In this document: positions 1 through 52,500 of the stretch, in pieces
Position numbering within the stretch: the first letter of the stretch is position 1
Layout of the letters: each line of letters starts with the position of its first letter
Assembly: GCA_038059695.1 (NCBI GenBank)
Contig: JBBTIZ010000011.1
Location: forward strand, 1 to 52,500
Direction of reading: 5' to 3'
Length of the DNA stretch: 52,500 bases
DNA from: Planctomycetota bacterium
GTDB lineage: Bacteria > Planctomycetota > MHYJ01 > JACQXL01
Translations under genes and position numbers: made by a program
Notes under the pieces: model-generated
What the model saw: the letters and a program-made list of their open reading frames with translations, nothing else
What the model was told of the DNA's origin: nothing
Databases searched by the model: none

Positions 1-53
1 CCGCTGGTCTTGGGGAATTTATTTATCTTGTTCTTTAACTTATTCTGGTTCAT
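1..53 (-). CDS. N-terminus of probable UvrC/GIY-YIG nuclease (runs off window)
   Basis: ATG at 53 gives MNQNKLKNKINKFPKTS(G), resembling the UvrC start before the GVY motif. Confidence 0.45.
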   Translation of the reverse strand, partial: MNQNKLKNKINKFPKTS

Positions 54-202
54 ATTAGTAACTATCCTGCCGCCAACGGGGTATAAATACAGCCGATATT
101 TACTACTGGCATTTTACCAAGATTATTATTGACCCCGTCAGCCATATTTAATATAATAAATATTTTGGTAATTATAAAAATATACTTGATTAAATTCAGT
201 TT

Positions 203-1684
203 ATGAAAAACCCGACTGCCGTGAATTCCGCCGGGACGAATCTGTACAAAATTGCCTTTGACGACTGCAACGACCCTCAGTATATCGTCAATTTTGATAC
301 CTTGAGATTTATTGCGGTCAACCGGTCCTTCGCGGCTATATCCGGCTATTCTGAAAAGGCATTGTTGAGCGGATTAAAATACAGCGACCTGGTCCCGGCT
401 GAGGACTTGCCCCGGTTCAAAGATATTATCAAGCGGCGCAAGACCGGCGTGCATTCGGAAAGATATTCCTTCCGGATAAAAACCAGGTCGGGCAAGATTA
501 TGCCGGTTGAGGTCAGCGCCCATCTGGTTAAATTGGACCAGCATTATGCGGTTATCGGCTCCTGGAGAGATGTCACCTCAAGACAGGTCTGGGAAAAAAA
601 TAACCGGGAAAAGGTCTCGGAACTGGCTTTAGCCAATAACCGGATTCTGCTGCTGACCGAGAAAATAAAGGATGTGCCTAAACTGACCTCGTCGCTCCTG
701 AAGATGCCGACCGAGGAGCACCTGATTAAGCATATCTGCACGGCCCTGTGCGACCGCCGGCAACTCAATTATGAATTCTGCGCCATTTACCTCCTGAACG
801 AACACTACCTTGACTACGGTTACAGCAAAGGCGTAAGACCGCGGGTCTGCCGTAATGAAATGACCTTGCCGCCCAGGATAGACATCCGCAAAAACCATAC
901 TATCGCCAAGGCCTTCCGCAATTTCCTGGCCGACCGGAACATATTCTGGGACAGCGCCAAGGGCTGTATTATCCTGCCTTTAGCCGGCCGGGAAAAGATT
1001 CTCGGTTTGATACTGCTCCGGATAAACCCCAAAGAGCAGGAACTGATGGAAGCCAATCCGGCCGCCAAAAAAGGTTATTACGATGTCCTGGAAACCCTGA
1101 CCAATTCCATCGGCCTGGCCATAGAAAACATCCGCCTGTCCGAGGCCCTGAAAATCCAGTCCATCCGGGACGGCCTGACCGGCGTTTTTAACCGCCGGTA
1201 TTTTGAGAACACCTTTACCGAGGAATTCCAGCGCGCCAAGAGGTATAAACGCCGCCTGTCCCTGCTCTTCCTTGACCTGGATAAGTTCAAGGCCATCAAC
1301 GATACCTACGGCCACAAACAGGGCGATATCATATTAAGAGAGGTGGCCGGGTTGCTGCAACGCAATTCCCGCAAGATTGACTCGGTCTGCAGATACGGCG
1401 GCGATGAATTCGCGGTTATTCTGCCGGAAACCGACTGGAAAGGCGCCTCGCTCAAGGCCAGAAATATCTCCACCCATGTCCAAACCTACCGGTTCACCAA
1501 TATCACCAACCCCAAAAATCCGTTCAGGATAGCCATCAGCATCGGCATCAGCGTTTTATCGGACGCTATTAATACCGCCGATGATATGATTATTGAATCG
1601 GATAAATTGCTGTTCAAAGCCAAGAAAAGAAACCCTCATGCGCTACGAAGACCCAATTTACCGCCCGCCGTCCGAAGCAGATAG
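203..1684 (+). CDS. PAS-GAF-GGDEF diguanylate cyclase
   Basis: N-terminal PAS, GAF-like middle, DGLTGVFNRRY and RYGGDEF motifs. Confidence 0.92.
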   Translation: MKNPTAVNSAGTNLYKIAFDDCNDPQYIVNFDTLRFIAVNRSFAAISGYSEKALLSGLKYSDLVPAEDLPRFKDIIKRRKTGVHSERYSFRIKTRSGKIMPVEVSAHLVKLDQHYAVIGSWRDVTSRQVWEKNNREKVSELALANNRILLLTEKIKDVPKLTSSLLKMPTEEHLIKHICTALCDRRQLNYEFCAIYLLNEHYLDYGYSKGVRPRVCRNEMTLPPRIDIRKNHTIAKAFRNFLADRNIFWDSAKGCIILPLAGREKILGLILLRINPKEQELMEANPAAKKGYYDVLETLTNSIGLAIENIRLSEALKIQSIRDGLTGVFNRRYFENTFTEEFQRAKRYKRRLSLLFLDLDKFKAINDTYGHKQGDIILREVAGLLQRNSRKIDSVCRYGGDEFAVILPETDWKGASLKARNISTHVQTYRFTNITNPKNPFRIAISIGISVLSDAINTADDMIIESDKLLFKAKKRNPHALRRPNLPPAVRSR

Positions 1685-2510
1685 TTTGCTGATTCAGGCC
1701 ACCATCGGATGCCCCCACAATAAATGCACCTTCTGCGGGATGTATAAAGGCAAAAGATTCCGCATCCGACCGGTTGATGAAATTAAAGAAGATATCCTGA
1801 CGGCCCGGAAATTATACGGCGATGCCTTTGACAGCGCTTTTTTCCCGGACGGCAACACTATTATAATGAGGACTTCCCAATTGGAGGAAATCTTCACCTT
1901 CGCGCGCCGGACATTTCCTAATCTCAAGCGGATTACGCTCTATGCCTCGGCCAAATTCCTGAAACTAAAGTCATTGGCAGACCTGAAACGGCTCAAAGTA
2001 GCCGGGCTTAACCGGCTGCACAAAGGATTGGAAAGCGGGAATGACGAAATACTGCGGCGCATCCAAAAAGGCGCTGATTCCAAACTGATGATATCCACCG
2101 GCCAGAAAGTCAAAGCCGCCGGCATAGAATTAAGCGAATACGTCCTGGTCGGCATCGGCGGTGCGGAATTATGGGCCGAGCACGCCCAGGATACAGCCCG
2201 GGTGCTCAATGCAATCAACCCGGACTTCATCCGCCTGCGCACCTGGGTGCCGGTGCCCAATGCGCCATTATATGAAGATTATCAAAGCGGTAAATTCCAA
2301 CTGCTCTCGCCGCACCAAGCGCTCAAGGAAACCCGGCTGTTGCTGGAAAATCTTGATGTCAGCAGTTTATTCTTGAGCGACCATATTTCCAACTTTGTCA
2401 ACCTGTCCGGCCATCTGCCCCGGGACAAGCAAAACATGCTCGACAAGATAGACCGGGCATTAAAGATGGACGAATCATCATTCAGGTCTGAAATAATAGA
2501 GCACCTGTAG
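1638..2510 (+). CDS. Radical SAM protein
   Basis: YRPPSEA..QATIGCPHNKCTFC CxxxCxxC motif; likely start ATG 1638. Confidence 0.9.
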   Translation: MRYEDPIYRPPSEADSLLIQATIGCPHNKCTFCGMYKGKRFRIRPVDEIKEDILTARKLYGDAFDSAFFPDGNTIIMRTSQLEEIFTFARRTFPNLKRITLYASAKFLKLKSLADLKRLKVAGLNRLHKGLESGNDEILRRIQKGADSKLMISTGQKVKAAGIELSEYVLVGIGGAELWAEHAQDTARVLNAINPDFIRLRTWVPVPNAPLYEDYQSGKFQLLSPHQALKETRLLLENLDVSSLFLSDHISNFVNLSGHLPRDKQNMLDKIDRALKMDESSFRSEIIEHL

Positions 2511-2551
2511 ATAAAACAGGATTCACCACTGGCGCCAAAAGTCACAAAGAT

Positions 2552-2578
2552 GTCATTCCCGCGAAAGCGGGAATCCAG
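2552..2578. repeat. dRS3-like REP hairpin
   Basis: GTCATTCCCGCGAAAGCGGGAATCCAG; related nested element at 32203-32272. Confidence 0.75.
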
Positions 2579-2596
2579 AAGACCAAGATAAAACTA

Positions 2597-2733
2597 AACA
2601 GGGACTCTTAAGAGACCTTTACGAGACCGTATCTCAAGTCTCTTAGCAGTCTCGTTCAAGTCCCTGTTATATCTTATTCGTGCGATTCGTTCCATTCGTG
2701 ATATTCGTGTTCTCTTTCGTGTCCATTCGTGGT
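2597..2733. repeat. Inverted repeat (AACAGGGACT/AGTCCCTGTT) followed by an ATTCGTG short-repeat run
   Basis: Read directly from the sequence. Confidence 0.65.
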
Positions 2734-3563
2734 TACACAATATAGCCGATAACATACGGATTGAACGTGACACTCACGTTCCCGCTCGCATCCGTAAACG
2801 AATACTGAAAACTCCCGGCAGTTATGGGAACAATCACCTGTCCGCCGTAGACCTGTCCGACATTGCGCGCCTCTACGCCAATCGCATAACATTCCTGCTG
2901 GGTTGCATCGCGCCTCAAGCGGCAGTTAATAAAGCCCTGGGGCGGCGGGGCAATACTCTGCTGGACCAGTTCCACCTGCAGGAGCAGGGCCGTGGCCTCT
3001 GCCGGAATACCCGGATTCGGGGCGCTCGGCATCCAGTCCTGATTTCCGCTGACGATTAAACTGGTCAACTGGAGCCGGGTCGGCAGGAAGGTGATTTGAC
3101 TTCCGCCACCCGCGCCCGGCGCCAGCTTTTCGGCTGTCACCGCGCCATTCTGGATTTCCCCGGTTCCGATAGCATTATTGGCAATCTTTCCCTGGGTAAT
3201 TGTGTTGGTGGCGATTTTAGAGTTGGTGATGGTCGCATCCCTTATCTTCTCGGCTGTCACTGCCTGGTTTGCCAGCTCATCCGTATCCACCGCCCCGGTC
3301 GCCAGATGCCGGCGCTCCACGCAATTGTCTGCCAGCTTAGCCGCTGAAATGGAATTATCCGGTATGCCCACAGATGGCACATCATCGCCCAGCTTGGCCA
3401 GGGTCACGGCCTTATCGGCAATATCCTCGGTCTTGACCTGCTGGTTCTTGATATCGCGCGACTCGATGGTCTCATCCGCTATTTTATCAGAGGTCACCGC
3501 GCCTTCGGTTATCTGGGGCGTGGTCACCTGCCCGCTCCCGAAATATCTTGGATTGTATGTCAT
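2733..3563 (-). CDS. Tail-fibre-like protein with 10-residue (G/N)AVTxxKIA repeats and a C-terminal beta-rich domain
   Basis: GAVTSDKIA, KAVTLAKLG, QAVTAEKIR, ATITNSKIA, GAVTAEKLA repeats typical of phage fibre shafts. Confidence 0.65.
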   Translation of the reverse strand: MTYNPRYFGSGQVTTPQITEGAVTSDKIADETIESRDIKNQQVKTEDIADKAVTLAKLGDDVPSVGIPDNSISAAKLADNCVERRHLATGAVDTDELANQAVTAEKIRDATITNSKIATNTITQGKIANNAIGTGEIQNGAVTAEKLAPGAGGGSQITFLPTRLQLTSLIVSGNQDWMPSAPNPGIPAEATALLLQVELVQQSIAPPPQGFINCRLRRDATQQECYAIGVEARNVGQVYGGQVIVPITAGSFQYSFTDASGNVSVTFNPYVIGYIV

Positions 3564-3727
3564 ATAATTAATCCTTTCTACAACAGGATTTAGCGGATTT
3601 ATCTGATTTCCGTTTAATCCTGTTTAAGTACCCGGTGCGTTCCAGTAGGTACTCCCGACCAGTGTTTCGCACAGGGCCTGTTGTTAAAAACGGGATTCGG
3701 GGCGTCTCGAGCCGCCCTTTCATCCCT

Positions 3728-3785
3728 TTAGAGCCAGTTAGATTTTAGTCGTTACAGGCTCTTATCCCGACTATTTCGTCGGGGC
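3728..3785 (-). repeat. TAA-punctuated double-hairpin element, copy A
   Basis: Minus strand: GCCCCGA..TCGGGA TAA GAGCCTG TAA CGACTAAAATC TAA CTGGCTC TAA. Confidence 0.8.
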
Positions 3786-3791
3786 ACGACC

Positions 3792-4586
3792 TTACGGTGT
3801 CGTCAGTCCCACCTGCACATGCAGATACAGCCGCGCTTCGGCGTCAACCGCCCAGATGCAGAAACACTTATCCGCTCCGGTAGTCAGCACGAAGGCATCG
3901 CACTTGGCGATGTCGCGCAGACCGTTCAGGACCGAGGCGTTGAGCGTATTCTGGGCCAGCCGAACGCTATCCGTTCCGGCATAGTCCGCGAACAACCCGC
4001 TCTGGACCAGCCTCTGTTCCAGGGCCGCCTTGAGCACCGGCTCTTCGCCGTCTCGGGCGATGTCGTAAGGCGCGCCGTCCTGGTAATCGCCTTCAGCCAG
4101 CCAGCCGCTGGCGTGCATCTCGCCGACCATAAAGGCCGTAGCCACAGTCGCCGGCCCGCGTCCCCGGACCTTGTCACCGGTGAAACGCAGTGTGGTGGCG
4201 CCCATCTTCAGGGCCCACCAGTCCTTGGCGTTAGCCACGGCCGCCTTGAAGGCCGTTGCCCCGTTGCCCAGCTTCTCGGTCAGATTGCTGACCCATTTGC
4301 TGAACGACCCGGCCAGCTTCTTCTGGCGCAGGGCCTTAATGACCTCGGTAGTCCGCCCGCCCTTGCTCCGGTAAGCCGGATTCAGGACATTGGCGTACTC
4401 GTTGGTGGACGGATTAGCCAGTATGTCAAAGAACGCCCCATCGGTCGGCATCTTGGCCATCTGGCGGTCCAGCATCAGCTGGGCGCTGTTACCCAGATTG
4501 TCCGACCACTTGTTCGGCATATCGCCGGAAACCTCGCGGTTCGGCGCCGGGTAAAGCCGCAACTCAAATTTCTTATCAAATGCCAT
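3792..4586 (-). CDS. Hypothetical protein, candidate major structural/coat protein
   Basis: Clean GC-rich ORF with SD GAGGGGG; Ala/Lys-rich helical N-half with spaced KW motifs; no family recognised. Confidence 0.55.
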   Translation of the reverse strand: MAFDKKFELRLYPAPNREVSGDMPNKWSDNLGNSAQLMLDRQMAKMPTDGAFFDILANPSTNEYANVLNPAYRSKGGRTTEVIKALRQKKLAGSFSKWVSNLTEKLGNGATAFKAAVANAKDWWALKMGATTLRFTGDKVRGRGPATVATAFMVGEMHASGWLAEGDYQDGAPYDIARDGEEPVLKAALEQRLVQSGLFADYAGTDSVRLAQNTLNASVLNGLRDIAKCDAFVLTTGADKCFCIWAVDAEARLYLHVQVGLTTP

Positions 4587-4640
4587 CTTAATCACCCCCT
4601 CTCATTGGCTGTTACAGTTCAAATGTTAATGCATGCATGT

Positions 4641-4733
4641 TTACTTCTTGTTCCTCTTTTCCAGATAATCCAAAAGCATTTCCACTATCACCTGTATTAC
4701 TTTTCTCCAAAACCCAGACATCGCTTCGAACAT
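4641..4733 (-). CDS. 30-aa amphipathic peptide MFEAMSGFWRKVIQVIVEMLLDYLEKRNKK
   Basis: Strong SD AAGGAGGT 7 nt before ATG 4733; an in-frame upstream ATG at 4832 also has an SD. Confidence 0.55.
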   Translation of the reverse strand: MFEAMSGFWRKVIQVIVEMLLDYLEKRNKK

Positions 4734-4815
4734 TGCTACCACCTCCTTTTTAATAGAGCAATGACCGCGCAGCGCACACCACAGTGGACGCGTAGCGATT
4801 ATCATCCGCCAAAAA

Positions 4816-5202
4816 TTAGACATCAGCCTCATACAAATCACCTCCCATCCTCGGTTCTATCTCCTGAATCAAATCCCAATAACCCTTAGAAAACCGACGG
4901 CCTGTTCCGTATTTATCCAGCCACTCATCCCAGAGCACAAACATGAGCACCTCGATAATCTGCTGTTTCAGATGCGGATAGACCCGGGCCAGGGCTTTTA
5001 GATCCTTGGCGATATCCTGCCGGATAGCCGGCTTGTTGTCCGCGGCGAACTCCAGCAGGCGCTTAAGCGAGCCGAAACTGCGCAGGATATAGAGGTAGGG
5101 ACGGACCAGCCGGAACGACGCCTCGTAGAGACCGGGCTGGTCGTAGAACTGCTCCTTCAGGAACTCAAAACTCGTGTAACTATCTGCGTGTTTCCTTTTC
5201 AT
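4816..5202 (-). CDS. Hypothetical protein (128 aa)
   Basis: ORF with SD AGAGAGG and host-like codon usage. Confidence 0.7.
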   Translation of the reverse strand: MKRKHADSYTSFEFLKEQFYDQPGLYEASFRLVRPYLYILRSFGSLKRLLEFAADNKPAIRQDIAKDLKALARVYPHLKQQIIEVLMFVLWDEWLDKYGTGRRFSKGYWDLIQEIEPRMGGDLYEADV

Positions 5203-5218
5203 ATAAAACCTCTCTTTC

Positions 5219-5276
5219 TTACTCGCTGTTAAACTTTAGTTGTTACAGCGAGTTAGACCCCGCAGAATTGCGGGGC
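5219..5276 (-). repeat. TAA-punctuated double-hairpin element, copy B
   Basis: Minus strand: GCCCCGCA..TGCGGGGTC TAA CTCGCTG TAA CAACTAAAGTT TAA CAGCGAG TAA, then SD. Confidence 0.8.
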
Positions 5277-5278
5277 AT

Positions 5279-6082
5279 TCATTGTTTGTGGTTATCCAAG
5301 AAATTATAAATTTCATTTATCGGCACAACCCCAGCCATTGTGGTGACCAGTTGTCCATTGTAAACCTTAACCCATACCGCTATACCAATGACTTCATATG
5401 TCCGGGCGTCGTAGACAGGTCCACCTGAATTTCCTGGAAGTATGGGAGCGGAAATCTCGTAACATGAACCACTGAAGGCACTGAGGCACCCTGAAGAAGG
5501 CCGGGGCGGAAGACCCAAGGAGCATCCAACCGCCCATATAGGAGTAAATAGATACGGAGTATAATTCTGAGGCGCTAATTTTGCTTTTGTCACAGAGCCA
5601 CAGAGGCCACTGAGAAGAGCCAGGTCTTTTGCAGTATCTGTTATAACTACAGTTGCTTGTATTTCTTTTGTTACAGGATAAAAGAACTCTATTGTTACAC
5701 TGGATTCATCCTGGACGACATGTGCTGCAGTTAAAATATATATCTGTTCTGTGTTTTCAGTGTCTTCTGTGGTGAATACTACTCCTGAACCCGTCGAGCA
5801 TCCCGCAGTTATTCTTACTGTTGGATATAGAAGTTTCTCATATTCATCCTGATATGGATGCCTTGGTTTTTCAGGCGCCTTTATTATTACTATTTCTGTC
5901 TCTGTGGTCTCAGTGTCTCTGTGGTAAAAACTCGTCCCCAGGAGAACTATCAGTGCAATCCCTAATATCTGCGTTAATCTGCGTACCATAACCCACCATC
6001 CTTTCTTTATGGAGACGGTTGGCCTCTGCGGGCTCTGTGCCTCAGTGGCTAATCTTTTGTTTCTCCATAAGGAGGGGGTCAT
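5279..6082 (-). CDS. Membrane-anchored trypsin-like serine protease
   Basis: LTAAHV, DLALL and GNSGGP catalytic triad motifs; N-terminal hydrophobic helix; start uncertain. Confidence 0.85.
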   Translation of the reverse strand: MTPSLWRNKRLATEAQSPQRPTVSIKKGWWVMVRRLTQILGIALIVLLGTSFYHRDTETTETEIVIIKAPEKPRHPYQDEYEKLLYPTVRITAGCSTGSGVVFTTEDTENTEQIYILTAAHVVQDESSVTIEFFYPVTKEIQATVVITDTAKDLALLSGLCGSVTKAKLAPQNYTPYLFTPIWAVGCSLGLPPRPSSGCLSAFSGSCYEISAPILPGNSGGPVYDARTYEVIGIAVWVKVYNGQLVTTMAGVVPINEIYNFLDNHKQ

Positions 6083-6261
6083 ATGAACCCTTTTCCTATA
6101 AATCTGAGGCGAGTATTTTCGCTATTTTGCCATATTTATGAGGGAATATAAGGGGTTAAAGAAAATGCAAAAATCCGGGCAGGCCAAAAACGCAGGACTC
6201 GTTTTCCTCTAAGTGAGGGGGATAGGGGGTAGTACCCCACCCTAGCACCCTAAGGCCGGAC

Positions 6262-6535
6262 AGATAGCCTGATTTATCAGGGCATATAGCCGAAATGATT
6301 AGGTCAGATAGCCCGATTAGTCAGGCAGGATAGCCGAAATGATTAGGTTAGATAGTCCGATTAGCCGGGCCATATAGCCGAAATGATTAGGTTAGATAGC
6401 CCGATTGATTAGGTCAGATAGTCCGGTTGATTAGGTCAGATAGCCTGATTAGTCGGGCAGGATAGCCGAAATGATTAGGTCAGGTAGTCGGTCTGGTTGG
6501 GCCAGATAGTCTGATTAGTTGGGTCAGATAGCCGG
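6262..6535. repeat. Degenerate tandem array, 22-bp period, 12 full units plus a partial unit
   Basis: Units like AGATAGCCGAAATGATTAGGTC start every 22 bp from 6262 to 6526. Confidence 0.92.
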
Positions 6536-6597
6536 AAAATGAGGGGTGGATAGTGGGGATAAAGAACCGGCCGGCCGGCGCTATTCCGATTGGCGGC

Positions 6598-7263
6598 CTA
6601 TTTCAATAACTTGCGGGCCAGGTTGTGCAGTTCCGGATTGGCCAGGGCCAGGACCTTTTTCTTGACCACCCGCGAGAAATATTCCGTCTCGGTCTTAGTG
6701 AGTTTTTCGCCCTGCAATTTCTTCAGGAACAATGACTTTTGCCCGGCGGAGAACAACTGGGACAGGGCATATTCCAGCCCGGCCTCTGATTTCAGCGCCA
6801 TCAGGTCATTGAGATTTGATTCTGAACCCTTGAGATACCGGTTAAAGGTGTTTTTCAGCCGTTGGCCGGACATTGAATAATCCTTTAACTTTAAATCGTG
6901 ATTACGCGTCAATGAGTTGCGGAATTGCTCCAGTTTGCCCCTCAGTTCTTTGGTCAGCATTTGATGGAGTTTTTCGGCCCAGGCAAACTTCAGGCCCAGC
7001 GCCTGATACAGGGCCAGCGACATCAGTACCAGCAGTTTAAAATATACCCGGTCCGCCGGCTTCAGATATTGGCTGGTCCGGCCGTAAGAGAAGAGATTCC
7101 GCTCGGAACTGTTGGCCAGCGCCACCGGAAACCCCTCCCAGAGCCGCAGGTCGCGGGACTGCACCAGCCGGGCCAGGGTCAGATTGGCGTCCACCATTGA
7201 TTCCGGCTCCATTAACTTAAAACCCAGACTGCTTAGGTTGTTCAGCAATTCTTTGTCATTCAT
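6598..7263 (-). CDS. Hypothetical protein, probable partner (antitoxin/regulator) of the nucleotidyltransferase
   Basis: Overlaps the upstream gene; basic C-terminal HTH-like segment LFSAGQKSLFLKKLQGEKLTKTETEYFSRVVKKK. Confidence 0.6.
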   Translation of the reverse strand: MNDKELLNNLSSLGFKLMEPESMVDANLTLARLVQSRDLRLWEGFPVALANSSERNLFSYGRTSQYLKPADRVYFKLLVLMSLALYQALGLKFAWAEKLHQMLTKELRGKLEQFRNSLTRNHDLKLKDYSMSGQRLKNTFNRYLKGSESNLNDLMALKSEAGLEYALSQLFSAGQKSLFLKKLQGEKLTKTETEYFSRVVKKKVLALANPELHNLARKLLK

Positions 7264-7843
7264 TGATTAACTTCTCCTTCTTGAGGATACGCCAAAAATG
7301 CTCCAGATTCTTCAGCACGGCCTCTTCCGAGGTATCGTATTGAGCGGTGGCTTCGAACCGGCTCCGGAGCTTGGTGAAATCTATCTCCCTGGTTTTGGCC
7401 CGGATTAAGGCCAGGCAGTCGTCAATATCCACCTGAGTAAACCGAAAGAGCTTGCTGATAATCAGGTCATAATGATTAAGCATGCCCAGATAAATCCGGC
7501 TGAACTCCTTAACCAAAACGTGGTTACCCGGCTCCAGCGGCGACTCCAGAAGTTCGGTCGTATGAATCCGCTTGTACCGGAACAGGTCGAATATAAAACC
7601 ATCGTCCCGGCTCCAGCCGTAGGCCTTGACCGGCTTATAGCCCAGTTGGTCCAGGGTCTTAATCAGGTAGTCGTATTCGGCCTGGACCGGCACCAGCAAA
7701 TCAATATCCTTGGTTGAGGGCTTGATGCCCTGGAGCGTTAGGGCCGTGCCGCCGCAGGCAATCAGATGCACGCGCCGCTTGAGGAAATCGTTCCAGACCA
7801 TCAGCCGGCCGAACAACCCGCCTTTATCTATTCTGTAATCCAT
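7256..7843 (-). CDS. DUF6036/AbiEii-like nucleotidyltransferase
   Basis: ACGGTAL..TKDIDL pol-beta-type NTase motif; DLIISKL..D. Confidence 0.8.
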   Translation of the reverse strand: MDYRIDKGGLFGRLMVWNDFLKRRVHLIACGGTALTLQGIKPSTKDIDLLVPVQAEYDYLIKTLDQLGYKPVKAYGWSRDDGFIFDLFRYKRIHTTELLESPLEPGNHVLVKEFSRIYLGMLNHYDLIISKLFRFTQVDIDDCLALIRAKTREIDFTKLRSRFEATAQYDTSEEAVLKNLEHFWRILKKEKLINE

Positions 7844-7864
7844 AAACCTGAATAATTATTAATA

Positions 7865-7975
7865 TTATGGCCGTTACCCTCACAGGCTAGATTTTAGCTG
7901 GCCGAGAGGGTTACGGCAGGTTATCCCGCTACGATAAACCGCCTATCCCGTAAAACGTTACACATAAAGCGGGGC
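7865..7975 (-). repeat. TAA-punctuated double-hairpin element, divergent copy C
   Basis: Minus strand: GCCCCGCT..AGCGGGA TAA CCTGCCG TAA CCCTC..GAGGG TAA CGGCCA TAA, about 20 nt before ATG 7843. Confidence 0.65.
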
Positions 7976-8286
7976 ACAATATATTGTATAATTTAATACA
8001 ATCCTTTGTATGTATATATACAATAATTAAAACACTTGTCAAGTAAAATATTTATTTTTATGCGGGATTTTAACCGAATGGTGCCCCATCCGGGTCTTAA
8101 GGGCTGTTTCTCCAAAGCGTGGCCTTAAATGCCGGGCCAGCGGAAATTAGCCGGGCTGAAACAGACCATCCTGGCCGTTAGGCAATATGTCAGGTATTGA
8201 GGTATTAGGAAAACGATGCCTTGCGAAGTCGCAGCGAAGTCCCGATTATTTCGGGGTAATGCAGATAAATCAAGGGTTATAAAATA

Positions 8287-8301
8287 TGTGGTCTGTCCCA
8301 C
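8287..8301. repeat. RAYT-type end motif, perfect inverted partner of 9993-10007
   Basis: TGTGGTCTGTCCCAC vs GTGGGACAGACCACA. Confidence 0.7.
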
Positions 8302-8326
8302 TGATGTGCGATACTTACTCTTTCAA

Positions 8327-9846
8327 TTATATAGCAGATTCCTCAACCTCAAATTCTGGGACCTCTACCGAATTTCCCTTACCCCAAAGTATCTCCCAAA
8401 TTAACCACTTAGTAAGAAATGATTCTATTTTGAATATAGTTTTAGCATCTTCTTCTAGAACTTTTTCTCCTTTATGTAAGAATCTGTTTCTTTTGTTTTT
8501 CATTTGTATGATTAAACTATATTGCTTAAAGTTTATCTGGCCAGAGAGGCTAAGAATTTCTACTGCTCTGTCGGCTGTATAATTTTTTAGTTTATTTTTC
8601 CTGTCTCCAATAATTTCAGTAGATTTTTGTTCCAGGAACTTATCCCACAAATAATTTATAAATTTTTCAATAACCATCCATCCCATTATAAACGTTTGAT
8701 TGTATTCGGATCCTTGTAAATAAGAATATGACTCCAATAAATAAATCAGAAGCTCTGCTATGGTCTCATTTTTTGTAAAAAGTTCGGCTTGCTTTATTGT
8801 TTCTTTTACCTGTTCTTCAGAAATCTCTCTTGTTATATTAAAATCATAGCCAGTCCTTTGCTTAGGCGTAAATTCACCTTCAAATGCGGTGGTTCTTAAT
8901 GAAACATGCATCGGCATGCTTCTACTGCCTATTTCTGATTTATCTGGAGATATTTCTGCTGTGCCTAATTCTAATTCTTTTACAGCGTAAAATGGGATAT
9001 TGAGAAGTAACGCCGTAGCCATTATTTCATTCAACATCTTTAAGGCTTGAGTTTTCTCGTTAACGCCAATCGCAATAAATCCATTTTCGTTAACAACAAT
9101 CTTACATCCTCTGTATTCTATATCAAAAGATTTTTTAGGCCACATGAATACCCTGGAATCAAACGCTTTTTCTTCAAAACTTGGATTGGGCTTTTTGCCA
9201 ATCCAAATTGGGGGATAGAAGTAAGTTCCAAAACCTTTTATTGAAACTGGAGGAGTTTGTTGAGGGGCAGAAACTGGTTGGTTCTGAGATTTTACTCTAT
9301 TTGTTGCATAACCTATGATTTGACTGATTATTTTTTTGTATCGAGTTGCTGAACATTCCCGCTTGCTTTCCAGGAAAAAGAATCATCTGTAAGTCTACGT
9401 TTCATTCCAATTCCAGCTTGATACAAGTTCTGTTTAGAAAATATAGTGATAAAGGCTCCTCCTTTGAAGCTTCTCAACAAGTCAATAAAAAGCCCTTCAA
9501 GTAACGTAGCATATATTCGCTTAGATTCATTTTTGCTAATCCGTATTTCGTCTTCCGGTAGTTTCCGCTGCCATTTTTCATCTTTTAATTTTTCCTTTAA
9601 TTTTTCTGATGCTTCATTTGAGTCGCTTTCATTAACGATTATATCTAAATCAGGCTTGTCTTTAAAGTGCGTAAAAATGAAAAGTTGATCCTGTATCATT
9701 AAACCGTGATTCTTAATAACAAAGACTTCTACTTGTAAAGGAGAACTTAAATTGTCAAGGTTGCTTACATTTTCTTTGTCTTGTTTCGAAAGTTTGGCAT
9801 ACTCTGTACGAAAATCTTGAACTAAATGTCTAATCCAATTTTGCAT
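8327..9846 (-). pseudogene. AT-rich HEPN-domain gene split by a -1 frameshift at an A7 run
   Basis: ORF 9328-9846 ends ACA AAA AAA TAA; the -1 frame is open from there into ORF 8327-9145, which carries RNRFLH (HEPN RxxxxH). Confidence 0.7.
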
Positions 9847-10063
9847 AATAACCTTAATTCGGGGGACACCATACTCAATTCCCCCCTACCCCCTAACCTC
9901 CGCGTGTTCATCCTTGGTCAGGCAGATATAGGTGTCTTTCTTGTCTTTAGCGATTCCCACTCTGCGCTTACGTCCTCGTGGGACACGTCCTCGTGGGACA
10001 GACCACACATTTTCTTTCCCTTTATTTACGCGGGTTCTAAGACGCAGTTTCGCTAAAACGCCC

Positions 10064-10654
10064 CTATTTTTTAGAACCCTGCTCCTTCCGGTAAATTGCT
10101 TGTTCAACCTCGGTCAGGCAGAAGGCGTATTTTTTAGGGCCAGCCGCCTCGGCGGGGTTTTCAAACATCCTCAGCTTGCCCTCGCAGGCCAGCCAGCCGA
10201 TACCCATCGCTGTATAGTCCTGCTTCGCCTTTATCCGTTTTTGTATCAGGTCGGATGTCAGGCGGCATTCTTTGGCGGTTTTGCCCGCCTGACCTTGCCC
10301 GTCGGGCAGGTCTTCCGCGCCTAAGCAATGCCATATCTGGCCGGCAGTTTCACCGACCTTGTGGCGGAACTCTTTCGCTGATTGCCTTTCTTCATCGGTC
10401 ATTTCATAGTGCAGCTCCCAGGCCGGTTCGTTATAGGGCGATTTTTCAAGATAGGCGGCCCGTCCGATTTTGACCAGTTCATCCATTTGTTCCTTTATCA
10501 CTTCAGGGCTCAGCCCGGTTTGGTCAGCTATTCGCTGGATAGTCCAAACGCTTTGTTTATAGAGGTAGTCCCATACTTTACCGGCGGCCTGGCCGATAAC
10601 TACTTTCGGGTCTACTTCTTTCCATTGCGGCTGTTGAACGGTTTTCTTCGGCAT
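10064..10654 (-). CDS. Tandem DUF2582-like winged-helix protein
   Basis: IGQAAGKVWDYL and VGETAGQIWHCL..MGIGWLACEGKL; SD GGAGGAG before ATG 10654. Confidence 0.7.
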   Translation of the reverse strand: MPKKTVQQPQWKEVDPKVVIGQAAGKVWDYLYKQSVWTIQRIADQTGLSPEVIKEQMDELVKIGRAAYLEKSPYNEPAWELHYEMTDEERQSAKEFRHKVGETAGQIWHCLGAEDLPDGQGQAGKTAKECRLTSDLIQKRIKAKQDYTAMGIGWLACEGKLRMFENPAEAAGPKKYAFCLTEVEQAIYRKEQGSKK

Positions 10655-10770
10655 ATTTTTCTCCTCCTGTTTATCTGCGCAATCAGCGTCATCTGTGGTT
10701 GCACTGATGATAATCTGGAGACACATACTACTCATTGGCACTATACCTTTATTCGCCTGTTAAATCAACC

Positions 10771-11250
10771 TTAATCCTCTTTTTTATGGCCTTTCTTTTT
10801 CTTGTCGCCACTCAGGCGCTTTTTGTTCTTTTCATACATCTTTTCCAGGCCCAGAAGCCAGTGGCTGATGGTATTCGGGCTTTCGCCCAAATCAGCGGCC
10901 ATGGCCTTTATCACCCCGCCGCACTTGGCCAGCGATTTCAGGCGTAACAGCTCCTTTACTCCCGGAAAATTCAGGCATTGGATGGCCTGGAATACGCCGA
11001 TTAATAATTTGCGGAATCCCTCGTGCTTGCGCTCAGGTAAGTCCGAGGACAATTCGCCGTCGTTCTTGGCCTGGAATATGTCGAATTTAGACGGTCCGGA
11101 TGCTTTGCGGCGTGATGGGCCGTTCCGGGGATTTTTGGTTTCCCCTGGCTTATCTACCGGTTTTTCAGGACGCTGGTCGCTCTCATCAAAGAAGTTTTCA
11201 TCATTGCGTGCCGGTTCCTTAAAGTTGTTATCCGGAGTGGCACAACATAT
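10771..11250 (-). CDS. Hypothetical protein with a C-terminal HTH-like segment (ATA start or frameshift)
   Basis: Frame is open from ATA 11250; VIKAMAADLGESPNTISHWL looks like an HTH. Confidence 0.5.
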   Translation of the reverse strand: MCCATPDNNFKEPARNDENFFDESDQRPEKPVDKPGETKNPRNGPSRRKASGPSKFDIFQAKNDGELSSDLPERKHEGFRKLLIGVFQAIQCLNFPGVKELLRLKSLAKCGGVIKAMAADLGESPNTISHWLLGLEKMYEKNKKRLSGDKKKKGHKKED

Positions 11251-11570
11251 TTAATCGCCTCCCCCCAAATCAGGGGGAACCAAAAGTGTCAGGTCATCCG
11301 GGTCAATCCGGACGGCCGCCGTTTTTCTGGTTTCTCCTTTCTAGTTTTAATCTGGGGAATCTGTGTAATCTGTGGTTCCCCTCCATATATATGAATGTTT
11401 GAGCACCCCTAAAAACTGCAATCAATCTCAATTTTTCTCAGTATTTATGCGGTTTCCAGGGCGTTTCCCTCCACTTATATAAACCAAAAAGAAGACGAAA
11501 AGTTGCTATGAAAATGAGATTTGTAAGCAGATTTAGCGGATGGGTAATCAGGTGTATTTATCCGCACGTT

Positions 11571-11835
11571 TTATTCCTTAGACGCAGTTAATTGGGCAAC
11601 GGTGGGGATGCCGGCCGAGCCCGCCGGCAGGATGCCCAGCCGGACGTAAATCGGATGGATGGATTTTCTGATTTTGCCGAGTTGAGAGGCAAAGACCAGC
11701 GCGGCCAGGATGCAGACCCCGCCCCCGATAGCCAGGATGGCCGGCGCGCCGATGACGCTGGCCACGCTACCGGCCAGCAGGATGCCCAGCGGCATGATGC
11801 CCATAAAGGCCAGGGTAAACAAGATCATAACCCGA
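11571..11835 (-). pseudogene. 3' fragment of an MFS transporter
   Basis: RVMILFTLAFMGIMPLGILLAG..PIYVRLGIL last TM helices; 5' part replaced by TAATCTGG repeats. Confidence 0.75.
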
Positions 11836-11896
11836 GATAATCTGGGATAATCTGGGGATAATCTGGGATAATCTGGTAATCTGGGGTAATCTGGGG
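11836..11896. repeat. Six tandem TAATCTGG(G) units
   Basis: Read directly; the units copy the outer tip of the adjacent inverted repeat. Confidence 0.85.
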
Positions 11897-12097
11897 ACAC
11901 AATACTAGTTAATTTATTGCACACTCCTAAATAATAAGTTACAATAATAACACTATGGCACGATTAGCCAAAGCCGTTATTCCGGGGATTCCGCACCATG
12001 TTACCCAAAGAGGCAATCGCAGACAACAGGTATTTTTCCGAGATGCTGATGACATATAGGTTAAACAGGAGGAAAACTAGTATTGTGTCCCCAGATT
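11888..12097 (+). mobile_element. Miniature RAYT derivative with perfect 23-bp terminal inverted repeats
   Basis: AATCTGGGGACACAATACTAGTT / AACTAGTATTGTGTCCCCAGATT; internal ORF 11955-12059 MARLAKAVIPGIPHHVTQRGNRRQQVFF is a RAYT N-terminus. Confidence 0.85.
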
Positions 12098-12099
12098 AA

Positions 12100-12336
12100 G
12101 CAGATATTTCTCATATAGTAGGTTATGTTGATGCGTTTATTTTTGAGCCACATTTTTTATACCCAGACTTAATTGTTTTTAGTCCATTAGCAATAGAAAA
12201 TGAACAGGAAAATTCTCTTTTTGCGTTACTTGCTCATGAGTGTGCGCATGTTGTTCTTGGACATGCAATAGAATCGCCTGTTGAGCCAGAACCGGAGGCT
12301 GATGCCGTAGGAAGTTATATATATACTTTACGTTAG
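12100..12336 (+). pseudogene. Start-less zincin metallopeptidase (HExxH) C-terminal fragment
   Basis: Manual translation: ..LFALLAHECAHVVLGH..EPEADAVG..TLR*; begins at the IR boundary. Confidence 0.65.
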
Positions 12337-12340
12337 TAAA

Positions 12341-12868
12341 ATGAAAGGAACGATTACTATGATAAACTGGAAACGGTTAATGATAACATTGCTTATAGTA
12401 ATAAGTGCTAGTTGTATTTTGTTAGTGCCTAGTATTTGTCGCGGCGTAAGAGCAATAGATATTAAATGCAGGCTAAATTTATTAGCAATTAGTGATGGGT
12501 TGGGTAGATATTTTGAGACGAATAAATATTATCCTCAGCAGATAGAGGAAATTAAGCAGTATTTATTGGAAAGAGGATTAAATGCAGAATTAATATTTAA
12601 ATGCCCTGCGGACAAAGATAAAGTCAATAAAATAGACTATGAATATTTTTCTATTAGTCGTGCTGATGCGACTGAAACAACGGTACTAGTATATGAAAAA
12701 CAAAACAATCATTATATTGGTTGGTGGGCATTTGGATTAAAGGCATACAATGCCAGACATGTTTTAATCAGTGATGGCAAAAACAAGGATATAAAATTAT
12801 ACTCGGATGACGATTTCAAGGTACTATTAGACAAACATCAACGCAAGCCGGATAAGGAAAATAAGTAA
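12341..12868 (+). CDS. AT-rich exported hypothetical protein (pseudopilin-like N-terminus; possible immunity protein)
   Basis: N-terminal TM helix, then CRLNLLAISDGLGRYF..YP. Confidence 0.6.
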   Translation: MKGTITMINWKRLMITLLIVISASCILLVPSICRGVRAIDIKCRLNLLAISDGLGRYFETNKYYPQQIEEIKQYLLERGLNAELIFKCPADKDKVNKIDYEYFSISRADATETTVLVYEKQNNHYIGWWAFGLKAYNARHVLISDGKNKDIKLYSDDDFKVLLDKHQRKPDKENK

Positions 12869-12914
12869 TCCAAGATGATTTCTATTTACGATAAAGAAGA
12901 CAATCGGTCGTATA

Positions 12915-13032
12915 GTGCCAGAGGGACACTTCCCACCGCCGGAATCCCTTTACTTTCCTATCCCGCGTGTCTTGTGCCAGAGGGACACTTCCCACCGCCG
13001 GAATCCCTTTACTTTCCTATCCCGCGTGTCTT
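12915..13032. repeat. Exact 59-bp tandem duplication containing the RAYT end
   Basis: 12915-12973 equals 12974-13032. Confidence 0.9.
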
Positions 13033-13748
13033 TCTTGTTATAAAATCCCTTCCCAGTAACTCCGCCATTCGGTTTACGAATCTCTTATCACCTATGGGCT
13101 TGCCTGTTTTTGTCGCCTTCCGGATTAAATTCGTCTCGGATTCTTCCGCTTCTGCTTTGATTGTCTTAAGATACTCCTCCCGTTCGCCCTCGTCAAATAA
13201 ATCCTCGGTTAATACATCATCTTTAATCCCTTTAATGTGCGCCACCGCGCTGGAATACGGGTAATCCTCTATTTCCTTTACTATCCGGGCTCGTTTCGGA
13301 TTCCGCTCAATGTACCGGGCCACGACCCATAAATACGGCTCTTCATCTATAATACAAGAATGAAAACGGCTTTCCCATAATCGCCCCGTCCTTTTATATC
13401 GCCTGTTAATGTATTGCGTATAAGACAAACTCACCCCCTGCATCATCTTGGCAAATGATTCTTCTTTACCGGGACGAACCAAGAGGTGAACATGGTTAGT
13501 CATCAGGCAATAAGCCAGGATAGAGACATCCCATCTGGTGGCGTATTCCTTTAGCAGGTCTAAATACCTAGCGCGTGTTTCCTGGGCAAAGAAGACCTTT
13601 TGCTTGTTATTACCTCTTTGAATGACATGATGAGGAAAATCCACGGCGACCGCTCTGGCAACTCTCGGCATAAGAGGTACTTTATAAAAACTATGTCTTA
13701 TGTGTCAAGTAAATTAAGTGTTGTAGCCGGTGGGAAGTGTCCCTCTGG
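12977..13748 (-). mobile_element. RAYT element bounded by 21-bp inverted repeats
   Basis: CCAGAGGGACACTTCCCACCG (12977-12997) / CGGTGGGAAGTGTCCCTCTGG (13728-13748). Confidence 0.8.
13009..13671 (-). CDS. REP-associated tyrosine transposase (Y1 HUH)
   Basis: HHVIQRGNN, YCLMTNHVHLL (HUH), YIERNP, YPYSS motifs. Confidence 0.92.
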   Translation of the reverse strand: MPRVARAVAVDFPHHVIQRGNNKQKVFFAQETRARYLDLLKEYATRWDVSILAYCLMTNHVHLLVRPGKEESFAKMMQGVSLSYTQYINRRYKRTGRLWESRFHSCIIDEEPYLWVVARYIERNPKRARIVKEIEDYPYSSAVAHIKGIKDDVLTEDLFDEGEREEYLKTIKAEAEESETNLIRKATKTGKPIGDKRFVNRMAELLGRDFITRKTRGIGK

Positions 13749-13835
13749 GCGTTGGTTCCACCATCTGCCACGGCAACATCAGTACCACCAGGATAGTATT
13801 GTTAATCTGGGGACACATACGAATTTTTCTTCCTG

Positions 13836-14984
13836 CTACCCGAACTTCTTTTTGAGATGGGTTTGATAAGTCCGAAAATCAGTTGTTATCTCGGCTATGG
13901 TCCTCCCCGGGAATCGGCTGATAAAGGCCCGGGCTATTTCAAATGCCACGACTGCCTCGCCGATGACTGACGCGGCCGGGACCGCGCAGATGTCGCTGGA
14001 TTCTACCTGGGCCTTGGCCGGACGTTTGGTTCTCAGGTCTATGGTCGGCAACGGTCTTTTCAATGTCGGAATGGGTTTTACCGCGGCCCTTACTATTATA
14101 TTCTCGCCACTGGTCAACCCGCCTTCAATCCCGCCGGCATAGTTGGTCATCCGCTTCCAGCCGCCATATTTGTTTAGAATAGGCCTATTATTATGTGTGG
14201 CAAATAAATCCATCACCTGCGAGCCGGGTTTATCCGCATAGCCGAATCCCAGGCCGATTTCTACGGCTTTAACGGCCGGGATAGCCATTATTGCCTGGCT
14301 CAAACGGGCATCAAATCGGTCCTGCCAATGGGTATGGTCGCCCAGGCCGACCGGGATATTGAATCCGGCTACCTCAAAGCAGCCGCCCAAGGTGTCGCCA
14401 TCATTTTCTGCCTCGCTTAAGAGATGCTTCCATTCAGGGATAACATTTTTGTCAAGGGTGTAGAAAGATGTTTGTCTGCCAGTCCTCCAGTTAACCGGTC
14501 GGCCGGTTGGATGGTCTGCCTGAACAGAGCCGATTTGGGTTGTATAGCCAAACACCTTAATCGCAAAGTAATCAAGGAGTGATTTAGCAACAGAGCCGGC
14601 GATGACGCGTCCGACTGTGGTCCGGGCGCTGGCTTGCTCAGCCCCGATGCGGCCATCCGGAACCAGGAACTTCATTGCCGCAGCCAGGTCAATATGACCG
14701 GGCCTGACCCTGGTTATGGGCGGTAAGAAATCAAGGGTGTTTTTCTGGTTCCGGACCTGGATGGTGATAGGCGCGCCGAGGGTTTTGCCATTCTTCAATC
14801 CGCTCAGGATTTCTATTTTATCTTTTTCTAAAGACATCCTGGGTCCGCGTCCGGCGCAGGCCCTGCGGCGCTTGAGTTCGGAATTGATTACTTCTTCTTT
14901 GATGCGGACACCGGCCGGGAAGCCGCTGATAACGGTAATGATGGCCTGGCCGTGCGATTCGCCGGCTGTAATATATTCAAGCAT
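13836..14984 (-). CDS. aroC: Chorismate synthase
   Basis: TAGESHG, RPGH, ASARTT, GGIEGG, KPIPTL motifs. Confidence 0.93.
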   Translation of the reverse strand: MLEYITAGESHGQAIITVISGFPAGVRIKEEVINSELKRRRACAGRGPRMSLEKDKIEILSGLKNGKTLGAPITIQVRNQKNTLDFLPPITRVRPGHIDLAAAMKFLVPDGRIGAEQASARTTVGRVIAGSVAKSLLDYFAIKVFGYTTQIGSVQADHPTGRPVNWRTGRQTSFYTLDKNVIPEWKHLLSEAENDGDTLGGCFEVAGFNIPVGLGDHTHWQDRFDARLSQAIMAIPAVKAVEIGLGFGYADKPGSQVMDLFATHNNRPILNKYGGWKRMTNYAGGIEGGLTSGENIIVRAAVKPIPTLKRPLPTIDLRTKRPAKAQVESSDICAVPAASVIGEAVVAFEIARAFISRFPGRTIAEITTDFRTYQTHLKKKFG

Positions 14985-15005
14985 GCATTATTTTGTTAGA
15001 ATCTC

Positions 15006-17312
15006 TTATTTCGGATTAGCCGGAGCCGGCGGCGGCAGCGCCTTCTGGGACTCGCCCCTGGCATTTTCCAGTTTCTCCTTTATCTCCGGCGCCAGATTAT
15101 TGCGGGAAATCAGTTTCCCGGTCTCTTCTATTACCTTATTATATTCTTTCATTTCGGAATATAATGACAGTTGCTCCAGTTTCAGCGACCACCATTCCGG
15201 CGACGACTCCTTCTGGTCTTCCAGAAGCGCAATGCAGGATTTCAGGGCCTGGTCAAACTTCTGGAGTTTCTTGTAGCAACTAATCAGGGCCAGGGTAAAT
15301 TCCGGCTTATCGGCGAAATCCTTCACCGCGTCTTTCAGATAATCCTCGGCCTTGGTATATTCACCGGACTCCATCTGAAGCAGGCCGAGCATCCCTTTGT
15401 TCAACGATATTCTCGTCTTAAATTCATCGGCCTTGAACTGCTGGTTCTTGGCAATCTCCTCGAGCATCAGGATGCCGTAGGAGGTCAATTTCAACTCCCT
15501 GAGTTTGGAGACCGCCTCCTCCATCAAATCCAGATTATCCGCCGTAACGGCCAGGAGGGCTTTCCAGGCCGAACCCGCGAGTTTCTCGTCTTTCTCATTC
15601 AGTATTACAATCAGGGCCGGAATGCCGGCGGCATCCTTGATTTTACCCAGGGCTTCGGCTGAGAGTTGCCTGGTGCGCGTGTCTTTGTCATTAATCAAAA
15701 TCTTGATAATATCCGGACCGGCCGCCTTGTTGCCCAGTTTGCCCAGCGACTCTATGGTAATCTGCCTGATATCCATAAACTCATCAGCCAGGAGTTTGGC
15801 CAGTTGCGGCGCGATATCCGGGACATTGATTTTACCCAGACAGTTTGAGGCCGACCAGCGGACGCGCGGTCGGGCATCATTTATAAAAGGCAGGATTTCC
15901 GGCGCGCTGGACGGGTCTTTGATATCGCCTAGGGCATCAATGAGGGACTTGATGAGTTTCTCGTCATTCTGGTACCTGATTGACTTGAGGCATTCGTGGA
16001 ACTTGGCCACGGCCGGTTTGCCTTCCGGGCCGAAGGCGCCGATGGTTTCTACAATCACGACCACGATTTCCGGCGTCTCCCTATCCAGCAGTTCATCCAG
16101 CAGTTCAATCAGCGGGAGGACCACCCTGGGGTTTTTAATCCGCCTCAACGCAACGGTTATCTTATTTTTAATGGCGGTTGATTCCTTGGGATTATTGAGG
16201 ATGCCCAAGAGGGGGTCAATCGACGATTCGTCGCCCAAGTCACCCAGAATATCAAATAGTAGAGTGCGGAATTCATCAACCGACGCATCTGTCCCCGCTT
16301 CGCGGGGCTTGTATGCGGTTATTTCATCCCTGAGCCGGGGCAGTATCTGCTTGGTCTTTTCTTTATCCAATGTCTTTATCTGTTCTAGGACATATTTCTT
16401 GAGCATTATGGCCTTGTCGTCCAGGGCCGAGGTCAGCAACGAGATTTCAGCCGGGGCATCGGCCAGCCGGCGCGCCTGTTCCAGCCGCATCTTCAGGATA
16501 TCTATCTTTAACGCCGTAATGGCGTCGCCATACTGCCTGATAAGTTTATCTTTTTCCTGTATCTGGTTTTTATATTCAATGATGGACTGCTCCAGCCATT
16601 TTTCCCGCGACTGTTTGCTGTTGACCTTCCACCAGGCAATCCATTCTTCCCGGGCGGCAAAACTTTGCCTGGTCAGGATGTTTAGGGTATTGAGAATTTC
16701 GGTATTGAGGTCGCTCTTGCGGTTGCTCAACAAGCCAATCAAGAACGGGATGCTCCGGATGCTCGGCACAAAGGACAGCCCTTTGACCAGATTCTGGCGG
16801 ACCGGCTCGGGCTTTTCGGGCTGGTTCAATTCCTTGAGGATGGCCTTGGCCACCTTTTCCTCGTCGGCATTGCTGAAGACCGCAAAGACATAAGGATGCA
16901 GGGATGCCTTGCCGGTTTCCAGGATGACAATCATTTCATCAATGAACAGATAATCGCTCTTATGTTTAGCCAACGCCTTAAGGACGGCTTTGGCGGCTTC
17001 CTCGTTATCGCTGGCCAGCACGGACGAGATGATTTTCCTGGCTTTTCTGGTATTCAGGAGGGCCAGCCGTTCGGCGGCAACATCCCGCCCGGGCCCGGCG
17101 GATTCGTAAAGCCGTGTTTTGAGATGTTCCGGCTCGCTGTAAACCCCGGCTTCTTTTATCTTGTCATCGGCCAACAGTTCCCCTTCGCGGTCCGGAGAAG
17201 GTATCTTAACGCCGCCGCTCCCCCAGCAGGAAATAATCAGGCAGGGAAACACAATTACGCCAACTACCAATAATCTTTTCAGCATATTAAACAGTCCTGA
17301 CCGCTCCGGCAT
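15006..17312 (-). CDS. HEAT-repeat/TPR protein, probably a lipoprotein
   Basis: Signal peptide with Cys; repeated ALGxI/LGKI HEAT units; C-terminal TPR. Confidence 0.8.
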   Translation of the reverse strand: MPERSGLFNMLKRLLVVGVIVFPCLIISCWGSGGVKIPSPDREGELLADDKIKEAGVYSEPEHLKTRLYESAGPGRDVAAERLALLNTRKARKIISSVLASDNEEAAKAVLKALAKHKSDYLFIDEMIVILETGKASLHPYVFAVFSNADEEKVAKAILKELNQPEKPEPVRQNLVKGLSFVPSIRSIPFLIGLLSNRKSDLNTEILNTLNILTRQSFAAREEWIAWWKVNSKQSREKWLEQSIIEYKNQIQEKDKLIRQYGDAITALKIDILKMRLEQARRLADAPAEISLLTSALDDKAIMLKKYVLEQIKTLDKEKTKQILPRLRDEITAYKPREAGTDASVDEFRTLLFDILGDLGDESSIDPLLGILNNPKESTAIKNKITVALRRIKNPRVVLPLIELLDELLDRETPEIVVVIVETIGAFGPEGKPAVAKFHECLKSIRYQNDEKLIKSLIDALGDIKDPSSAPEILPFINDARPRVRWSASNCLGKINVPDIAPQLAKLLADEFMDIRQITIESLGKLGNKAAGPDIIKILINDKDTRTRQLSAEALGKIKDAAGIPALIVILNEKDEKLAGSAWKALLAVTADNLDLMEEAVSKLRELKLTSYGILMLEEIAKNQQFKADEFKTRISLNKGMLGLLQMESGEYTKAEDYLKDAVKDFADKPEFTLALISCYKKLQKFDQALKSCIALLEDQKESSPEWWSLKLEQLSLYSEMKEYNKVIEETGKLISRNNLAPEIKEKLENARGESQKALPPPAPANPK

Positions 17313-17376
17313 TATTCCTTATATATCGGCAAGAATAATCCGGATATTTATATATATCTAATAGGGTCCGGGGTCA

Positions 17377-17500
17377 ACCCCGTTAGAGATAGGTCACGTC
17401 TCTGACCTGACCGTAACGAATATATTTATTCTATAATTACCTATTCTAAATAAGCCATCTCTAATCCTAACCAAGATTATATAATCATCTCTAACGGGGT
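17377..17500. repeat. MITE-like insert with 14-bp inverted termini
   Basis: ACCCCGTTAGAGAT / ATCTCTAACGGGGT; GGGGTCAAC occurs at both ends. Confidence 0.75.
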
Positions 17501-17593
17501 CAACTCAAAATATACAAAATTTATTGCCAGAAAGGAGGAATATTGTTATAATAACTCTAACAGTGTTTGCTAACAGAAAAGTGAGAACATACT

Positions 17594-18580
17594 ATGAATC
17601 AGAAAACCAGGCACTCCTTTAAATCACAGGGACTGAAGCACAAGTTGTGGGTGGCCTATTTTCTTTTATCTATTATCCCGGCGCTATTTCTCGTTTATGT
17701 CGTCAGCCAGGGGCTGATGGGTAAAACTTCACTGCCCGCCGCCCAGTTGATTCCGCTGTTAATCGGCATCGGCGCGCTGGTTCTGATGTCCATATCGGCC
17801 CTGGTCCTTTTATATCGTTCGGCCACTTCGCTGGAGGAAATCACCCTGAAGACCGTGCGCTTTGTCAAGGAAAACGCCAATGTGAATCTCCTGATGGATA
17901 CCAACGACGAGACGGAAAAGCTGAACGCCTGTTTTATGGAAATGGTCAAAGAGATTCAGCACAAGATAAACGAGGTCAATAAATACGCCGTGGCCCTGGG
18001 CGAGACCAACAAGAAACTATCCCAGATGGCTATCAAGGACGGCCTGACCCAATTATACAACCAAATCTATATTAAAGAACGGCTGGAAAATGAAATCAGG
18101 CGGGCGGAACAATTTCACCAGCCACTCGCAGTTATGATGCTGGATATTGACGATTTCAAGAAGTATAACGATTTCTACGGACATCTGGCCGGCGACAACT
18201 GCCTCAAGGAAATAAGCGGCTTGATTAAGGATAACTGCAGGGATATTGATATCCCGGCCCGGTACGGCGGCGAGGAATTCCTGGTCATCCTGCCCGGCGC
18301 CAATAGCACCGAGGCATCCCAGGTGGCTGAAAAAATCCGCCAGAGCGTCGCGGACTACCGGTTCTCAACCATCGGTTCGCCGACCCGTCCCGAAGCGACG
18401 GGTCGGGAAAACAAAGCCCCGGCTGATAAAACCGCTTCTCTCACCATAAGTATCGGCTTATCAAGTTACCACAATGAATCCGGCATAAAAACCTCTAACG
18501 AATTAATCAAGGCGGCTGATAATGCCCTTCTGCACCAGGCCAAGAAAAAGGGCAAAAACCAGGTAGCCCTATATGTATAA
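17594..18580 (+). CDS. Membrane diguanylate cyclase (2 TM, HAMP-like, GGEEF)
   Basis: DGLTQLYN, RYGGEEF. Confidence 0.9.
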   Translation: MNQKTRHSFKSQGLKHKLWVAYFLLSIIPALFLVYVVSQGLMGKTSLPAAQLIPLLIGIGALVLMSISALVLLYRSATSLEEITLKTVRFVKENANVNLLMDTNDETEKLNACFMEMVKEIQHKINEVNKYAVALGETNKKLSQMAIKDGLTQLYNQIYIKERLENEIRRAEQFHQPLAVMMLDIDDFKKYNDFYGHLAGDNCLKEISGLIKDNCRDIDIPARYGGEEFLVILPGANSTEASQVAEKIRQSVADYRFSTIGSPTRPEATGRENKAPADKTASLTISIGLSSYHNESGIKTSNELIKAADNALLHQAKKKGKNQVALYV

Positions 18581-18591
18581 ATAATACTGCA

Positions 18592-18684
18592 GCCCCGCCC
18601 CGCTGTAACATCGGGACGGGATAAAAGCCGGCCCCTGACGGGACTCCCTTTGGTCGTAACAACCATAGGGCTAACTGGCTCTAA
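18592..18684 (+). repeat. TAA-punctuated double-hairpin element, copy D (with nested insert)
   Basis: GCCCCG..CGGGA TAA AAGCCGG ... C TAA CTGGCTC TAA, 12 nt before the pgk ATG. Confidence 0.7.
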
Positions 18685-18696
18685 AAAGAGATTGCT

Positions 18697-19875
18697 ATGA
18701 CAAAACTTACCATTCAAGATATGCAGTTAACCGGCCAACGTATCCTGACCAGGGTGGATTTCAATGTTCCGATGGACGATAGAGGTAATATTATTGACGA
18801 TACCCGCATCCGGTCCACCCTGCCGACGTTGAATCACATCCTGAGCAATAACGGCAAGGTGGTCCTGATGACGCATCTGGGCCGGCCCAAGGGTTGGGAC
18901 GAGAAACTCAAATTAGACAAAGTTGCCGCTAAGTTAACGGAACTGCTCAAACGGCCCGTCAAAAAGATGGACGACTCCATCGGCTCGCTGGTTGAGAAAA
19001 CCGTCTCTAACCTGAAGGAAGGCGAGGTGGTGCTCCTGGAAAACCTGAGGTTCTATCCGGAAGAGGAAGCCAATAACGACAAGTTCTCCAAGAAACTCGC
19101 CTTACTGGGCGATTTGTATATCGACGACGCCTTTGCCTGCGCGCACCGGGCGCATGCCTCTATTGTCGGCGTGACCAAATATCTCAAGTCCGGCGCCGGC
19201 CTGCTCCTGGCCCGGGAAATAGAATACCTGGACAAACTTAACGAATCGCCGGCCACGCCCTATGTAGCTATCCTGGGCGGCGCCAAGGTGGCTGATAAAA
19301 TCACGGTCATCCAAAACCTGCTCAACAAGGTCAACACCATCCTAATCGGCGGCGGAATGGCTTACACCTTCCTCAAGGCCCAGGGCAAGGACATCGGCTC
19401 TTCCAAACTGGACAAGGACAATGTCGATACCGCCTCCAAAATCCTGACCCAAGCCAGGAAGAAAGGCGTGGAAATCGTCCTGCCGGTTGACCATCTGGTC
19501 ACCGACAACATCCAGGGCAAGGGCCGGCTAAAGATTGAGAAGAACGCCATCTCGGACGGCTTCAGCGGCGTGGATATCGGCCCCGAGACCATCAAGTTAT
19601 TTACCTCCAAACTCCTGCCCGCCCAGACCATTATCTGGAACGGGCCGCTGGGCATATTTGAGAATGATAGATTCGCCGAGGGCACCCGTTCTATCGCCAC
19701 GACATTAGCCGGGCTGAAAGCAATCCGGGTCATCGGGGGCGGCGAAACCGTGGCCGCGGCTGAAAAATTCAAGGTGGCCGGCCAGATGTCCCACATATCC
19801 ACGGGCGGCGGCGCGTTCCTGGAATTCATGGAAGGCAAGGAACTGCCCGGCATCGCGGCCTTAACCAACAAGTAA
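18697..19875 (+). CDS. pgk: Phosphoglycerate kinase
   Basis: RVDFNVP, HLGRP, LLENLRF, ISTGGGA. Confidence 0.97.
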   Translation: MTKLTIQDMQLTGQRILTRVDFNVPMDDRGNIIDDTRIRSTLPTLNHILSNNGKVVLMTHLGRPKGWDEKLKLDKVAAKLTELLKRPVKKMDDSIGSLVEKTVSNLKEGEVVLLENLRFYPEEEANNDKFSKKLALLGDLYIDDAFACAHRAHASIVGVTKYLKSGAGLLLAREIEYLDKLNESPATPYVAILGGAKVADKITVIQNLLNKVNTILIGGGMAYTFLKAQGKDIGSSKLDKDNVDTASKILTQARKKGVEIVLPVDHLVTDNIQGKGRLKIEKNAISDGFSGVDIGPETIKLFTSKLLPAQTIIWNGPLGIFENDRFAEGTRSIATTLAGLKAIRVIGGGETVAAAEKFKVAGQMSHISTGGGAFLEFMEGKELPGIAALTNK

Positions 19876-19889
19876 TACCTTATCGCCTG

Positions 19890-20552
19890 ATGAAAACCGA
19901 CCGTATAATCGCCGTCATCGCCATTGCCTTCATTATTATATTTGGCGCGCTTGGCGCGCTTCTCCTGCCCCGGGTCATTAATAAACAACAACCATTCATC
20001 ACTAAGGCCGAAATAGTCAGGTTCGTCTCGCCCCGGGCCAATCCGGCTGACATCGCCCAGGAATACCATCTCTGGCTGAAGATAGAGACAACAAGATATG
20101 AATTTGATAACCTCTTTACCGACGCCAAGAACGCAGCCGCCGGAAATATTCCGGTAGAAAAAGACGAGATGAGAACAGAGCGGCTGGCAACCGCCGGTGT
20201 GATTCAGGATACGCTGTTCATAAAAGGATACATCAATGAAGGGGCGATAACCAATACTAAACCTACGGGCGGGCTCTTGCGCATTAATAAAGTCATCATC
20301 CTGGCAAAGGAAAACCTCCGGCCGTTGGATGATAATGACTCGCTCTCAAACCCGCAAACTATTCCCCGTCAGCGATTCCAACCCCAGACCGATATCTACC
20401 AGGCCGCCGAAAGAGATAAGACGTTGCTCTATATCCATTTGGAATCCGGCATCAAGGTGCAAAAGACATCTGATACGCTCTCGCTCACCCTGACCCACCT
20501 GAGGGATAACAAGACCATCCAATCCCAGACCCTGCCGCTGTTCTCGTATTAA
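19890..20552 (+). CDS. Hypothetical membrane-anchored protein
   Basis: N-terminal TM helix; lies directly after pgk. Confidence 0.7.
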   Translation: MKTDRIIAVIAIAFIIIFGALGALLLPRVINKQQPFITKAEIVRFVSPRANPADIAQEYHLWLKIETTRYEFDNLFTDAKNAAAGNIPVEKDEMRTERLATAGVIQDTLFIKGYINEGAITNTKPTGGLLRINKVIILAKENLRPLDDNDSLSNPQTIPRQRFQPQTDIYQAAERDKTLLYIHLESGIKVQKTSDTLSLTLTHLRDNKTIQSQTLPLFSY

Positions 20553-20676
20553 AAATTCTCAACCACAGATTAACACAGATTAATTTAATCAGCCCAATCT
20601 GCCAAATCCGCTTACAAAATATCATTTTTATAGAACCGCAAGGCCATTTATTTCGTTTATATAGATGTGGAAAGAA

Positions 20677-20745
20677 GCCCCCGCCTGCGGCGGGGCTAAC
20701 TCGCTGATAACGCCCCGACATTACGCCGTGGCTAACAGCGAGTAA
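20677..20745 (+). repeat. TAA-punctuated double-hairpin element, copy E
   Basis: GCCCCCGCC..GGCGGGGC TAA CTCGCTG(A) TAA C..GC TAA CAGCGAG TAA GGAGG. Confidence 0.8.
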
Positions 20746-20755
20746 GGAGGCGTTT

Positions 20756-22312
20756 ATGACAAGCCAAGTAATCGTTATTAGGGAGGGCTCGCTGGCCGAA
20801 CACGCCCTGGCGCGCCAGTTTGACTTCAACCTCTGGCTCCAGCAACAACTGCACAGCACCCCCTGGTGGCTGGCTTCATTAATCTTCCACGTCCTGCTTA
20901 TCCTGATGCTGGCCACTCTGCCGGATATGACGCCGCCTCAGCCGCCTGATGTCCCTATTGTTACCGCTCGCGTACCGGACATAGACCCGGAAATAACCAA
21001 GATGCCCGACCCGGAACCGATCAAACCGCTCACCCCTGAAAACATTAAGACAGTGGAAACCTTTCTGCCGCCCGTGGAAAACCCGTCCGACGACCCGAAC
21101 GAGAACCCCACTGATTCTCTCAGCCAAAGCCCTCTGATGGCAAAAGGATATCACGACACTACCGGAATCGGTGGGGGTTTCGGCCCCAAAGGCGGCAACG
21201 GGCCCAGAGGTAACTTTAGAACCAAGAATAAACCGGAAAACCAATCCGTCTTGGCCGCGCTCAAATGGCTGGCCCGGCACCAGAACCCGGACGGTTCCTG
21301 GGGCGCCAAGTCATTCCAGCGCCAGTGCCGCAGCACCAAATGCCTGGGCGCCGGCGATGAACAGTTTGATATCGGCCTGACCGGCCTGGCGTTACTCGCC
21401 TTTACCGGCGCCGGATACAGGACCTCCAGTTTACGCGACGTTTATGACGGCATCTGCTTCGGCGACGTGGTCCGCAATGCCGCTAAATACCTCATCGACC
21501 GCCAGCTCCCGGACGGCTCGTTTAGCGCGTCCAAGGACGGCAAATTTATGTACAACCAGGCCATCTGCGCCTATGCCCTGGCCGACCTCTACAGCCAGAG
21601 TATGCACAGCCCGGCCGGGCTGAACTTCCAGGAACCCGTGGAACGGGCCGTCAAATTCCTGCTGGAAAGCCGGAATCCGGGCAAGGCCTGGCGCTACCAG
21701 CCCCGGGACGGCCAGAACGACACCTCGGTCACCGGCTGGGTCATGATGGCCTTAAAGACCGCCGACCATTGCGGGATTACTGTGCCGGCCGAGGCATTCG
21801 CCGGCATAAAATCATTCTATGACGACGTGACCGACCCGAACTACGGCCAGGTCGGCTACACCGAACCAGGCAGTAAGGCCGTCATGTCGCACGAAGATAT
21901 CAGAAACATAATGATTCAGCCCTCCCTGACGGCCATCGGCGTCATGACCCGCATCTTCATAGACAAAAAGGCCTCTGACCCGATAATAAAATTAGGCGTG
22001 GCTGAAATCCTCAAGAGTTTGCCGGCCTGGGACACCTCTAAATCCGGCGTCATTGACTACTATTACTGGTTCTATGCCACCTATTGCCTGAACCAGTATG
22101 ACGGACCCGATGGCCCGGGCTGGAAGGCATGGAACGAAAAGATGAAAGACGTGCTCCTCAAGAACCAATGTAGCAAAGCTGATGCCTGCGCGGACGGCAG
22201 TTGGGAACCGATAGACCGCTGGAGCGCTGAAGGCAGCCGGGTCTATGCCACGGCCATCAATGCCCTGACCCTGGAGGTCTATTACCGGCTGGAAATCGTC
22301 CGGCTGAAGTAG
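20756..22312 (+). CDS. Prenyltransferase/squalene-oxidase repeat protein with membrane anchor
   Basis: WLARHQNPDGSW, RQLPDGSF QW-type repeats; TLEVYYR C-terminus. Confidence 0.85.
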   Translation: MTSQVIVIREGSLAEHALARQFDFNLWLQQQLHSTPWWLASLIFHVLLILMLATLPDMTPPQPPDVPIVTARVPDIDPEITKMPDPEPIKPLTPENIKTVETFLPPVENPSDDPNENPTDSLSQSPLMAKGYHDTTGIGGGFGPKGGNGPRGNFRTKNKPENQSVLAALKWLARHQNPDGSWGAKSFQRQCRSTKCLGAGDEQFDIGLTGLALLAFTGAGYRTSSLRDVYDGICFGDVVRNAAKYLIDRQLPDGSFSASKDGKFMYNQAICAYALADLYSQSMHSPAGLNFQEPVERAVKFLLESRNPGKAWRYQPRDGQNDTSVTGWVMMALKTADHCGITVPAEAFAGIKSFYDDVTDPNYGQVGYTEPGSKAVMSHEDIRNIMIQPSLTAIGVMTRIFIDKKASDPIIKLGVAEILKSLPAWDTSKSGVIDYYYWFYATYCLNQYDGPDGPGWKAWNEKMKDVLLKNQCSKADACADGSWEPIDRWSAEGSRVYATAINALTLEVYYRLEIVRLK

Positions 22313-22452
22313 CCCGGAAGGCGCGAAATAAAGTCATTAAAGTAAGTATCGTCCCTACGGGAGGCAGTATATCTGTGATTCGTATAATTCGTGCTATTCC
22401 CTACAATGGCGGGTAGCCGTGTTATCTTCTTTGTATCATCTGTAGTAAGAAA

Positions 22453-23379
22453 TTACTTCTTACCCTTACCGCCCTTATCATCTGTTTTGGGCTTGTCAGA
22501 ACCCTTGGGCTTGCCCTTGTCCTTAGACGGCTTGGAGCCTGCCTTAGGTTTATCTTTATCAGTTTTGGGCTTTTCGTCTGCCTTGGGTTGTTCGTCATTA
22601 CCGCCAGTCATATCGCCTGCGGCCGGGCGCAGTCCGGGCTTGCCTTTTTCCGGTCCGGTCTCCGGTTTATCTTTATCCTTGTCACGCCCTGGTTTGTTGT
22701 GCTCCATCGGCCTTATCTTCACCCGGTCCGGCGGTTCCCTGACCTCCCGGCCCCGGGCCGTCTTTATATGCCGGCCTTCACTCCGATGCACCCAAACTAT
22801 CTGGTTGAAATCACGGCCCTGTTCGTGGAGTTTGATGACCTCAACCGGCGAGGCATTGTAAGCCAGACAAGTGGTCTTAAGATAAACCAAATTAACCATT
22901 TCGCTGTCGGTCAGAACCACGGCCTTGGGGTTTTTCCAGTATCGGCCGTAAGCATTGCCATAGGGCGGGCCGAATCTATAGGCCGGCGAGACCGGCACAA
23001 AGAATATGTCCGGCTGTAATCTCAGGTTATAGGTGGTGATGGTCATCCAGGGGATGCCGGATTGGCGCCACTGGACTATCCGGACCGGCTCTACGCGCCC
23101 GTAATACGCCAAAAACAGTATCAGGGCTACCTCGTCATTCGTGTAGTTGTATCTATAATGAAGGTTGTAAACCACGTCATAGTCCCAGTCATAATATTCC
23201 CAGAGCACCCATTCCATATCAGAGTGGACGAATTCACGGTGCGTTACCTGGACCCGGGTATGGGGCGTAGCCGGTCGGTAGAAATCCGGCCCATCCGGGT
23301 CCGGCGGCGAATAGACGATGCATCCGCCCAAGAAGGCGGCCAAGGTTAGCGCGATGATAACCGTTGTTCTAGTTTTCAT
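22453..23379 (-). CDS. Hypothetical lipoprotein with a K/D/P-rich tail
   Basis: Lipobox LGGC; SD GGAGG. Confidence 0.75.
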   Translation of the reverse strand: MKTRTTVIIALTLAAFLGGCIVYSPPDPDGPDFYRPATPHTRVQVTHREFVHSDMEWVLWEYYDWDYDVVYNLHYRYNYTNDEVALILFLAYYGRVEPVRIVQWRQSGIPWMTITTYNLRLQPDIFFVPVSPAYRFGPPYGNAYGRYWKNPKAVVLTDSEMVNLVYLKTTCLAYNASPVEVIKLHEQGRDFNQIVWVHRSEGRHIKTARGREVREPPDRVKIRPMEHNKPGRDKDKDKPETGPEKGKPGLRPAAGDMTGGNDEQPKADEKPKTDKDKPKAGSKPSKDKGKPKGSDKPKTDDKGGKGKK

Positions 23380-23621
23380 AATTTACCTCCCTGCCTGCCG
23401 CAGGCAGGCTCGCTAACAGGATTAGATTATATACCTATTATAACAATCTTTCAGGTAAATACCAAATAAATAATCGCAATAAACCGATTTAGCCGTTTAA
23501 CGGATTTTTAATAAAAAAATATTAAATTATGTTGACAGTTAATTCTATTTTGAGTATAAGAGGAAACTCTTTTCGTCCCTCCGGGACCAGAAGAGGGTAA
23601 ACCCATTAGGAATAGGAGAAT

Positions 23622-23924
23622 ATGTTAGTACGAATTAAATTACGTTCTTATGACCATCGGGTCCTGGACCAGACCGTGGGCGAGATTATCAATACGGTCA
23701 AAAAGGGCGGAACCAAGATATCCGGCCCGGTGCCCCTGCCCACCAGGATTGAACGTTATACAGTCCTGCGCTCGCCCCACGTGGATAAGAAATCGCGGGA
23801 ACAGTTCGAAATCCGCACCCATAAGCGGCTGATTGAACTGATAAACCCCACGGTCCAAACCACCGAGGCGCTTAAGAACCTTAATGTGCCCAGCGGCGTG
23901 GATATCCAAATAAAGTTGATATAA
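23622..23924 (+). CDS. rpsJ: 30S ribosomal protein S10
   Basis: [21 protein letters not shown]. Confidence 0.97.
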
Positions 23925-23925
23925 T

Positions 23926-24651
23926 ATGTTACCAATGCCCGGATTATTAGCAACGAAGTTGGGAATGACCCAAATCTTCAAGGAAGACGGCAATGTGGTG
24001 CCGGTGACCGTGCTCAAGGCCGGTCCCTGCCCGGTGCTGCAGGTCAAGACCGTTAAAACCGACGGTTATAATGCGGTCCAGGTCGGTTTTGACGCTAAGA
24101 AGAAACAGAATACCACCAAGGCCATACTGGGACACCTTAAGAATTCGAAAGTCGAAACCCCGCCTCGCTATATCAGGGAATTCCGGCTGGCGGACGGCCC
24201 GACCGGCGAAAAGGAAGCCGAGTCATTCAAGCCGGGCGATGAAATCAAGGTGGATATATTTGAAGGCGTCTATAAAGTATGCGTCACCGGCGTGACCAGA
24301 GGCCGGGGCTTTTCCGGCATGGTCCGGAGATGGAATAAAAAGCGCGGCCCGGAAAGCCACGGTTCGATGAACGTGCGAGGTCCGGGCGGCCTGTCGGGGG
24401 ATTCACGTCTGACCCATATCAGGCCCAACCGGCATATGTGCGGGCATTACGGAGTCGAGAATGTTACGGTGGATAATTTAGAGGTTGTTAAGGTGGATAT
24501 AAACAGAGACCTGCTTTTTGTCTGCGGCGCAGTGCCCGGGCACAAGAACGGGTTTGTGACGATTTATAAGACGAATTTGACCAAGAAAGCGCCGGTGGTT
24601 TCAGGCAAGGCCAAAAAGAAGGTCGAACCAAGAGCCCCCGCCAAGAAATAA
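23926..24651 (+). CDS. rplC: 50S ribosomal protein L3
   Basis: [22 protein letters not shown]. Confidence 0.96.
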
Positions 24652-24653
24652 AT

Positions 24654-25322
24654 ATGTTAGAGCTAACGGTATATGACAACGAGGGCAAGGAGACAGAAAA
24701 GATTTCGGTTGACGAAGCCCTTTTCGGCGGCCGGGTCAACAAGAAACTGCTCCAGGAAATAGTGGTGATGTACCAGTCCAACCAGCGCACGGGTAATGCC
24801 TCAACCAAGGACAGAGGCGAGGTGGAAGGCAGCACCAAAAAGCCCTGGAAACAGAAAGGCACGGGCCGGGCCCGCTGCGGGACTATCCGCTCTCCAATCT
24901 GGAGGCACGGCGGCGTGGTATTTGGGCCTCACCCCAGGAGCTACTATTATAACATCCCCCAGCAATTAAGGATAAAGGCCCTGGATTCGGCGCTCCTGGC
25001 CAAATTCAAGGGCAACGAGACCAGCATTATCAATTCGCTTAATATGGAAACCCCCAGGACCAAGGATTTCTCAGCCATCATCAAGAAGATGGGAATTGAC
25101 CCGGCAAATGAAAGACCCAAGAATAAGTGCCTGCTGGGCATAAAAGACCCGAAACGAGTTTTGTATCTTTCTTCGCGCAATATCCCGGGCCTTAAATTAA
25201 TGCCCGTTACGGACCTGAACGCCTTCGATGTAATAAAATACCAGCGGCTGATGTTGACCAAAGAATCCCTGGAGCATTTAATTTCTGTAAGGAAGAATGT
25301 CGATGAAAAAGTCAGCGTATGA
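24654..25322 (+). CDS. rplD: 50S ribosomal protein L4
   Basis: KPWKQKGTGRAR, GGVVFGP. Confidence 0.97.
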   Translation: MLELTVYDNEGKETEKISVDEALFGGRVNKKLLQEIVVMYQSNQRTGNASTKDRGEVEGSTKKPWKQKGTGRARCGTIRSPIWRHGGVVFGPHPRSYYYNIPQQLRIKALDSALLAKFKGNETSIINSLNMETPRTKDFSAIIKKMGIDPANERPKNKCLLGIKDPKRVLYLSSRNIPGLKLMPVTDLNAFDVIKYQRLMLTKESLEHLISVRKNVDEKVSV

Positions 25323-25581
25323 CGTTATAAAAAAGCCCCTGTTGACCGAGAAGACGGAGATTGCCAAACAGAAACTGGTTTATTCTTTTATGGTTGACGA
25401 CTCAGCCAACAAGGACTTAATTAAACACTCGATTGAAAACCTTTTCCCGGTCAAGGTGGATAGCGTCCGAACCATTAATGTCAAGGGAAAAGTCAAGAAG
25501 TATAAATTCGTTGCGGGACAGAGAAAAAACTGGAAAAAAGCAATGGTGACCTTAAAAGAAGGTTACCGGATAGAGATATAA
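25303..25581 (+). CDS. rplW: 50S ribosomal protein L23
   Basis: [14 protein letters not shown]. Confidence 0.95.
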
Positions 25582-25585
25582 AGAC

Positions 25586-26410
25586 ATGGCATTAAGATTA
25601 TACAAACCAACCAGCCCGGGCCGCAGGTCGGCATCAGTGGTGGATTATTCCATCCTGACCAAGAAGGAGCCGGAAAAGAGTTTATTGGTATCGCTCAGGA
25701 AGACCGGCGGGCGGAATAACCAGGGCGAGATTACCTGCCGTCATATCGGCGGCGGCAACCGGCACCAATACCGCATCATAGATTTCAAGCGCAATAAAGA
25801 TAATATCCCGGCCAGGGTGGAATCCATAGAATATGACCCAAATCGGACGGCTTTTATCGCCCTGCTCTGCTATAAGGACGGCGAAAAACGTTATATCCTG
25901 GCCCCCAAGGATATCCGGGCCGGCGAGGTCCTGATGTCCGGGGAAAAGGTGGAGCCGAAGAACGGCAACACCATGCCTATCAAGAATATCCCGTTAGGAT
26001 TAATTATACACAATGTTGAATTATACCGGGGCCGGGGCGGGCAGATGGTGCGCAGCGCCGGCTCTTTTGCCAAACTGATGGCCAGAGAAGGCGAATATGC
26101 CCAACTCCAACTGCCCAGCGGCGAAATCCGGAAGGTGCACGTGGAATGCCGCGCGACTATCGGACAGGTCAGCAACCCGGAATACGCCACTGTTTGGCTG
26201 GGCAAAGCCGGACGCAAGCGCTGGATGGGAATAAGGCCCACAGTCCGAGGCACGGCCCAGAATCCGGTTTCACATCCGATGGGCGGCGGCGAAGGCCGGT
26301 CAGGCGGCGGACGCCATCCGTGTTCACCCTGGGGTAAACTGGCCAAGGGCGGCAAGACCCGTCAACGCCGCAGGCCAAGCAGTTCTTTTATTATTAGAAG
26401 AAGGAAATAA
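25586..26410 (+). CDS. rplB: 50S ribosomal protein L2
   Basis: [15 protein letters not shown]. Confidence 0.98.
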
Positions 26411-26464
26411 TTTGTGTTTATCCCGCTAAGGCGGGATGGCAAAGGAAGGACATTGTTTTAAGCC

Positions 26465-26746
26465 ATGAGCCGTTCAATTAAAAAAGGTCCGTATGTGGAG
26501 GCCAAACTGCTGAAAAAGGTCATCAGGCAGAAAGAAAACCGGGGCCACGACCCGATAAAAACCTGGTCCAGACGCTCCACCGTGTTGCCGGAATTCGTCT
26601 CCCATACTTTTATGGTCCATAACGGCAATAAATTCCTCAAGGTCTTTGTGACCGAGGATATGGTGGGCCATAAACTGGGCGAATTCTCGCCGACCCGGCT
26701 ATTCCGCGGGCATCCGGGCCTGAAAAAGGCAGAGGTTGAAGAATAA
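26465..26746 (+). CDS. rpsS: 30S ribosomal protein S19
   Basis: [16 protein letters not shown]. Confidence 0.97.
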
Positions 26747-27252
26747 TGGAATATAAATCTATTTTAAGGTCTGTCAGAAGCGCGCCGCGTAAGACACGCT
26801 ATGTGGTGGATATGCTGCGCAACAAGTCCATCCCGGAAGCACAGCGGATTCTGAAATATACCCCCAAGCGCTCGTCGTATTTCCTGCTCAAACTGGTTAA
26901 TTCGGCGGTGGCTAATGCCACGAACCGGGACGCCAATCTATCTCCGGAGAATTTATATATCAGTGAAATAAAAGTAGGTGACGGCCCGGCATTCAAGCGA
27001 TTACGGTACGGTTCTATGGGCCGCGCCTCCCAGGTAAAGAAACGCACCTCCCATATCACCCTGGTATTATCCACCATAGGCGGATCCGCCTCTGGCGGAA
27101 AAACTGTTACACAACCAGCCCAGTCATCCCTGCCGGCCGGCAGGCATGGCGGTCATTCCCACCCTGAAGCGGCGCCGAAGCGCCAAAAGGCGGCGTCCGG
27201 ACCACCGGGTCACCCTGAGGGCGAGAAGAAAAAGGAAAGTAAAACCAAATAA
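26746..27252 (+). CDS. rplV: 50S ribosomal protein L22 with a repeat-derived C-terminal extension
   Basis: SAVANA, KRTSHIT, then about 58 extra residues. Confidence 0.93.
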   Translation: MEYKSILRSVRSAPRKTRYVVDMLRNKSIPEAQRILKYTPKRSSYFLLKLVNSAVANATNRDANLSPENLYISEIKVGDGPAFKRLRYGSMGRASQVKKRTSHITLVLSTIGGSASGGKTVTQPAQSSLPAGRHGGHSHPEAAPKRQKAASGPPGHPEGEKKKESKTK

Positions 27253-27254
27253 TT

Positions 27255-28034
27255 ATGGGACAAAAAGTATCACCCGTTGCATTAAGAATCGGTATTAACA
27301 AGGATTGGATTTCCCGCTGGTATGCCAATAAAAAGGACTACGGCAGATTAGCCGTGGAGGATGAAAAAATCCGTAAGTTCATTAAGAAGGAATATAATTT
27401 CGCCGGACTCCAGCGGATAGAGATCGAGCGCAATACTGAAAAGACCATTGTGATTGTCTATTGCGCTAAGCCGTCATATATCATCGGCCGGCGCGGCGTC
27501 AAGGCGGATAAACTGACCGAGGACCTGGTTAAATTATGCAAAGGCAAGGTTATGGATTTGAAGGTGATTGAGGTATTGAAGCCGGAGTTAAGCGCCCAGT
27601 TAGTGGGCGATTCTATTGCCCAGCAGTTGGAAAAGCAATCCCACCACCGCCGGATAATGCACAAAGCCATTGAAACCGTATTGGGAGCCGGCGCCCAGGG
27701 TATAAAAATAAGAATCGCGGGCCGCATCGGCGGCGCGGAAATCGCCCGGGCTGAATCCCTGAGCAAAGGCAAGGTGCCCCTGCATACGCTTAAGGCGGAT
27801 ATTGATTATGCCCGCTCCACCGCCCTTTTAAATAAAGGAACTATCGGCGTTAAGGTCTGGATTTATAAGGGCGAGATTGAGCGGACTAAAAAGTCCCTGG
27901 CCCAGCCATTGGGCTCGCTTCGCGGCGTTGCGGCCCCAATTTCTAATCCGGTAATATCTCCGGTACAGGCCGTAAAACAGGTAGCACCCAGCCACAATGG
28001 GAACGAAGCAGGGGAACAAAAGCCAAACGTTTAA
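27255..28034 (+). CDS. rpsC: 30S ribosomal protein S3
   Basis: MGQKV, GAEIAR, GVKVWIYKG. Confidence 0.97.
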   Translation: MGQKVSPVALRIGINKDWISRWYANKKDYGRLAVEDEKIRKFIKKEYNFAGLQRIEIERNTEKTIVIVYCAKPSYIIGRRGVKADKLTEDLVKLCKGKVMDLKVIEVLKPELSAQLVGDSIAQQLEKQSHHRRIMHKAIETVLGAGAQGIKIRIAGRIGGAEIARAESLSKGKVPLHTLKADIDYARSTALLNKGTIGVKVWIYKGEIERTKKSLAQPLGSLRGVAAPISNPVISPVQAVKQVAPSHNGNEAGEQKPNV

Positions 28035-28046
28035 AGGAATCTATTT

Positions 28047-28457
28047 ATGTTAATGCCCAAAAGGATAAAATACCGTAAATGGCAACGGGGTACGATGAAG
28101 GGCGAAGCCCAAAGAGGCAATTTTGTGGCCTTCGGCGAATACGGATTAATGTGCCTGGAACGCGGCTGGCTCTCAGCCCAGCAAATAGAAGCCGGCCGGG
28201 TGGCGATTACGCACCAAATGCCGCCCACAGGAAAATTCTGGCTGAGAATCTTCCCGCATAAGCCGATTACGGCTAAGCCGGCCGAAACCAGAATGGGCAC
28301 CGGCAAGGGCGAACCGGAATATTATGCGGCTGTAGTAAAAAAAGGCACGGTTTTATTTGAGGTCGACGGCGTGAGCGAGGATGTCGCCCGCAAGGTTTTT
28401 AACAGCGTGGCCCATAAGATGCCCTTTAATACCAAATTAGTTAAACGAATACATTAG
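28047..28457 (+). CDS. rplP: 50S ribosomal protein L16
   Basis: RIFPHKP, RMGTGKG. Confidence 0.97.
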   Translation: MLMPKRIKYRKWQRGTMKGEAQRGNFVAFGEYGLMCLERGWLSAQQIEAGRVAITHQMPPTGKFWLRIFPHKPITAKPAETRMGTGKGEPEYYAAVVKKGTVLFEVDGVSEDVARKVFNSVAHKMPFNTKLVKRIH

Positions 28458-28528
28458 AGCCGGTTAGATGCAGCGACCCGTAGGGGCGATGTATCGTTAC
28501 CGACTCTTATCCCGACGAATGTTGGGGC
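28454..28528 (-). repeat. TAA-punctuated double-hairpin element, copy F (antisense to the operon)
   Basis: Minus strand: GCCCCAAC..GTCGGGA TAA GAGTCGG TAA C..C TAA CCGGCTC TAA. Confidence 0.8.
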
Positions 28529-28560
28529 TGGATAAAAGTTTCCCGGAAGGACTGAAATAT

Positions 28561-28776
28561 ATGCTTACAGTAAAAGATATGAAACAAAAGGATAGGGCCG
28601 AGTTAACTGCGGAACTCGAGAATACCAAGAAAGAATATTTCCGCCTGCGCTGCCGGCAGGTTACAGATGTTGTCCAAAATCATACCGAGATAAGAAAATT
28701 AAGGAAAAATATCGCCCGTTTAAATACAATTATAAAACAAAAACAGACAGATGAAAAGAAAGAAAAAGGCGGTTAA
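28561..28776 (+). CDS. rpmC: 50S ribosomal protein L29
   Basis: IRKLRKNIARLNT; position after rplP; start ATG 28561. Confidence 0.9.
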   Translation: MLTVKDMKQKDRAELTAELENTKKEYFRLRCRQVTDVVQNHTEIRKLRKNIARLNTIIKQKQTDEKKEKGG

Positions 28777-29224
28777 ATCCAGCCGAACTGCCGGGCGAGC
28801 AATGTCTGCGCGCAAAACATCAAAGGATATCACGATGGAAGTAAAAACGCCTTTTAACAATGCTAAACTGAAAGAATTCAAAGGCCGGCTCCTGAAGATA
28901 AAAATTATCCTGCGCGAGGGAATGGAGCATCTTGAAGACAATTCCCTGAAGAAATCAGGACGTGAGGCCAGCGGCGACCTTTCCAATCTGCCTATCCATC
29001 TGGCTGATGCCGGCAGCGATACCTTTGAGCAGGATTTTTCACTGGGCCTCCTGGAAGGCGAAGATATTGAAGTCAAAGAGATAGACGAAGCCCTGGAGCG
29101 CATCGAAAATAAGGTCTATGGTATCTGCGAAGAATGCTCCAGTCACATAGCCGAAAACCGGCTAAAAGTTATTCCCTATGCCCGTCTCTGCGTCAAATGC
29201 CAGGAATCTGTGGAGAAGCGCTAA
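28751..29224 (+). CDS. TraR/DksA C4 zinc-finger protein
   Basis: HLADAGSD, YGICEEC..RL..IPYARLCVKC. Confidence 0.9.
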   Translation: MKRKKKAVKSSRTAGRAMSARKTSKDITMEVKTPFNNAKLKEFKGRLLKIKIILREGMEHLEDNSLKKSGREASGDLSNLPIHLADAGSDTFEQDFSLGLLEGEDIEVKEIDEALERIENKVYGICEECSSHIAENRLKVIPYARLCVKCQESVEKR

Positions 29225-29228
29225 ATTC

Positions 29229-29801
29229 ATGAGATGGTTTATCTTTTTCCTCATTGCCATCTTGGGAACCATCGGCGACTTAATCACCAAGCATCTTTTT
29301 GTGCCTGTGTTTGTTGACAGTTCTGGCGAACTATCAATAGTTCCGGGCAACATCCATCCGCACATTTTTCCCAGCGTTATGCAGTTTAACCCCGTTCTTA
29401 ATAAAGGCATTATCTGGGGATTGTTCCAGCAGGGCTCTATCCTGTTCCTGATTATTCCGGCTCTGGCCGTCCCGCTTATTATTTTAATGTTCAAATATAT
29501 TAACCTGTTTAGCGAAGAGAAACACCCGGGTAATCCTGCGTCAGAATCTCCGGTTAGAATGAATCTATTGCTGACCATCGCTTTCGGATTGATTCTGGCC
29601 GGCGCTTTGGGTAATTTATACGACCGGATTGTCTATGGGGCCGTGCGTGACTTCATTGATTTTTACATAATTAACTGGCCTATTTTTAATCTGGCTGATA
29701 CTTATATTACTATCGGAGCGGGCCTGATTATCATCTCCCTGTTTATAAAGCCAAAACCTGATATTCAGGCGGTTAACAGTCCGCCGGAGGAAAAGATATG
29801 A
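29229..29801 (+). CDS. lspA: Lipoprotein signal peptidase
   Basis: GALGNLYDR, VRDFI, FNLAD. Confidence 0.93.
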   Translation: MRWFIFFLIAILGTIGDLITKHLFVPVFVDSSGELSIVPGNIHPHIFPSVMQFNPVLNKGIIWGLFQQGSILFLIIPALAVPLIILMFKYINLFSEEKHPGNPASESPVRMNLLLTIAFGLILAGALGNLYDRIVYGAVRDFIDFYIINWPIFNLADTYITIGAGLIIISLFIKPKPDIQAVNSPPEEKI

Positions 29802-30682
29802 ACCAAAAATTAGGATTAGCATTGGTGGTGGTGGTCGGCTTGTTAGCCGCGATGTCCCTGACCTGGCTGGAATCAGCGGACCCACCCAAGTCATACACCC
29901 TGAAATACCTTATGAAAGAAGGCGATAAGGAAGTAATCATCTATAAATTAGAGGCCAATGCCAATGTAGAAGTGCCATCTATGCCCAAGCACCCCCTCAT
30001 GTCTTTGTATTCCAAATTACAGCAGGAGATAGAGCAGAAAATAGTAAAGATAACCGATGGGCAGATTACCCGCCTGGAACGTAATTACCGCTCTTCCAAA
30101 TATTATATCAGCAAATCATCCCAGACCCCAAAGCAAGAACCGCTGGACAGCAAGAAGATTGTTATTGAATCTGACGGGACCATCACCACTGTGGGCCAGG
30201 GACCGGCCAGCCAGATTACCGAATCAATCAAATCCTTTATATCTATAGACGAGCACCGGTTCGCCCTGATTCTGCCCTCGGAAGAGGTTCAGGCCAAGTC
30301 CGAATGGGAAGCTCCTTCGGAATCAGTGCCGCGCATATTCAATTTCAGCAACCATAAAAGGCGGACTGTGTCGCACGGTTGCACCGAAGTGGGCATCAAC
30401 GCCCGTTTCAGCAGCGGCTCTCTTAAATGTCTGCTCAAAGAAGTAAAATCAGATTCCGCTGTCATTGAACTGAATGGCACACTCAAGGGCGAGGACAACG
30501 GGATGAATATTGAGGCAACGTTCAAGGGCACCGCTGTTTTCGCCATAAAGAAGGGCCGCTTTACCAAGGTGGAATTGGCCGGCGACATTGTCCTTGACGG
30601 AAACCAGCCCTGCACCAAAGGAAACACCCAGGGTCAGGCTACCGGTAAGGGCAAGATAACCATCTCCTACGAATTTAAGTAA
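29798..30682 (+). CDS. Exported hypothetical protein
   Basis: Signal peptide; beta-rich; ATGA overlap with lspA. Confidence 0.7.
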   Translation: MNQKLGLALVVVVGLLAAMSLTWLESADPPKSYTLKYLMKEGDKEVIIYKLEANANVEVPSMPKHPLMSLYSKLQQEIEQKIVKITDGQITRLERNYRSSKYYISKSSQTPKQEPLDSKKIVIESDGTITTVGQGPASQITESIKSFISIDEHRFALILPSEEVQAKSEWEAPSESVPRIFNFSNHKRRTVSHGCTEVGINARFSSGSLKCLLKEVKSDSAVIELNGTLKGEDNGMNIEATFKGTAVFAIKKGRFTKVELAGDIVLDGNQPCTKGNTQGQATGKGKITISYEFK

Positions 30683-32154
30683 TTCATCACTATCCTGATG
30701 GATTGATAGGTTACATCCAACAATAACTTCAATTCCTTAACCGTAATACTCAAGGGCGGCATCAGGACGATGACATCCCCGAGCGGCCTTAACATAACGC
30801 CCTGCTTGCGCGCCTCAAGTATCACCTGATGCCCCATCCGCGCCTCGCCAGGAAACGGCTCTTTAGTTCCACGCTCTTTGACTAATTCTATACCCGCCAT
30901 AAACCCGCATTGGCGGATATCGCCCACATTTTCCAATTCGTAGAATCGCTCTAATTCTTTAGAGAGCATCTTTATCTTGGGCTGGAGTTTCTGAAGCGTC
31001 TTTTCCTTGCGGAATATCCTGAGGTTCGCCAGGGCCGCAGAACAAGCCAGCGGATTGCCTGTATAGGTATGCCCGTGAAAGAATGTCTTATTGTCCTTAA
31101 ATTCGCCTAAGAATGCCCTGAATATCTTTTCAGTAGTTAGTGTGGCGGCTAATGGCAAGTACCCGCCGGTAATGCCTTTGGCTACGGTCATAATATCCGG
31201 CGTAACATTCTCGTGCTCACAGGCAAACATCTTACCGGTTCTGCCGAATCCGGTGGCCACCTCGTCGGCTATCATCAAAACATCATATTTAGTGCAGAGT
31301 TGCCTGATGCGCCTGATGAAGCCCTTGGGCTGGGTAAGCATCCCGGCTGCGCCCTGGACCAGCGGCTCAATCACCACGCCGCACAATTCTTTATGGTGCT
31401 TTTTAATAAGTGTTTCGGTTGCTGTGAGGCATTGTAAATAACAATTAGTTTTATTATTTTCTGTGGACGCGGCTCTAATCCCCCTGATTCCCCCTTTGCA
31501 AAAGGGGGACAAAGGGGAATTTAACGGTGGCGTCTTCCCGCAGGGACAGCGATAGCAATAAGGCGCCGGCGCCTGAATGGTCTTGAATAACAACGGCTTA
31601 TAGGTCTTGTGAAACAAACCCATCCCGCCTAAACTCACCGAGCCGATGGTATCGCCGTGATAGCCGTTAACAAAGGTCAGGAACTTACTTTTTACTTTTG
31701 ACTTTCTACTTCTTACTTGTCTCTGGTACTGGAATGCCATCTTGAGCGCAATCTCCACGGCCGTTGAGCCGCCGTCTGAATAAAATACCCGCTGTAAGCC
31801 ACGAGGCGTCCCGATGCCCCGAAGGGATACGGGGCGCTCCGCTCGTGAGCATCGGAGCGCAATCCGGATGAGTTCCTCAGCCAATTCTATAGCCGGGACA
31901 TTGGACAGCCCTAACATCGTAGAATGCGCCACCCTGGAGAGTTGATTCTTGATTGCTTGGTTAATCTCCTTGACCTGATGCCCGTGGACATTGCACCAAA
32001 GCGAGGAAATGCCGTCTAAGTATTTCCGGCCCTTGGTGTCATAGAGATAATTTCCTTTAGCCCGCGCAATAATCACGATATCGTCGGCCAGCCAATCCTT
32101 CATCTGGGTGAAGGGATGCCAGAGGTATCTCTTGTCTTTACTCTCTAAACTCAT
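30667..32154 (-). CDS. bioA: Adenosylmethionine-8-amino-7-oxononanoate aminotransferase
   Basis: WHPFTQM, ADEVATGFGRTG, AKGITGGYLP, HGHTYTGNP. Confidence 0.95.
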   Translation of the reverse strand: MSLESKDKRYLWHPFTQMKDWLADDIVIIARAKGNYLYDTKGRKYLDGISSLWCNVHGHQVKEINQAIKNQLSRVAHSTMLGLSNVPAIELAEELIRIALRCSRAERPVSLRGIGTPRGLQRVFYSDGGSTAVEIALKMAFQYQRQVRSRKSKVKSKFLTFVNGYHGDTIGSVSLGGMGLFHKTYKPLLFKTIQAPAPYCYRCPCGKTPPLNSPLSPFCKGGIRGIRAASTENNKTNCYLQCLTATETLIKKHHKELCGVVIEPLVQGAAGMLTQPKGFIRRIRQLCTKYDVLMIADEVATGFGRTGKMFACEHENVTPDIMTVAKGITGGYLPLAATLTTEKIFRAFLGEFKDNKTFFHGHTYTGNPLACSAALANLRIFRKEKTLQKLQPKIKMLSKELERFYELENVGDIRQCGFMAGIELVKERGTKEPFPGEARMGHQVILEARKQGVMLRPLGDVIVLMPPLSITVKELKLLLDVTYQSIRIVMNYLNS

Positions 32155-32202
32155 AGGTAAATAATATTACAATCTACACATTACAATACAAGCCACCTTC
32201 TG

Positions 32203-32272
32203 TGTCATTCCCGTCCCGCATCGGAATGCGGGATAAACTCCGGCTGGAATTCCTGCTTACGCAGGAATGACA
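32203..32272. repeat. Nested REP element TGTCATTCC..GGAATGACA
   Basis: Terminal inverted repeat with internal hairpins. Confidence 0.7.
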
Positions 32273-32358
32273 GTGCGTGCGTAATTCGTATATAATAATA
32301 ACCTCTATAATTGATTTCAAGTAATTAAATACTCACCACAAAATTCACAAAGAGGAAA

Positions 32359-32438
32359 CAACCCCCTTTATCCCCCTTTAGTAAGAGGGAATTAGAATTC
32401 CCCACCACTCCCCCTTAGAAAAGGGGGCCGGGGGGTTG
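32359..32438. repeat. CCCCCTT/AAGGGGG REP doublet
   Basis: Related copies at 37772-37857 and inside bioA at 31477-31522. Confidence 0.7.
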
Positions 32439-32538
32439 TCCCTACGGGAGGCCATTAGGCTCTACCTTCGTATCCTTTGTGCGCTTTGTGGTGAAAAAAT
32501 ATCTTGTGCTTTTCGTATCTTTGTGGTAGAAATATTAT

Positions 32539-33168
32539 ATGAAACAACTCACCATTGTCATCGGCACCAAGAATCGCCACAAGGTCAGGGAAATTATGGC
32601 CATTTACCGCCTGTCCGGCAGAAAGCCGGCTATCCGCTTTATCCCGCTGCGCCGGTTTGATAATATACCTGATGTAAAAGAGACCGGCCAGACCTATCTG
32701 GCCAACGCCGCCAAAAAAGCGATTACCTGGGCTAAATACACCGGACAACCTGTCCTGGCCGAGGATTCAGGCATAGAGATTAAGGCGCTAAACTGGCAAC
32801 CGGGCCTCCGTTCCGCCCGCTTTGCGTCAGACAGCCGGCATAGAAACGCCACAGACAAGGAAAATATCCGCAAATTACTGGCCCTGCTCTCCGGACTGCC
32901 GATGTCCAAAAGAACCGCCCGATACAGGTGCTCAGCCGTGATTGCCTTGCCAAAGGGTAAGATTATTGCCCTGGCGCAGGGCATCTGCTGGGGCCGGATA
33001 GCCCTAAAGCCCAAAGGCAGGAACGGCTTCGGCTACGACCCCATATTTATTCCCGCTCACTCGGCTGCCCGCGGGAGATTGACCTTCGGCCAACCCCCGG
33101 CCCGCTTGAAGCATTGCATCAGCCACCGGGGCATTGCCCTGAGAAAGATATTCAGGAAAATATCCTAA
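32539..33168 (+). CDS. rdgB: Non-canonical purine NTP pyrophosphatase (Ham1 family)
   Basis: AEDSG, PGLRSAR, GFGYDPIF, ISHRG. Confidence 0.9.
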   Translation: MKQLTIVIGTKNRHKVREIMAIYRLSGRKPAIRFIPLRRFDNIPDVKETGQTYLANAAKKAITWAKYTGQPVLAEDSGIEIKALNWQPGLRSARFASDSRHRNATDKENIRKLLALLSGLPMSKRTARYRCSAVIALPKGKIIALAQGICWGRIALKPKGRNGFGYDPIFIPAHSAARGRLTFGQPPARLKHCISHRGIALRKIFRKIS

Positions 33169-33207
33169 TTTCTTGACATACCATAACAACCCTGCTATAT
33201 AGTATTT

Positions 33208-34689
33208 ATGGATAGCAAGTTTTTCACTGACAGATTCGGTTCACTCACTGCAAGTGGATTTACCTTTAACGACGTTCTGCTGGTGCCCCAGAAATCCGAG
33301 GTCATTCCCGCTGAAATCAATACCCAGACCTTCTTCTCGCGCCATATTCCGCTCAATACCCCGATTGTTTCTTCGCCTATGGATACGGTCACCGAGGCGC
33401 ATCTGGCTATCGCCTTGGCCCAGGAAGGCGGCATCGGCATCATCCATCGCAACCTATCCGTTGAAGAACAGGTCCGGGAGGTCACCAAGGTAAAACGTTC
33501 GGCCAGCGGCGTTATCGCCGACCCGGTCTGCCTGACGCCGGACGAGACCATCAAGACCGCCAAGCAGATTATGGCCGACCACCACATCTCCGGCATCCCC
33601 ATCGTTGTGGGAAACAAGAAACTGGTCGGCATTCTGACCATCCGCGACCTGCGCTTCCAGAAATCAGATGACAAGAAAATATCCGAGGTCATGACCAAGG
33701 AACATCTGATTACCGCTGCGCCTCATACCACCCTGGAACAAGCCAAGCAGATTCTCCACAAGAACAAGGTGGAAAAACTCCTGCTGGTGGACAAGGACTA
33801 TCTGCTCCAGGGCCTGATTACGATTAAGGACATCAACAAGACCCTGCAATTCCCCAATGCCTGCCGTGACAAACAGGGCCGGCTGGTGGTCGGCGCGGCC
33901 GTCGGCGTCAACGATATGGCTCGGGTGGAAAAACTCATCGCGGCCAATGTGGATGTCCTGGTGGTTGACACGGCCCACGGCCATTCGGCTAACGTGATTA
34001 ATACCGTCAAGAACATCAAGAAGCATTTTAAGATAGACGTGGTGGCCGGCAACGTGGCCACGGCTGAAGGAACCATTGACCTGATAAAAGCCGGCGCTGA
34101 CGGCGTCAAGGTTGGCATCGGACCCGGCTCCATCTGTACTACCCGCATTATTGCCGGTGTGGGCGTGCCCCAAGGCACTGCGGTTTATGAATGCGCCAAG
34201 GCCGCATCTAAATACAAGGTGCCGGTAATCGCGGACGGCGGCATCAGTCATTCCGGCGACATCACCAAGGCCCTGGCCCTGGGCGCCTCGTCCGTAATGA
34301 TTGGCGGACTCTTCGCCGCAGTCAACGAAAGCCCGGGCGAGGTATTCATCTTCAAAGGCAGACCGTATAAGTCCTATCGGGGTATGGGCTCTGAAGGCGC
34401 CATGATTAAAGGCAGCAAGGAACGTTACGGCCAGTCCGACGTCACCGAAAAATCCAAACTGGTTCCCGAAGGCATTGAAGGCCAGACCCCGTCCCGCGGC
34501 TCTTTGAGTGACCTGGTCTATCAATTAGTCGGCGGCTTGAAATCAGGCATGGGCTACTGCGGCGCCAAGGATGTGGCCGCCCTTCGCGCCAAAGCCAGAT
34601 TCATCAGGATTTCACCGGCCTCGCTCAAGGAAAGCCACCCACACGACATCGTCATCACCAAGGAAGCCCCGAATTATTGGGTAGAATAA
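33208..34689 (+). CDS. guaB: IMP dehydrogenase
   Basis: [14 protein letters not shown] pair, YRGMGS. Confidence 0.97.
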
Positions 34690-34694
34690 ACGGT

Positions 34695-35588
34695 TTAATC
34701 CGGTATGCTTTCTTTGGCCTTAAACCACCAATCCTCCCATTCCTTTTGGCAGTCCTGACGCGCGTCCTTGCCTATCATTTGACTGACCTTTTGGGTATCA
34801 TCTCTGTTTCGCTTGGTCATCTTCAGGAGTATTTCATAAGCAAACATTGCCGCCCAGTCATCAGCGCCGCCAATCGCTTCAATCAAAACGGGTATGGCCT
34901 TTTTGCCCTTGGCCATAATCTTTTCCCTGCTCGGCCCGATATCCTTCTGGTTGCGCATATCCTTGAGAATCGGCTCTATTTCCGTCTTGACTGCCTCGTC
35001 AATATCATCCTTGAGTTTGGGCTTGGATGATTTCTTGGCCTCCGGGGCTGTCTTTCTTATCTCTAGGGCCGGTTTTTCCTCAGCCGGTTTTTCCTCGGCG
35101 GTCTTCTTGTCCGCCTCGGACTTCTTATCCGCTTCCTTGGACGCCTCGGCTTTCTCTTTCTCCCTGGCGTCCTTGAGCGCAGCATCTTCCTTCTCGCCGC
35201 CTGAAGCCAAAACAATTATCACCACTATCAATACAACAGCGCCGACAGCAATACCGATAAAGAGCGGCGTCTGGCTCTTCTTCTTTATCTCCAGGCCGTT
35301 CATGCCTTCTTCATCAGAATCACCGATTGGTTTTCTGCCCGGCAAGCCCTTCCTTAATCCTGAGGTCTTTATCCCCATCCCTTTAGCCAGCGGCATCAAT
35401 CTGGTCGGCGGCTTGGCACCCCTAACCATAGGTCTGGGCGCGGCCGGAACCGGCAGAGCATTGCCTCCCGTAGGCACAACATTAATATTGCCGCACTTCT
35501 GGCACTTGAACTTAGCCCCGGGCTGTAAGGTGGCCACGTTATATTGGGTGGCGCAGGCCGAACAGGCAACAATAACTTTTTCTGGCAT
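34695..35588 (-). CDS. Zinc-ribbon / TM / HEAT-like membrane protein
   Basis: CSAC..CQKC N-terminus, single TM, WEDWW end; start ATG 35588. Confidence 0.75.
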   Translation of the reverse strand: MPEKVIVACSACATQYNVATLQPGAKFKCQKCGNINVVPTGGNALPVPAAPRPMVRGAKPPTRLMPLAKGMGIKTSGLRKGLPGRKPIGDSDEEGMNGLEIKKKSQTPLFIGIAVGAVVLIVVIIVLASGGEKEDAALKDAREKEKAEASKEADKKSEADKKTAEEKPAEEKPALEIRKTAPEAKKSSKPKLKDDIDEAVKTEIEPILKDMRNQKDIGPSREKIMAKGKKAIPVLIEAIGGADDWAAMFAYEILLKMTKRNRDDTQKVSQMIGKDARQDCQKEWEDWWFKAKESIPD

Positions 35589-35601
35589 ATATTTATTTCC
35601 T

Positions 35602-35685
35602 TTAGAACCGGTTAGGGCTTTTGGTCCCGATAATGTCGGGAACAAAAGACCTTTACCGGTTCTTATCCCGATTATTTATCGGGGC
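35602..35685 (-). repeat. TAA-punctuated double-hairpin element, copy G
   Basis: Minus strand: GCCCCGAT..ATCGGGA TAA GAACCGG TAA ..inner stem.. TAA CCGGTTC TAA AGGA. Confidence 0.85.
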
Positions 35686-36114
35686 CGGATAAGCCAGCGG
35701 GCTTATCACGCTATCGTCTTTGTTATTTCTTTCACCGGTCTTGATAATAAAAATCGGGCAGAAGGGACAGATTTCCGGGCTGCAGCGCGCATGATTCTTC
35801 ACCACCTGCCAGCATTGCTTCTTAATATTGCCGTAGGCCGGGCATTTGGGCCGGCGGCACCGTTTTATCTCCCAGCATCCGGACCTAAAATAGAATTCCT
35901 TGAGCCCGCTGATGGTCATCCTTCTTTCGGTCAGGTAATACCTGATATCCCTGACAAAGCCCACTTCACAGCCCGTGTACATCCGGCGGTTATTGATTTT
36001 CTTGGGCCGGATTAATCCCTGTTTTTCGTATTCCCGGAGCATGCGAATAGGCGTGTCGGTTAACTGGGAAGCCACCGCAATAGTGAAAGCCGGTATGTTA
36101 TCAGCCACTTTCAT
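35653..36114 (-). CDS. MerR/HspR-like regulator with a Cys-rich two-CW-type C-terminal domain
   Basis: LREYEKQGLIRP..RMY; CWEIKRC..CPAY..CWQ..C..CPFCP. Confidence 0.8.
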   Translation of the reverse strand: MKVADNIPAFTIAVASQLTDTPIRMLREYEKQGLIRPKKINNRRMYTGCEVGFVRDIRYYLTERRMTISGLKEFYFRSGCWEIKRCRRPKCPAYGNIKKQCWQVVKNHARCSPEICPFCPIFIIKTGERNNKDDSVISPLAYPAPINNRDKNR

Positions 36115-36171
36115 ACTACCTATACAGCCATATTTTTGTAATAATGTCAAGAAAACTTCGTAACTTCTGCC

Positions 36172-36248
36172 ACACATTCGCTACGCTCAGTGTAAACTCC
36201 AGTACAAAGAATTCGCAGTTTACCCTGAGGCATAAGCCGAAGGGTGAC
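36172..36248. repeat. REP doublet (TTCGCTACGCTCAG / CTGAG..CGAAGGG type)
   Basis: Imperfect inverted pair in a divergent intergenic region. Confidence 0.55.
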
Positions 36249-36336
36249 TTAGTGTCTTAGTGGCTAATTTTTCTTGACCCCGTTGAGAAATAAGGTATAC
36301 ACGCCTTTTATGGACAAATGTAGTATTGATACGGCA

Positions 36337-37749
36337 ATGTCGTCCACCATCAGGATTGACAAACTGGCTATGCTCCTGCAGGTCAGCAGCGCCCTGATGC
36401 GGGAAAAGGATGTGGACCGCCTCCTCAAGTTAATCATAGAAAATTCCACGGTCATCCTGGGCGCCGAACGCAGTTCCATCTTCCTGATGGATTACGATAC
36501 CAACGAACTCTTCACCCGGGTGGCCCAGTTAAAAGAGGTCTCGGAAATCAGGTTCCCGGCCGACAAAGGCGTCGCCGGATTCGCGGTAAAGAACTCCTCC
36601 CTGGTCAATATCCCGGACGCCTACCAAGACAGCCGTTTTAATCCGGCGGTGGACAAGCAGACCGGATTCAAGACCCGCAACATCCTCTGCGCCCCGATGC
36701 TCAACCACAAGAACGAGACCGTCGGGGTCCTCCAGGTCCTGAATAAAAGAAAAGGTATTTTCCTGATGGAAGACGAGGCGCTGATAATGGCCCTGGCCGC
36801 CCAGGCCGCCGTGGCTGTGGAAAACGCCCAGTTATACCAGGAACAGGAACTCACCCTCAAAAGTTTCCTCAAGACCATGGGCTCGGCCATTGATGCCCGC
36901 GACCCGACCACGGCCGGCCATTCGGAACGGGTGGCCCGCTTTGCCATTAATATGGGCGAGGCCCTCGGCTTCGACGAGACCGAATTAAAGATGCTGGATT
37001 ATTCAGCGGCCCTGCACGACGTGGGCAAAATCGGCGTGCCGGACCGGGTCCTGCTCAAACCCGATAAACTCACGCCCGAGGAATTTGATGAGATGAAGCG
37101 CCACGCCAGCCGGACCAAGGAAATACTGGACAATATGTTCTTTGCCCGGGAACTCCGCGAGATTCCCCATATCGCTTCAACCCACCACGAAAAATTAGAC
37201 GGCTCCGGTTATCCCTCGGGCCTGAAATCGGAACAGATGACCGTCTCGGCCAAGATTCTGGCCATTGCCGATGTCTATGACGCCCTGGTGGCCCAGGACC
37301 GGCCATATAAAAAAGCCATGACCCACGAACAGGCCATCGCCATACTGGAGCAGGGGCGCGATACCAAGTTCGACGGCAAACTCCTGGACCTATTCAAGGA
37401 AAAGAAACTCTACCTGATTGAACGGCGCCGGCTCCCCAGATTCGCCCTGAAACTTCCCTTTGAATACAAGCAGATAAAAATCCCCGGCCACGACAAACTC
37501 ATTGCCGAGACCGTTAACGTCAGCGCCATCGGCCTGTTACTGGACAGTAAAAGATTATTGCCGCTCGGCACCGAACTGGAGATGTTTATGCGACTGGATA
37601 GCAAGGATTACCATTTCGTAGGCAAGGTGGTCCGGTCTGAAAAGAAATTCGCTCTGCAGACATATTATTTAGGAGTGGCATTCTTAGGTATCACCGAACC
37701 CGAACAAAAGGATTTATCAACTGTCTTAGCGCAGTATAAGAGGATATAA
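36337..37749 (+). CDS. GAF - HD-GYP phosphodiesterase - PilZ protein
   Basis: LHDVGKIG, HHEKLDGSGYP, ERRRLPR and NVSAIG PilZ motifs; start uncertain. Confidence 0.9.
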   Translation: MSSTIRIDKLAMLLQVSSALMREKDVDRLLKLIIENSTVILGAERSSIFLMDYDTNELFTRVAQLKEVSEIRFPADKGVAGFAVKNSSLVNIPDAYQDSRFNPAVDKQTGFKTRNILCAPMLNHKNETVGVLQVLNKRKGIFLMEDEALIMALAAQAAVAVENAQLYQEQELTLKSFLKTMGSAIDARDPTTAGHSERVARFAINMGEALGFDETELKMLDYSAALHDVGKIGVPDRVLLKPDKLTPEEFDEMKRHASRTKEILDNMFFARELREIPHIASTHHEKLDGSGYPSGLKSEQMTVSAKILAIADVYDALVAQDRPYKKAMTHEQAIAILEQGRDTKFDGKLLDLFKEKKLYLIERRRLPRFALKLPFEYKQIKIPGHDKLIAETVNVSAIGLLLDSKRLLPLGTELEMFMRLDSKDYHFVGKVVRSEKKFALQTYYLGVAFLGITEPEQKDLSTVLAQYKRI

Positions 37750-37893
37750 TTCAGCCACCAAGGCACTAATACAACCCCCTCGCCCCCTTTAATAAGGGGG
37801 AATTAGTGGCCCCCGAATTAGTCCCCCTTAACAAAGGGGGAATAAAAGGGGGTTGTTTCCTAAGTGGCAATGAATTCTCTTGATAGGTAATGT

Positions 37894-39336
37894 ATGCATA
37901 ATATCGTCGCGATTGTCGGCCGGCCCAATGTCGGCAAATCCACCCTGTTCAACGCCCTGGCCCGGCGCCGGATGGCCATCGTGGATGCCATTGCCGGCAC
38001 CACCCGGGACCGCATCTCCACCCAGGTCACCCGGGATAATCTCACCGTGGAATTGATTGACACGGGCGGATTCGAGCCCAAATCGCAGCAGCAATTCTGG
38101 GCCGAGATTCACCAGCAGATAAACGCCGCCCTGGCTGAAGCCGACCTGATTATCTTCCTGGCCGACATCCGCACCGGCGTCACTAACCTGGAATTGGAAA
38201 TCAGCAAGGCACTGCACCATCAAACCAAACCCGTAATCCTGTGCATCAACAAAGCCGATACCCTGCAATTGGAAAAGGGCTTAAGTGAGTTCCGCAAACT
38301 CGGCTGGGGCGAGCCCCTGGCTGTCTCCGCCCTGCAGAAAAGGGGATTGGACGAACTCTGGGAAAAACTAAAGCGCTTTGAGCCCGCAACGCAACGCCCA
38401 CTCCCTCCTCCCGCTGAAGCGGGATACGGGATAAGAGCCGGTAATCCCTCCGGAAAACCGGCTCTAATATCCATTGCCATTGCCGGCAAGCGCAACGTGG
38501 GCAAATCCACCCTGGTCAATAATCTGGCCCATGAGGAACGCACCATCGTCAGCGAGATACCCGGCACCACCCGGGATGCTATTGACGTCCTGTTTGAGAA
38601 AGACGGCCGGAAATTTATCGCTATTGACACGGCCGGCGTGCTCAGGAAAAGTAAACTAAAAGACGCCGTGGAAATCTACAGCCAGCAGAGAACCGAATCA
38701 GCCATCCGGCGGGCCGATGTGGTGCTCTTTATGCTGGATGCCCGGGATAAAATCTCCGAGGTGGACAAGAAAATCGCCAATTCCATTACGGAAAACTACA
38801 AACCCTGCGTCATTGCGGTCAATAAATGGGACCTGGTGGCCAAAAACACCTTGTCCGGCGAATACCAGGCCTATCTGAATACGGCGCTGACGTCCCTGAA
38901 TTTTGCGCCCATTGTCTTCATCTCGGCCAAGACCGGGTTTAATGTTGACTCCATCGTCCAGATGAGCCAGGAACTCTATAGGCAGGTCGGCGTAACCATC
39001 CCCACTCCGATTCTGAACAAGGTGGCCGAAAAACTAAAGACATCCTTGCCGGTGGCGCATCGGGGCGCGCCGATTCCCAAGATATACTACGTGGCCCAGA
39101 CCGGCTCGTTCCCGCCCACCATCACCCTGATGACAAACAGCCGCGCCCTGTTCAGCGACCAGGCCCTGCGCTATATCCAACAACAGTTGCGCAAACTCCT
39201 GCCCATTTACGGCGTAAATATCAGCGAAGTGCCTATCAATATCCTGCTCAAAAGCAAGAGCCCGAAGAAAACCAAACGGGGACTCCAAAAAGACCCTAAA
39301 GCGGCCATCTCGGCCGGTAGGCACGGCAGGCCGTAA
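37894..39336 (+). CDS. der: Ribosome biogenesis GTPase Der
   Basis: Two G domains: GRPNVGKS/GKRNVGKS, GTTRD, DTGG/DTAG, NKAD/NKWD. Confidence 0.95.
   Translation: MHNIVAIVGRPNVGKSTLFNALARRRMAIVDAIAGTTRDRISTQVTRDNLTVELIDTGGFEPKSQQQFWAEIHQQINAALAEADLIIFLADIRTGVTNLELEISKALHHQTKPVILCINKADTLQLEKGLSEFRKLGWGEPLAVSALQKRGLDELWEKLKRFEPATQRPLPPPAEAGYGIRAGNPSGKPALISIAIAGKRNVGKSTLVNNLAHEERTIVSEIPGTTRDAIDVLFEKDGRKFIAIDTAGVLRKSKLKDAVEIYSQQRTESAIRRADVVLFMLDARDKISEVDKKIANSITENYKPCVIAVNKWDLVAKNTLSGEYQAYLNTALTSLNFAPIVFISAKTGFNVDSIVQMSQELYRQVGVTIPTPILNKVAEKLKTSLPVAHRGAPIPKIYYVAQTGSFPPTITLMTNSRALFSDQALRYIQQQLRKLLPIYGVNISEVPINILLKSKSPKKTKRGLQKDPKAAISAGRHGRP
38382..38467 (+). repeat. TAA-punctuated double-hairpin element, copy H, in frame within der
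   Basis: CGGGA TAA GAGCCGG TAA TCCCTCCGGA AAA CCGGCTC TAA. Confidence 0.8.
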
Positions 39337-39414
39337 AAATCCCGGCGGGTAGCAACTGCGCAATTCCCATTTTTCTTACCCATCTAAATCAGCGGTGTTA
39401 TAATCCCTGGCATT

Positions 39415-39603
39415 ATGACAACGCCAGCATCTGTAACCTGTAGGATTTGCGGCAACGCCGGCCCAAACAAGGCCTATCTGGTAAAGGAAATGCTCCTGGG
39501 CACCAGAGATGAATTCGAATACTTTGAGTGCACGAACTGCGGCTGTCTCCAGTTATATAATACGACAGAACTAACTGGTGTGCGGGCTGCTGTCGGAGGT
39601 TAA
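39415..39603 (+). pseudogene. Truncated class I SAM methyltransferase (N-terminal zinc ribbon only)
   Basis: CRICGN..KEMLLGTRDEFEYFECTNCGCLQ, then an early stop. Confidence 0.65.
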
Positions 39604-39611
39604 TTTTTTGA

Positions 39612-40091
39612 CTATGGTATCTCAAATTCACGCCAGTATAACTTTTCCTGTTCTGGTAAACGCTCAAACTGATTACGGGTTAACATTAAGACCTTCTCGC
39701 CATAAGGTAAAGTCCGCTCGTGATAACGAACATAAGCCGTGGCGCCCGGTCTTCCCGGAATATCCCTGAAGATAAGCCAGCCGCCGCCTTTGGGCTCTTT
39801 CTGGTGCGTGTACTTAACAGACGGTTCATTATACCTCAGGAGAATCTCCGGCTTGAAATAATATGAAACCGGATTGGCAATGGTCAGATAGTAATCCTTT
39901 ACTTCCGCCACCCTGAAACGATACGTCTGGCCGACTTTATTATAAGGCAGTTCACCCCTTTTGATAATCCGGTAAAGGGTGCGTAAACTTATTCTTAACA
40001 GCATACATACCTCATCAGAGGTGAGTAATTCCTGGGGGTGTTTACTAAAGAGTTCGGTAAATTTAATGATGGTTTTCTTCTTCTTTGGCAT
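39612..40091 (-). CDS. Excisionase/BldC-like HTH_17 DNA-binding protein with an extra C-terminal domain
   Basis: LLTSDEVCMLLRISLRTLYRIIKRGELPYNKVGQTYRF. Confidence 0.85.
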   Translation of the reverse strand: MPKKKKTIIKFTELFSKHPQELLTSDEVCMLLRISLRTLYRIIKRGELPYNKVGQTYRFRVAEVKDYYLTIANPVSYYFKPEILLRYNEPSVKYTHQKEPKGGGWLIFRDIPGRPGATAYVRYHERTLPYGEKVLMLTRNQFERLPEQEKLYWREFEIP

Positions 40092-40354
40092 ATGACATCC
40101 TATGACAACTCCTGACAGAACTCATCCTGTTAATACCGCTTTATGCGGTTAAAATACCATTTTTTAGGCCAAAAAGTCAAGGTTTTGCGCCTTGTGACTT
40201 ACCCTTGACCTAATGAATTATCTGACAAGTTAAGGTGATAAAATTCCTCTAACATCTTTAAATTACTAATGATATATCAAAAACATTTAACCTTTTATGC
40301 CAGATAAATTACTGATACAAAAATGTCCCCCCGGTGGGGGATAGGGTACCCCCT

Positions 40355-40689
40355 CATATCCCTTAGCCCCGAGAGTCATATCCCTTAGCGCCGGCAGTCA
40401 TAGCCCTTAGGGCCAAGAGTCATACACCTTATAGCCAATAGTCATACCCATTGTCCCCGAGAGCCATACCCTCTAACCCCAAGAAGCATATCCCTTAGCG
40501 CCAAGAATCATAGCCGTTAGCCCCAAGAGTCATACGCCTCAGCCCCAAGAGTCATACCCCTTAGCCCCAAGAGTCATACTCCTTAGCCCCAAGAGTCATA
40601 CTCCTTAGCCCCGAGAGTCATACGCCTCAGTCCCAAGAATCATACCCTCTATCGCCGAAAGGCATACACGTTAGAGCCGCTATGCATAC
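40355..40689. repeat. Degenerate tandem array, 22-bp period, 15 full units plus a partial unit
   Basis: Consensus about CATACCCCTTAGCCCCAAGAGT; CATA recurs every 22 bp from 40355 to 40685. Confidence 0.95.
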
Positions 40690-40741
40690 CTGCGATGAAT
40701 TTAATGGACAGGACTTGAAGTCCTATGTTATAATAAATTAT

Positions 40742-41626
40742 ATGATAGCCCTTATTGAATCCCTCAGGCCCAAGCAATGGCTCAAGAACCTCTTTGTCTT
40801 TGCGGCCCTGGCCTTCTCCCGAAACCTGACCAATACCCCACCGCTCATAAAAACCCTGGAGGCATTTATCATATTCTGCCTGCTGAGCAGCGCCTGCTAC
40901 ATCATCAACGATATCATGGATGCCAAGGCAGACCGGCTCCACCCAGTCAAGTCCAAACGCCCCATTGCCTCAGGACGGCTGCCCATCCCATTCGCACTGG
41001 TTATCGCCATTCTTTTATTAATTGCCTCGCTGGACTTGGCCTGGAGCGTATCCACTGTTTCAAAGAACCCGGTAGGTCTGCCGTTCTTCCACATCTGCCT
41101 GACCTATGCCGTATTGCAGATACTGTATTCGCTGGTCCTAAAACGGATGATTATTATGGATGCGCTGGTGATTGCGGCCGGATTCGTCCTGCGGATGGTG
41201 GCCGGGGCCGTGGCCATAGATATCGCCATCTCCAGCTGGCTCTATATCTGCACCATTTCGCTGTCACTATTCATCGCCTTCTCCAAGCGTCGGGCTGAGA
41301 TGACCGTCCTGGAGACGCCTGAGAATCATCGTCCGGTCCTGGGCCGGTATTCACCCTATCTGCTGGACCAGATGATTTCAGCGCTAACTGCCTCAACCAT
41401 TATGGCTTATACACTCTATACGCTGGCTGATGAAACCGTGGCCAAGGTCGGCTCACAGAATATGCTCCTGACTATTCCCTTTGTGGTCTATGGGATTTTC
41501 CGGTATCTGTATTTAGTGCACCAGAAGCAGGAAGGCGGCGAGCCGGAGAATATCATCCTGGCTGATAAGCCCTTGCTGATTAGTATATTGTTGTGGGCTA
41601 CAGTAGTAATAATTATCCTGTATTAA
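40742..41626 (+). CDS. UbiA-family decaprenyl-phosphate phosphoribosyltransferase-like protein
   Basis: RPKQWLKN, NDIMD..DRLHP..KRPIASG, KRRAE. Confidence 0.9.
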   Translation: MIALIESLRPKQWLKNLFVFAALAFSRNLTNTPPLIKTLEAFIIFCLLSSACYIINDIMDAKADRLHPVKSKRPIASGRLPIPFALVIAILLLIASLDLAWSVSTVSKNPVGLPFFHICLTYAVLQILYSLVLKRMIIMDALVIAAGFVLRMVAGAVAIDIAISSWLYICTISLSLFIAFSKRRAEMTVLETPENHRPVLGRYSPYLLDQMISALTASTIMAYTLYTLADETVAKVGSQNMLLTIPFVVYGIFRYLYLVHQKQEGGEPENIILADKPLLISILLWATVVIIILY

Positions 41627-41769
41627 CCACAGATTTAACCGGTTGCTTTCAGATAATTCAATAGAATAGGAATTCACTTTTTAACAACGGGATTTAGCTG
41701 ATTGAACTGATTTTTCCGTTAAATCCGTTTAATCCTGTTGTCTATAATTATACCAATTAATTTGTGCCT

Positions 41770-42843
41770 ATGAAATCGAAGATAGCAGTTCTGAAGACAT
41801 CCCCGGCCACGGTCCTGGCGGATTACGCCAAACTGATGCGCCTGGCGGACTACAGAAACACCCTGTCACCGGAACAAGACACGATTATCAAGCTCAATCT
41901 CTCCTGGACCCGTTATTTCCCGGCCTGTTCCTCGCAACCCTGGCAACTGGAGGGCGTAATCAAGACCCTGTTGGCGGACGGATTTGCCCGAGAGCGCCTG
42001 TTCCCGCTGGAGAATAAGACCGTGGTGACCGACCCGATTAAGGGGGCGCAGAATAACCGCTGGCTGCCGGTTTTAGATAAATACAAACTGCCCTTCACGC
42101 CCCTGACAGAGGTCAAGTGGGTCAAATACCAATTTAAAAGCAAGCTCCTGATGCTGGATAAGATATTTCCCGATGGCATTGAGATTCCGGAGATGTTTAT
42201 CGGTAAAAACATTATCCATCTGCCGACGGTCAAGACGCACGGGCATACGGTCACGACCGGGGCCGTCAAGAACTCCTTCGGCGGGCTGCTGAAAGAGGCG
42301 CGCCACTACGCCCATAAGCATATCCACCAGGTGCTGGTGGACCTGATGATAATGCAGAAGGAACTGCATCCGGGTATATTCAGCGTGATGGACGGCACGG
42401 TCTGCGGAGACGGAGCCGGTCCGCGCACGATGATGCCGATAATCAAGGACTATATATTAGCCGGCGCTGATTCGGTGGCGCTGGATGCGGTAGCGGCCCG
42501 GATGATGGGCTTTGACCCCTTAAAGATAGATTACCTGCGGATATGTAACGAGATGGGACTGGGCAATGCCGAGATGAAGAATATTGAGATTGTCGGCGCG
42601 GATATATCAGGCGTGGATTTCGGATTCCGGACTAAGAAGAGTTTGGTCATCTGGGGCGACCAGATGCTCCGCCAGGGCGGACTCAAGACCATCGGCAAAA
42701 TTGCTTTGCATCCCTGGCTAATGTTCTGGGCGCCCATGGCATCCAATCTCTACCACGATTTTATCTGGTATCCGCTGATAGGCAAACCAAGAATCAGTAA
42801 ATTTATGGAGACCGAATGGGGGAAGCTGTTCCGGAAATACTAA
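41770..42843 (+). CDS. DUF362 domain protein
   Basis: LPTVKTH..TGAVKN.FG, DG..G.GP, DSVALDA. Confidence 0.85.
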   Translation: MKSKIAVLKTSPATVLADYAKLMRLADYRNTLSPEQDTIIKLNLSWTRYFPACSSQPWQLEGVIKTLLADGFARERLFPLENKTVVTDPIKGAQNNRWLPVLDKYKLPFTPLTEVKWVKYQFKSKLLMLDKIFPDGIEIPEMFIGKNIIHLPTVKTHGHTVTTGAVKNSFGGLLKEARHYAHKHIHQVLVDLMIMQKELHPGIFSVMDGTVCGDGAGPRTMMPIIKDYILAGADSVALDAVAARMMGFDPLKIDYLRICNEMGLGNAEMKNIEIVGADISGVDFGFRTKKSLVIWGDQMLRQGGLKTIGKIALHPWLMFWAPMASNLYHDFIWYPLIGKPRISKFMETEWGKLFRKY

Positions 42844-42922
42844 ACACCAGTTAGCCACCAAGTCACGAAGACACAAAGAGGAAAAATAAACCCATACGGA
42901 CTTGGTGTCTTCGTGGCAGGAA

Positions 42923-44527
42923 TTACGCTGTTTTCTTTGGACGAATCACCTCATCCATGAGATGCGGCTGGAATATCTTGGAGAATCCCAGGTATGCGCC
43001 GATGCCCAGAACCACCAAGCCGAGGACGCGGACAGTTTCCCATAATAGATTAGGCGCCGGAGGCAGATACCTGAATCCCAGATAACATATCGCGCCCATC
43101 AGTAAACTGCAGAAGAGCGGCATAATCAGGCCTTTCATAAACCCGGATAGGATGGAATCCGGCGCATCAGGAATAACCGCCTTGCTTCTTTTGCCCAGCA
43201 CATAGAGCAAAATCACCAGATTCAGGACCGACGAAACAGTGGTGGCCAGGGCAAGACCACTTTCCCTGAGCGGGAAGACCAGAATTATATTCAGGATGAA
43301 GTTGGTGCCAACCATATAAATCCCGACCTTGACCGGCGTAATCATATCCTTGAGTGAATAGAAGGCCCGGTTGGTAATCTGGACCGCGCCATAAGACCAG
43401 ATGCCCAGCGCGTAGAAAATCAGGACAAAGTTAGTCCGTGCCACCGCGTCCAGCGAGAATGCCTTCGCCGTGTTATGGAATATCGCGGCCGGAATTGAGT
43501 AAAATGACCAGTGGATAACCGGTTCAGCCAGGACCATCAGCCCAACCGATGCCGGCAGGCCGACGAACAGGGCGATGCGCAAGGCCTTGTTAAGTTCGCT
43601 GAACATCCCGGCGATGTCGTTCTTGGCCACATAGTCAGCCAGGAAGGGAAAAACCGCGGTGGCCAACGAGATGCCAATCAAGGCAAAGGGGAATTGCATC
43701 AGCCGGTTGCCGTAATACAGGGCGGAAACTGCTCCGGGTTCAGGAACCAACCAGAGCGCAATAACATTATCTATAAACAGATTGACCTGGAATACAGCCA
43801 GTCCGATAATGACCGGGCCCATCAGGCGCAGGACCTCCTTTAAGCCCGGATGGCTGAAACTAACGGCCGGCCGGTAGGTGATTTTGCGCTTCCATAACGC
43901 CGGGAGTTGGATAAGCACCTCCAGGACGCCGCCGATTAAGACCGACCAGGCAATGACCATGACCTTTTCCTCGTCGCTGCCGCTGATGAATTCGGCCGCA
44001 ATGAATCCGCCGATCCAGCAGATGTTGAGGACCACCGAGGCCAGGGCCGGCATCAGGAAATGCTTGAGCGAATTGAGGATGGCCTGGAGCAGCGCCACCA
44101 GGCAGATCAGCGGCAGGTAGGGAATCATTACGCGCAGGAGTTTCAGGAACAGGGGCGAGAATACCTTTGAGGACTGGACAAAATCCGGCGCCGCCAGGGG
44201 CAGGACAAAGGTAAAGAGAATGACCGCCCCGGCCAGGAGCGCCAGAAACCCGAACAACATAGTGATGATTATATTAATAAAACGGAGCGCCTCTGAGAAC
44301 GGTTTCTGGTTGAGATAGGCGGACAGGGTGGGGATAAAGGCGGCCGAGAGAGCGCCCTCGCCGAATAAGCGCCGGAAGAGATTAGGAATCTGAAAGGCAA
44401 AGATAAAGGCGTCCCAGACCGGGCCGAAGAATCCGGTGCACAGGATATCGCGCAGAAATCCCAGAATCCGGCTTAACAGGATGCAGGCGCTGATGACCCC
44501 GGCCGTGCTGAGAATGCTCTTTTTCAT
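42923..44527 (-). CDS. murJ: Lipid II flippase MurJ
   Basis: SRILGFLRD, PNLFRRLFGEGALSAAFIP. Confidence 0.95.
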   Translation of the reverse strand: MKKSILSTAGVISACILLSRILGFLRDILCTGFFGPVWDAFIFAFQIPNLFRRLFGEGALSAAFIPTLSAYLNQKPFSEALRFINIIITMLFGFLALLAGAVILFTFVLPLAAPDFVQSSKVFSPLFLKLLRVMIPYLPLICLVALLQAILNSLKHFLMPALASVVLNICWIGGFIAAEFISGSDEEKVMVIAWSVLIGGVLEVLIQLPALWKRKITYRPAVSFSHPGLKEVLRLMGPVIIGLAVFQVNLFIDNVIALWLVPEPGAVSALYYGNRLMQFPFALIGISLATAVFPFLADYVAKNDIAGMFSELNKALRIALFVGLPASVGLMVLAEPVIHWSFYSIPAAIFHNTAKAFSLDAVARTNFVLIFYALGIWSYGAVQITNRAFYSLKDMITPVKVGIYMVGTNFILNIILVFPLRESGLALATTVSSVLNLVILLYVLGKRSKAVIPDAPDSILSGFMKGLIMPLFCSLLMGAICYLGFRYLPPAPNLLWETVRVLGLVVLGIGAYLGFSKIFQPHLMDEVIRPKKTA

Positions 44528-44530
44528 ATC

Positions 44531-44586
44531 TTACTCGCTGTTAGACCGAAGGCCGTTACAGCGAGTTAGACCCGCCGTAGGCAGGT
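44531..44586 (-). repeat. TAA-punctuated double-hairpin element, copy I
   Basis: Minus strand: ACCTGCC..GGCGGGTC TAA CTCGCTG TAA CGGCCTTCGGTC TAA CAGCGAG TAA GAT ATG(murJ). Confidence 0.85.
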
Positions 44587-44740
44587 ACTCCTTCTATAAC
44601 CCCCTTTATAATTATCGGACAGGGATGACGCCAGATTAAGCGGATTTAATCTTTATGCCATCTAAAATAACTTGACCTCACGCAGACCGAATGTTACAAA
44701 ATACTCAACTTCTCATAATACTTATATAAGGAGACGAAAT

Positions 44741-45367
44741 ATGAACAAAGTTATAAGAATAAGCGTTGTATTGTTTGCGGGAATATTGATAGCCGGATGC
44801 GCCATGCCGATGGGGACGGAAATGAAGGGTGGAAAACGTTCGTCATACAACCCGCCCGAACAACCGGTGTTTTATTCCAATGAGGCCAGCCAGGAATTTA
44901 TTGACGGGGTCGGGGATATGGCGTTGGGCCTGCTGACATCAGACGCCATTGCCAAGGCCTCCCAACCGCCGCTAATCGTAATCAGGCCGTTAGAGACCGA
45001 AGGCGAGGTGCCTTTTTATACTGCGAAATATGCGGAAACCGAACGGAATATATTAATGGGGAAGGCCGGCGATAAGGTCCGCTTTATTGATAAAGAAACC
45101 ACCGAGGAGGCGAATTATTATCTGTACGGGGTAATTTCCGAAGCCGCCGTCCCGCCATCCAATAATCCCGGCCGGAGGCGGTCATTTATTTATTCCGCCC
45201 CAAATTATTTAGAGCAAGCGGCTAAGAGCAATCCTGATACGGTTGGCAATAAATCATTTAAGTTTACCCTGATGCTGGTTGACCCGCGTTCTAATGCCAC
45301 CATCTGGAAGGATGAATGCGGTTTCGCTCCGAAAGAAATACCGCAACATAAGCAACGTTCAAAATAA
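44741..45367 (+). CDS. Lipoprotein, possibly LpoB/CsgG-like fold
   Basis: Lipobox IAGC; ends FTLMLVD..IWKD. Confidence 0.6.
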   Translation: MNKVIRISVVLFAGILIAGCAMPMGTEMKGGKRSSYNPPEQPVFYSNEASQEFIDGVGDMALGLLTSDAIAKASQPPLIVIRPLETEGEVPFYTAKYAETERNILMGKAGDKVRFIDKETTEEANYYLYGVISEAAVPPSNNPGRRRSFIYSAPNYLEQAAKSNPDTVGNKSFKFTLMLVDPRSNATIWKDECGFAPKEIPQHKQRSK

Positions 45368-45373
45368 TAAGAT

Positions 45374-45428
45374 GTCATGCTGAACTTGGTTCAGCATCTC
45401 TATAGACCCTGAAACGAGTTCAGGGTGA
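45374..45428. repeat. REP doublet GTCATGCTGAAC..TTCAGCATC / ACCCTGAAAC..TTCAGGGT
   Basis: Two hairpins between convergent genes. Confidence 0.7.
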
Positions 45429-45451
45429 GATTGTTAACTTTGTCAACAATC

Positions 45452-47617
45452 TCATCTTAATAATCGCAGAGAGTTGGCAATAACCAGGAGTGAGGATAGT
45501 TGGTGGGCCACGGCACCCCACATCATATTATGCTGGTGCTGGACAAACCATGTCACCACGACCATCATTACTATATTATATGCAATAGAAAAGGCAAAGT
45601 TCTGTCTGATTACGCCCAGGACCCGGCGGGACAGGGCAATGGCCTGTGGGATTTTGGACAGGTCGTCGCTCATCAGCGAGACATCAGCCGCTTCAATAGC
45701 CACATCAGAGCCGAAGGCGCCCATAGCCAGGCCCACGTCCGCGGCGGCCAGGGCCGGGGCGTCATTGACCCCGTCGCCCACCATCCCAACCTTAAAGCCC
45801 TGCGCTTTAAGTTCCTTGAGTTTATTGACCTTGTCTTCAGGCAGCATGCCGGCATAGAATTCCTCCAGCCCGGTTTGCTGGGCGATGGCTGAGGCCACGC
45901 GCCGGTTATCGCCGGTAACCAACGCTATCTTTTTTATACCGGACTGCTTTATCGCCTGAATCGCCTCAACTGCTTGCGGCTTGATGGTGTCGGTTACGCC
46001 GATAACGCCGACGATGTTTTTGTCGCGCACCACTATTAGGGTGGTCTTACCCTGGTTCTCCAGCCGGGAGATTATTTCGTTCACGGCCGGGGTAATATTA
46101 ATCTGTTCGCCGGTAATCAACCAGCTGTTGCCAACTATGACGCTCTTATCTTTACAGGTTGCCTTGATACCCGAACCCTTGAATATCTCACAGGCATCCG
46201 GCTCCGGGACAGTGAGTTTGAATTCCGCTGCCTTATTCAGCACAGCCCGGGCAATCGGGTGTTCGGAGCGCCGTTCAGCCAGGCCGGCTAATAATAACAC
46301 GTCTTTCTCGGTATTGTTATCCATCGGAACAATATCGGTCACCGCCAGTTTGCCGGTAGTGAGCGTGCCGGTCTTGTCTATGAGGAGCGCATCAAGTCCG
46401 CCTAATGCCTCCAGATACTGCCCGCCCTTGATAAGGATGCCCTTACGAGAGGCATTGGCCAGGCCGGTGACTACTGCGGTGGGCGTGGCCAGGACCAGGG
46501 CGCAGGGACAGGCCACGATGAGCAGGGTTATGGCTGTATAGATATTGCGGGTCAGGATAAAAACTATGACGCTGATGGCCAGGACCAGTGGAATAAAATA
46601 TTTAGCGTAGCGGTCCGCCACCCGCTGGATAGGCGCTTTTTGCGACTCGGCTTCAAGAATCAGCCGCTTAATCAGGGCGAATTTGGTATCATCCCCGGTC
46701 TTAGTGGCCTTCATCTCAAAGGCATTGCCTTCGTTGATAGTGCCGCTGTAAACCGTGTCACCTTCTTTCTTGTCCACCGGCAGTGATTCGCCGGTTAGGG
46801 TGGATTCATTAATCGTGGCATTGCCCTTGACCACGACACCGTCCACCGGGATTCTGGCGCCAAGTTTAATAATAACGATATCGTCAACCTTGACGCTTTC
46901 AGAAGGGATTTCCATTTCGCTGCCGTCGCGTTTGACCAAAGCCGAGACCGGCGCCAGGTTAAGGAGTTTGGTAATGGCCTTGCGGCTCTGGCGCAGGGCG
47001 AAACGCTCCAGGGTCTCGCCGATGAGCATAATCAGGATGACCATAGCGGCTTCTTTATAGGCGCCGACAGCCACCGCGGCAATACCGGCAATGCTGACCA
47101 GCGTAAATACGGTCAGGTCATTGACCAACAACGCCTGGATGGCGCCTTTTAATATGGTGTAACCGCCGATGACGATGACGCCCAATGATAATAGGTTGGA
47201 AAGGGTCAGTCCCCAGGCCAGCGGATTAGGCGCCAGATGCAGCAAGTCCAGCAAGGTGGCAACGATGACCAGAACCGCGCAGAGCGCCATCTGGCCGAAG
47301 AAGATGCGTTCCGCCCAATAGGCCCGGGTCTTTTCCCAGACGGTTTCACGGATAATATATCCGGGCCGGGTAATGGCTTTTTTGATATGCTCAAGGTCGG
47401 TGCGATACGGGTCGTAGCGGACCGCCACCTTCTCGCCGATGAAATTGACATTGGCATCCATTACGCCGTTAACGCAGAGCAGTGATTTTTCTATATTAAG
47501 GGCGCAGGCCGGGCAGTGCATCCCGGCAATGGGAATAATTACCTGGTTGCTGTTTATTCCTTTGGGCGCTGGCTGGGTATTCTTTTCCGGCTGATGGTCA
47601 CAACAAGTTGTAGACAT
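45452..47617 (-). CDS. Heavy-metal P1B-type ATPase with N-terminal HMA domain
   Basis: GMHCPAC, TGES, CPC, DKTGT, GDGVNDAP. Confidence 0.95.
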   Translation of the reverse strand: MSTTCCDHQPEKNTQPAPKGINSNQVIIPIAGMHCPACALNIEKSLLCVNGVMDANVNFIGEKVAVRYDPYRTDLEHIKKAITRPGYIIRETVWEKTRAYWAERIFFGQMALCAVLVIVATLLDLLHLAPNPLAWGLTLSNLLSLGVIVIGGYTILKGAIQALLVNDLTVFTLVSIAGIAAVAVGAYKEAAMVILIMLIGETLERFALRQSRKAITKLLNLAPVSALVKRDGSEMEIPSESVKVDDIVIIKLGARIPVDGVVVKGNATINESTLTGESLPVDKKEGDTVYSGTINEGNAFEMKATKTGDDTKFALIKRLILEAESQKAPIQRVADRYAKYFIPLVLAISVIVFILTRNIYTAITLLIVACPCALVLATPTAVVTGLANASRKGILIKGGQYLEALGGLDALLIDKTGTLTTGKLAVTDIVPMDNNTEKDVLLLAGLAERRSEHPIARAVLNKAAEFKLTVPEPDACEIFKGSGIKATCKDKSVIVGNSWLITGEQINITPAVNEIISRLENQGKTTLIVVRDKNIVGVIGVTDTIKPQAVEAIQAIKQSGIKKIALVTGDNRRVASAIAQQTGLEEFYAGMLPEDKVNKLKELKAQGFKVGMVGDGVNDAPALAAADVGLAMGAFGSDVAIEAADVSLMSDDLSKIPQAIALSRRVLGVIRQNFAFSIAYNIVMMVVVTWFVQHQHNMMWGAVAHQLSSLLVIANSLRLLR

Positions 47618-47656
47618 ATATTATAGAGTATCTTATCAGAACCGGTCGGTCAATCT

Positions 47657-48283
47657 TTATTTTAGGTAACTTACCTCAGCGCCCGATTTGATTATGCGAT
47701 GGGCAATCATTTCCGTAATGATAATAATATCCTCCAGGGGCAAATAGTGGGTAATGCCGGTGTCGTAGAGCACCTTGATAGTTTCTATAGCCGGATGTCC
47801 GCTGTCGGATTCCCAGAGCACAAAAAATATGGGCACATTGGGCAGCACCAGTGATTTGAGGCGATATTGCCGCCCTTCTTTAGCCGGATTAAATCCGATT
47901 TTCTGGACGGCCTTGATAAAGTCAGACGGCGCTGCGGTGAATCTCCTAATGATCAGGTCAATACTGCGCGCCTTGTAGGTCGGATAGTAGAACGCCGCGC
48001 CCGGGATGTTCTCCAGGGTAACTTCCTGGCTGGTCAGCGGCGCACCGTCCGCCGTAACCAGATAATGCAGGAGCAGTATCTTCTCGCTGATACGCGGCTC
48101 ACGCCCTGAAGAGATGGTTATATTCTTACCCCGCTCTTTAATGATGAATGTTTCACCCAGGAGTTCAATGGATAATACATCGCTATCCAATCTGGCGCTG
48201 CCGTTAAAAGCAACATCATCCAAATCCAGTTGGGCCAGCTTCTCGCAGGCAAGATTGTATGATGCTTCATAGGGATTCTGCAT
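47657..48283 (-). CDS. DUF3786-like protein
   Basis: ILLLHYL, LPNVPI..WE.D, YLPLED. Confidence 0.75.
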   Translation of the reverse strand: MQNPYEASYNLACEKLAQLDLDDVAFNGSARLDSDVLSIELLGETFIIKERGKNITISSGREPRISEKILLLHYLVTADGAPLTSQEVTLENIPGAAFYYPTYKARSIDLIIRRFTAAPSDFIKAVQKIGFNPAKEGRQYRLKSLVLPNVPIFFVLWESDSGHPAIETIKVLYDTGITHYLPLEDIIIITEMIAHRIIKSGAEVSYLK

Positions 48284-48341
48284 AACTAATTTATTAACTA
48301 TTATTTACAAATTCATAATTCATAATTTATAATGCATACTT

Positions 48342-48974
48342 ATGCCCAAATACTCTATTGTCTTTGAAGACGATTATTTACTCGTCGTGGATAAATCATC
48401 CGGATTACTGGTCATTCCCACGCCCAAGTGTGAAAAGAACACCCTGACCGACCTGTTGAATAACTATCTTCAGGCAAAAACATCCGGACCTGATTTCCCC
48501 AAGGCCCATCCCTGCCACCGCCTGGACCGGGAGACCTCAGGCCTGATATTATACGCCAAAGGCAAGACAATGCAACAAAAAGTAATGTACCAGTTCCACC
48601 AGAAACAGGTGGGCAAGAAATACCTGGCCTTTGTCCAGGGCCGTCCCAAGAAGCAGACCGGCTTCATTAATTATAAGTTGGAAGGCAGCGAAGCCGGCAC
48701 CAAATACCAGGTCATAAAATATTATCCGGCCGGCTATTCACTGGTTGAAGTAGAACCGGTTACCGGCCGGACTAACCAGATTCGCCTGCATTTCAAAATG
48801 ATAGGACATCCGGTGGCGGGCGAACGCAAGTTTGCCTTTGCCAAGGATTATCCGGTCAAGGCAAAACGGCTCATGCTCCATTCGTCCTTTATTTCCTTCG
48901 TTCATCCAGGCACCAATGAACCGGTGAGTTTTAGTAGCCATCTGCCTGAAGATATGCTAACATTCGACGTATGA
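48342..48974 (+). CDS. RluA-family pseudouridine synthase
   Basis: HRLDRETSG, TGRTNQIR. Confidence 0.92.
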   Translation: MPKYSIVFEDDYLLVVDKSSGLLVIPTPKCEKNTLTDLLNNYLQAKTSGPDFPKAHPCHRLDRETSGLILYAKGKTMQQKVMYQFHQKQVGKKYLAFVQGRPKKQTGFINYKLEGSEAGTKYQVIKYYPAGYSLVEVEPVTGRTNQIRLHFKMIGHPVAGERKFAFAKDYPVKAKRLMLHSSFISFVHPGTNEPVSFSSHLPEDMLTFDV

Positions 48975-50110
48975 TTATTCAGAGATACGTTATCCGGGCA
49001 TGGCTGATAAATCTCCTGATAGTTACCACGACCCTGTTGGCCGTGATTCTGCTTATCGTCCCGTTCTTCCAGTTCCAGAAATATACGGCCCTGGATGCGG
49101 AATTCGTCTTCAAGGTCCTGCCTTATTTTGTACCCATCTCGCTGGTCTATATTATTCCGCTGGCGGTATTACTGGCCAGTTTATTCGTCTTCGGCCGGCT
49201 TTCCGAGGACAATGAACTCCTGGCTATGAAATCATCGGGCATTTCGCTCGGACGGATAACCAGACCAATCTTGTATCTCACCGTTCTCTTGTCCATCGGG
49301 GTAATCCTGATAAATACACATCTAATCCCTTACTGCCATGCCCAAACCAGACAGTTGACCATTTCCGTATTCGAGAAACGGCTGTTCTCAGATTCCCGCG
49401 GAGCGGACGAGATAAAACTGCCGGACGGCAAGATTACCTACGTTAATTATAATAACGGCATTTTTGAGCATGTCCGCCTGCTCAAGTTCGGCCAGAAACG
49501 CGAGGATTTAGTGGAGGAACTCTCGGCCCGGCAAGGCAAGTTTGAGATTGATAAGGATAACGCCCGACTCTCGCTGGACCTGAATAAGGTCTATATCACC
49601 CGTTGGGAAACCAGCCCGAACGCCCGTTCGGTCGGGCGGGAATCCGCCGCACCGGGTAAAGAAAGAACTACGCCGCATCTGGTGAAATCAGACCGCCTGA
49701 TTTACAAGATGGACGTCTCCACCCTGTTTGCCCCGTCGCGCAGGAATCTGGCCAGTTTGACCAATCGCGAACTCAATGAAATGCTCATCCAGTATAAGGA
49801 TAACCCCACCAAAACCCGGCAGGTTCTGTTCAGCAAATACCAACGTTATGCCGGCGGCTTGACTCCGCTGATATTCGCCCTAATCGGCATTCCCATCGGA
49901 GTCTTAATCCGCAAGGGCTCCAAGGTAGCCGGCATCGGCATCAGCATGCTCATTGTCTTCGTGGGCTATTACCCGCTGACCATGTTCTCCAACCTGCTGG
50001 GCGTGAAAAAGACCGTCATCCCGGTAATGGCCTCGGTCTGGCTGGGCAATATTATTATCGGGCTGGCCGCCCTGGCCCTGGTTTACTACATAATTAAAAA
50101 TGATAAATAA
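48971..50110 (+). CDS. lptF: LptF/LptG family permease
   Basis: GRLSEDNELLAMKSSGIS; 3+3 TM layout. Confidence 0.8.
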   Translation: MIIQRYVIRAWLINLLIVTTTLLAVILLIVPFFQFQKYTALDAEFVFKVLPYFVPISLVYIIPLAVLLASLFVFGRLSEDNELLAMKSSGISLGRITRPILYLTVLLSIGVILINTHLIPYCHAQTRQLTISVFEKRLFSDSRGADEIKLPDGKITYVNYNNGIFEHVRLLKFGQKREDLVEELSARQGKFEIDKDNARLSLDLNKVYITRWETSPNARSVGRESAAPGKERTTPHLVKSDRLIYKMDVSTLFAPSRRNLASLTNRELNEMLIQYKDNPTKTRQVLFSKYQRYAGGLTPLIFALIGIPIGVLIRKGSKVAGIGISMLIVFVGYYPLTMFSNLLGVKKTVIPVMASVWLGNIIIGLAALALVYYIIKNDK

Positions 50111-51356
50111 AATACTGCTGTCCGGCCCTTATTCATACATCCGAAAACTGGATTATTATGTCTTGAAGTCGTTCTTATTCGCCCTGATCATTTCCATCCT
50201 GGCCCTATTGGGTTTGTATATCGTAATTCACTTCTTCACCAATATCAGCGATTTTATCGAGATTACCCAGCAGGAAATATTTATCTTCATCCCCAGGTAT
50301 TACCTGATACGGCTGCCCATTATTCTCTATAAACTCATCCCGATAATGATGCTCATTGCGGTGATGATAGCCATATCGCGACTGATGAAAACCCGGGAAC
50401 TGATAGCCATGCTCTCGGCCGGCATCGGCATCCACCGGATTGTCCTGCCCATATTTATTGCCGTGCTGGTTATTATCGGCATAATGTATTTTATCAGCGA
50501 GTCAATCATGCCGTATCTGGGCAAGTATCTGACCATCACGGAAAAGATTCTCAAGTCCGAGGGCTCGGACCGCTTCCTCACCCGCTCCGCTTTTAGCGAG
50601 ACCTCCCTGAATGCTTTCGGGGGGCAGACGCGCTCTGACGCAGCGTCGGAACACCGCAGTGACCGTCCGCCCTCTGGGCGAGACCTCGCCTCGGCGGGCG
50701 ATAGCGAACAAATATCAGGATACCAGTTTACCATAAAGAAATACGATTATGTCAAACAGCAGATGCACTCCATCTGGATAAACCAGTATGACCGGGATAA
50801 TAATCTCATCGCCCAGATTATCGCGGAAAAGGCCGAGTGGACGGAAAAGCCCAAAGGGTCCGCTGGGAAACCCGTAGCCGGCTGGATGCTTTATAACGGA
50901 ACAATCTATTCGTATGACAATAAAGGCGTCCGGAAATCAGCGCCGGAGGTGTTTCGCGATAACGGATTCCTGCTGGCCTGCGACCTGACGCCGCGCTCCA
51001 TAGAAAAGGTTGAAGAATCCTCGTCCTATATGAACTCAATCCAGTTGGCTAACCTTATTACCCTGGAGCCCAATAACCACACCCTCCAAGTCCAGTATTA
51101 TTCCAAACTGACCGACCCGCTGATTGTCCTGATACTAATATTCCTGGGCCTGCCCTTTGCCCTGGCCAGCAAATCCCAGAACTTCTTTACCGGCATCGGC
51201 ATCTGTCTTTCCAGCAGTATGGCATTCTTCCTGATAAAATTCCTGTTTGAGGGATTCGGCAACAAGGGACTCCTGCCGCCCCTTCTGGCCGTGACATTAC
51301 CCTTGATAATATTCGCCGTGATTGGTATAATACTCTCAAAAAGGATAAGGACATAA
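50100..51356 (+). CDS. lptG: LptF/LptG family permease
   Basis: ELIAMLSAGIG, LPPLLA. Confidence 0.8.
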   Translation: MINKILLSGPYSYIRKLDYYVLKSFLFALIISILALLGLYIVIHFFTNISDFIEITQQEIFIFIPRYYLIRLPIILYKLIPIMMLIAVMIAISRLMKTRELIAMLSAGIGIHRIVLPIFIAVLVIIGIMYFISESIMPYLGKYLTITEKILKSEGSDRFLTRSAFSETSLNAFGGQTRSDAASEHRSDRPPSGRDLASAGDSEQISGYQFTIKKYDYVKQQMHSIWINQYDRDNNLIAQIIAEKAEWTEKPKGSAGKPVAGWMLYNGTIYSYDNKGVRKSAPEVFRDNGFLLACDLTPRSIEKVEESSSYMNSIQLANLITLEPNNHTLQVQYYSKLTDPLIVLILIFLGLPFALASKSQNFFTGIGICLSSSMAFFLIKFLFEGFGNKGLLPPLLAVTLPLIIFAVIGIILSKRIRT

Positions 51357-51419
51357 ACAACAGGATTAAACCGATTAAACTGATATTCTGGATGCTCTAC
51401 TAAAACTATTATGATAAGT

Positions 51420-51506
51420 ATTCCCTCTCCCCTTGTGGGAGAGGGCAGGGTGAGGGGGGACGAAGTAATCACCCTCCCCTAACCCCTCCCATCAAGGGAG
51501 GGGAAT
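51420..51506. repeat. CCCTCTCCC..GGGAGAGGG REP doublet
   Basis: Two inverted hairpin units. Confidence 0.75.
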
Positions 51507-51542
51507 AGGTTTTGATAAAGTCCCTAAATTAAGTTATTAAGA

Positions 51543-52403
51543 ATGAATAACAGCGAACACCGCAGTGACCGTGAGCACCCACTGGAGCGGAACGAACAAT
51601 TCAGCCGGCATATCCGCCTGCCGTATTTCGGCGCCGAGGGGCAGAAGAAAATCAGCCGGGCCAAGGTGTTTGTGGTCGGGGCCGGCGGGCTGGGTTCGCC
51701 CACAGCCACTTACCTGGCCACGGCCGGAATCGGTACGCTCGGGCTGATTGATAACGACATTGTGGAAATCTCCAATCTGCCCCGCCAGATATTGCATAAC
51801 CCCGGCACAGTTAACGAACTTAAGACCGCCTCGGCAGAAAAGCGGCTAAAACAACTCAATCCGGACATCAAACTGAATATCCTTTCCGAACGGCTCAAGG
51901 CGGATAATGTCGCCGGCATAATCCAGAACTACGATGTGGTGGTGGATGGCAGCGACAATTTCGCCGCCAAGTTCCTGCTGAACGATGCCTGCGTGATGTC
52001 CGCCCGGACGAGCCCCCATTCGGACGGGCAGGGTATCCCGCTGATTCACGCCGGCGTCCTGCGCTACGGCGGACAGGCAATGACTATTTTACCCTACAAA
52101 AGCGCCTGTTACCGCTGTATCTTTCCTGAACCGCCCCCGGCCAATAGCGTGCCCACCTGCCAGGAGGCCGGCATCCTCAATACCGTAGCCGGAATCATCG
52201 GCCTGATACAGGCCACGGAAGTAATCAAACTCGTTATCGGCGCGGGCCAACTCCTGACTAATAGATTACTGGTCTTTGATGCCCTGGAGATGAATTTCCG
52301 AACTATAGAAATACAGCAGAATAAGAACTGCCCGGTCTGCTCCAAAAACGCCACGATTAAAACATTAAAGGACTGCGACTCTGCGGCAACAGAATGCAGG
52401 TAG
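51543..52403 (+). CDS. MoeB/ThiF family adenylyltransferase
   Basis: GAGGLG, SNLPRQ, CYRC, CPVC. Confidence 0.92.
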   Translation: MNNSEHRSDREHPLERNEQFSRHIRLPYFGAEGQKKISRAKVFVVGAGGLGSPTATYLATAGIGTLGLIDNDIVEISNLPRQILHNPGTVNELKTASAEKRLKQLNPDIKLNILSERLKADNVAGIIQNYDVVVDGSDNFAAKFLLNDACVMSARTSPHSDGQGIPLIHAGVLRYGGQAMTILPYKSACYRCIFPEPPPANSVPTCQEAGILNTVAGIIGLIQATEVIKLVIGAGQLLTNRLLVFDALEMNFRTIEIQQNKNCPVCSKNATIKTLKDCDSAATECR

Positions 52404-52408
52404 CGCGT

Positions 52409-52500
52409 ATGCCTACTTATTTAATGTATTCCGACATCTATCTTGAACACGATACCGGTCAACACCCTGAAACTGCTATGCGGCTCTCAAATACAATGGC
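52409..52500 (+). CDS. Histone deacetylase-family protein, N-terminus (runs off window)
   Basis: YSDIYLEHDTGQHPETAMRL. Confidence 0.7.
   Translation, partial: MPTYLMYSDIYLEHDTGQHPETAMRLSNTM

Follow-up and report, generated by a model that had tools for sequence, protein, structure and literature searches.

The closest described counterparts of the operon reported here are the mosaic adhesive trimeric (MAT) fibres of Bdellovibrio bacteriovorus. In the parts of Caulton et al. 2024 (PMC10769870) drawn on here, MAT fibre genes are multi-copy, with 21 in the HD100 chromosome, and the proteins (approximately 1000 aa) have a signal peptide, a conserved beta-rich N-terminal domain of approximately 130 aa and variable tips. 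According to the same parts of that paper, Bd2133 is a trimeric fibre (structures 8ok3 and 8ond) and its family has been demonstrated on the surface of the predator (PMC10769870).

The first-pass annotation of the window, i.e. the whole 52,500 nt stretch of planctomycete DNA analysed, had described a compact, virion-like operon of co-oriented genes and proposed either a remnant of an unclassified virus or a secreted filament system. We recovered all five open reading frames on the minus strand (Table 1), and the gene set is as described: a membrane-anchored trypsin-like protease, a 128-aa protein (p128), an amphipathic peptide, a 264-aa protein and a fibre-repeat protein. The annotated absence of tailed-phage core genes also holds, a Pfam scan of the 51 window ORFs giving no match to terminase, portal, capsid, integrase or Zot-type ATPase and, near the fibre gene, none to tail, baseplate, capsid or packaging genes. 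The sole mobile-element match among the scanned ORFs is an IS200-like Y1 transposase (13009-13671), and the remaining window genes are housekeeping genes (ribosomal proteins, PGK, chorismate synthase, IMPDH, MurJ and LptF/G).

Table 1. Coordinates of the operon and of the associated non-coding elements in the window.
Feature	Position	Strand	Remarks
Tandem array, 22-bp period	6261..6534		44-bp super-period, ~10-12 units; upstream of protease gene
Trypsin-like protease, 267 aa	5279..6082	-	Trypsin_2; membrane-anchored, without PDZ domain
Two-hairpin structured element	5205..5278	-	Directly before ribosome-binding site of p128 gene
p128, 128 aa, family unassigned	4816..5202	-	Optional member of cassette
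30-aa basic amphipathic peptide ORF	4641..4733	-	Motif FWRKVIQVIVEML
p267, core gene of family, 264 aa	3792..4586	-	Mostly helical; 267 aa from GTG 4595
Structured intergenic region, p267 to fibre gene	3564..3791	-	Contains copy of two-hairpin element
Fibre protein, 276 aa	2733..3563	-	Repeats ~10-150 and C-terminal beta-sandwich knob ~155-276

We use the name p267 for the 264-aa unknown of the first-pass annotation; the longer form is that of the ORF caller, and the closest relative has 264 aa. None of its 40 close homologues carries a Pfam domain, and its relatives comprise 244 representatives in 1.84 billion proteins. The operon is not the only copy in its own genome, which is 55% complete and has 12 p267 matches by protein and 14 by profile. 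Among the other genomes of the order, 11 of 15 have between 6 and 39 matches (12 of 16 genomes when its own is included); 15 genomes from other orders of the class have none. A survey of 185,579 species genomes yielded 38 p267 loci, all of them in seven MAG records assigned to Planctomycetota or 'Ca. Brocadiia', and a search of the IMG/VR viral contigs gave no confirmed relative. The possibility that the genes never co-occur elsewhere was contradicted: the full gene order together with the array recurs in another MAG (L064).

The p267 paralogues share 25-64% identity, with a single pair at 97%, and their loci are dispersed among housekeeping genes, with neighbours that differ per locus, and lie at matching chromosomal places in a sister species. 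For five orthologue pairs between its own genome and the sister species the dN/dS values are 0.09-0.20. The copies are old and diverged and under purifying selection, and both the 40 close homologues and the low dN/dS values show that the operon genes are real. The cassette is a chromosomal multigene family, and no copy was found outside a single uncultivated order of groundwater Planctomycetota ('Ca. Brocadiia' in some records). A full-text literature search gave no prior publication on the family; what it retrieved was limited to the Bdellovibrio work and to papers on Planctomycetota in general.

A fibre gene lies downstream of p267 on the same strand at 9 of 12 loci in its own genome, at 11 of 14 loci fetched from genome G001 and, in other MAGs, at 22 of the 30 loci that leave room for a downstream gene; in genome G004 a fibre follows at least 10 of 15 p267 matches, as judged by position. 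The counted loci are kin and thus not independent. In genome G012, 10 of 17 fetched p267 genes are solitary, and its only fibre genes (approximately three) each follow an unrelated partner; p267 therefore has no need of a fibre. Solitary p267 genes of this kind count against a fibre explanation.

The protease (Pfam Trypsin_2, E 1e-14) is hydrophobic in a single segment, near residues 31-55, and its motifs TAAH118, DLALL153 and GNSGGP217 correspond to the catalytic triad of a trypsin-like domain. A Pfam scan with E values up to 0.1 revealed no PDZ domain, the C-terminus lies only approximately 30 residues past the protease domain, and the score against the HtrA/DegP subfamily is weak (50.6 bits vs a cut-off of 416 for TIGR02037). 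The gene is directly upstream of p267 at 2 of 12 loci in its own genome, 4 of 14 in G001 and 10 of 30 in other MAGs, while 4 of the 17 G012 loci, as well as P0068 and P0074, encode protease-p267 fusions; fused, adjacent and solo forms are mixed within three clades of a 43-row tree. These recurrent fusions provide a concrete functional link that is open to testing. Moreover, the fused ORFs have a hydrophobic stretch located at the N-terminus or close to it, which is the sole hint at an extracytoplasmic location.

For p128 there was no match in Pfam, PHROG, PADLOC or NCBIfam and no usable Atlas match; relatives lie between the protease and p267 genes, or upstream of both, at five loci (L021, L030, L048, L063 and L064). 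The small ORF was called mechanically as 66 aa (4841-4641), the conserved unit being its final 30 aa (helical hydrophobic moment 0.53, net charge +2), preceded by the strong ribosome-binding site AAGGAGGTG. Related ORFs of 27-30 aa occur upstream of p267 at 4 of 12 loci in its own genome and at L021 and L031, and the N-termini of the L034 and L048 protease ORFs carry the peptide motif in frame. Sigma70_r2 proteins adjoin L020, L029 and L035, and at L029, L034, L035 and on contig C19 of its own genome a Sigma70_r2 gene, a partner bearing zf-HC2 or DUF2582 and a small zinc-ribbon gene are positioned head to head with protease-p267 units.

Structure prediction for p267 gave a confident AF2 model (pLDDT 87.9, pTM 0.68; 56% helix counted) that matched no known fold: the best Foldseek E values were 0.15 and 0.21, and the best VIA match among 48,161 chains (Z 6.4) involves helical hairpins only. 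The knob of the fibre protein, modelled at pLDDT 75-90, aligned with the Bd2133 tip (8ok3_A) with Z 12.0 and an rmsd of 2.6 Å over 113 of 121 residues, the next, unrelated match having Z 8.9, and Foldseek gave 8ond_A with E 4.7e-5; the predicted knob thus matches the Bd2133-type beta-sandwich tip fold. The repeat part was modelled at low confidence (pLDDT 42-67, monomer model); in sequence it matches phrog_892 'tail fiber protein' with E 9e-27, and a further 19 PHROG rows were obtained. This region alone is phage-like in sequence, and therefore at most one part of one gene has a viral relative. Neither p267 (maximum KD19 1.14, elsewhere than the N-terminus) nor the fibre (maximum KD19 0.92 at residue 186, with the repeats starting directly) has an N-terminal hydrophobic signal, which counts against the fibre explanation.

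Within one knob type the identity is 80-93%, even though the p267 partners are only 25-64% identical. Two knob types are present in this genus, and a third is common to all ten fetched G004 fibres (74-87% identity). Across 153 pairings of 18 p267-fibre pairs (nine each from its own genome and G001), p267 identity correlates with identity of the first 110 residues of the fibre (r 0.70) and not with that of the knob (r -0.02). Hence, p267 and the fibre N-terminus diverge together and the knob is constant within a genome; this co-divergence could merely reflect joint duplication of adjacent genes. We also considered the fibre as target of a diversity-generating retroelement and rejected this, as no RVT_1 match was found in its 55%-complete genome and the knob is conserved, not hypervariable. 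Adhesin repertoires, phage fibres and MAT fibres among them, show the opposite of a constant knob on a variable base, and this counts against a fibre explanation.

The phased 22-bp array noted in the first-pass annotation was confirmed (TRF scores 145-321). In 1.27 Mb of its own genome there are 44 arrays of the 21/22-type period, each with a different unit sequence; such arrays lie within 2.4 kb upstream of p267 at 16 of 64 loci and downstream at 0 of 65. The two-hairpin element before p128 is a copy of a genome-wide element (pattern match C11:5255) with a GC hairpin at 5258-5275. Another copy lies in the gap between p267 and the fibre gene, and the element recurs in that position at other loci. 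The predicted RNA fold of this gap has an energy of -79.8 kcal/mol (z -4.9), and none of 200 shuffles was as stable. A 51-aa ORF at 3723-3568 overlaps the structured stretch, has no relatives and is probably not a gene.

A secreted filament system, one half of the first-pass proposal, is possible and is the reading we prefer, since the fold of the modelled knob is that of a Bdellovibrio surface-fibre tip. More precisely, we tentatively favour, at slightly below an even chance, that the operon is one copy of a cell-encoded, envelope-associated fibre system in which p267 would act as the cognate base. The core of the cassette is p267, followed, usually in this family of genomes, by a short tail-fibre-like protein with a Bd2133-type knob, while a minority of copies, including this operon, add the protease, p128 and the amphipathic peptide of 30 aa. 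Another family of the order has the protease and p267 in one polypeptide; a helically phased 21/22-bp array often stands at the head of the unit, and genes for sigma-70-family factors flank some copies. The products may build a fibre associated with the cell envelope, with the protease in the cytoplasmic membrane, its catalytic domain outside, holding or processing p267, and with p267 as the cognate base or adaptor to which its own fibre would join by the N-terminal end. The knob would be the constant, lineage-specific end and would bind a single shared partner, possibly a structure of the own cell or of a specific host or prey, and the paralogues may be separately regulated versions without cross-assembly.

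A bolder form of the fibre reading, which we consider rather unlikely, is an 'inverse-mosaic' fibre organelle, i.e. a new kind of bacterial surface apparatus composed of many two-part fibres in which p267 and the fibre N-terminus have co-diversified around a constant knob. In this form, small-genome groundwater Planctomycetota would devote an estimated 1% or so of their genes to paralogous fibres, the knob would be kept constant per lineage and exchanged between paralogues, a dedicated membrane protease would mature p267, and helically phased 21/22-bp arrays would control each unit. If true, the apparatus would possibly attach to one specific host or prey.

Other explanations have to be weighed against an envelope-associated fibre. 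It is improbable that the cassette is an envelope-signalling module in which a DegS-like site-1 protease acts together with the adjacent sigma factor and the partner protein of that factor. In such a module p267 would be either a sensor or regulatory domain in place of the missing PDZ domain or the substrate of the protease, and the fibre an accessory output or ligand. HtrA-type enzymes have their PDZ domains C-terminal to the protease, which is where fused p267 sits, and the trypsin/HtrA-like protease with its single membrane anchor and no PDZ, as well as the head-to-head sigma factor units, would fit. However, p267 copies far exceed proteases (2 of 12 loci in its own genome are protease-linked), the partner of most p267 genes is a fibre rather than a protease or sigma factor, and it would be unusual for a few proteases to be served by dozens of diverged sensors. 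Even less can be said for a bacteriocin-like or effector system, which we hold to be quite improbable, with p267 as a helical membrane-active or toxic effector, the knob targeting other cells, the protease activating and the small peptide acting in release or immunity. Many diverged paralogues would suit an arsenal, some copies have the amphipathic peptide, the p267 model contains many helical hairpins, and the best PDB sequence match of the p267 profile is the colicin E1 channel domain. Yet this match is not significant (E 0.067, 15.6 bits), the 50 best structural matches include no colicin, and p267 lacks the hydrophobic helical hairpin of pore-forming colicins (see the KD19 maximum above); no gene of immunity type accompanies the cassette consistently, the paralogues are homologues of one another throughout rather than a set of swapped toxin domains, and PADLOC gave no match.

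That p267 and the fibre stay in the cytoplasm as an intracellular assembly, the membrane protease having another target, is very improbable. The lack of signal peptides in both proteins agrees with it, as does the absence of contractile or T6SS sheath genes from five genomes (four of them at least 92% complete), because of which the usual carriers of signal-less fibres are not in evidence. Against it, the positive-inside rule would place the remainder of the protease-p267 fusions, beyond the N-terminal hydrophobic stretch, outside the cytoplasm, and the one clear structural relative of the knob is the tip of a MAT fibre, whose family has, in the parts of the work considered, been shown on the predator surface. 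Finally, the viral half of the first-pass proposal, i.e. a set of structural genes from an unclassified virus, left as a remnant or domesticated, is already largely refuted and highly improbable. The fibre repeats resemble phage tail-fibre families, jelly-roll capsid proteins are among the weak knob matches (Z 7-8), and a protease beside, and fused to, a structural protein recalls the prohead protease-capsid layout. On the other side stand the many diverged copies at fixed chromosomal places, the restriction to one bacterial order, the window without a phage core gene and the lack of confirmed IMG/VR relatives; in addition, p267 was compared for an HK97-fold capsid or encapsulin, and no capsid protein is among its best 50 matches (Foldseek PDB and BFVD; VIA, 48,161 chains).

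The virus reading is thus replaced by a defined, unusually large lineage-specific family for which no Pfam domain and no fold match were found. The knob, constant and specific to the lineage, is indicative of a single conserved binding partner, the identity of which would inform on the lifestyle of these uncultivated, small-genome Planctomycetota. The arrays, which keep their period and not their sequence and occur upstream only, offer a tractable case of possibly structural, helically phased regulatory DNA.

Compared with known systems, the arrays resemble iterons in being direct repeats of approximately 22 bp that lie in non-coding DNA and precede units of accessory genes, but no replication gene lies near them and each has its own unit, only the period of about two helical turns being common. 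The protease shares with HtrA, DegP and DegS the trypsin fold and the His/Asp/Ser motifs, and with DegS the N-terminal membrane anchor; it differs in having no PDZ domain, in scoring far under the family cut-offs and in being fused to p267 in some genomes. Tailed-phage fibres have a conserved N-terminal end and a variable tip. The repeat region matches such fibres (phrog_892, phrog_28766 and phrog_21412; E 9e-27 to 5e-13), whereas the cassette has no tail, baseplate, capsid or packaging genes nearby, no sheath was found in the genomes searched, and the pattern is reversed, with a variable N-terminus and a constant tip. With MAT fibres, as far as the parts of PMC10769870 drawn on here describe them, the cassette has in common multi-copy chromosomal fibre genes, a phage-fibre-like shaft and, in the predicted model, the C-terminal beta-sandwich of Bd2133, the sole clear structural match of the knob. 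In contrast, the cassette fibres are only 276-394 aa long (276-425 aa with mechanically called G001 ORFs), lack the signal peptide and the ~130-aa N-terminal domain, and each follows its own p267, for which those parts of the paper describe no MAT counterpart. The MAT base is conserved and the tip diversified, while in the cassette fibres of any one genome it is the tip that stays constant and the N-terminus that varies; the re-use of phage-type fibres by bacteria, a principle recently recognised through MAT fibres, would thereby extend to a distant phylum with the conservation pattern reversed.

The window's own genome (1.27 Mb, 55% complete) gave 12 p267 matches by a single-protein search and 14 by profile. 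Within the order, the family is present in 12 of the 16 species genomes (own genome counted); the other 11 carry 6-39 matches each and represent 8/9 genomes of the window's own family, 2/2 and 1/2 of two others and 0/1 in each of two more. Among 15 genomes that represent other orders of this class, p267 was absent. Searching 1.84 billion representative proteins by profile yielded 244 members. One peptide pattern, run against 185,579 species genomes, matched at 38 loci, each of which belongs to one of seven MAG records titled Planctomycetota or Candidatus Brocadiia. Among sequencing runs there were 13 DNA rows from five studies and no RNA rows; most are labelled groundwater or aquifer metagenome, with the rows of the second study carrying no label.

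The first-pass annotation had proposed a remnant of a virus and suggested a search for more copies in this genome. The fibre does have a phage-like first part (table), and the reported absence of phage core genes was borne out, since 51 ORFs of the window, compared with Pfam, returned housekeeping families and zero phage core genes. The copies, however, form a multigene family rather than a provirus: they are dispersed among unrelated housekeeping genes, paralogues are 25-64% identical except for one pair at 97%, dN/dS is 0.09-0.20 for five orthologous pairs between the own genome and the sister species (the remaining seven own-genome copies are without a close orthologue among the 14 loci fetched from the latter), and no p267 relative was confirmed in a pattern scan of IMG/VR. 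On these grounds the virus remnant reading is very unlikely, and the p267 copies are old, vertically inherited, chromosomal genes under selection.

The co-oriented ORFs and the tandem array upstream of them are likewise real, as first described. A single hydrophobic segment lies around residues 31-55 of the protease, which also carries the motifs TAAH118, DLALL153 and GNSGGP217; the Pfam scan detected no PDZ domain in it. p267, p128 and the small ORFs have no match in Pfam, PHROGs, PADLOC or NCBIfam, and the ESM Atlas gave no usable match for p267 or p128. We place the p267 start, most likely, at ATG 4586 (264 aa), in line with its closest relative. The 51-aa ORF is not counted as a gene, given the structured non-coding stretch in which it lies and that no relatives of it were found. 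Rfam over positions 2400-7000 returned nothing besides one chance-level snoRNA row, and counts in the promoter and terminator scan were at chance level.

Features of the cassette and of the surrounding window
Feature	Position	Strand	Remarks
Six co-oriented ORFs	6082 to 2733	minus	ORF listing
Trypsin-like protease, first gene		minus	Trypsin_2, E 1e-14
p128, 128 aa, after the protease		minus	no family match
30-aa conserved unit inside 66-aa mechanical ORF	4733-4641	minus	strong ribosome-binding site; amphipathic, basic
p267	3792-4586	minus	core gene
51-aa ORF	3723-3568	minus	in strongly structured non-coding stretch, z -4.9
Fibre, last gene, 276 aa	2733-3563	minus	matches phage tail-fibre families over its first 150 residues (phrog_892, E 9e-27)
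Tandem array, period 22, 44-bp super-period	6261-6534		upstream of protease
Terminator-like hairpin	6579-6566	minus	sole minus-strand site; between preceding gene and array
Nucleotidyltransferase pair	6598-7843	minus	DUF6036 (E 8.6e-11), 8-bp overlap with 221-aa protein of no family
Low-G+C stretches	8000-10000, 12000-13000		G+C 0.36-0.37 vs ~0.50 elsewhere; 272-aa and 172-aa ORFs without family match
Protein with two DUF2582 winged-helix stretches	10064-11052	minus	beside 93-aa ORF
21-bp repeat, 3 copies	11836-11897		inside ORF 11571-11924; encodes repeated PDYPRLS at N-terminus of small membrane-like protein
IS200-like Y1 transposase	13009-13671		adjoins low-G+C stretches
Second 22-bp array, 13.4 copies	40354-40647		different unit; between minus-strand HTH_17 gene and plus-strand UbiA-family gene
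Two-hairpin element	5205-5278, ~3700-3790, 20697, 38432, 44568, 35665	-, -, +, +, -, -	

A fibre gene lies downstream of p267 on the same strand at 9/12 loci of the own genome, 11/14 fetched from the sister species and 22/30 of those in other MAGs, counting loci with 600 bp or more of downstream sequence; a protease is immediately upstream at 2/12, 4/14 and 10/30, respectively. As to the gene order, for which the first-pass annotation had suggested looking elsewhere, array-protease-p128-p267-fibre recurs at a locus in another MAG (L064). In G012, a genome from another family of the order, 10 of the 17 fetched p267 loci are solo, three are protease-adjacent and four are fused into one protein of 608-685 aa with the protease N-terminal and p267 C-terminal; two more such fusions (P0068 and P0074) are present in the protein library, and the fused ORFs contain a hydrophobic stretch, located at the N-terminus or close to it. 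In a tree of 43 rows the solo, adjacent and fused forms are intermixed and the fusions fall in three separate clades, so protease and p267 must have become joined or separated on repeated occasions. A search for longer p267 forms returned none, which is weak evidence; fusions are known from other searches. P0111 and P0116 were considered as p267-fibre fusions and rejected; their C-terminal extensions match neither the fibre profile (E 0.36) nor PHROGs. G012 has only about three fibre genes, and the fetched ones follow a partner that we rejected as a p267 relative, there being no detectable relatedness. Because of this pattern we regard p267 as the core of the family and the fibre as a frequent but non-obligatory partner. 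Several units are flanked by Sigma70_r2 proteins, accompanied by a small zinc-ribbon gene and by a partner that carries zf-HC2 or DUF2582; at L035 the partner of the sigma factor has DUF2582.

Of the 52 tandem arrays in the own genome with a score of at least 100 and a length of at least 80 bp, 44 (that at 40354-40647 among them) repeat every 21 or 22 bp or at a multiple of this, with a different unit sequence in each; the 18-nt core of the array upstream of the cassette gave single chance-like matches only elsewhere in the genome. Counting only loci with a full 2.4-kb flank, an array of this type lies upstream of p267 at 16/64 (own genome 2/11, sister species 4/14, G012 2/17, other MAGs 8/22) and downstream at 0/65. 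The expectation from own-genome density is 0.09 arrays per flank, and the p-values (Fisher 4.6e-6 for upstream vs downstream, binomial 1.6e-4 for the upstream count) overstate the significance, since orthologous loci are counted repeatedly. Arrays also head both G012 fibre units with the non-p267 partner. Since conservation extends to the period, about two helical turns, but not to the sequence, we suggest that the arrays might work through helical phasing, either by curving the DNA or by offering a periodic surface for docking.

Structure searches, also suggested by the first-pass annotation, were informative for the C-terminal knob of the fibre, which matches the tip of the Bdellovibrio bacteriovorus protein Bd2133, but not for p267, for which there was no convincing fold match. 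The p267 model, which is confident (pLDDT 87.9, pTM 0.68), consists mainly of helices, and each end has beta strands; Foldseek gave nothing at E <= 0.001 (best 0.15 in PDB and 0.21 in BFVD), and the best of 48,161 chains compared by VIA reached Z 6.4, to helical hairpins only. A colicin E1 channel domain was rejected, the sequence match being non-significant (E 0.067) and the hydrophobic hairpin absent. In the fibre model the repeat part is poor (pLDDT 42-67), and the C-terminal domain (about residues 155-276) has pLDDT 75-90. This predicted domain superimposes on the C-terminal beta-sandwich of Bd2133 with Z 12.0 and rmsd 2.6 A over 113/121 residues (Foldseek E 4.7e-5), the next structural match being well below at Z 8.9.

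Two knob types are present in the genus, and within a type, knob identity is 80-93% at the protein level and 71-86% at the DNA level, whereas their p267 partners are only 25-64% identical. Over 153 pairings of 18 p267-fibre pairs (nine each from the own genome and the sister species), p267 identity correlates with that of the first 110 fibre residues (r 0.70) and not with that of the knob (r -0.02). In the pair from contigs C23 and C84, p267 is 97%, the fibre N-terminus 94% and the knob only 90% identical. A third type is common to all ten fibres fetched from another genus (G004; 74-87% identity). Thus, knob types and correlation together indicate that the knob is constant per lineage and differs between lineages, while fibre base and partner co-diverge. 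Given the many synonymous differences, we read the knob as being under strong purifying selection with past exchange between paralogues.

Orphan knob ends, corresponding to the last 32-42 residues, were observed in the own genome (C23 81624-81719 and C42 11979-12074) and in the sister species (C27:6538-6663, C19:152616-152738 and C10:71113-71229); those of C23, C42 and sister-species C27 lie about 60-70 bp downstream of complete fibre genes. Such short copies prompted the idea of a diversity-generating retroelement, which was rejected because the 55%-complete own genome yielded no reverse transcriptase and because of the conservation of the knobs. The short copies may be scars of knob exchange or replacement.

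The two-hairpin element consists of a GC hairpin, TAA, a covarying 7-8-nt stem around 'TAAC-small hairpin-CTAA', and TAA. It has 94 strict-regex matches in the genome, 66 of them with an upstream GGG signature; at 22/66 the sense side has a ribosome-binding site plus start codon no more than about 35 nt further on, compared with 4/66 on the antisense side and 6% of random positions. Rfam gave no match over the stretch compared, and the element resembles an abundant 5' leader or a REP-like element. The nucleotidyltransferase pair looks like a toxin-antitoxin-type pair, and similar nucleotidyltransferase genes occur near other cassettes (own-genome C4 and C91, and L044 of G012). The low-G+C stretches are probably acquired DNA. 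A close relative of the 93-aa ORF adjoins another own-genome cassette (C4).

With the gene family, the fibre and protease linkage, the fusions, the knob fold and the conservation pattern established, we propose that the protease would sit in the cytoplasmic membrane by its anchor, its domain facing outwards, and might hold or process p267, that the N-terminus of each fibre could rest on its own p267 as cognate base or adaptor, and that the knob would bind a single partner common to the lineage. Against this proposal, p267 and the fibre have no signal peptide, p267 is often solo in G012, and joint duplication alone may account for the co-divergence of p267 and fibre. No contractile sheath or T6SS sheath gene turned up in five genomes, which makes it unlikely that the fibres belong to an injection machine. 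Alternative readings, given less weight here, are a signalling module, an effector system, an intracellular assembly and a virus remnant.

The closest known system is the family of mosaic adhesive trimeric (MAT) fibres of Bdellovibrio. According to the parts of PMC10769870 that describe them, Bd2133 is one of 21 MAT fibres, and several of these were demonstrated at the surface of the predator; common to all of them are a signal peptide, an N-terminal domain that is conserved and a tip that is diversified, and the Bd2133 tip is described there as having no PDB structural homologue at the time. A full-text search of the literature returned nothing on the cassette; MAT-like proteins of other bacteria are listed in the supplementary tables of that paper and could bear on the comparison. 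The cassette resembles MAT fibres in its Bd2133-type tip fold, phage-like shaft and multi-copy nature; unlike them it is without the MAT-defining N-terminal features, its conservation pattern is reversed, and it has in addition an obligate-looking partner, p267, without a fold match. From these N-terminal features, the reversed pattern and the added partner, we consider the cassette to be a bacterial phage-type fibre system outside the MAT family.

Follow-up and report, generated by a model that had tools for sequence, protein, structure and literature searches.

TAA-punctuated modular palindromic repeats gained, lost, and exchanged within one genus of an uncultured planctomycete lineage

Nine copies of a modular repeat in one contig

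The DNA analyzed here, called the window, is a stretch of 52,500 nt that forms one whole contig of a 1.27-Mb, 92-contig, 55.5%-complete genome of the Planctomycetota (G000; 48% G+C). It carries nine copies of a short structured repeat and one gene for a RAYT-like Y1 (HUH) transposase (Table 1). An earlier note on the same DNA had listed nine copies at these places; all are present, both by direct reading and by the scores of a covariance model, R1 (14.7 to 71.6 bits). The arm pairs that it quoted (GAACCGG/CCGGTTC, CTCGCTG/CAGCGAG, GAGCCGG/CCGGCTC, and GAGTCGG/CCGGCTC) were also read correctly. The window contains no tRNA genes. DNA of this stretch occurs mostly in groundwater or aquifer metagenomes, and the nearest named relatives of the window Der protein are Phycisphaerae MAGs (40 to 41% identity), with other relatives at 33 to 39%.

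Table 1. Repeat copies and associated features of the window. G001 and G002 are congeners of the window genome; G005 and G006 are further genomes used in the comparison.
Feature	Positions	Strand	Score	Modules	Context	Same site elsewhere
Copy 1	3725–3796	−	54.1 bits	Hairpin GCCCCGAC..GTCGGGA, then TAA-GAGCCTG-TAAC-inner-TAA-CTGGCTC-TAA; one T.T mismatch	164 nt 5' of ORF 2733–3563; inside the island (last row)	
Copy 2	5216–5287	−	71.6 bits	Arms CTCGCTG/CAGCGAG	Last TAA 16 nt before the ATG of ORF 4816–5202	
Copy 3	7862–7955	−	14.7 bits (E 0.53)	Degenerate; long inner part, arms partly decayed	Upstream of ORF 7256–7843 (DUF6036)	
Copy 4	18590–18687	+	17.7 bits (E 0.13)	Extra module between first arm and TAAC	Last TAA 12 nt before the pgk ATG (18697)	Empty in G001, G002, G005, and G006; skipped in contigs of two metagenome runs
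Copy 5	20665–20748	+	46.3 bits	Arms CTCGCTG(A)/CAGCGAG	10 nt before the ATG at 20756	G001, same core with another 5' hairpin; G002, different composite
Copy 6	28451–28541	−	42.1 bits		Antisense, between rplP and rpmC; rplP stop TAG (28455–28457) formed by the terminal CTAA of the copy on the opposite strand	rplP and rpmC abut in three other genera
Copy 7	35599–35697	−	31.1 bits	Arms GAACCGG/CCGGTTC; long inner hairpin	16 nt before an ATG	Empty in G001 and G002
Copy 8	38400–38470	+	31.3 bits	Degenerate; third TAA missing	Inside der/engA ORF 37894–39336, in the linker between the two GTPase domains; frame open	
Copy 9	44528–44600	−	64.0 bits	Arms CTCGCTG/CAGCGAG	Last TAA 3 nt before the murJ ATG	G002, same 5' hairpin and arms with another inner hairpin; G001, empty
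RAYT-like Y1 (HUH) transposase gene	13009–13671	−	PF01797, 4.7e-19; NCBIfam REP_Tyr_transpos, 73.8 bits (cut-off 80)			
Inverted repeats of the Y1 gene	12918–12955 and 13711–13748					
Island	2510–13884				11.4 kb; contains copy 1 and the Y1 gene	Absent from the syntenic place in G001 and G002

The repeat unit consists, in order, of a GC hairpin, TAA, a 7-nt arm, TAA(C), an inner hairpin, TAA, the complementary arm, and TAA. The GC-rich 5' hairpin typically has the form CCCGnc-loop-gnCGGG and is linked to the first TAA by A or TC, while the second TAA is followed by C in 60 of the 72 strict copies. The inner segment is a hairpin of 11 to 14 nt, a hairpin of ~29 nt, or a longer composite, and the spacer from arm to arm varies from 11 to 70 nt. 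Because a TAA often stands before the 5' hairpin as well (e.g., TAATCCCG...CGGGATAA), the whole unit is a series of short modules with TAA as punctuation. In all 22 copies with a TC linker, a G follows the last TAA, i.e., the linker and the post-TAA base covary; the resulting C-G pair would lengthen the outer helix across the TAA/TAA pair. Segments of the kind TAA-hairpin-TAA, whatever the hairpin, number 374, compared to ~114 in shuffled sequence. Minimal stems with no inner part (TAA-arm-TAA-arm'-TAA) were searched for, and no case was found.

The pattern TAA-N7-TAA occurs 57 times in the window versus 29.7 ± 5.1 times in shuffled sequence, and none of 100 shuffles reached 57. The complementarity of the arms is far above chance. 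When TAA-N7-TAA sites lying 3 to 90 nt apart in the genome were paired without preselection for pairing, 55 of the 186 site pairs had arms complementary at 7/7 positions and 25 at 6/7, whereas permutation of the arms across sites gave 0.5 and 2.75, respectively. R1 was built from an alignment of 43 short-class copies (A1), in which TAA is invariant at four positions. These copies were chosen for arm pairing of 6/7 or better, so that the 93.3% pairing in A1 is circular and the permuted-arm genome count is the unbiased figure. The covariation score of A1 for this structure was 0.809, compared to 0.173 in shuffles (0 of 500 reached 0.809) and at most 0.075 when pairing partners were slid, and six of the seven P1 pairs vary on both sides. 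The diversity of the arms is not a product of the selection of A1, as 36 different arm pairs are found among the 72 strict copies.

Range of the family, gain and loss, and module exchange

At least 119 R1 matches with an E value of ≤1 were found in G000, with 150 of 334 candidates scored in a genome that is 55.5% complete, and they are dispersed over 40 of its 92 contigs. The search was extended to all 16 genomes of the order. Matches with an E value of ≤1e-3 were found in all 10 genomes of the family, which represent six genera (from at least 3 to at least 125 per genome, with up to 150 candidates scored in each), while the six genomes of four sister families contained 0 to 4 per genome. Across 25 genomes of the same class, drawn from ten other families, no match with an E value of ≤0.01 was found. 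The repeat family is thus confined to one order and concentrated in one uncultured bacterial family. No Rfam model matched at gathering thresholds, and the four weak matches at E ≤ 1 (three to a microRNA precursor model and one to an lncRNA model) did not overlap any copy. This agrees with the earlier note, which had described an unnamed structured family with compensated arms. A full-text literature search, in which the TAA motif is not a searchable term and which covered main texts as distinct from supplements, returned no description of such repeats.

Two congeners, G001 and G002, are syntenic with the window at ~75 to 88% nucleotide identity. At 13 retrievable orthologous sites, G001 lacks the element at nine, has a solo TAA-arm-TAA at one, and has a copy at three. 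At 10 retrievable sites, G002 is without the element at three and has a copy at seven, none of which is identical in all modules to the G000 copy. The sites that are empty in a congener include those before pgk, frr, rpsF, murJ, gap, and the gene at 35599. The reverse was also observed. In G002, a copy separates rpsJ from rplC at a place where the window has none, and a further copy precedes gap at a site that is empty in a congener. A 102-nt copy lies in frame and antisense inside a radical-SAM-like gene of G002, while the window site is empty; the insertion point falls between VPVPNAP and LYEDYQ of the window protein, where the G002 protein has 34 additional residues.

Variation was also seen at the strain level. 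Contigs of metagenome runs X5 and X6, which come from another study and represent a strain roughly 98% identical (13 differences in 720 nt), skip the pgk copy and join 18581 to 18691, where these numbers denote the matched flanks and may not be adjacent letters. The same contigs do cover the rplP and 35599 copies. Elsewhere in G000, a full unit is nested within the inner segment of another copy (C73:9143–9234), and two copies form a tandem pair (C2:3564–3751). These units are therefore gained and lost at the DNA level within one genus. The earlier note had proposed spread at the DNA level into translation-initiation regions, and the empty orthologous sites and the strain-level joint bear this out.

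No target-site duplication was visible at the pgk, 35599, murJ, rpsF, gap, or radical-SAM junctions, where sequence divergence limits resolution; with only ~75 to 88% identity between the compared genomes, the exact insertion junction is not definable. Four junction rules were tried: insertion at TA, at TAA/TTA, 3' of TTA, and 5' of a native TAA. Each fits some sites and fails others, e.g., at 35599 and rpsF. The empty sites share no one clear target sequence.

Where a site is filled in two genomes, no pair of copies is identical in all modules, and the modules that differ change from site to site. At the tsf site, G000 and G001 share the 5' hairpin but differ in arms (GACCCAG/CTGGCTC versus GATACTG/CAGTATC) and inner segment. 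The opposite holds between the same genomes at 20665, where arms and inner hairpin are kept and the 5' hairpin is changed, and at murJ, only the inner hairpin differs between G000 and G002. The arms are identical or differ by one base at the rplP, prs, and C87:5725 sites, while other modules have changed. At the rpsF site nothing is kept, and both filled genomes carry different composites. The modules are also recombined within G000: each of seven inner sequences occurs with 2 to 3 arm types, and a single arm type can accompany as many as 13 inner segments. Single modules are thus replaced at the DNA level, swapped at TAA boundaries, within the genus. The differences at shared sites may reflect repeated independent insertion, in-place replacement, or gene conversion.

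Placement relative to genes and symmetry of the pairing

Genes in G000 were called crudely by a greedy longest-ORF procedure (1,178 ORFs, 90% coding), and the context counts that follow are therefore approximate. Of the 119 matches, 46 sense and 27 antisense copies lie between co-directional genes (P = 0.034), 13 between divergent genes, 11 between convergent genes, 8 at contig ends, and 14 inside called ORFs. Most of these last ORFs are short and doubtful, and ~105 of the 119 copies are outside long ORFs. Truly intragenic copies number ~4 to 5 of 119: the one in frame in der plus ~3 to 4 others deep inside long ORFs. Copies also abut tRNA genes of the genome in either orientation.

With the gene on the TAA side as the reference, 64 copies run in the sense direction and 38 in the antisense direction (binomial P = 0.013). 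The earlier note had counted eight of nine copies as co-oriented with transcription and six as ending within 3 to 22 nt of an ATG, which holds in the window; genome-wide, the bias in orientation is weaker. Its description of the copies as placed before start codons likewise needs two exceptions within the window, namely, the copy inside the der/engA frame and copy 1, which is 164 nt from the next long ORF. A bias in position is nevertheless clear across the genome, since the last TAA lies 3 to 21 nt before a start codon in 37 of the 64 sense copies. Of the 46 sense copies between co-directional genes, 28 have a distance of 6 to 21 nt and 18 a distance of ≥45 nt, while no copy falls in the range of 22 to 44 nt. 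The distances peak sharply at 12 to 13 nt (20 of the 55 copies with a start within 60 nt), and the start-adjacent copies comprise ~37 sense versus 5 to 8 antisense copies.

A second kind of precise placement was found when the neighbor on the TAA side is antisense. In 12 of these 38 cases the stop codon of the neighbor overlaps the last 4 nt of the copy, and in 4 of the 38 it ends 14 to 15 nt inside the copy. At rplP, the CTAA read on the opposite strand gives T-TAG exactly where other genera have the TAA stop. A G-type arm that lands on a TAA stop would re-create a stop (TAG), which would explain the class with the 4-nt overlap. The hairpin end of the unit has no precise placement. It is therefore the TAA end that is precisely placed, either just 5' of the SD in sense copies or on the stop codon of the neighbor in antisense copies, and this end always abuts TTA on the opposite strand.

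Clustering of the 55 downstream ORFs by blastp gave 48 groups, with only four of the ORFs being paralogues of P0001, the product of ORF 2733–3563. Their products, named from N-terminal sequence and in some cases backed by a library scan, include GroEL, RecA, EF-Ts, RRF, S6, S13, S17, L6, PNPase, Prs, BipA, DnaB, MurJ, and a pilin. In 345 element-free genes with an SD, TAA occurs at only 4 to 6% per position from −18 to −14, so a native TAA is not a sufficient target and cannot explain the peak. To account for copies set flush before SDs in the sense orientation only, one must assume either a longer target reaching into the purine-rich SD region or selection that favors a leader hairpin with UAA after it. 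The sharp peak at 12 to 13 nt and the near absence of antisense copies there could mean that sense copies are kept for a function at the RNA level.

If so, a sense leader of the form hairpin-UAA-stem-UAA would be selected as a 5'-UTR or intercistronic element, and it could act as an mRNA stabilizer, an RBS insulator, an RNase processing site, or a multi-frame stop. On this view, which is compatible with the copies being mobile repeats, mobility would serve only for their spread. It draws on the excess of sense copies next to starts and the gap at 22 to 44 nt, on the rarity of native TAA upstream of SDs, and on the genes downstream, which are many, unrelated, and typically highly expressed. Each of the three genomes of the genus has some hairpin-TAA before the SD at tsf and at prs, with differing modules. 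Set against this are the 38 of 102 classified copies that are antisense to the TAA-side gene, the several copies inside ORFs, the empty sites before pgk, frr, rpsF, murJ, and gap in a congener, and a pairing that lacks strand asymmetry. On balance, we consider selection of the copies as functional RNA possible, but hold it only tentatively.

The pairing itself was assessed on both strands. When 118 copies were folded as RNA, the antisense strand gave the more stable fold for 83 and the sense strand for 32, with mean folding energies of −32.6 and −31.2 kcal/mol, respectively (Wilcoxon P = 1.8e-6). Mismatches in P1 were C.C in 11 cases, A.C/C.A in 8, and G.T/T.G in 6. With the antisense strand often more stable and G.T pairs few, there is no excess of sense-strand wobble pairs such as selection on a transcript would leave. 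What looks like covariation is the arm complementarity of inverted DNA repeats that come in many subfamilies. One of the explanations offered in the earlier note, a conserved cis-regulatory RNA, is not supported by these data: the sense-strand G.U signature is absent, the copies are polymorphic within a genus, about one-third are antisense, some are in frame inside genes, and the downstream genes are unrelated. Together, these results make the copies look like mobile palindromic DNA and not like a conserved regulatory RNA.

Candidate enzyme, related repeats, and possible roles

The window Y1 gene is no more than a candidate for the mobilizing enzyme of the TAA repeats. It is intact, and HVH (HUH) and Y..NP motifs are visible in its sequence. 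TnpB (PF07282), IS110 (PF01548), IS630 (PF13358), and IS4/5 (PF01609) were not found in G000, G001 (96% complete), or G002 (92% complete), the genus richest in copies, which leaves Y1 as the only one of five tested transposase families present in all three genomes. A HUH or tyrosine recombinase had been the other suggestion of the earlier note. By analogy with IS200/IS605, the repeats could be single-stranded DNA substrates of the RAYT-like Y1 transposases of the family, which would cut at TAA next to a hairpin fold and integrate on the 3' side of TTA, leaving no duplication. Several observations are consistent with this: hairpins at both ends of the unit, no terminal inverted repeats of the whole unit, no visible duplication, the opposite-strand TTA that always adjoins the precisely placed end, and the nested copy, which lies directly 3' of a TTA.

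The surroundings of the Y1 genes argue against it. Each of nine Y1 loci examined has flanking inverted repeats of its own (12 to 38 nt, 76 to 100% complementary, ~680 to 790 nt apart) whose sequence differs in most genomes, and none of the nine is flanked by a TAA element in the R1 search, the nearest being ~950 nt from one locus. The repeat motif of the window Y1 gene has only three occurrences in the genome. Y1 is present in 7 of the 9 other family genomes and in 25 of 41 genomes overall, many of them element-free, while no Y1 (PF01797) match was found in the element-rich genome G008 despite its at least 65 copies at E ≤ 1e-3. We therefore regard the Y1 transposases as doubtful agents of the movement of these repeats.

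Other approaches to an enzyme were tried. P0001 belongs to a repeat-rich family (26 to 68 matches per genome) for which Pfam and NCBIfam gave no match. It is not required, since none was found in G006, a genome with 96 copies of the TAA repeat. No ORF recurrently bracketed by inverted copies was found, and inverted doublets are rare. As a gauge of copy orientation relative to the direction of replication, oriented local GC skew was positive for 72 copies and negative for 39, a measure that is confounded because it follows the orientation of neighboring genes.

The repeats resemble REP/BIME, BOX, Correia/ERIC, RPE, and MIRU elements in different respects and have the defining features of none of these. 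REPs, known from enterobacteria and Pseudomonas, are imperfect palindromes of 20 to 40 nt with a GTAG or CGTC tag at one end (PMC3733652). Such a tag is absent from A1, in which TAA stands on both sides of every module instead. The likeness to REPs and BIMEs is otherwise considerable, as both are short extragenic palindromes in hundreds of copies, form mosaics of several motifs, are lineage specific, and share a genome with a RAYT-like Y1 gene. The differences are that the Y1 genes here are not flanked by the repeats, that inverted doublets are rare, and that placement is flush with the SD, while REPs lie mainly at the 3' ends of genes.

Correia elements of Neisseria and ERIC/IRU elements of enterobacteria are small palindromic mobile repeats that are cotranscribed with genes and can alter mRNA cleavage or stability in an orientation-dependent manner (PMC3049150). 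The present copies share with them their small size, palindromic form, and mobility. Correia and ERIC elements are bounded by long terminal inverted repeats and by a duplicated TA, whereas the inverted arms here are 7 bp and internal to the unit, and filled and empty sites show no visible duplication. Ends of the DDE-MITE type were not seen either: the left GC hairpin and the right arm'-TAA are not inverted copies of each other, and no parent IS with the same ends was found among the IS630, IS4/5, and IS110 families in G000, G001, and G002. BOX elements of Streptococcus pneumoniae are built from boxA, a variable boxB, and boxC, with a predicted stem-loop in the transcript and downstream effects that depend on module and orientation (PMC3049150). 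The modular build is shared with BOX; the sequence is unrelated, and BOX elements lack TAA punctuation and are not reported to lie flush with an SD.

The palindromic RPE repeats of Rickettsia insert in frame into coding genes without breaking them. The in-frame copies in the der linker and in the radical-SAM-like gene of G002 are of this sort, but RPEs are 100 to 150 bp and mostly intragenic, which is true of few copies here. The mycobacterial MIRUs are intercistronic, lie within operons in the orientation of transcription, and touch the stop and start signals of their neighbors; this placement is similar, but MIRUs are tandem direct repeats with small coupled ORFs and not TAA-bounded hairpins. 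Miniatures of IS200/IS605 and attC sites are read as folded single strands, more by structure than by sequence, insert in one orientation without duplication, and permit cassette exchange. The present units have hairpins at both ends and a precisely placed TAA end, but the empty sites share no clear target, and no cognate tnpA with matching ends and no TnpB was found. The attC consensus is the pair RYYYAAC/GTTRRRY, whereas TAAC here occurs twice in the same direction, A1 contains no such pair, and there are no cassette arrays, the copies being dispersed before housekeeping genes.

Two further explanations were weighed. TAA could be the cut-and-join site of an undescribed, structure-guided recombination of single-stranded DNA, carried out perhaps by the Y1/HUH enzymes of the family or by some other protein, in which hairpin cassettes would be moved and swapped, preferentially just 5' of RBSs, and co-opted as an exchangeable leader library for highly expressed genes; we think this unlikely. 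A duplex-DNA site that is bound by a regulatory or nucleoid protein and has multiplied by duplication would account for the two-fold TAA-N7-TAA symmetry with nearly invariant TAAs, but it is highly improbable, as only the TAAs would be read with N7 free to vary (36 arm pairs in 72 strict copies) and the half-sites are complementary to each other across a variable spacer, which a hairpin needs and a duplex does not.

We conclude, with a probability of roughly 70%, that the copies are lineage-specific, small, nonautonomous, modular palindromic DNA repeats of the general kind that includes REP/BIME, BOX, Correia/ERIC, and RPE elements. Such repeats would be cut and joined at TAA/TTA on folded single strands, most plausibly by an enzyme of the HUH/Y1 type or by an unknown protein, and would insert into TAA-containing or A/T-rich spots. 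Selection would then keep only the harmless or useful positions, i.e., stop-to-SD spacers, stop codons, and tolerant protein linkers. Sense copies that are transcribed would place a stable stem-loop, together with UAA stops, immediately in front of an RBS, and in this position they could insulate or stabilize the downstream cistron.

The repeats also affect the annotation of these genomes, as they lengthen called ORFs, provide stop codons, and introduce in-frame peptides, and with several matches at contig ends they probably contribute to assembly breaks. The family is set apart by its TAA punctuation, the exchange of modules at fixed sites, and placement flush with RBSs. If this placement reflects the mechanism of insertion, the repeats would be a mobile element that targets a few bases before RBSs and exchanges parts at a three-base mark, and we know of no compared family (REP/BIME, Correia/ERIC, BOX, RPE, MIRU, IS200/IS605 miniatures, or attC) that does so. 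If it reflects selection, the repeats would constitute a natural set of modular leader hairpins before groEL, recA, tsf, frr, and ribosomal protein genes, which would bear on mRNA stability and the tuning of translation in an uncultured groundwater lineage.

The 11.4-kb island and its surroundings

An 11.4-kb stretch of the window is missing at the syntenic position in both other genomes of the same genus, where the flanking genes, a radical-SAM-like gene and the gene for chorismate synthase, are separated by only ~100 to 350 nt. The GC content within this island falls to 0.37 at 8 to 10 kb, and its contents are listed in the table below together with the other features discussed here.

The window protein P0001 has no match in Pfam or NCBIfam. 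Its protein family numbers 26 to 68 matches per genome in seven of the nine other genomes of the bacterial family. A few sister-family genomes also encode members, and the rest of the class yielded none. Among the top-scoring copies of the TAA-punctuated hairpin repeat, several lie directly upstream of P0001 paralogues.

The gene for the RAYT-like Y1 transposase is bounded on both sides by 38-nt imperfect inverted repeats with a perfectly complementary 21-nt core, and the 3' repeat and the last codons are tandemly duplicated (~59 nt). In related Y1 units from other genomes of the family, the repeats are different but their spacing, ~720 to 790 nt, is the same. At 11828-11920 of the window, tandem TAATCTGGG(G)A units precede a copy of the inverted repeat bordering the second Y1 gene of this genome (G000).

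Coordinates and attributes of features in the window and elsewhere in G000 (C, contig)
Feature	Position	Strand	Attributes
Island	2510-13884		DUF6036 nucleotidyltransferase; 3/9 window repeat copies; Y1 transposase gene
P0001	2733-3563	-	276 aa; N-terminal repeats of VTxxKIAD type
Compact Y1 (RAYT-like) unit	12918-13748		Gene 13009-13671(-)
Second Y1 gene	C90:32334-32654
TAA-repeat copies	C25:16899-16973; C66:1859-1933; C50:3080-3176; C40:24334-24406		Deep within long open frames (507-816 aa)
Small hairpin repeat family			GGCGGATCCGCC..GGCGGA
Small hairpin repeat family			GCGGGATAAACTCC; 24 copies in genome
Small hairpin repeat family			G5/C5 hairpins, e.g., CCCCCTTTAATAAGGGGG

Other hairpin repeats

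The small hairpin repeat families listed in the table occur at 27066-27104, 32228-32260, 32359-32439, and 37770-37851. The last two sites had summed contig depths of 300 to 940 in metagenome runs in which their flanks were at ~10. A G5/C5-type hairpin repeat (TAATCCCCC..AAAGGGGGAC..) at 31460-31530, within a class-III aminotransferase ORF (30667-32154, -), gave short DNA matches at many places in relatives.

Insertions within coding sequence

In the same-genus genome G002, the orthologue of window ORF 1593-2510 contains a 102-nt antisense copy of the TAA repeat (L079:2729-2818, contig C34) as an in-frame insertion, with 34 extra residues encoded between VPVPNAP and YKDYQSGKF. The four G000 copies within long open frames are candidates for in-frame intragenic insertions resembling the degenerate copy in der. 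The linker between the two GTPase domains of Der (38382-38480, compared with the stretches L075 and L076 from relatives) is different in each of the three same-genus genomes, and in G002 it consists of short tandem units arranged as a palindrome (GAGCGT.. / ..AACGCTC). Palindromic inserts in general seem to collect in this linker.

Follow-up and report, generated by a model that had tools for sequence, protein, structure and literature searches.

A dispersed family of 22-bp-phased repeat arrays with a G/C-run leader in a Planctomycetota genome, and its linkage to genes for excisionase/BldC-type winged-helix proteins

The window, which here means the entire stretch of 52,500 nucleotides that was analysed, is chromosomal and carries the S10 ribosomal operon, pgk, aroC, guaB, der, murJ and lptFG. 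It contains two tandem-repeat arrays, each preceded by a leader rich in G and C runs. Array 2 is part of a 1.3-kb module that includes a gene for a protein, here termed HTH_17-X, with a predicted winged helix and a C-terminal domain X. The features are as follows.

5279–6082, minus strand: ORF for a trypsin-like peptidase, neighbour of array 1
6213–6240, plus strand: array 1 leader, G/C-run GTGAGGGGGATAGGGGGTAGTACCCCAC, containing a small GGGGT-AGT-ACCCC hairpin
6257–6564, plus strand: array 1 (orphan), 13 units of 22 bp (6257–6542) and one degenerate unit, with 44/88-bp higher-order structure
6598–7263, minus strand: ORF of unknown kind, neighbour of array 1
39395–40692, no strand assigned: module comprising the 84-aa ORF, the HTH_17-X gene, the leader and array 2; extent approximate, especially the left border
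39413–39667, minus strand: putative ORF of 84 aa with no family match
39612–40091, minus strand: HTH_17-X gene, 159 aa, with PF12728 and TIGR01764 matches and domain X alignment
40092–40326, minus strand: spacer between the leader and the HTH_17-X gene, a putative promoter region (TTGACT-18-TATTTT at 40180–40151, minus strand, a consensus match only)
40327–40353, plus strand: array 2 leader, G/C-run CCCCCCGGTGGGGGATAGGGTACCCCC
40355–40706, plus strand: array 2, 16 units of 22 bp, each starting with CATA

The 22-bp register is exact in both arrays, as the preliminary description had stated. ATAG stands at a constant position in 13 of 14 consecutive 22-bp slots of array 1 (6264 to 6550), and CATA occupies all 16 slots of array 2 (40355 to 40685). 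TRF and autocorrelation agree on this. TRF reports a period of 22 for array 2 (40354–40647; 13.4 copies, 80% matches, 0% indels), and periods of 22 (6261–6487; 10.3 copies, 65% matches), 44 (same interval; 5.2 copies, 79%) and 88 (6261–6533; 3.1 copies, 78%) for array 1. The autocorrelation at lag 22 is 0.77 in array 2, and the values for array 1 are 0.62, 0.72 and 0.75 at lags 22, 44 and 88, respectively; lags 21 and 23 give 0.27–0.29 in the two arrays, and the maximum across all lags in 300 composition shuffles is 0.39. Uniformity in array 2 peaks in the middle units, and its last three units are degenerate; the distal end of this array adjoins the conserved ubiA promoter region.

Array 1 was also found in contigs from other sequencing runs. 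A contig from run X1, possibly the source sample, is identical over 6224–6535, and one from run X8, of another study, over 6305–6535. A contig from run X6, again of another study, covers 6045–6483 with 27 substitutions and four 1-base indels, which are offset pairwise within 4–8 bases (6297/6305 and 6325/6329); the register is kept in this diverged strain through these paired indels, and no indel of a multiple of 22 bp is listed for array 1 in the X6 contig. Since independent contigs reproduce array 1, the array is not an assembly artefact. A joint skipping 5989–6715 appeared in runs X1 and X8; its shorter side comprises only 21 bases and it was taken as repeat noise.

The leader had been described as a feature shared by the two arrays. 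It is real before both, with the strings as quoted (positions 6213–6238, GTGAGGGGGATAGGGGGTAGTACCCC; positions 40334–40353, GTGGGGGATAGGGTACCCCC), but it is a genome-wide motif and not a private link between them. The leader 18-mer, allowing up to two mismatches, has five sites in this genome, and all five lie within ~110 bp of a period-22 array, so that the leader is not common apart from arrays; the array 1 leader matches with 2 mismatches. Conversely, a strong G/C-run flank is carried by 22 of 32 period-22 arrays, by 0 of 22 period-21 arrays and by 1 of 15 other repeats, against a background of 0.8% of windows, and the proposed association of leader and period survives this check as well. 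Across nine genomes, a period-22 array stands beside the match at 7 of 10 leader-pattern loci. Contigs scanned for the leader pattern gave 12 stretches; 11 of them look like chance single matches without arrays, and the remaining one (L017) is the same DNA as locus L006 of genome G005. A possible fixed phase between the leader's TACCC and the array has recurrent offsets of 0 and 10, but each leader offers several TACCC candidates.

The two arrays are not a pair; they are members of a dispersed, intergenic, non-coding family in which each array has its own unit. The 1.27-Mb partial genome holds 73 arrays with a period of 21/22 or multiples, totalling 12,276 bp or ~1% of the genome. That the two arrays share a class of cis element, as had been proposed, is supported by period, length (~0.2–0.4 kb) and G/C-run leader, and the class is far larger than thought. 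The fundamental period is 21, 22, 42 or 44 in 47 of the 54 tandem arrays of at least 100 bp, with 41 arrays of period 21/22 and no examples of 19, 20, 23 or 24. In another genus (G004), a contiguous 400 kb contains 9 period-22/44 arrays and 2 of period 21. The elements consist of a G/C-run leader followed by ~8–18 head-to-tail units at a fixed 22-bp period, corresponding to two helical turns. Among the 31 period-22 arrays of at least 80 bp in this genome (G000) there are 22 unit families; the register is held while the unit sequence is free, in keeping with the earlier suggestion that phase matters more than sequence.

Three multi-copy families, with 2–3 copies each, define the borders of the element. 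Their elements measure 300–430 bp, and the homology ends at the outer end of the leader, which marks a border of the repeated element. Copies within these families differ by gaps of 110, 22 and 22 bases, all exact multiples of 22 bp. All 27 elements examined are intergenic. The gene on the leader side points toward the element in 16 cases and away in 10, and is missing in one; the gene on the array side points toward it in 15 and away in 9. A fixed orientation to neighbouring genes was accordingly rejected, and a position upstream of a leftward accessory gene, initially noted for both arrays, does not hold as a rule. A universal neighbour gene was likewise discarded, as only small recurrent sets were seen (HTH_17 in three cases, Eco57I-type RM in three and class II aaRS in two).

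Unit identity to the consensus, taken by fifths from the leader, is 0.81, 0.84, 0.83, 0.83 and 0.78; it is highest in the middle and shows no polarity, and a CRISPR-like, leader-proximal growth was rejected. A CRISPR array was also rejected, given that the units are head-to-tail without spacers and that the window scan contains no Cas family. Gibbs sampling, run without a shuffle control, picked out ATAnCC in 16 of 21 arrays when these were read on the leader-oriented strand. TAC(C/T)C appeared oriented in the first two sets (9 vs 0 of 21, then 11 vs 1 of 14) and not in the replication set (3 vs 2 of 14, with 9 arrays lacking it). A shared oriented unit core thus failed replication, and TAC(C/T)C is retained as a frequent word and not as a rule.

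The module containing array 2 is present in this genome and in G002, and is absent from the congener G001, where the der and ubiA homologies are separated by 43 bp. Array 2, its leader and the one verified gene, for the HTH_17-X protein, make up a module that stands alone. This 159-aa protein comprises an excisionase/BldC-type winged helix (residues 22–67) and domain X (~76–159), and scores 49.1 bits against PF12728 (cut-off 27) and 47.9 bits against TIGR01764 (cut-off 28.8). In the predicted model (pLDDT 86.8), the best fold matches of the N-terminal domain are excisionases, BldC, RdfS, RacA and the DNA-binding domain of pSK1 Par (Z 5.6–7.3), including GIsul2 Xis (Z 7.3, rmsd 1.3 over 55 residues) and BldC (Z 6.6, rmsd 1.4 over 51 residues; TM 0.72–0.79 by target), at Foldseek E-values of only 0.02–0.1. 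The sequence matches and the model together place the window protein in the excisionase/BldC-type class, with a predicted winged-helix fold like that of Xis and BldC. Domain X gave no convincing structural relative, only weak KA1-like and RnlA-NRD-like matches (Z ~4.5–5.1), and the ESM Atlas returned nothing beyond generic HTH_17 clusters. Similarities to MAD1, BldC and RacA in PADLOC and NCBIfam are below threshold and confined to the HTH part. Across the family, HTH_17-X proteins contain one to three HTH_17 domains plus domain X, and those of class b also carry a transposase-type zinc ribbon (PF12760). The promoter regions of class-b genes have their own short repeats, ATGCAyAGAT, which could be the real operators. 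No integrase or recombinase, the tyrosine or serine enzyme with which a true RDF is partnered, was found among the module neighbours.

In 11 genomes, a period-22 array lies 5′ of 30 of the 36 HTH_17-X genes and 3′ of none. All three HTH_17 genes of this genome adjoin period-22 arrays. In the discovery set, an array is present at 16 of 20 HTH_17-X loci, with short rows only at one more and misses at L055, L063 and L066; it is 5′ in 15 of the 16 loci scored, the sixteenth having an ambiguous start codon. The replication set comprised 21 further loci from genomes not used earlier, except for L093, a further locus of G001. Upstream sequence of 400 bp or more was available for 16 of these loci, 14 of which have an upstream array; a downstream array was found at none of the 21. 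HTH_17 genes without domain X are near an array in one case out of eight.

The converse linkage is much rarer. About one element in ten is placed 50–530 bp upstream of an HTH_17-X gene and about nine arrays in ten have no such gene; each genome combines 2–10 gene-linked modules with about 50 or more orphan arrays. Array 2 is gene-linked, and array 1 lacks an HTH_17-X neighbour and belongs with the orphans that form the majority. The earlier pointer to HTH proteins nearby proved apt for array 2, whose leftward neighbour belongs to the array-tied family, but not for array 1. This genome has two HTH_17-X genes as compared with 31 arrays of at least 80 bp in 22 unit families; one-to-one cognate recognition therefore fails to account for the orphans, among them array 1.

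Domain X and the leader co-occur in the same two families, f1 and f4. Each is present in 8 of 9 genomes of f1, 2 of 2 of f4 and 0 of 19 of the others, a co-occurrence that rests on just two related families, whose members as kin are not independent. In 301 genomes sampled from the phylum, domain X was found in 4 of 4 genomes of f1, 1 of 1 of f4 and 0 of 295 others, and the leader yielded only single 2-mismatch matches elsewhere in that sample, at the rate of the reversed control.

Our best explanation, of moderate confidence, is that the arrays serve as platforms onto which HTH_17-X proteins load, within a lineage-specific element family; the binding is inferred. The HTH_17-X genes and the arrays together suggest a previously undescribed protein-plus-repeat-array system. 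HTH_17-X proteins would assemble cooperatively into multimers, with one or two copies to each 22-bp unit and all of them on the same helical face, and the resulting nucleoprotein filament may regulate the neighbouring gene, mark the locus or do both. Xis, Apl, RdfS, BldC, StbA and ParR act in this way on phased direct repeats. The arrays would lengthen and shorten in 22-bp steps via slippage or unequal exchange, and whole elements may now and then be copied into new intergenic sites. Against this explanation stand the many orphan arrays, the short promoter repeats of the class-b genes as possible operators, and the possibility that the period is a legacy of one ancestral array and not a product of selection.

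A broader version, which we put forward tentatively as possible rather than probable, is a form of ‘satellite chromatin’. The ~50–100 22-bp arrays per 2.5-Mb chromosome would be platforms for a polymerising, paralogous HTH_17-X family, each array would move with its gene in a single-gene cassette, such cassettes would seed the orphans, and the two-turn period, rather than the bases, would be read (indirect readout). If this is true, the leaderless class of 21-bp arrays would imply a parallel system with another reader. Confirmed binding of HTH_17-X proteins would make the arrays a tractable case of DNA recognition by register and not by sequence, would show a protein/array cassette seeding satellite-like DNA in a bacterial chromosome, and would give domain X a function. 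On the practical side, short-read assemblies of this groundwater lineage break up at the arrays, across which ORFs should not be annotated.

The strongest competing account, which we consider rather unlikely, holds that the arrays are selfish, MITE-like minisatellite elements with no host function. They would spread through a trans-acting enzyme specific for the G/C-run terminus; the HTH_17-X gene would either ride along as cargo or supply the autonomous form with its DNA-binding subunit, and the period would be inherited from the founder. The elements are indeed discrete, multi-copy, bordered at the leader, always intergenic and without fixed orientation to their neighbours, and the module is present or absent between congeners. 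The transposase-type zinc ribbon of the class-b proteins fits this account too, as does the mid-array identity peak (0.84, 0.83, 0.83), which is the pattern expected from unequal exchange. A precedent is BrickBuilt, an invariably intergenic element in which a 23-nt unit occurs within the same leader/array/tail layout (PMC4596501). However, no terminal inverted repeats or target duplications are visible in the alignments of the three multi-copy families, and the modules neither contain nor adjoin a transposase or recombinase gene, their neighbours being housekeeping genes. BrickBuilt copies have one unit, in contrast to the many unit families here, and drift alone should give periods of 20, 23 and 24, of which arrays of at least 100 bp show none. 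A selfish element is, moreover, compatible with protein binding, and the choice is partly a question of role and not of mechanism.

It is improbable that the arrays are repeat-containing non-coding RNAs, or transcription insulators or terminators with a leader hairpin. A GC hairpin is found in 21 of 23 leaders of this genome, as compared with 362 of 1000 background windows; a hairpin with a T-tail is directed out of the array in 7 of the 23 leaders and into it in none, and the array 2 leader itself scores as a terminator-like hairpin plus T-run on the minus strand. This suggestive asymmetry was not replicated in the 25 gene-linked arrays of relatives (3 out, 4 in), and the leader as an intrinsic terminator was rejected. 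The window has no Rfam match and no tRNA, and 22-bp units of free sequence yield no common RNA fold.

An iteron-type origin, a plasmid-type partition centromere or a packaging site of an integrated replicon or prophage is very improbable, and the origin and packaging site, both entertained at the outset, have been abandoned. The 22-bp period is iteron-like, and the placement of direct repeats upstream of the gene for a small DNA-binding protein recalls parC/ParR, stbS/StbA and pSK1 par. Against this, the window is chromosomal, and about 30 arrays of at least 100 bp per 1.27 Mb of chromosome lie amid housekeeping genes, where dozens of arrays per genome stand against one iteron cluster per replicon, next to its Rep initiator gene. 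No Rep family occurs among the 54 window ORFs or the 28 module neighbours, the units fall into many families where the iterons of a replicon have the initiator's recognition sequence in common, none of the modules examined has a neighbouring ParA/ParM/TubZ-type NTPase, terminase or integrase, and the module of 1.3 kb has a single verified gene. Least credible of all are neutral slippage products, hypervariable VNTRs or assembly artefacts without common identity, for although several arrays lie at contig ends and members of multi-copy families differ by whole units, the assemblies of two other studies reproduce array 1 with its unit number unchanged, and the arrays have a particular leader and gene partner in common and are phyletically restricted.

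Several known systems resemble the arrays in part. The mycobacterial MIRU and pneumococcal BOX are also dispersed intergenic elements with variable-number internal modules; their units are 40–100 bp, or the 45-bp boxB, and are common across loci. MIRU and BOX are not known to have a fixed two-turn period, a G/C-run leader or a linked HTH gene family. The elements of this genome are multi-copy, dispersed, intergenic, non-coding and bordered, as BrickBuilt-like MITEs are, and differ from these in having no one common internal unit. BrickBuilt of Porphyromonas gingivalis comprises dispersed, always intergenic elements with a non-repetitive leader, a spacer-less 22–23-nt tandem array of variable copy number and a second flank, in tens of copies that make up ~0.4–1% of the genome and within a limited host range (PMC4596501). 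Its 19 copies all have one 23-nt unit and IS5-type terminal inverted repeats (PMC4596501), whereas the arrays described here differ in their units (22 families among 31), have a G/C-run motif as the conserved end and are in a subset coupled to an HTH_17-X gene.

For the proposed loading of HTH_17-X proteins, the closest parallels are lambda-type Xis, 186 Apl, RdfS and Streptomyces BldC, which belong to the same domain class and act cooperatively on helix-phased direct repeats, sometimes with little consensus. BldC multimers bind direct repeats head-to-tail (PMC5859096), RDF sites consist of direct repeats spaced by one helical turn (PMC7498355), and RdfS forms filaments and reads long DNA of low sequence conservation (PMC11963761). 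The known sites of such proteins comprise 2–6 repeats at ~10–11-bp spacing in att sites or promoters, unlike the 8–18 units at 22 bp observed here, and HTH_17-X differs from known Xis and BldC in its extra domain X, its sometimes three tandem HTH_17 domains and the lack of an integrase partner at the loci seen, with its DNA binding presumed. R388 StbA/stbS, pSK1 Par (PDB 8csh), ParR/parC and TubR/tubC likewise have helically phased direct repeats directly upstream of the stand-alone gene of a small (w)HTH binder, and those binders autoregulate; StbA binds 11-bp-phased repeat arrays upstream of its own gene (bioRxiv 10.1101/2022.04.29.490116). Phased repeats directly upstream of a candidate binder gene are present at 30 of 36 loci, array 2 included, and not at array 1. 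Those partition modules are plasmid-borne, one per replicon and of a single unit sequence, in contrast to the chromosomal modules and many orphans here. The literature searched gave no account of G/C-run leaders preceding period-22 arrays or of arrays linked to HTH_17 genes, and nothing was found on minisatellites in Planctomycetota. Minisatellite-bearing dispersed elements and winged-helix proteins that polymerise on phased repeats are known separately in bacteria; the two had not been linked before.

Two tandem arrays of 22-bp period lie in the window. Each has a leader, and one adjoins a gene for an HTH_17-X protein (an excisionase/BldC-type HTH_17 domain with a C-terminal domain X):

6213-6240, leader of array 1
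6257-6564, array 1
39612-40091, minus strand, HTH_17-X gene (159 aa)
40327-40353, leader of array 2
40355-40706, array 2

The leader strings quoted in the preliminary description were confirmed at 6213-6238 and 40334-40353, as was the 22-bp period of both arrays. Array 1 was detected by TRF at 6261-6487 with period 22 (10.3 copies) and also period 44, and at 6261-6533 with a higher-order period of 88; array 2, detected at 40354-40647 (13.4 copies, 80% matches), contains no indels. Written in 22-base rows, array 1 keeps ATAG in register in 13 of 14 successive slots (6264-6550), and array 2 keeps CATA in 16 of 16 (40355-40685). The autocorrelation of array 1 is 0.62, 0.72 and 0.75 at lags 22, 44 and 88, and that of array 2 is 0.77 at lag 22; at lags 21 and 23 it is only 0.27-0.29, and the maximum at any lag in 300 shuffles is at most 0.39. 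An assembly artefact is ruled out for array 1, which is unchanged in contigs of two runs, the probable source run and one from another study. In a diverged contig from a second run of that other study, array 1 has 27 substitutions and four single-base indels; its register is preserved because these indels cancel pairwise within 4-8 bases. No whole-unit indel in array 1 was listed among the independent contigs compared. The runs containing the window DNA are groundwater or aquifer metagenomes, and the window genes (the S10 ribosomal operon, pgk, aroC, guaB, der, murJ and lptFG) are those of an ordinary chromosome.

Other repeats and genes were observed in the window:

~5192-5286, ~8176-8342 and ~41666-41745, short multi-copy sequences
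6598-7263, minus strand, 221-aa ORF
7256-7843, minus strand, DUF6036 nucleotidyltransferase ORF
11836-11897, six copies of GATAATCTGG
12915-13032, perfect 59-bp direct duplication (2.0 copies, 100% identity)
13009-13671, minus strand, Y1/IS200-type transposase ORF
31480-31508, 32362-32435 and 37775-37852, REP-like palindromic G5/C5 elements

Dozens of 80-90% matches to the short multi-copy sequences were found across all four relatives searched. Bins 5170-5336 and 8176-8342, where loose ends are numerous, show a 4-6 fold increase in contig depth, and a 36-base insertion variant at 5245/5246 occurs in 4/4 runs. The 221-aa ORF overlaps the DUF6036 ORF; the pair, which has no PADLOC or NCBIfam match, may be toxin-antitoxin-like or accessory. 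The complement of GATAATCTGG, GTCCCCAGATTA(C/T), adjoins several arrays elsewhere (C4:~44240, C40:~20330, C90:~33000). The 59-bp duplication overlaps the 3' end of the transposase ORF. The REP-like elements (CAACCCCCT..TCCCCCTTT...AAGGGGGA..AGGGGGTTG) are dispersed and common in the window's own genome (about 60 other places), with no link to arrays, and the transposase is a possible RAYT-like partner for them.

The window is contig C11 of its genome, G000 (1.27 Mb, 92 contigs, 55.5% complete). Whole-genome TRF identified 73 arrays in G000 with period 21/22 or multiples, 12,276 bp in total, nearly every one with a private unit sequence. Among the 54 tandem arrays of at least 100 bp, the fundamental period is 22 in 24, 21 in 17, 44 in 5, 42 in 1 and another value in 7; none has period 19, 20, 23 or 24. 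The leader common to arrays 1 and 2 is real, but the two are not a private pair, since it flanks a genome-wide class. The leader marks the 22-bp class specifically: a G/C-run-rich flank (background 0.8% of windows) accompanies 22 of the 32 period-22 arrays of at least 60 bp, versus none of the 22 with period 21 and 1 among 15 other repeats. Three of the ten sub-threshold period-22 arrays have a leader about 100 bp farther out, beyond a second short array. The leader occurs in these variants:

GGGGGAGGGGGATGGTGGGGGGTAGTACCCC
GGGGGGAGTCCCCCACCCCCC, with AAATCAACCYCTTAC before it
a C-rich mirror form

All 27 elements examined are intergenic. The earlier placement upstream of a leftward accessory gene did not generalize to them: leader-side neighbours point toward the element in 16 and away in 10, and array-side neighbours toward it in 15 and away in 9. 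A terminator role of the leader, suggested by G000 (7 versus 0 of 23), did not recur in relatives (3 versus 4 of 25).

G000 also has three Eco57I/MmeI-type (type IIG) restriction-modification genes, each with a period-22 array no more than 2.5 kb away:

C4:44803-47346
C18:5844-9011
C45:1472-4441

The arrays of exact 21-bp period (22 of at least 60 bp, none with a G/C-run leader) form a second class, of which examples are:

C17:16697-17205
C37:4651-5275
C39:813-1602
C40:19890-20304
C69:49917-50273

Often two or three of these arrays with different units abut, and many units are palindromic. The 18 arrays of at least 80 bp fall into 15 unit families, and some 21-bp arrays have another common flank, containing GTTATATCAC. 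No recurrent gene was found beside 21-bp arrays except one large-protein set.

Three unit families are represented by two or three copies each, located at unrelated places in G000. Homology between copies has a defined start 80-140 bp ahead of the array and stops at the outer end of the leader; gaps of 110, 22 and 22 bases distinguish the copies of the three families, and their alignments show no terminal inverted repeats or target duplications. Unit identity to the array consensus, in fifths from the leader, is 0.81, 0.84, 0.83, 0.83 and 0.78. This mid-array peak fits homogenization by unequal exchange rather than polar addition. A shared oriented unit core, TAC(C/T)C, looked convincing in two sets (9 versus 0 of 21 and 11 versus 1 of 14) but did not replicate (3 versus 2 of 14).

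The leader 18-mer (at most two mismatches) was found in 8 of 9 genomes of the window's family (f1), in both genomes of another family within the order (f4) and in none of 19 further genomes from the order and class; with the reversed motif as control, 0-1 matches were obtained. In a 301-genome phylum sample, multiple or close matches occur only in f1 (4/4) and f4 (1/1), and single two-mismatch matches in 15 of 295 other genomes, about the reversed-control rate. Among 10 loci retrieved around leader 18-mer matches, seven show a period-22 array next to the match and two show no array; the remaining match has a 24/48-bp array beside it (G003, L005:114-312). In G004 (another genus, 97% complete), a contiguous stretch of 400 kb contains nine arrays of period 22/44 and two of period 21, a period-22 density of about 1 per 44 kb, the same as in G000.

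In G001, of the same genus, the der and ubiA homologues are 43 bp apart, and the window segment missing there (about 1.3 kb) comprises an 84-aa ORF, the HTH gene, the leader and array 2, whose end coincides exactly with the resumption of homology to the G001 ubiA promoter region. Compared among these relatives only, the difference could be either an insertion or a deletion. G002 has the HTH gene (82% nucleotide identity), leader and an array whose unit matches that of array 2 at 14 of 22 positions, followed by a further 2.6 kb. A peptidase paralogue in G001 has a leader and period-22 array oriented as at array 1, with first units resembling those of array 1. In G005, both ORF 6598-7263 and the DUF6036 gene have homologues (80% nucleotide identity), and a period-22 array occupies the equivalent intergenic position, with an unrelated unit and its G-run end on the opposite side.

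The leftward neighbour of array 2 encodes an HTH_17 domain. All three G000 HTH_17 genes above the Pfam cut-off adjoin period-22 arrays, and in five relatives 15 of 25 distinct HTH_17 loci have one within 1.5 kb. The array-linked proteins share domain X, a C-terminal stretch of about 85-120 residues that matches no Pfam family, in four architectures:

domain X behind one HTH_17 domain, 150-195 aa, including the window protein
domain X behind two HTH_17 domains
domain X behind three HTH_17 domains
domain X behind an IS1595-type zinc ribbon and one HTH_17 domain

Two repetitive proteins were also observed: P0010 (479 aa) has seven tandem HTH_17 domains, and P0005 (819 aa), which has 14 near-identical repeats of 58 aa, looks more like a tandem DNA repeat in translation than a genuine protein.

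In a discovery set of 20 domain-X loci (G000, G001, G002, G004, G005 and G012), an array is present at 16 and absent at L055, L063 and L066; the remaining locus, L060, has only three short rows. The array lies 5' of the gene in 15 of the 16, the start codon of the sixteenth, L052, being ambiguous. The array-gene gap is 110-284 bp in 11 of 13 measured loci and 759 and 900 bp in the others; the leader-gene gap in the two G000 loci is 236 and 32 bp. HTH_17 genes without domain X have a nearby array in only 1 of 8 cases. A replication set comprised 21 domain-X loci (G006, G007, G008, G009, G014 and one further G001 locus), 16 of them with at least 400 bp upstream and five in which the contig ends no more than 270 bp from the start. 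Of these 16, 14 have an upstream period-22 array (gap 54-528 bp; four arrays short, 95-125 bp), L101 and L119 have none, and no array lies downstream in any of the 21. Together, the sets give an array at 30 of 36 loci. The modules are stand-alone and lie among housekeeping genes (gatB, asd, tsaE, DAHP synthase, Nramp, mlaE); in many of them the HTH gene and the following gene are convergent. The gene-proximal array side has a G/C-run score of at least 12 in 15 of 25 loci. Three class-b HTH_17-X genes (L053, L049 and L072; G001, G002) have two or three ATGCAyAGAT-like boxes between leader and start codon; these boxes, which differ from the 22-bp units, could be the actual operators.

Domain X was found in 8 of 9 f1 genomes, 2 of 2 f4 genomes and 0 of 19 others of the order and class, and in the phylum sample in f1 (4/4), f4 (1/1) and 0 of 295 others. 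Domain X and the leader thus occur in the same two families, discordant only in two incomplete genomes, G003 (leader without X) and G006 (X without leader). Since the clades are kin, this co-occurrence represents one or two evolutionary events, not 31 independent observations. A phmmer search of 1.84 billion representatives gave 389 matches at E ≤0.001, only about 25 of them full-length including X.

The window protein scores above the TIGR01764 'excisionase family' cut-off. In the AlphaFold model (31 sequences, mean pLDDT 86.8), the N-terminal domain resembles GIsul2 Xis (Z 7.3), Pukovnik Xis (Z 7.0), BldC (Z 6.6), RdfS (Z 6.4), RacA (Z 5.6) and the pSK1 Par DNA-binding domain (Z 5.6); Foldseek E-values are 0.02-0.1, with a TM-score by target of 0.72-0.79 for BldC. 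Domain X is modelled as an alpha/beta unit with only weak KA1-like or RnlA-NRD-like matches. BldC is reported to oligomerize head-to-tail on direct repeats (PMC5859096), RDF sites are described as direct repeats spaced one helical turn (PMC7498355), and RdfS is described as forming filaments that recognize long, poorly sequence-conserved regions (PMC11963761). StbA is reported to bind ten repeats phased at 11 bp that lie upstream of the gene encoding it, as centromere and operator (bioRxiv 10.1101/2022.04.29.490116).

The leader-plus-array family, its 22-base dynamics, the gene-linked subset and the lineage-restricted partner protein are well supported. From position, fold class and co-distribution, we infer that HTH_17-X proteins bind the arrays. 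Counting against this, about nine in ten arrays, array 1 included, are orphans with no adjoining HTH_17-X gene, G000 having two X genes versus 31 arrays in 22 unit families. The unreplicated TAC(C/T)C core, the short repeats that some promoters carry as possible operators, and the terminator role not borne out in relatives weaken it further. The main rival is a selfish minisatellite element of the BrickBuilt kind that simply inherited its period. Such an element shares its anatomy with the G000 arrays, but not their unit diversity, and they show no visible transposition signature; we consider it less likely, and it is partly compatible with protein binding. HTH_17-X proteins and arrays could possibly form a distinct register-reading protein/satellite system.

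The combination of leader-bearing period-22 arrays and HTH_17-X genes was not found described in the full-text literature searched. The closest published anatomy is BrickBuilt, and the closest published match for the probable mechanism is the Xis/BldC/StbA-type binders of phased direct repeats.

Follow-up and report, generated by a model that had tools for sequence, protein, structure and literature searches.

A strain-specific island in a Planctomycetota bacterium clusters intact, deleted, and solo TIRtron ends at gene breakpoints

A 5.5-kb region in a 52,500-nucleotide stretch of DNA (the window) from a groundwater Planctomycetota bacterium contains one intact TIRtron, one internally deleted copy, and four solo terminal inverted repeats (TIRs). 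Five TIR subtypes (A–E) are represented, and the places where unrelated DNA breaks off fall on the tips of these elements. We consider it probable that at least five TIRtron subtypes landed in a strain-specific insertion hot spot, with the region as its decayed right half. The result would be an IS-like pile-up with recombination and tip-anchored deletion, which looks more like ordinary transposon wear than a machinery for gene capture.

Results

The region belongs to an 11.3-kb insertion (2511–13835) that is absent from relatives. A convergent radical-SAM gene (1593–2510) and aroC (13836–14984) flank this island. The two genes adjoin without it in four of four relatives (genomes G001, G002, and G005 and metagenome contig L020), with a gap of roughly 22 to 235 bp. 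No tRNA gene was found in 1–16000, and no recombinase, such as an integron intI integrase, among the island ORFs scanned. The source is a metagenome bin of 92 contigs and 1.27 Mb, 55% complete. Nine of the 32 TIR tips in this assembly fall in the region, with more clusters on contigs C90 and C87.

The intact element is a B-type TIRtron on the minus strand (12918–13748). Its 38-nt inverted arms (12918–12955/13711–13748) enclose the Y1 gene, termed TIRYT (13009–13671, 220 aa). The TIRYT protein matches PF01797 at 69.1 bits (cut-off 23; 57.2 bits for the C90 copy) and carries NHVH, LWE, and YIERNP, matching the NH[VYF]H, W[EQ], and Y[IV]ELNP-like (Y---NP) motifs of TnpA-Y1 subclass 2.1. NH[VI]H and YIE.NP are present in all nine aligned TIRYT proteins, while three E-type proteins have LLE in place of LWE/LWQ. 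The C-terminal part, about 90 residues past the core, has no Pfam match at E ≤ 1 (Bac_DnaA_C, HTH_23, and HTH_28 were sought). With terminal inverted repeats and a GGGGWSAS-type core (one base off in B) flanking the gene, the elements are, judged by sequence, TIRtrons with a predicted RAYT-like Y1/HUH TIRYT of subclass 2.1, a kind already described. Two other assignments were rejected. RAYT sensu stricto (REPtron) fell short at 73.8 bits for NF047646 (cut-off 80), with no GT[AG]G-footed hairpin and only 32 tips in 1.27 Mb. IS200/IS605 TnpA failed at 25 bits for NF033573 (cut-off 55), with Y---NP rather than Y---Q and no hairpins.

One B-type end, including the last TIRYT codons, is repeated in a 59-bp tandem duplication (12915–13032, plus strand), and reads contain a second B-type allele at about half depth. 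The internally deleted, MITE-like A-type copy (11887–12098, plus strand) retains perfect 24-nt TIRs (11887–11910/12075–12098) and a 33-codon TIRYT 5′ fragment (11955–12056). A full copy at C90:32163–32985 matches it at 96% over 99 nt and without a difference over 39 nt. Relatives hold many TIRtron copies, often at contig ends. Nested insertions occur on C90, where an A-type element lies inside an E-type left end, and in G001:C23, where an E-type element lies inside another TIRYT gene. TIRYT protein clades follow TIR types. No target duplication was evident when the C90 copy and the relatives' full elements were compared.

Two of the solo TIRs are E-type and form 36-nt inverted arms (8266–8301/9993–10028) that are 86% complementary. 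The first is a plus-strand remnant with its tip at 8301, facing right, and fits left and right ends alike, matching those of full E-type elements in G001/G005 at 29–32 of 40 nt. The second, on the minus strand with its tip at 9993 facing left, is a right end: 37 of 40 nt match right ends of full E-type elements, compared with 26–27 for left ends. A C-type TIR of the left-end type (9856–9880, plus strand, tip at 9856) has 25 nt identical to C4:7663–7687, where a TIRYT 5′ fragment comes next; a full C-type element exists in relative G002 (L012). The D-type TIR (13802–13825, plus strand) lies 10 nt from the aroC stop codon and has copies on C40 and C8.

A preliminary description, made from the sequence, had listed GGGACA motifs here as RAYT ends. 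A GGGACA[CG] core is indeed present at every place it named (8293–8299 on the minus strand, 9863, 9980, 9995, 11894, 12085–12091 on the minus strand, 12923, 12982, 13737–13743 on the minus strand, and 13810). These are true ends of RAYT-like TIRYT elements, because they sit in inverted-repeat arms and full-length elements with the same ends are present on C90 and in relatives. The 22 occurrences of GGGACAS in the window exceed the 9.97 (sd 2.84) seen in 100 shuffles, none of which reached 22; ten of these occurrences fall in 8293–13816. The tip of the A, C, and D types, GGGGACAC, has four copies in the window, all within the region, and 18 in the 1.27-Mb assembly. E tips read GGGGACAG in relatives and GTGGGACAG in the window, and the B tip, AGGGACAC, is one base off GGGGWSAS. 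That published degenerate core is not enriched window-wide (9 vs 12.55 expected). No significant hairpin was found at the tips of seven ends (best z = −2.07).

At tips, short tandem duplications that end at the core are about 11 times commoner than at random sites: 14 of 64 tips have one ending −5 to +7 nt from the core end, compared with 59 of 3000 random sites. Examples are a 15-nt duplication (2.1 copies) of outer flank and tip core at 9970–10000 and an array of about six 10–11-nt tip units (GATAATCTGG) at 11835–11897, both on the plus strand. Such tip-centred duplications predict the cleavage site.

The array begins exactly where an MFS_3 transporter gene is cut, at codon ~352. What remains of this accessory gene, present in one of five relatives, is a minus-strand 3′ fragment (11555–11834) of the last ~88 codons plus 16 nt. 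Alignment to the G001 gene, whose 3′ end is 81.8% identical over 280 nt, confirms to the nucleotide the MFS 3′ fragment of the preliminary description. The fragment's protein (11571–11834) is 75% identical to residues 352–444 of the G001 protein, which scores 200 bits for MFS_3; the fragment alone has no Pfam match. Tip-like units occur at both its ends (11543–11555 and 11835–11897). On the other side of the A-type copy lies the start-less HExxH fragment already noted in that description (12100–12335, plus strand), its frame closed by a TAA (12097–12099) inside the tip. It gives a partial Peptidase_M48 match (22 bits, profile positions 48–84 of 186), and no longer homologues were found. An AT-rich gene for a 175-aa membrane-anchored protein follows (12341–12868, plus strand). 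This protein has no family match in profile searches, and its homologues in G002 and G005 (32–35% identity) have no HExxH neighbour.

The AT-rich HEPN gene said to abut an end is AT-rich (33.7% GC) and belongs to an RN...H motif family, but it is a complete frameshifted gene and not a fragment (8327–9846, minus strand; frameshift within 9331–9382). ORFs 9328–9846 and 8327–9145 are two halves of one ~505-aa gene, with overlapping frames. The 172-aa ORF matches residues 1–170 of P0002 (53% identity, E 5e-54) and the 272-aa ORF residues ~232–471 of a family of ~485-aa proteins (587 representatives). The protein carries an Rx4–6H motif of the HEPN kind, RNRFLH, and across 30 relatives the residues R447, N448, and H452 vary little or not at all. 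HEPN-type Pfam matches among 30 members are all below cut-offs: ten to DUF4145, which we take to be HEPN-like, eight to HEPN_RiboL-PSP, and five to HEPN_Swt1. A single-sequence fold was too poor for use (pLDDT 39). The gene lies between two tips, 9 nt from its start codon and 25 nt from its stop codon.

Between the C-type and E-type solo TIRs is a short, probable DUF2582-like 3′ fragment (9886–9960, minus strand), of which 9902–9926 is 88% identical to 10098–10122. The latter is the 3′ end of the intact neighbouring DUF2582 winged-helix gene (10064–10654, minus strand; PF10771, 59.5 bits). A small gene at 10771–11052 (minus strand) has only weak HTH matches and a paralogue at C4:9380–9697 (tblastx; 92.8% nucleotide identity over 111 nt). 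Finally, a scrap described as 54 bp and fibre-like does exist between two tips, at 53 bp (13749–13801), but shows no similarity to fibre-like genes and matches nothing else in the assembly.

Discussion

In the reading we favour, a TIRtron would be an IS-like unit of ~0.8 kb, consisting of a TIRYT gene with its own promoter, 20–38-bp TIRs, and GGGGWSAS-type tips. Such units would have landed repeatedly in a permissive site, one staying intact, one losing its middle, and four wearing down to solo TIRs. We infer from the analogous IS608/ISDra2 and E. coli TnpA-REP that TIRYT works on single strands and nicks the core or a position beside it through a covalent tyrosine intermediate. Each junction would then stem from insertion, from recombination between dispersed copies, or from deletion or duplication at a tip nick site, which would explain why junctions fall on tips. 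The HEPN-family gene, the HExxH piece with its membrane protein, and the MFS fragment would be ordinary accessory genes gathering in the same site. The A-type copy has a different truncated gene on either side, MFS and HExxH, which requires a rearrangement anchored at a tip; copy recombination or tip-adjacent deletion, ordinary for insertion sequences, explains it without capture. Recombination between copies is assumed here, and no reciprocal product was found in the 55%-complete assembly. The rest of the MFS gene and a second B copy are likewise unseen there because the assembly is so incomplete. The margins of the HEPN-family gene are tighter than chance intergenic insertion would give. Together with the tip units around the MFS fragment, they fit mobilization by alternative ends.

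The preliminary description proposed a possible system for gene capture or cassette shuffling. In a more specific form of this idea, TIRYTs would nick the core and use an alternative or solo tip when the proper end is damaged or such a tip is near, so that flanking gene-sized pieces travel with the element or between tips. Over time, toxin, immunity, and defence cassettes lacking promoters would accumulate in arrays. We regard this as unlikely, though not negligible. Besides the tip-bounded HEPN-family gene, the MFS fragment can be read as a relocated accessory-gene piece, and its G001 homologue is preceded by a D-like tip and followed by a tip unit. At three loci in relatives, two same-type tandem TIRtrons enclose 0.87–1.36 kb of cargo with GC below that of the locus. 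One such cargo, after an RHS gene of at least 1947 aa, comprises two ORFs, one lacking a start and one for a small membrane protein, along with a fragment of RHS repeats; a CHAP domain is encoded in another. The 3′ end is kept in four of four tip-abutting gene fragments, and a published hypothesis ties the same enzyme subclass to procA diversification (bioRxiv 10.1101/2020.03.09.984088). However, the authors of that preprint later report that they find no strong evidence either way on causality. None of the cargoes was met again with identical tip boundaries, and cargo lies on the outer side of tips rather than inside an outward-tip pair. The locus beside the G001 MFS gene is variable in five of five genomes compared, but has a tip only in G001. 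The HEPN family is unlinked to tips at both loci found in other genomes (0/2), and across the 18 tips elsewhere that could be tested, GC jumps do not exceed random expectation (p = 0.097). A dedicated role is not supported. Slightly less likely than the capture reading is a bolder form, in which the 3′ edge of the core would be the site where TIRYTs cut single strands; they would pair any two tips, solo and non-cognate included, and move promoterless gene-sized pieces between hot spots. If true, this would be a single-stranded, HUH-driven counterpart of integrons and ISCR that assembles toxin, immunity, and defence cassette arrays, with the MFS piece and the toxin-like cargo of the RHS-adjacent tandem elements in a relative as its products.

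It is improbable that the solo TIRs are instead REP-like elements kept by the host as terminators or RNA/DNA structure sites and spread by a domesticated enzyme, their intergenic position reflecting function. They are intergenic and near stop codons, as after aroC, and TIR singles, dimers, and clusters appear in the available text on TIRtrons (PMC3733652). Yet the tips lack significant hairpins and number 32 in 1.27 Mb compared with hundreds for REPs, truncated genes adjoin them, and the elements are multi-copy and decaying.

The pile-up reading also depends on the contiguity of the DNA. Single contigs from samples X2 and X3 span 7211–10252, 11380–11915, and 12069–12944 with zero differences and an even depth of ~60–80, and a contig from another study covers 13485–13784; these bridging sequences are Logan contigs, also short-read assemblies. 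Stretches not bridged by the listed contigs are 10252–10569, 11067–11380, 11915–12069, 12944 to about 13480, and 13784–14074. AT-rich parts have the same depth as core genes. Misassembly is therefore unlikely at the key junctions. Most of what the preliminary description named as telling against its own proposal, breakpoints away from the motifs or a misassembled region, falls away, as breakpoints coincide with tips and contigs of two other samples bridge these junctions. A false join of unrelated DNA by the metagenome assembler, at short repeats common to the pieces, is very improbable given this coverage, even in a fragmented bin with five unbridged stretches and repeat-sited joints in other contigs.

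Several known systems resemble the region in part. IS91/ISCR and Helitrons, whose rolling-circle enzymes belong to other families, are HUH elements that take neighbouring DNA along when they miss an end; in contrast, no read-through product was seen here. H-rpt elements are insertion sequences embedded in rhs orphan arrays. IS200/IS605 elements (IS608, ISDra2) are likewise small Y1 elements with no evident target duplication and presumed single-stranded 'peel and paste', but TIRtrons have true TIRs instead of subterminal hairpins, Y---NP instead of Y---Q, and an NF033573 score of 25 vs 55. REPtrons (E. coli TnpA-REP/RAYT, REP, BIME) share an HUH Y1 enzyme between inverted repeats that are also found alone. 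The region, however, has no GT[AG]G-footed hairpin, scores below cut-off for NF047646, and holds multi-copy, decaying elements where REPtrons are single-copy and domesticated.

In marine picocyanobacteria, full and truncated transposases of procA-TnpA-REP are interleaved with short variable genes, with a proposed role in diversifying recombination (Laurenceau et al., bioRxiv 10.1101/2020.03.09.984088). The enzyme subclass is the same and causality is unproven in both, but no inverted repeats were found at procA loci, which have one cargo family, whereas the TIRtron region has plain TIRs and heterogeneous cargo. TnpA-Y1 subclass 2.1 corresponds to RAYT Group 1 (Quentin et al. 2018, PMC6006769; Bertels et al. 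2017, PMC5581495). In the available text of both papers, it shares with our elements NHVH, W[EQ], a YIELNP-like Y motif, a C-terminal extension, the lack of REPs, and a wide, patchy distribution. Compared with the portions available of PMC6006769, the window TIRYT is 220 aa against a median of 238, its C-terminal part has no Pfam HTH match, and this bacterial family seems to carry more copies than the mean of 1.9 given there (Table 1).

The closest likeness is to TIRtrons themselves, in which a RAYT-like Y1 gene lies between terminal inverted repeats, not REP hairpins, with a GGGGWSAS core, and of which a genome may hold several distinct TIRYTs (Di Nocera et al. 2013, PMC3733652). The region shares with them the TIR-flanked Y1 gene, GGGGWSAS tips, and single TIRs. 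To the description in the available text of that paper, it adds five TIR subtypes in 5.5 kb, an internally deleted copy, tip-exact truncated-gene junctions, and frequent core-ending tandem duplications.

Core motifs at the tips of inverted repeats

Each position for which the preliminary description listed an end motif in the region 8287-13820 does hold a GGGACA[CG] core. The window contains 22 copies of GGGACAS, whereas shuffled sequence averages 9.97 (sd 2.84) and 0 of 100 shuffles reached 22; 10 of the 22 copies fall within 8293-13816. All four window copies of the motif GGGGACAC lie inside the region; the assembly has 18. Taken alone, the published degenerate core GGGGWSAS is not enriched (9 vs 12.55 expected). 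The cores are the tips, or outer ends, of inverted repeats: a perfect 24-nt pair at 11887-11910/12075-12098, 38-nt arms at 12918-12955/13711-13748 around the only intact Y1 gene, and a 36-nt pair at 8266-8301/9993-10028. A census using four end patterns counted 32 tips across the assembly, nine of them in these 5.5 kb, with other clusters on contigs C90 (six) and C87 (three). None of seven ends has a significant hairpin (best z = -2.07), in agreement with the flanks of TIRYT genes, which encode RAYT-like Y1/HUH transposases, being terminal inverted repeats (TIRs) and not REP hairpins.

The TIRs fall into subtypes A to E, and a sixth, F, is seen elsewhere. Protein clades follow TIR types, with B, E, and F proteins about 60% identical to one another, A and C sharing 61%, and A and C about 40% identical to the rest. 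The full copy of A lies at C90:32163-32985; the copy at 11887-12098 is missing its middle and retains 33 codons of the gene between its two TIRs. B is an intact element. C is a solo TIR at 9856-9880, its 25 nt identical to C4:7663-7687, where a TIRYT 5' fragment follows, and a full C-type element is present in the same-genus genome G002. D is a solo TIR at 13802-13825, 10 nt past the aroC stop codon. The arm at 9993 matches the right end of E at 37 of 40 nt, while the arm at 8301 matches the left or right end alike at 29-32 of 40 nt; full E-type elements are found in G001 (same genus) and G005 (same family). TIRYT genes of the relatives are multi-copy and frequently located at contig ends. Nested insertions occur as well, with A inside the left end of E on C90 and E inside another TIRYT gene in G001:C23. 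Multiple copies, contig-end location, and nesting are IS-like traits.

Several further observations concern these copies. At G001:C23:1-2600, about 70 nt of the interrupted TIRYT gene lie on either side of the E-type element, and eight tips occur in 2.6 kb. Relative to the window copy, the full A-type gene carries about 65 extra nt following codon 11, which shift the frame (C90:32225-32330), and an alternative ATG inside the insert restores a 226-aa ORF. Reads of two samples contain a second B-type allele across 13219-13617 at about half the local depth, so at least one more copy is absent from the bin. In G005 (C14:10000-17993), about 350 bp separate the end of an RHS gene, whose product has at least 1947 aa (RHS_repeat 136.7 bits, DUF6531), from an F-type TIRtron, a TIRYT gene between TIRs; orphan-like cargo and then a second TIRtron at the contig end follow.

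An 11.3-kb island

A radical-SAM gene (1593-2510) and aroC (13836-14984) are convergent neighbors, with a gap of roughly 22 to 235 bp, in G001, G002, G005, and the metagenome contig L020. As the two are adjacent in all four relatives, the whole of 2511-13835 is an 11.3-kb insertion. Its left half contains a fibre-like gene, two unknown genes, and a trypsin-like protease, then a DUF6036 nucleotidyltransferase pair. tRNA and Rfam scans of the island returned nothing. The fibre-like/protease module is repeated on many contigs.

The module at 2733-6082 encodes a fibre-like repeat protein (276 aa), unknowns of 267 and 128 aa, and a membrane-anchored protease. Further sites are C19:7500-9800, C4:50-52 kb, C42, C23, C62, C18, C84, C9, and C40; the fibre-like gene has at least ten paralogues, and read depth across 2434-2900 is about 30-fold the local value. 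A comparable protease set adjoins the TIRtron pile-up in G001:C23. Between the protease gene and the next gene, 6257-6611 contains internal repeats (tblastx self-matches at offsets that are multiples of about 44 nt). Short repeat families at 8217-8257 and 11346-11379 have about 13-16 copies elsewhere in the assembly and that at 11379-11424 has two; one of the three opens with the tip unit TAATCTGGGG and continues in 9-nt repeats. The radical-SAM/aroC spacer of G002 contains similar short-repeat members.

Gene pieces abutting the tips

Gene truncations coincide with tips. Positions 11555-11834 align over 280 nt, at 81.8% identity, with the 3' end of a gene in G001 that encodes an MFS_3 protein (200 bits). 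The match is confined to residues 352-444, and the rest of the gene was not found in this 55%-complete assembly. An array of about six tandem tip units, each 10-11 nt long, starts precisely at the point where homology is lost (11834/11835); the other limit is 16 nt beyond the stop codon, next to 11543-11555, which is a tip-like unit. The MFS gene is accessory (one of five relatives), and its G001 copy is preceded by a D-like tip and followed by a tip unit. The HExxH frame at 12100-12335 has no start and is closed by a TAA (12097-12099) within the A tip. It matches only positions 48-84 of the 186 in the M48 profile, and a search for longer homologues found none. The A-type copy thus sits between two different truncated genes, an arrangement that simple insertion could not produce. 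Both fragments had been described in this way from sequence alone. For a third, the scrap called fibre-like, that origin was not confirmed: the 53-bp piece at 13749-13801 matches only itself in the assembly by blastn-short and tblastx.

The HEPN gene of the preliminary description is not a fragment. An exhaustive search recovered 587 relatives, mostly of about 485 aa, and the 272-aa ORF aligns to their residues ~232-471. The upstream 172-aa ORF aligns over residues 1-170 of its best relative, Met to Met, at 53% identity (E 5e-54). The two frames overlap in 9331-9382; this is one complete gene with a frameshift. An A7 run ends the upstream frame at about 9331-9340, where two other samples yielded contigs that match the window, and the frameshift may reflect a pseudogene or slippage. 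An RN...H motif is near-invariant in the family, and HEPN-type Pfam matches are common among 30 members (10, 8, and 5 of them), though each falls below its cut-off. Word-based searches with the protein returned only itself, a single-protein search of genome contigs gave no locus, an Atlas search gave unnamed clusters only, and a single-sequence fold of the 272-aa ORF was too poor to use (pLDDT 39). PADLOC matched neither this gene nor the 175-aa protein paired with the HExxH fragment.

C4:7575-9700 is a second mosaic. There, a C-type left end adjoins a 75-nt 3' scrap from a fibre-like gene; next come the 5' part of a TIRYT gene, truncated by an F-type tip, and then first a 3' fragment and after it an intact copy of a small gene paralogous to 10771-11052. 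By eye only, an AT-rich pair at C87:92-948 looks like a nucleotidyltransferase and a HEPN protein; three tips lie beside it, two of them in a 38-nt tandem duplication.

Tandem duplications at the core

We scanned 64 tips, 32 from this assembly and 32 from 11 loci of relatives, together with 3000 random sites using the same detector. A short tandem duplication overlaps 21 of the 64 tips and 144 of the random sites. At 14 tips, compared with 59 random sites (2%), the end of the duplication falls between -5 and +7 nt of where the core ends. The duplicated unit joins the core to a short stretch of outer flank, a few bases long; arrays in the region lie at 9970-10000, 11836-11897, and 12915-13032. 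Duplications that end at the core predict where the enzyme cuts, and from sequence we infer that TIRYT would nick at or just after it.

Wear or capture

The mosaic is probably a pile-up of IS-like elements. Recombination between dispersed copies and tip-anchored deletion, both ordinary for insertion sequences, would account for the same facts. The preliminary description, largely right in what it observed, proposed that the transposase captures or shuffles gene pieces, which we regard as a doubtful, minority reading. The MFS piece is bounded by tip units, and the HEPN-family gene fits tightly between two tips, 9 nt from C and 25 nt from E. At three loci in relatives, two same-type tandem elements surround 0.87-1.36 kb of cargo with GC below that of the locus; one cargo, after the RHS gene of at least 1947 aa, comprises a start-less ORF, a small membrane ORF, and an RHS-repeat fragment, and another encodes a CHAP domain. 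A preprint proposes a diversifying role for the same subclass, neighboring procA genes, with the authors' later addition that there is no strong evidence for or against causality (bioRxiv 10.1101/2020.03.09.984088). However, the same cargo with the same boundaries was never seen twice, and cargo lies outside the tips, not within a pair of outward tips. A search with a six-sequence alignment found the HEPN family at two other loci, neither linked to a tip. GC jumps at 18 testable tips outside the region were not above random (Mann-Whitney p = 0.097, n = 18), and GC discontinuity was rejected as a general tip property. The site beside the MFS gene of G001 varies across all five genomes compared, with a tip in G001 only and no empty site; it was set aside as a clean test of a cassette between tips.

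A REP-like host function for the solo TIRs strikes us as improbable. An assembly artefact is very improbable, given that contigs from two other samples match key stretches with no differences and depth is even, although the bridging Logan contigs are themselves short-read assemblies and the listed pieces leave five stretches unbridged. The contig is one of 92 in a 1.27-Mb bin (completeness 55%, GC 48%) from groundwater metagenomes. Logan contigs from two samples besides the presumed source cover 7211-10252, 11380-11915, and 12069-12944 without differences, one contig of a second study covers 13485-13784, and read depth is about 60-80, alike in AT-rich and core parts. Strain variation in the second-study runs was considered and rejected: their contigs are low-depth (about 3-6x) and identical to the window, and small word shares reflect depth, not different cargo. 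Read joints such as 9875>13803 were likewise rejected as deletions; their sides are 20 letters long with extra letters between, and we read them as other genomic tip copies.

Relation to known TIRtrons

The locus and its relatives form a compact natural test set for TIRYTs of subclass 2.1, with five cognate enzyme/TIR pairs, a deletion derivative, and solo ends. The predicted cut site eases the design of cleavage and strand-transfer assays. Capture, if true, would be a new route to assembling defence and toxin cassettes; if false, the locus is a clean case of genome scarring by TIRtrons.

The B-type gene at 13009-13671(-) encodes a 220-aa Y1/HUH transposase (PF01797, 69.1 bits) nearer to the REP-associated model (73.8 bits, below the cut-off of 80) than to the IS200 model (25 against a cut-off of 55). 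A PDB sequence search gave no match at E <= 0.01. Its NHVH, LWE, and YIERNP motifs are those of TnpA-Y1 subclass 2.1 in Table 1 of PMC6006769. That paper identifies the subclass with RAYT Group 1 and, in its section 15, with the TIRYTs of Di Nocera et al. Genes of this kind are described as flanked by terminal inverted repeats, not REP hairpins, with the repeat consensus GGGG[AT][CG]A[CG] (PMC6006769, PMC3733652). The ends belong to RAYT-like elements, in keeping with the preliminary description, and are terminal inverted repeats, not REP hairpins. Taken together, cores at TIR tips, subclass 2.1 motifs, and the published consensus identify the GGGACA-core end motif as the known TIRtron signature, and the elements are further members of the known TIRtrons.

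Follow-up and report, generated by a model that had tools for sequence, protein, structure and literature searches.

The iterons of plasmids R6K and pPS10 are 22 bp long, and proteins that bind centromeres often control their own expression through repeats that precede their genes. Among winged-helix proteins, BldC binds 9-bp direct rather than inverted repeats head-to-tail and forms cooperative multimers of variable length (PMC5859096). RdfS assembles into helical filaments and controls its own promoter (PMC11963761). The plasmids of planctomycetes are reported to have RPA-family initiators, and iterons are mentioned only beside those (bioRxiv 10.1101/2024.01.22.576637). A full-text search of the literature listed no account of an HTH gene with 22-bp arrays in Planctomycetes; the gene-array cassette analysed below has apparently not yet been described.

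The cassette was found in a Planctomycetota assembly (G000) of 1.27 Mb in 92 contigs, which is 55% complete and has a GC content of 48.5%. The window, i.e., the whole stretch of 52,500 nucleotides that was analysed, is contig C11 of this assembly. The features follow one another in the order der, a 62-aa ORF, an HTH_17 gene on the minus strand, an AT-rich spacer, a G/C-run, a 22-bp array and a UbiA-family gene (Table 1). The synteny of der and the UbiA-family gene in relatives, to which an earlier note on this DNA had pointed as a check, defines the insertion. In G001, a genome of the same genus that is 96% complete, the gap between the two genes is only 97 bp and empty, and likeness with it restarts at GATGAATTTAAT (40694), immediately past the partial 16th unit of the array. 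In G002, also of the same genus, der is followed at once by the HTH gene (89% identical protein), the same spacer, the G/C-run and a 16-unit array; then come ~2.3 kb with a 557-aa secreted-type ORF, and finally the UbiA gene. The DNA that separates der from the UbiA gene in G000 is inserted, and its site is variable; the term mini-island used in the earlier note is apt. The segment common to G000 and G002 starts ~14 nt past the HTH stop codon and finishes with the array; thus the portable unit consists of gene, spacer, G/C-run and array, ~1.1 kb in all. The same note had called the locus a minimal or remnant form. The first word holds, but the second was dropped since the orthologous cassette of G002 has the identical minimal make-up, which makes the G000 locus the complete conserved form.

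Table 1. Features at and around the inserted cassette on contig C11 (positions are those of the window)
Feature	Position	Strand	Remarks
der	37894-39336		Pfam MMR_HSR1 and KH_dom-like
Inserted mini-island	39396..40693		between der and the UbiA-family gene; left edge approximate
Class I SAM methyltransferase stump	39415-39603	+	62-aa ORF; homologous part only 39415-39555 (47 codons, two CxxC pairs)
HTH gene	39612-40091	-	159 aa; winged helix ~20-71 and family-specific beta-rich C-domain ~77-154
Candidate operator	40093..40117		three TGACA direct repeats in 10-bp steps (40093, 40103, 40113), between predicted promoter and start codon
Predicted sigma-70-like promoter of the HTH gene	40151..40180	-	TTGACT, 18 nt, TATTTT; consensus match only
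AT-rich block	40262..40297		TCTCTAACATCTTTAAATTACTAATGATATATCAAAAA; near-identical in G002 though flanks differ
G/C-run 'leader'	40327..40353		CCCCCCGGTGGGGGATAGGGTACCCCC; can fold into two overlapping hairpins; kept in G002
22-bp array	40354..40693	+	consensus TCATACCCCTTAGCCCCAAGAG; begins right after the leader, ends at the right junction of the island
UbiA-family gene	ORF from 40682, likely start 40742, to 41626		

The surroundings of the cassette vary as well. The 3' tail of der from ~39264 (39264-39395) differs among strains, and a 21-residue extension present in G000 is absent in G001 and G002. Public contigs from three runs (X1, X5 and X8) branch off the window sequence, two of them after 39311 and one after 39281; in the contigs that branch after 39311, within the der tail, the new sequence opens with a leader-like G-run. 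The UbiA and DUF362 genes are direct neighbours in G000 and G001, and a PMT_2 glycosyltransferase gene is inserted between them in G002 (L041 10611-11873). All of the region from der to DUF362 is a hot spot.

At the left end of the island, the truncated methyltransferase reported earlier was recognized as a stump whose residues 1-47 are 87% identical to residues 1-47 of a 327-aa protein (P0003), the likeness breaking off at 39555. The longer protein belongs to the precomputed families Methyltransf_11/12/23/25/31, and the 62-aa ORF has no Pfam match of its own. The remainder of the methyltransferase was not found elsewhere in the 55% complete G000 assembly, and the 62-aa stump found no match but itself in 41 related genomes.

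The second gene of the island is the HTH_17 gene that the earlier note had named. Its product matches Pfam HTH_17 (PF12728) with an E value of 7e-13 (49.1 bits, cut-off 27) and TIGR01764 'excise' with 47.9 bits (cut-off 28.8), and so carries the HTH_17/excisionase domain. An AlphaFold2 model (pLDDT 83.5) consists of a winged helix and a beta-rich domain. The N-domain superimposes on the BldC structure with a Z score of 6.8 (rmsd 1.3 A over 51 residues, 31-36% identity); it also matches Pukovnik Xis, a transposon excisionase, RdfS, the DNA-binding domain of pSK1 Par and RacA, with Z scores of 6.6-6.7 for the Xis/RDF structures and 5.3 for the centromere-binding domain of pSK1 Par. The C-domain gave weak KA1-like structural matches (Z ~5) and no usable lead in the ESM Atlas. 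Prediction of a homodimer from two copies and the whole-family alignment scored 0.00 against a mark of 0.42, which is no answer either way.

The family is rare: a profile search of 1.84 billion representative proteins returned 38 matches at E <=1e-30, and, by our own count, ~55 of the best 150 profile matches span both domains. A protein search of 61 related genomes found a match in 18, including 8 of the 9 of the same family. The only full paralogue in G000 is at C25:1331-1849, giving two family genes (C11 and C25) in this genome. Eight relatives are longer, 289-334 aa, with three consecutive HTH_17 domains before the family C-domain. These triple-domain relatives exceed the NCBIfam cut-off for the MADS defence protein MAD1 only because the domain is tripled; the 159-aa protein itself scores 36.4 bits with NF047737 against a cut-off of 80, and its likeness to MAD1 in PADLOC and NCBIfam is confined to the HTH domain, so that this assignment was rejected. 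Fusions of HTH_17 with a LexA-like Peptidase_S24 domain, seen at two loci, are a separate family. One of them is on contig C4 of G000 (C4:15500-20500), where a period-22 array lies just upstream of the gene and a restriction endonuclease gene adjoins.

Likeness to BldC is one of fold, through the winged helix. BldC has 68 residues and no second domain, whereas here 159 residues include a beta-rich domain of ~80 residues. The repeats of BldC are 9 bp long and lie within promoters in two to four copies, whereas those at C11 are 22 bp long and stand in 15-16 copies behind a G/C-run. Membership in the BldC family was rejected on account of the second domain and of NF033787, which was not listed at E <=0.01; on a triple-HTH relative this model scores 53 bits against a cut-off of 77. 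The Xis/RDF proteins (lambda-type Xis, Pukovnik Xis, RdfS) share with the C11 protein the HTH_17 and TIGR01764 domain as well as the structural match, but the C11 island has no integrase gene and its repeats are far more numerous and exactly phased. An Xis-integrase pair was rejected, the genes of the island being the methyltransferase stump and the HTH gene only.

The array was measured in two ways. TRF reports a period of 22 with 13.4 copies, 80% matches and no indels over 40354-40647. By direct count, CATA recurs at 16 sites in exact 22-bp steps from 40355 to 40685, which amounts to 15 complete units (40354-40683) followed by a partial one, the 16th, ending at 40693. The perfectly phased units and the invariant CATA described previously are thereby confirmed, with one partial unit more, and exact phasing over 16 units is far beyond chance. 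The invariant columns are C2 A3 T4 A5, C8, C16 C17 and A21. Single units agree with the consensus at 13-22 of the 22 positions, the worst ones being at the far end. The unit consensus of G002 differs at 6 of 22 positions, all of them columns that also vary within arrays; the invariant columns equal the G002 majority base, with T4 alternating with C in the G002 units. Confinement of the differences to variable columns, together with the invariant ones being kept, points to selection on a few contacts per unit. In a contig of an independent study (run X6), the array is the same but for an additional unit after 40381. A CRISPR array was rejected, as the units abut without spacers and Rfam gives no match. 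Neither a tRNA nor a tmRNA was found in the window.

Between gene and array lies a control region. Its GC content is 32% over 40092-40326 and 26% over 40200-40326, compared with 48.5% for the genome, in agreement with the AT-rich stretch noted earlier. Both hexamers of the predicted promoter are kept in G002, and so is the TGACA block; none of 200 shuffles of the spacer yields such a triple. Of 24 family loci, 7, that of the C25 paralogue among them, have exact 5-mer triples at 9-11-bp steps, of various sequences, between gene and array; such triples arise in at most 3 of 200 shuffles per locus. The promoter repeats have no general sequence in common with the array units. Shared 6-mers between promoter region and units number 94 versus 49, an excess that comes from four loci whose degenerate units extend into the gap; most loci share none, and the C11 locus shares one (TATGAC). 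The AT-rich block could be a promoter reading into the array, and by our reading boxes of the ATAT(A/G)(T/A)CA type precede the leader in other family loci. The leader described in the earlier note, GGGGGATAGGGTACCCC, is at 40336-40352. The G/C-run sits between the control region and the array, the second half of it resembles the unit core (our own reading), and a near-identical copy of the leader heads a degenerate array at C18:9539.

A region of this build invites comparison with plasmid replication and partition cassettes, and the earlier note had suggested an iteron origin. Such cassettes (R6K, pPS10, pSK1 Par, pSK41 ParR) have direct repeats of ~20-22 bp, an AT-rich stretch and a small DNA-binding gene. 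The C11 locus has all three: 16 units of 22 bp, a length within the 17-22 bp of iterons, beside the part of the spacer with 26% GC, and a winged helix that resembles the pSK1 Par domain. It could then be what is left of an integrated plasmid module, either an iteron origin and its initiator or a centromere together with the protein that binds it. But the cassette is chromosomal, and the same cassette occupies the same chromosomal site in a sister species (G002). No Rep-family initiator was found in the island, no match to four DnaA-box patterns in 40092-40330, and no partition NTPase between der and the UbiA gene, on which ground a centromere cassette was rejected. Iterons are expected at one or few sites per replicon, whereas the 1.27 Mb contain 28 period-22 arrays, mostly beside ordinary chromosomal genes. 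Planctomycete plasmids are reported to rely on the RPA-family initiators mentioned above. Since Rep gene, DnaA box and partition ATPase are missing and the copies are too many, with tens of them per genome, descent from a plasmid origin or centromere is highly improbable, and the iteron origin was given up.

The pairing of HTH gene and array recurs in other genomes. The family set comprised 32 genes encoding winged helix and C-domain from 10 other Planctomycetota genomes; four lie at a contig edge where they could not be judged, leaving 28 testable. TRF finds a period-22 array upstream of the start codon in 24 of these 28. Among the four misses, two loci have a G/C-run with degenerate or longer-period repeats and two have nothing. 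Both family genes of G000 also have a period-22 array. HTH_17-only loci from other phyla had none (0/71) in a control set that was searched with a narrower family alignment (A3), for which the subgroup of the C11 locus was not the search seed; one of the 71 has a 7-bp microsatellite, called period 21 too by TRF. Co-occurrence of the family with period-22 arrays, named as a check in the earlier note, is upheld, and so is linkage of the two outside this genome, the lack of which would, according to that note, have refuted its view. The units are oriented as well: in an unsupervised fit of 26 gene-linked units, 23 fell on the same strand relative to the gene. The fit has a weak common core, GGGGATATACCCC, with 10.6 bits compared with 8.2 +/- 0.23 in 20 shuffles, and every array has its own unit sequence. 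Past the arrays of two loci, L005 and L007, from two genera, a palindrome of the type AATGT-N-GACGTC-N-ACATT is present in two or three copies and may be an operator for another factor.

The best single explanation of these data, held tentatively, is a phased protein-DNA filament with self-regulation. It draws on the order and polarity kept over proteins that are only 25-30% identical, on the BldC/Xis fold and on the position-specific constraint within the units; binding itself we infer from fold and linkage. The nucleoprotein assembly site of the earlier note agrees with this tentatively preferred reading. According to it, the locus would be a complete copy of a small portable cassette of a Planctomycetota group, its gene read away from the AT-rich control region. 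The protein would dock at the G/C-run and the first unit and polymerize head-to-tail on the direct repeats, with a single protomer or a small oligomer for every 22 bp, or two helical turns, to build a one-sided filament. The same or a related protein would shut off its own gene through the three TGACA repeats. Where acquired DNA ends, the filament would probably form a boundary or a roadblock rather than a replication origin. Several observations count against a filament: the abundance of arrays without a gene (see below), the unlikeness of promoter repeats and units, the weakness of the common core, the lack of an informative structural match for the C-domain, the polarity, which would suit a transcript just as well, and the lack of covariation beyond close kin. 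Covariation of protein and unit gave a Mantel r of 0.185 (P 0.005), driven by two close pairs, and an r of 0.06 for pairs below 60% identity. The latter value lends no support to locus-specific recognition, and the covariation is put down to recent common descent.

The arrays of G000 are far more numerous than its family genes. TRF on the whole assembly gave 55 merged arrays with a period of 21, 22 or multiples: 28 of period 22, 22 of period 21 and 5 of multiples. G/C-run clusters were found next to 16 of the 28 period-22 arrays; the corresponding figure is 1 of 22 for period-21 arrays and 1.2% for random 80-nt windows, an enrichment that sets period-22 arrays with a G/C-run apart as a separate class. 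Several of the period-21 arrays, which lack the G/C-run, stand in adjoining pairs or triplets (C17, C37, C39, C40), and some are coding or simple repeats. The other array of the window, at 6217-6534, has a period of 22 with a 44-bp super-period (two alternating unit types) and the leader GGGGGATAGGG, a sequence that occurs only 6 times in 1.27 Mb and precedes both window arrays. The two were said to belong to one element class, and period and leader bear this out; the likeness does not extend to an HTH gene, for the 6.2-kb array has, on its leader side, the start of a gene for a trypsin-like peptidase (5279-6082, minus strand) instead. In all, 26 of the 28 period-22 arrays have no adjacent family gene. 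Thus the arrays need no protein in cis.

Most of the gene-less arrays have a core gene on one side and accessory genes on the other. Core neighbours include the lysyl-, aspartyl- and isoleucyl-tRNA synthetases, Ddl, CarA, MiaB and ComEC; accessory neighbours include three Eco57I-type methylases, restriction nucleases and a ThsB-like TIR protein. At the flanks of the aspartyl-, lysyl- and isoleucyl-tRNA synthetase genes, five relatives offer 15 orthologous places; a period-22 array is present at none of them and a period-21 array at one. In G001, for example, the aspartyl-tRNA synthetase gene and the next gene are a few bases apart, whereas G000 has ~550 bp of leader, array and flank there. Judged by these flanks, the three arrays are recent. 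Small families of near-identical elements also exist. C90:33209-33821, C44 and C84 have a common ~85-bp head, an array of 8.5, 3.5 and 9.5 units, respectively, and a C-run tail; likeness is 88-90% among C84, C23 and C37 and 91% between C43 and C20.

Such a distribution would be expected if the arrays came first, i.e., if the G/C-run with its 22-bp array were a selfish or structural element that spreads alone, like a miniature transposon or satellite. The HTH gene would then ride with some copies, or the array would be a cis-regulatory region for another factor or through DNA shape. The many arrays without a nearby family gene, the near-identical families, the empty orthologous places and the difference in unit number between populations all speak for this. 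There is likeness to MITEs and to REP/BIME elements: gene-less arrays are short non-coding insertions between core genes, absent in relatives, and two Y1-transposase genes adjoin repeat arrays in G000. The body of the element is different, however, being made of head-to-tail 22-bp units capped by a G/C-run, with no palindrome. For the arrays, neither terminal inverted repeats nor target duplications were found, and no transposase was identified. Since unit sequences differ among elements, simple copying of one master element is excluded. A spreading array also fails to explain why an array is kept in one position and polarity at 24 of 28 family genes. With these points on either side, arrays that came first are an unlikely explanation, though one to be taken seriously.

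Two further gene types were seen near repeats in this genome. The Y1 transposase gene of the window, IS200-like (13009-13671, Pfam Y1_Tnp), overlaps a perfect 59-bp duplication (12915-13032), and its paralogue on C90 (C90:32265-33700, known by BLAST only) adjoins a period-21 and a period-22 array. A family of 268-330-aa proteins without a Pfam match is encoded at C68:2176-3072, C90:23799-24791 and C19:42159-42965; two of these genes start directly beside a G/C-run and array, so that there may be a second type of gene-bearing cassette.

The fixed polarity also keeps alive a third reading, in which the array is transcribed, from the AT-rich block or by upstream read-through, and its RNA acts as a sponge or is processed into 22-nt units; the G/C-run would be a 5' hairpin, or a terminator on the other strand. 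The polarity of leader and array fits a transcript equally well. When scored with an orientation matrix trained only on gene-linked arrays of other genomes, 10 of the 15 one-sided-leader arrays of G000 are leader-first, 2 are opposite and 3 ambiguous, and in 11 of 16 gene-less arrays, by our own reading, the leader comes after the 3' end of a gene on its strand. A kept block lies 30-90 nt ahead of the leader. RNA read from the plus strand of the C11 array folds less than shuffled versions of it do (z +2.1), a property that sponge RNAs for single-strand binders may have, and RNA of the minus strand folds more (z -3.0). In the minus-strand direction, the leader scores as a hairpin with a T-run, which is terminator-like. 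These opposite readings of the leader on the two strands leave the direction of a transcript undefined. Moreover, the window has no match to any Rfam family, no processing signal was recognized, unit composition varies from G-rich to C-rich on the leader-first strand, and the partner protein has a fold for binding double-stranded DNA. A repeat RNA is accordingly regarded as quite improbable.

Features of the filament and of the spreading arrays might be combined. The arrays would be a lineage-specific, self-spreading DNA element and the winged-helix family its dedicated binder, acting in trans from the gene-bearing cassettes and coating dozens of arrays between core genes and newly acquired, often defence, genes. 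A 'satellite plus binding protein' system of this kind, insulating or silencing the borders of foreign DNA or anchoring the chromosome, would have no described counterpart; we consider it a rather doubtful conjecture.

The present analysis newly adds the empty site in a sister genome, the split between period-21 and period-22 classes, the evidence for recent insertion and the negative covariation result. Several arrays sit at contig ends; breaking assemblies and varying in unit number between populations, the arrays matter for the assembling and comparing of such genomes. The cassette, at ~1.1 kb, is small enough for direct tests in a laboratory host. If the protein does coat the arrays, it would constitute a modular system of natural origin, with a very small cassette that assembles a long protein-DNA filament in exact phase, and the binding mode of BldC and Xis would be extended from two to four sites to at least 15. 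It would also offer a handle on how acquired DNA is marked or insulated in these uncultivated Planctomycetota.
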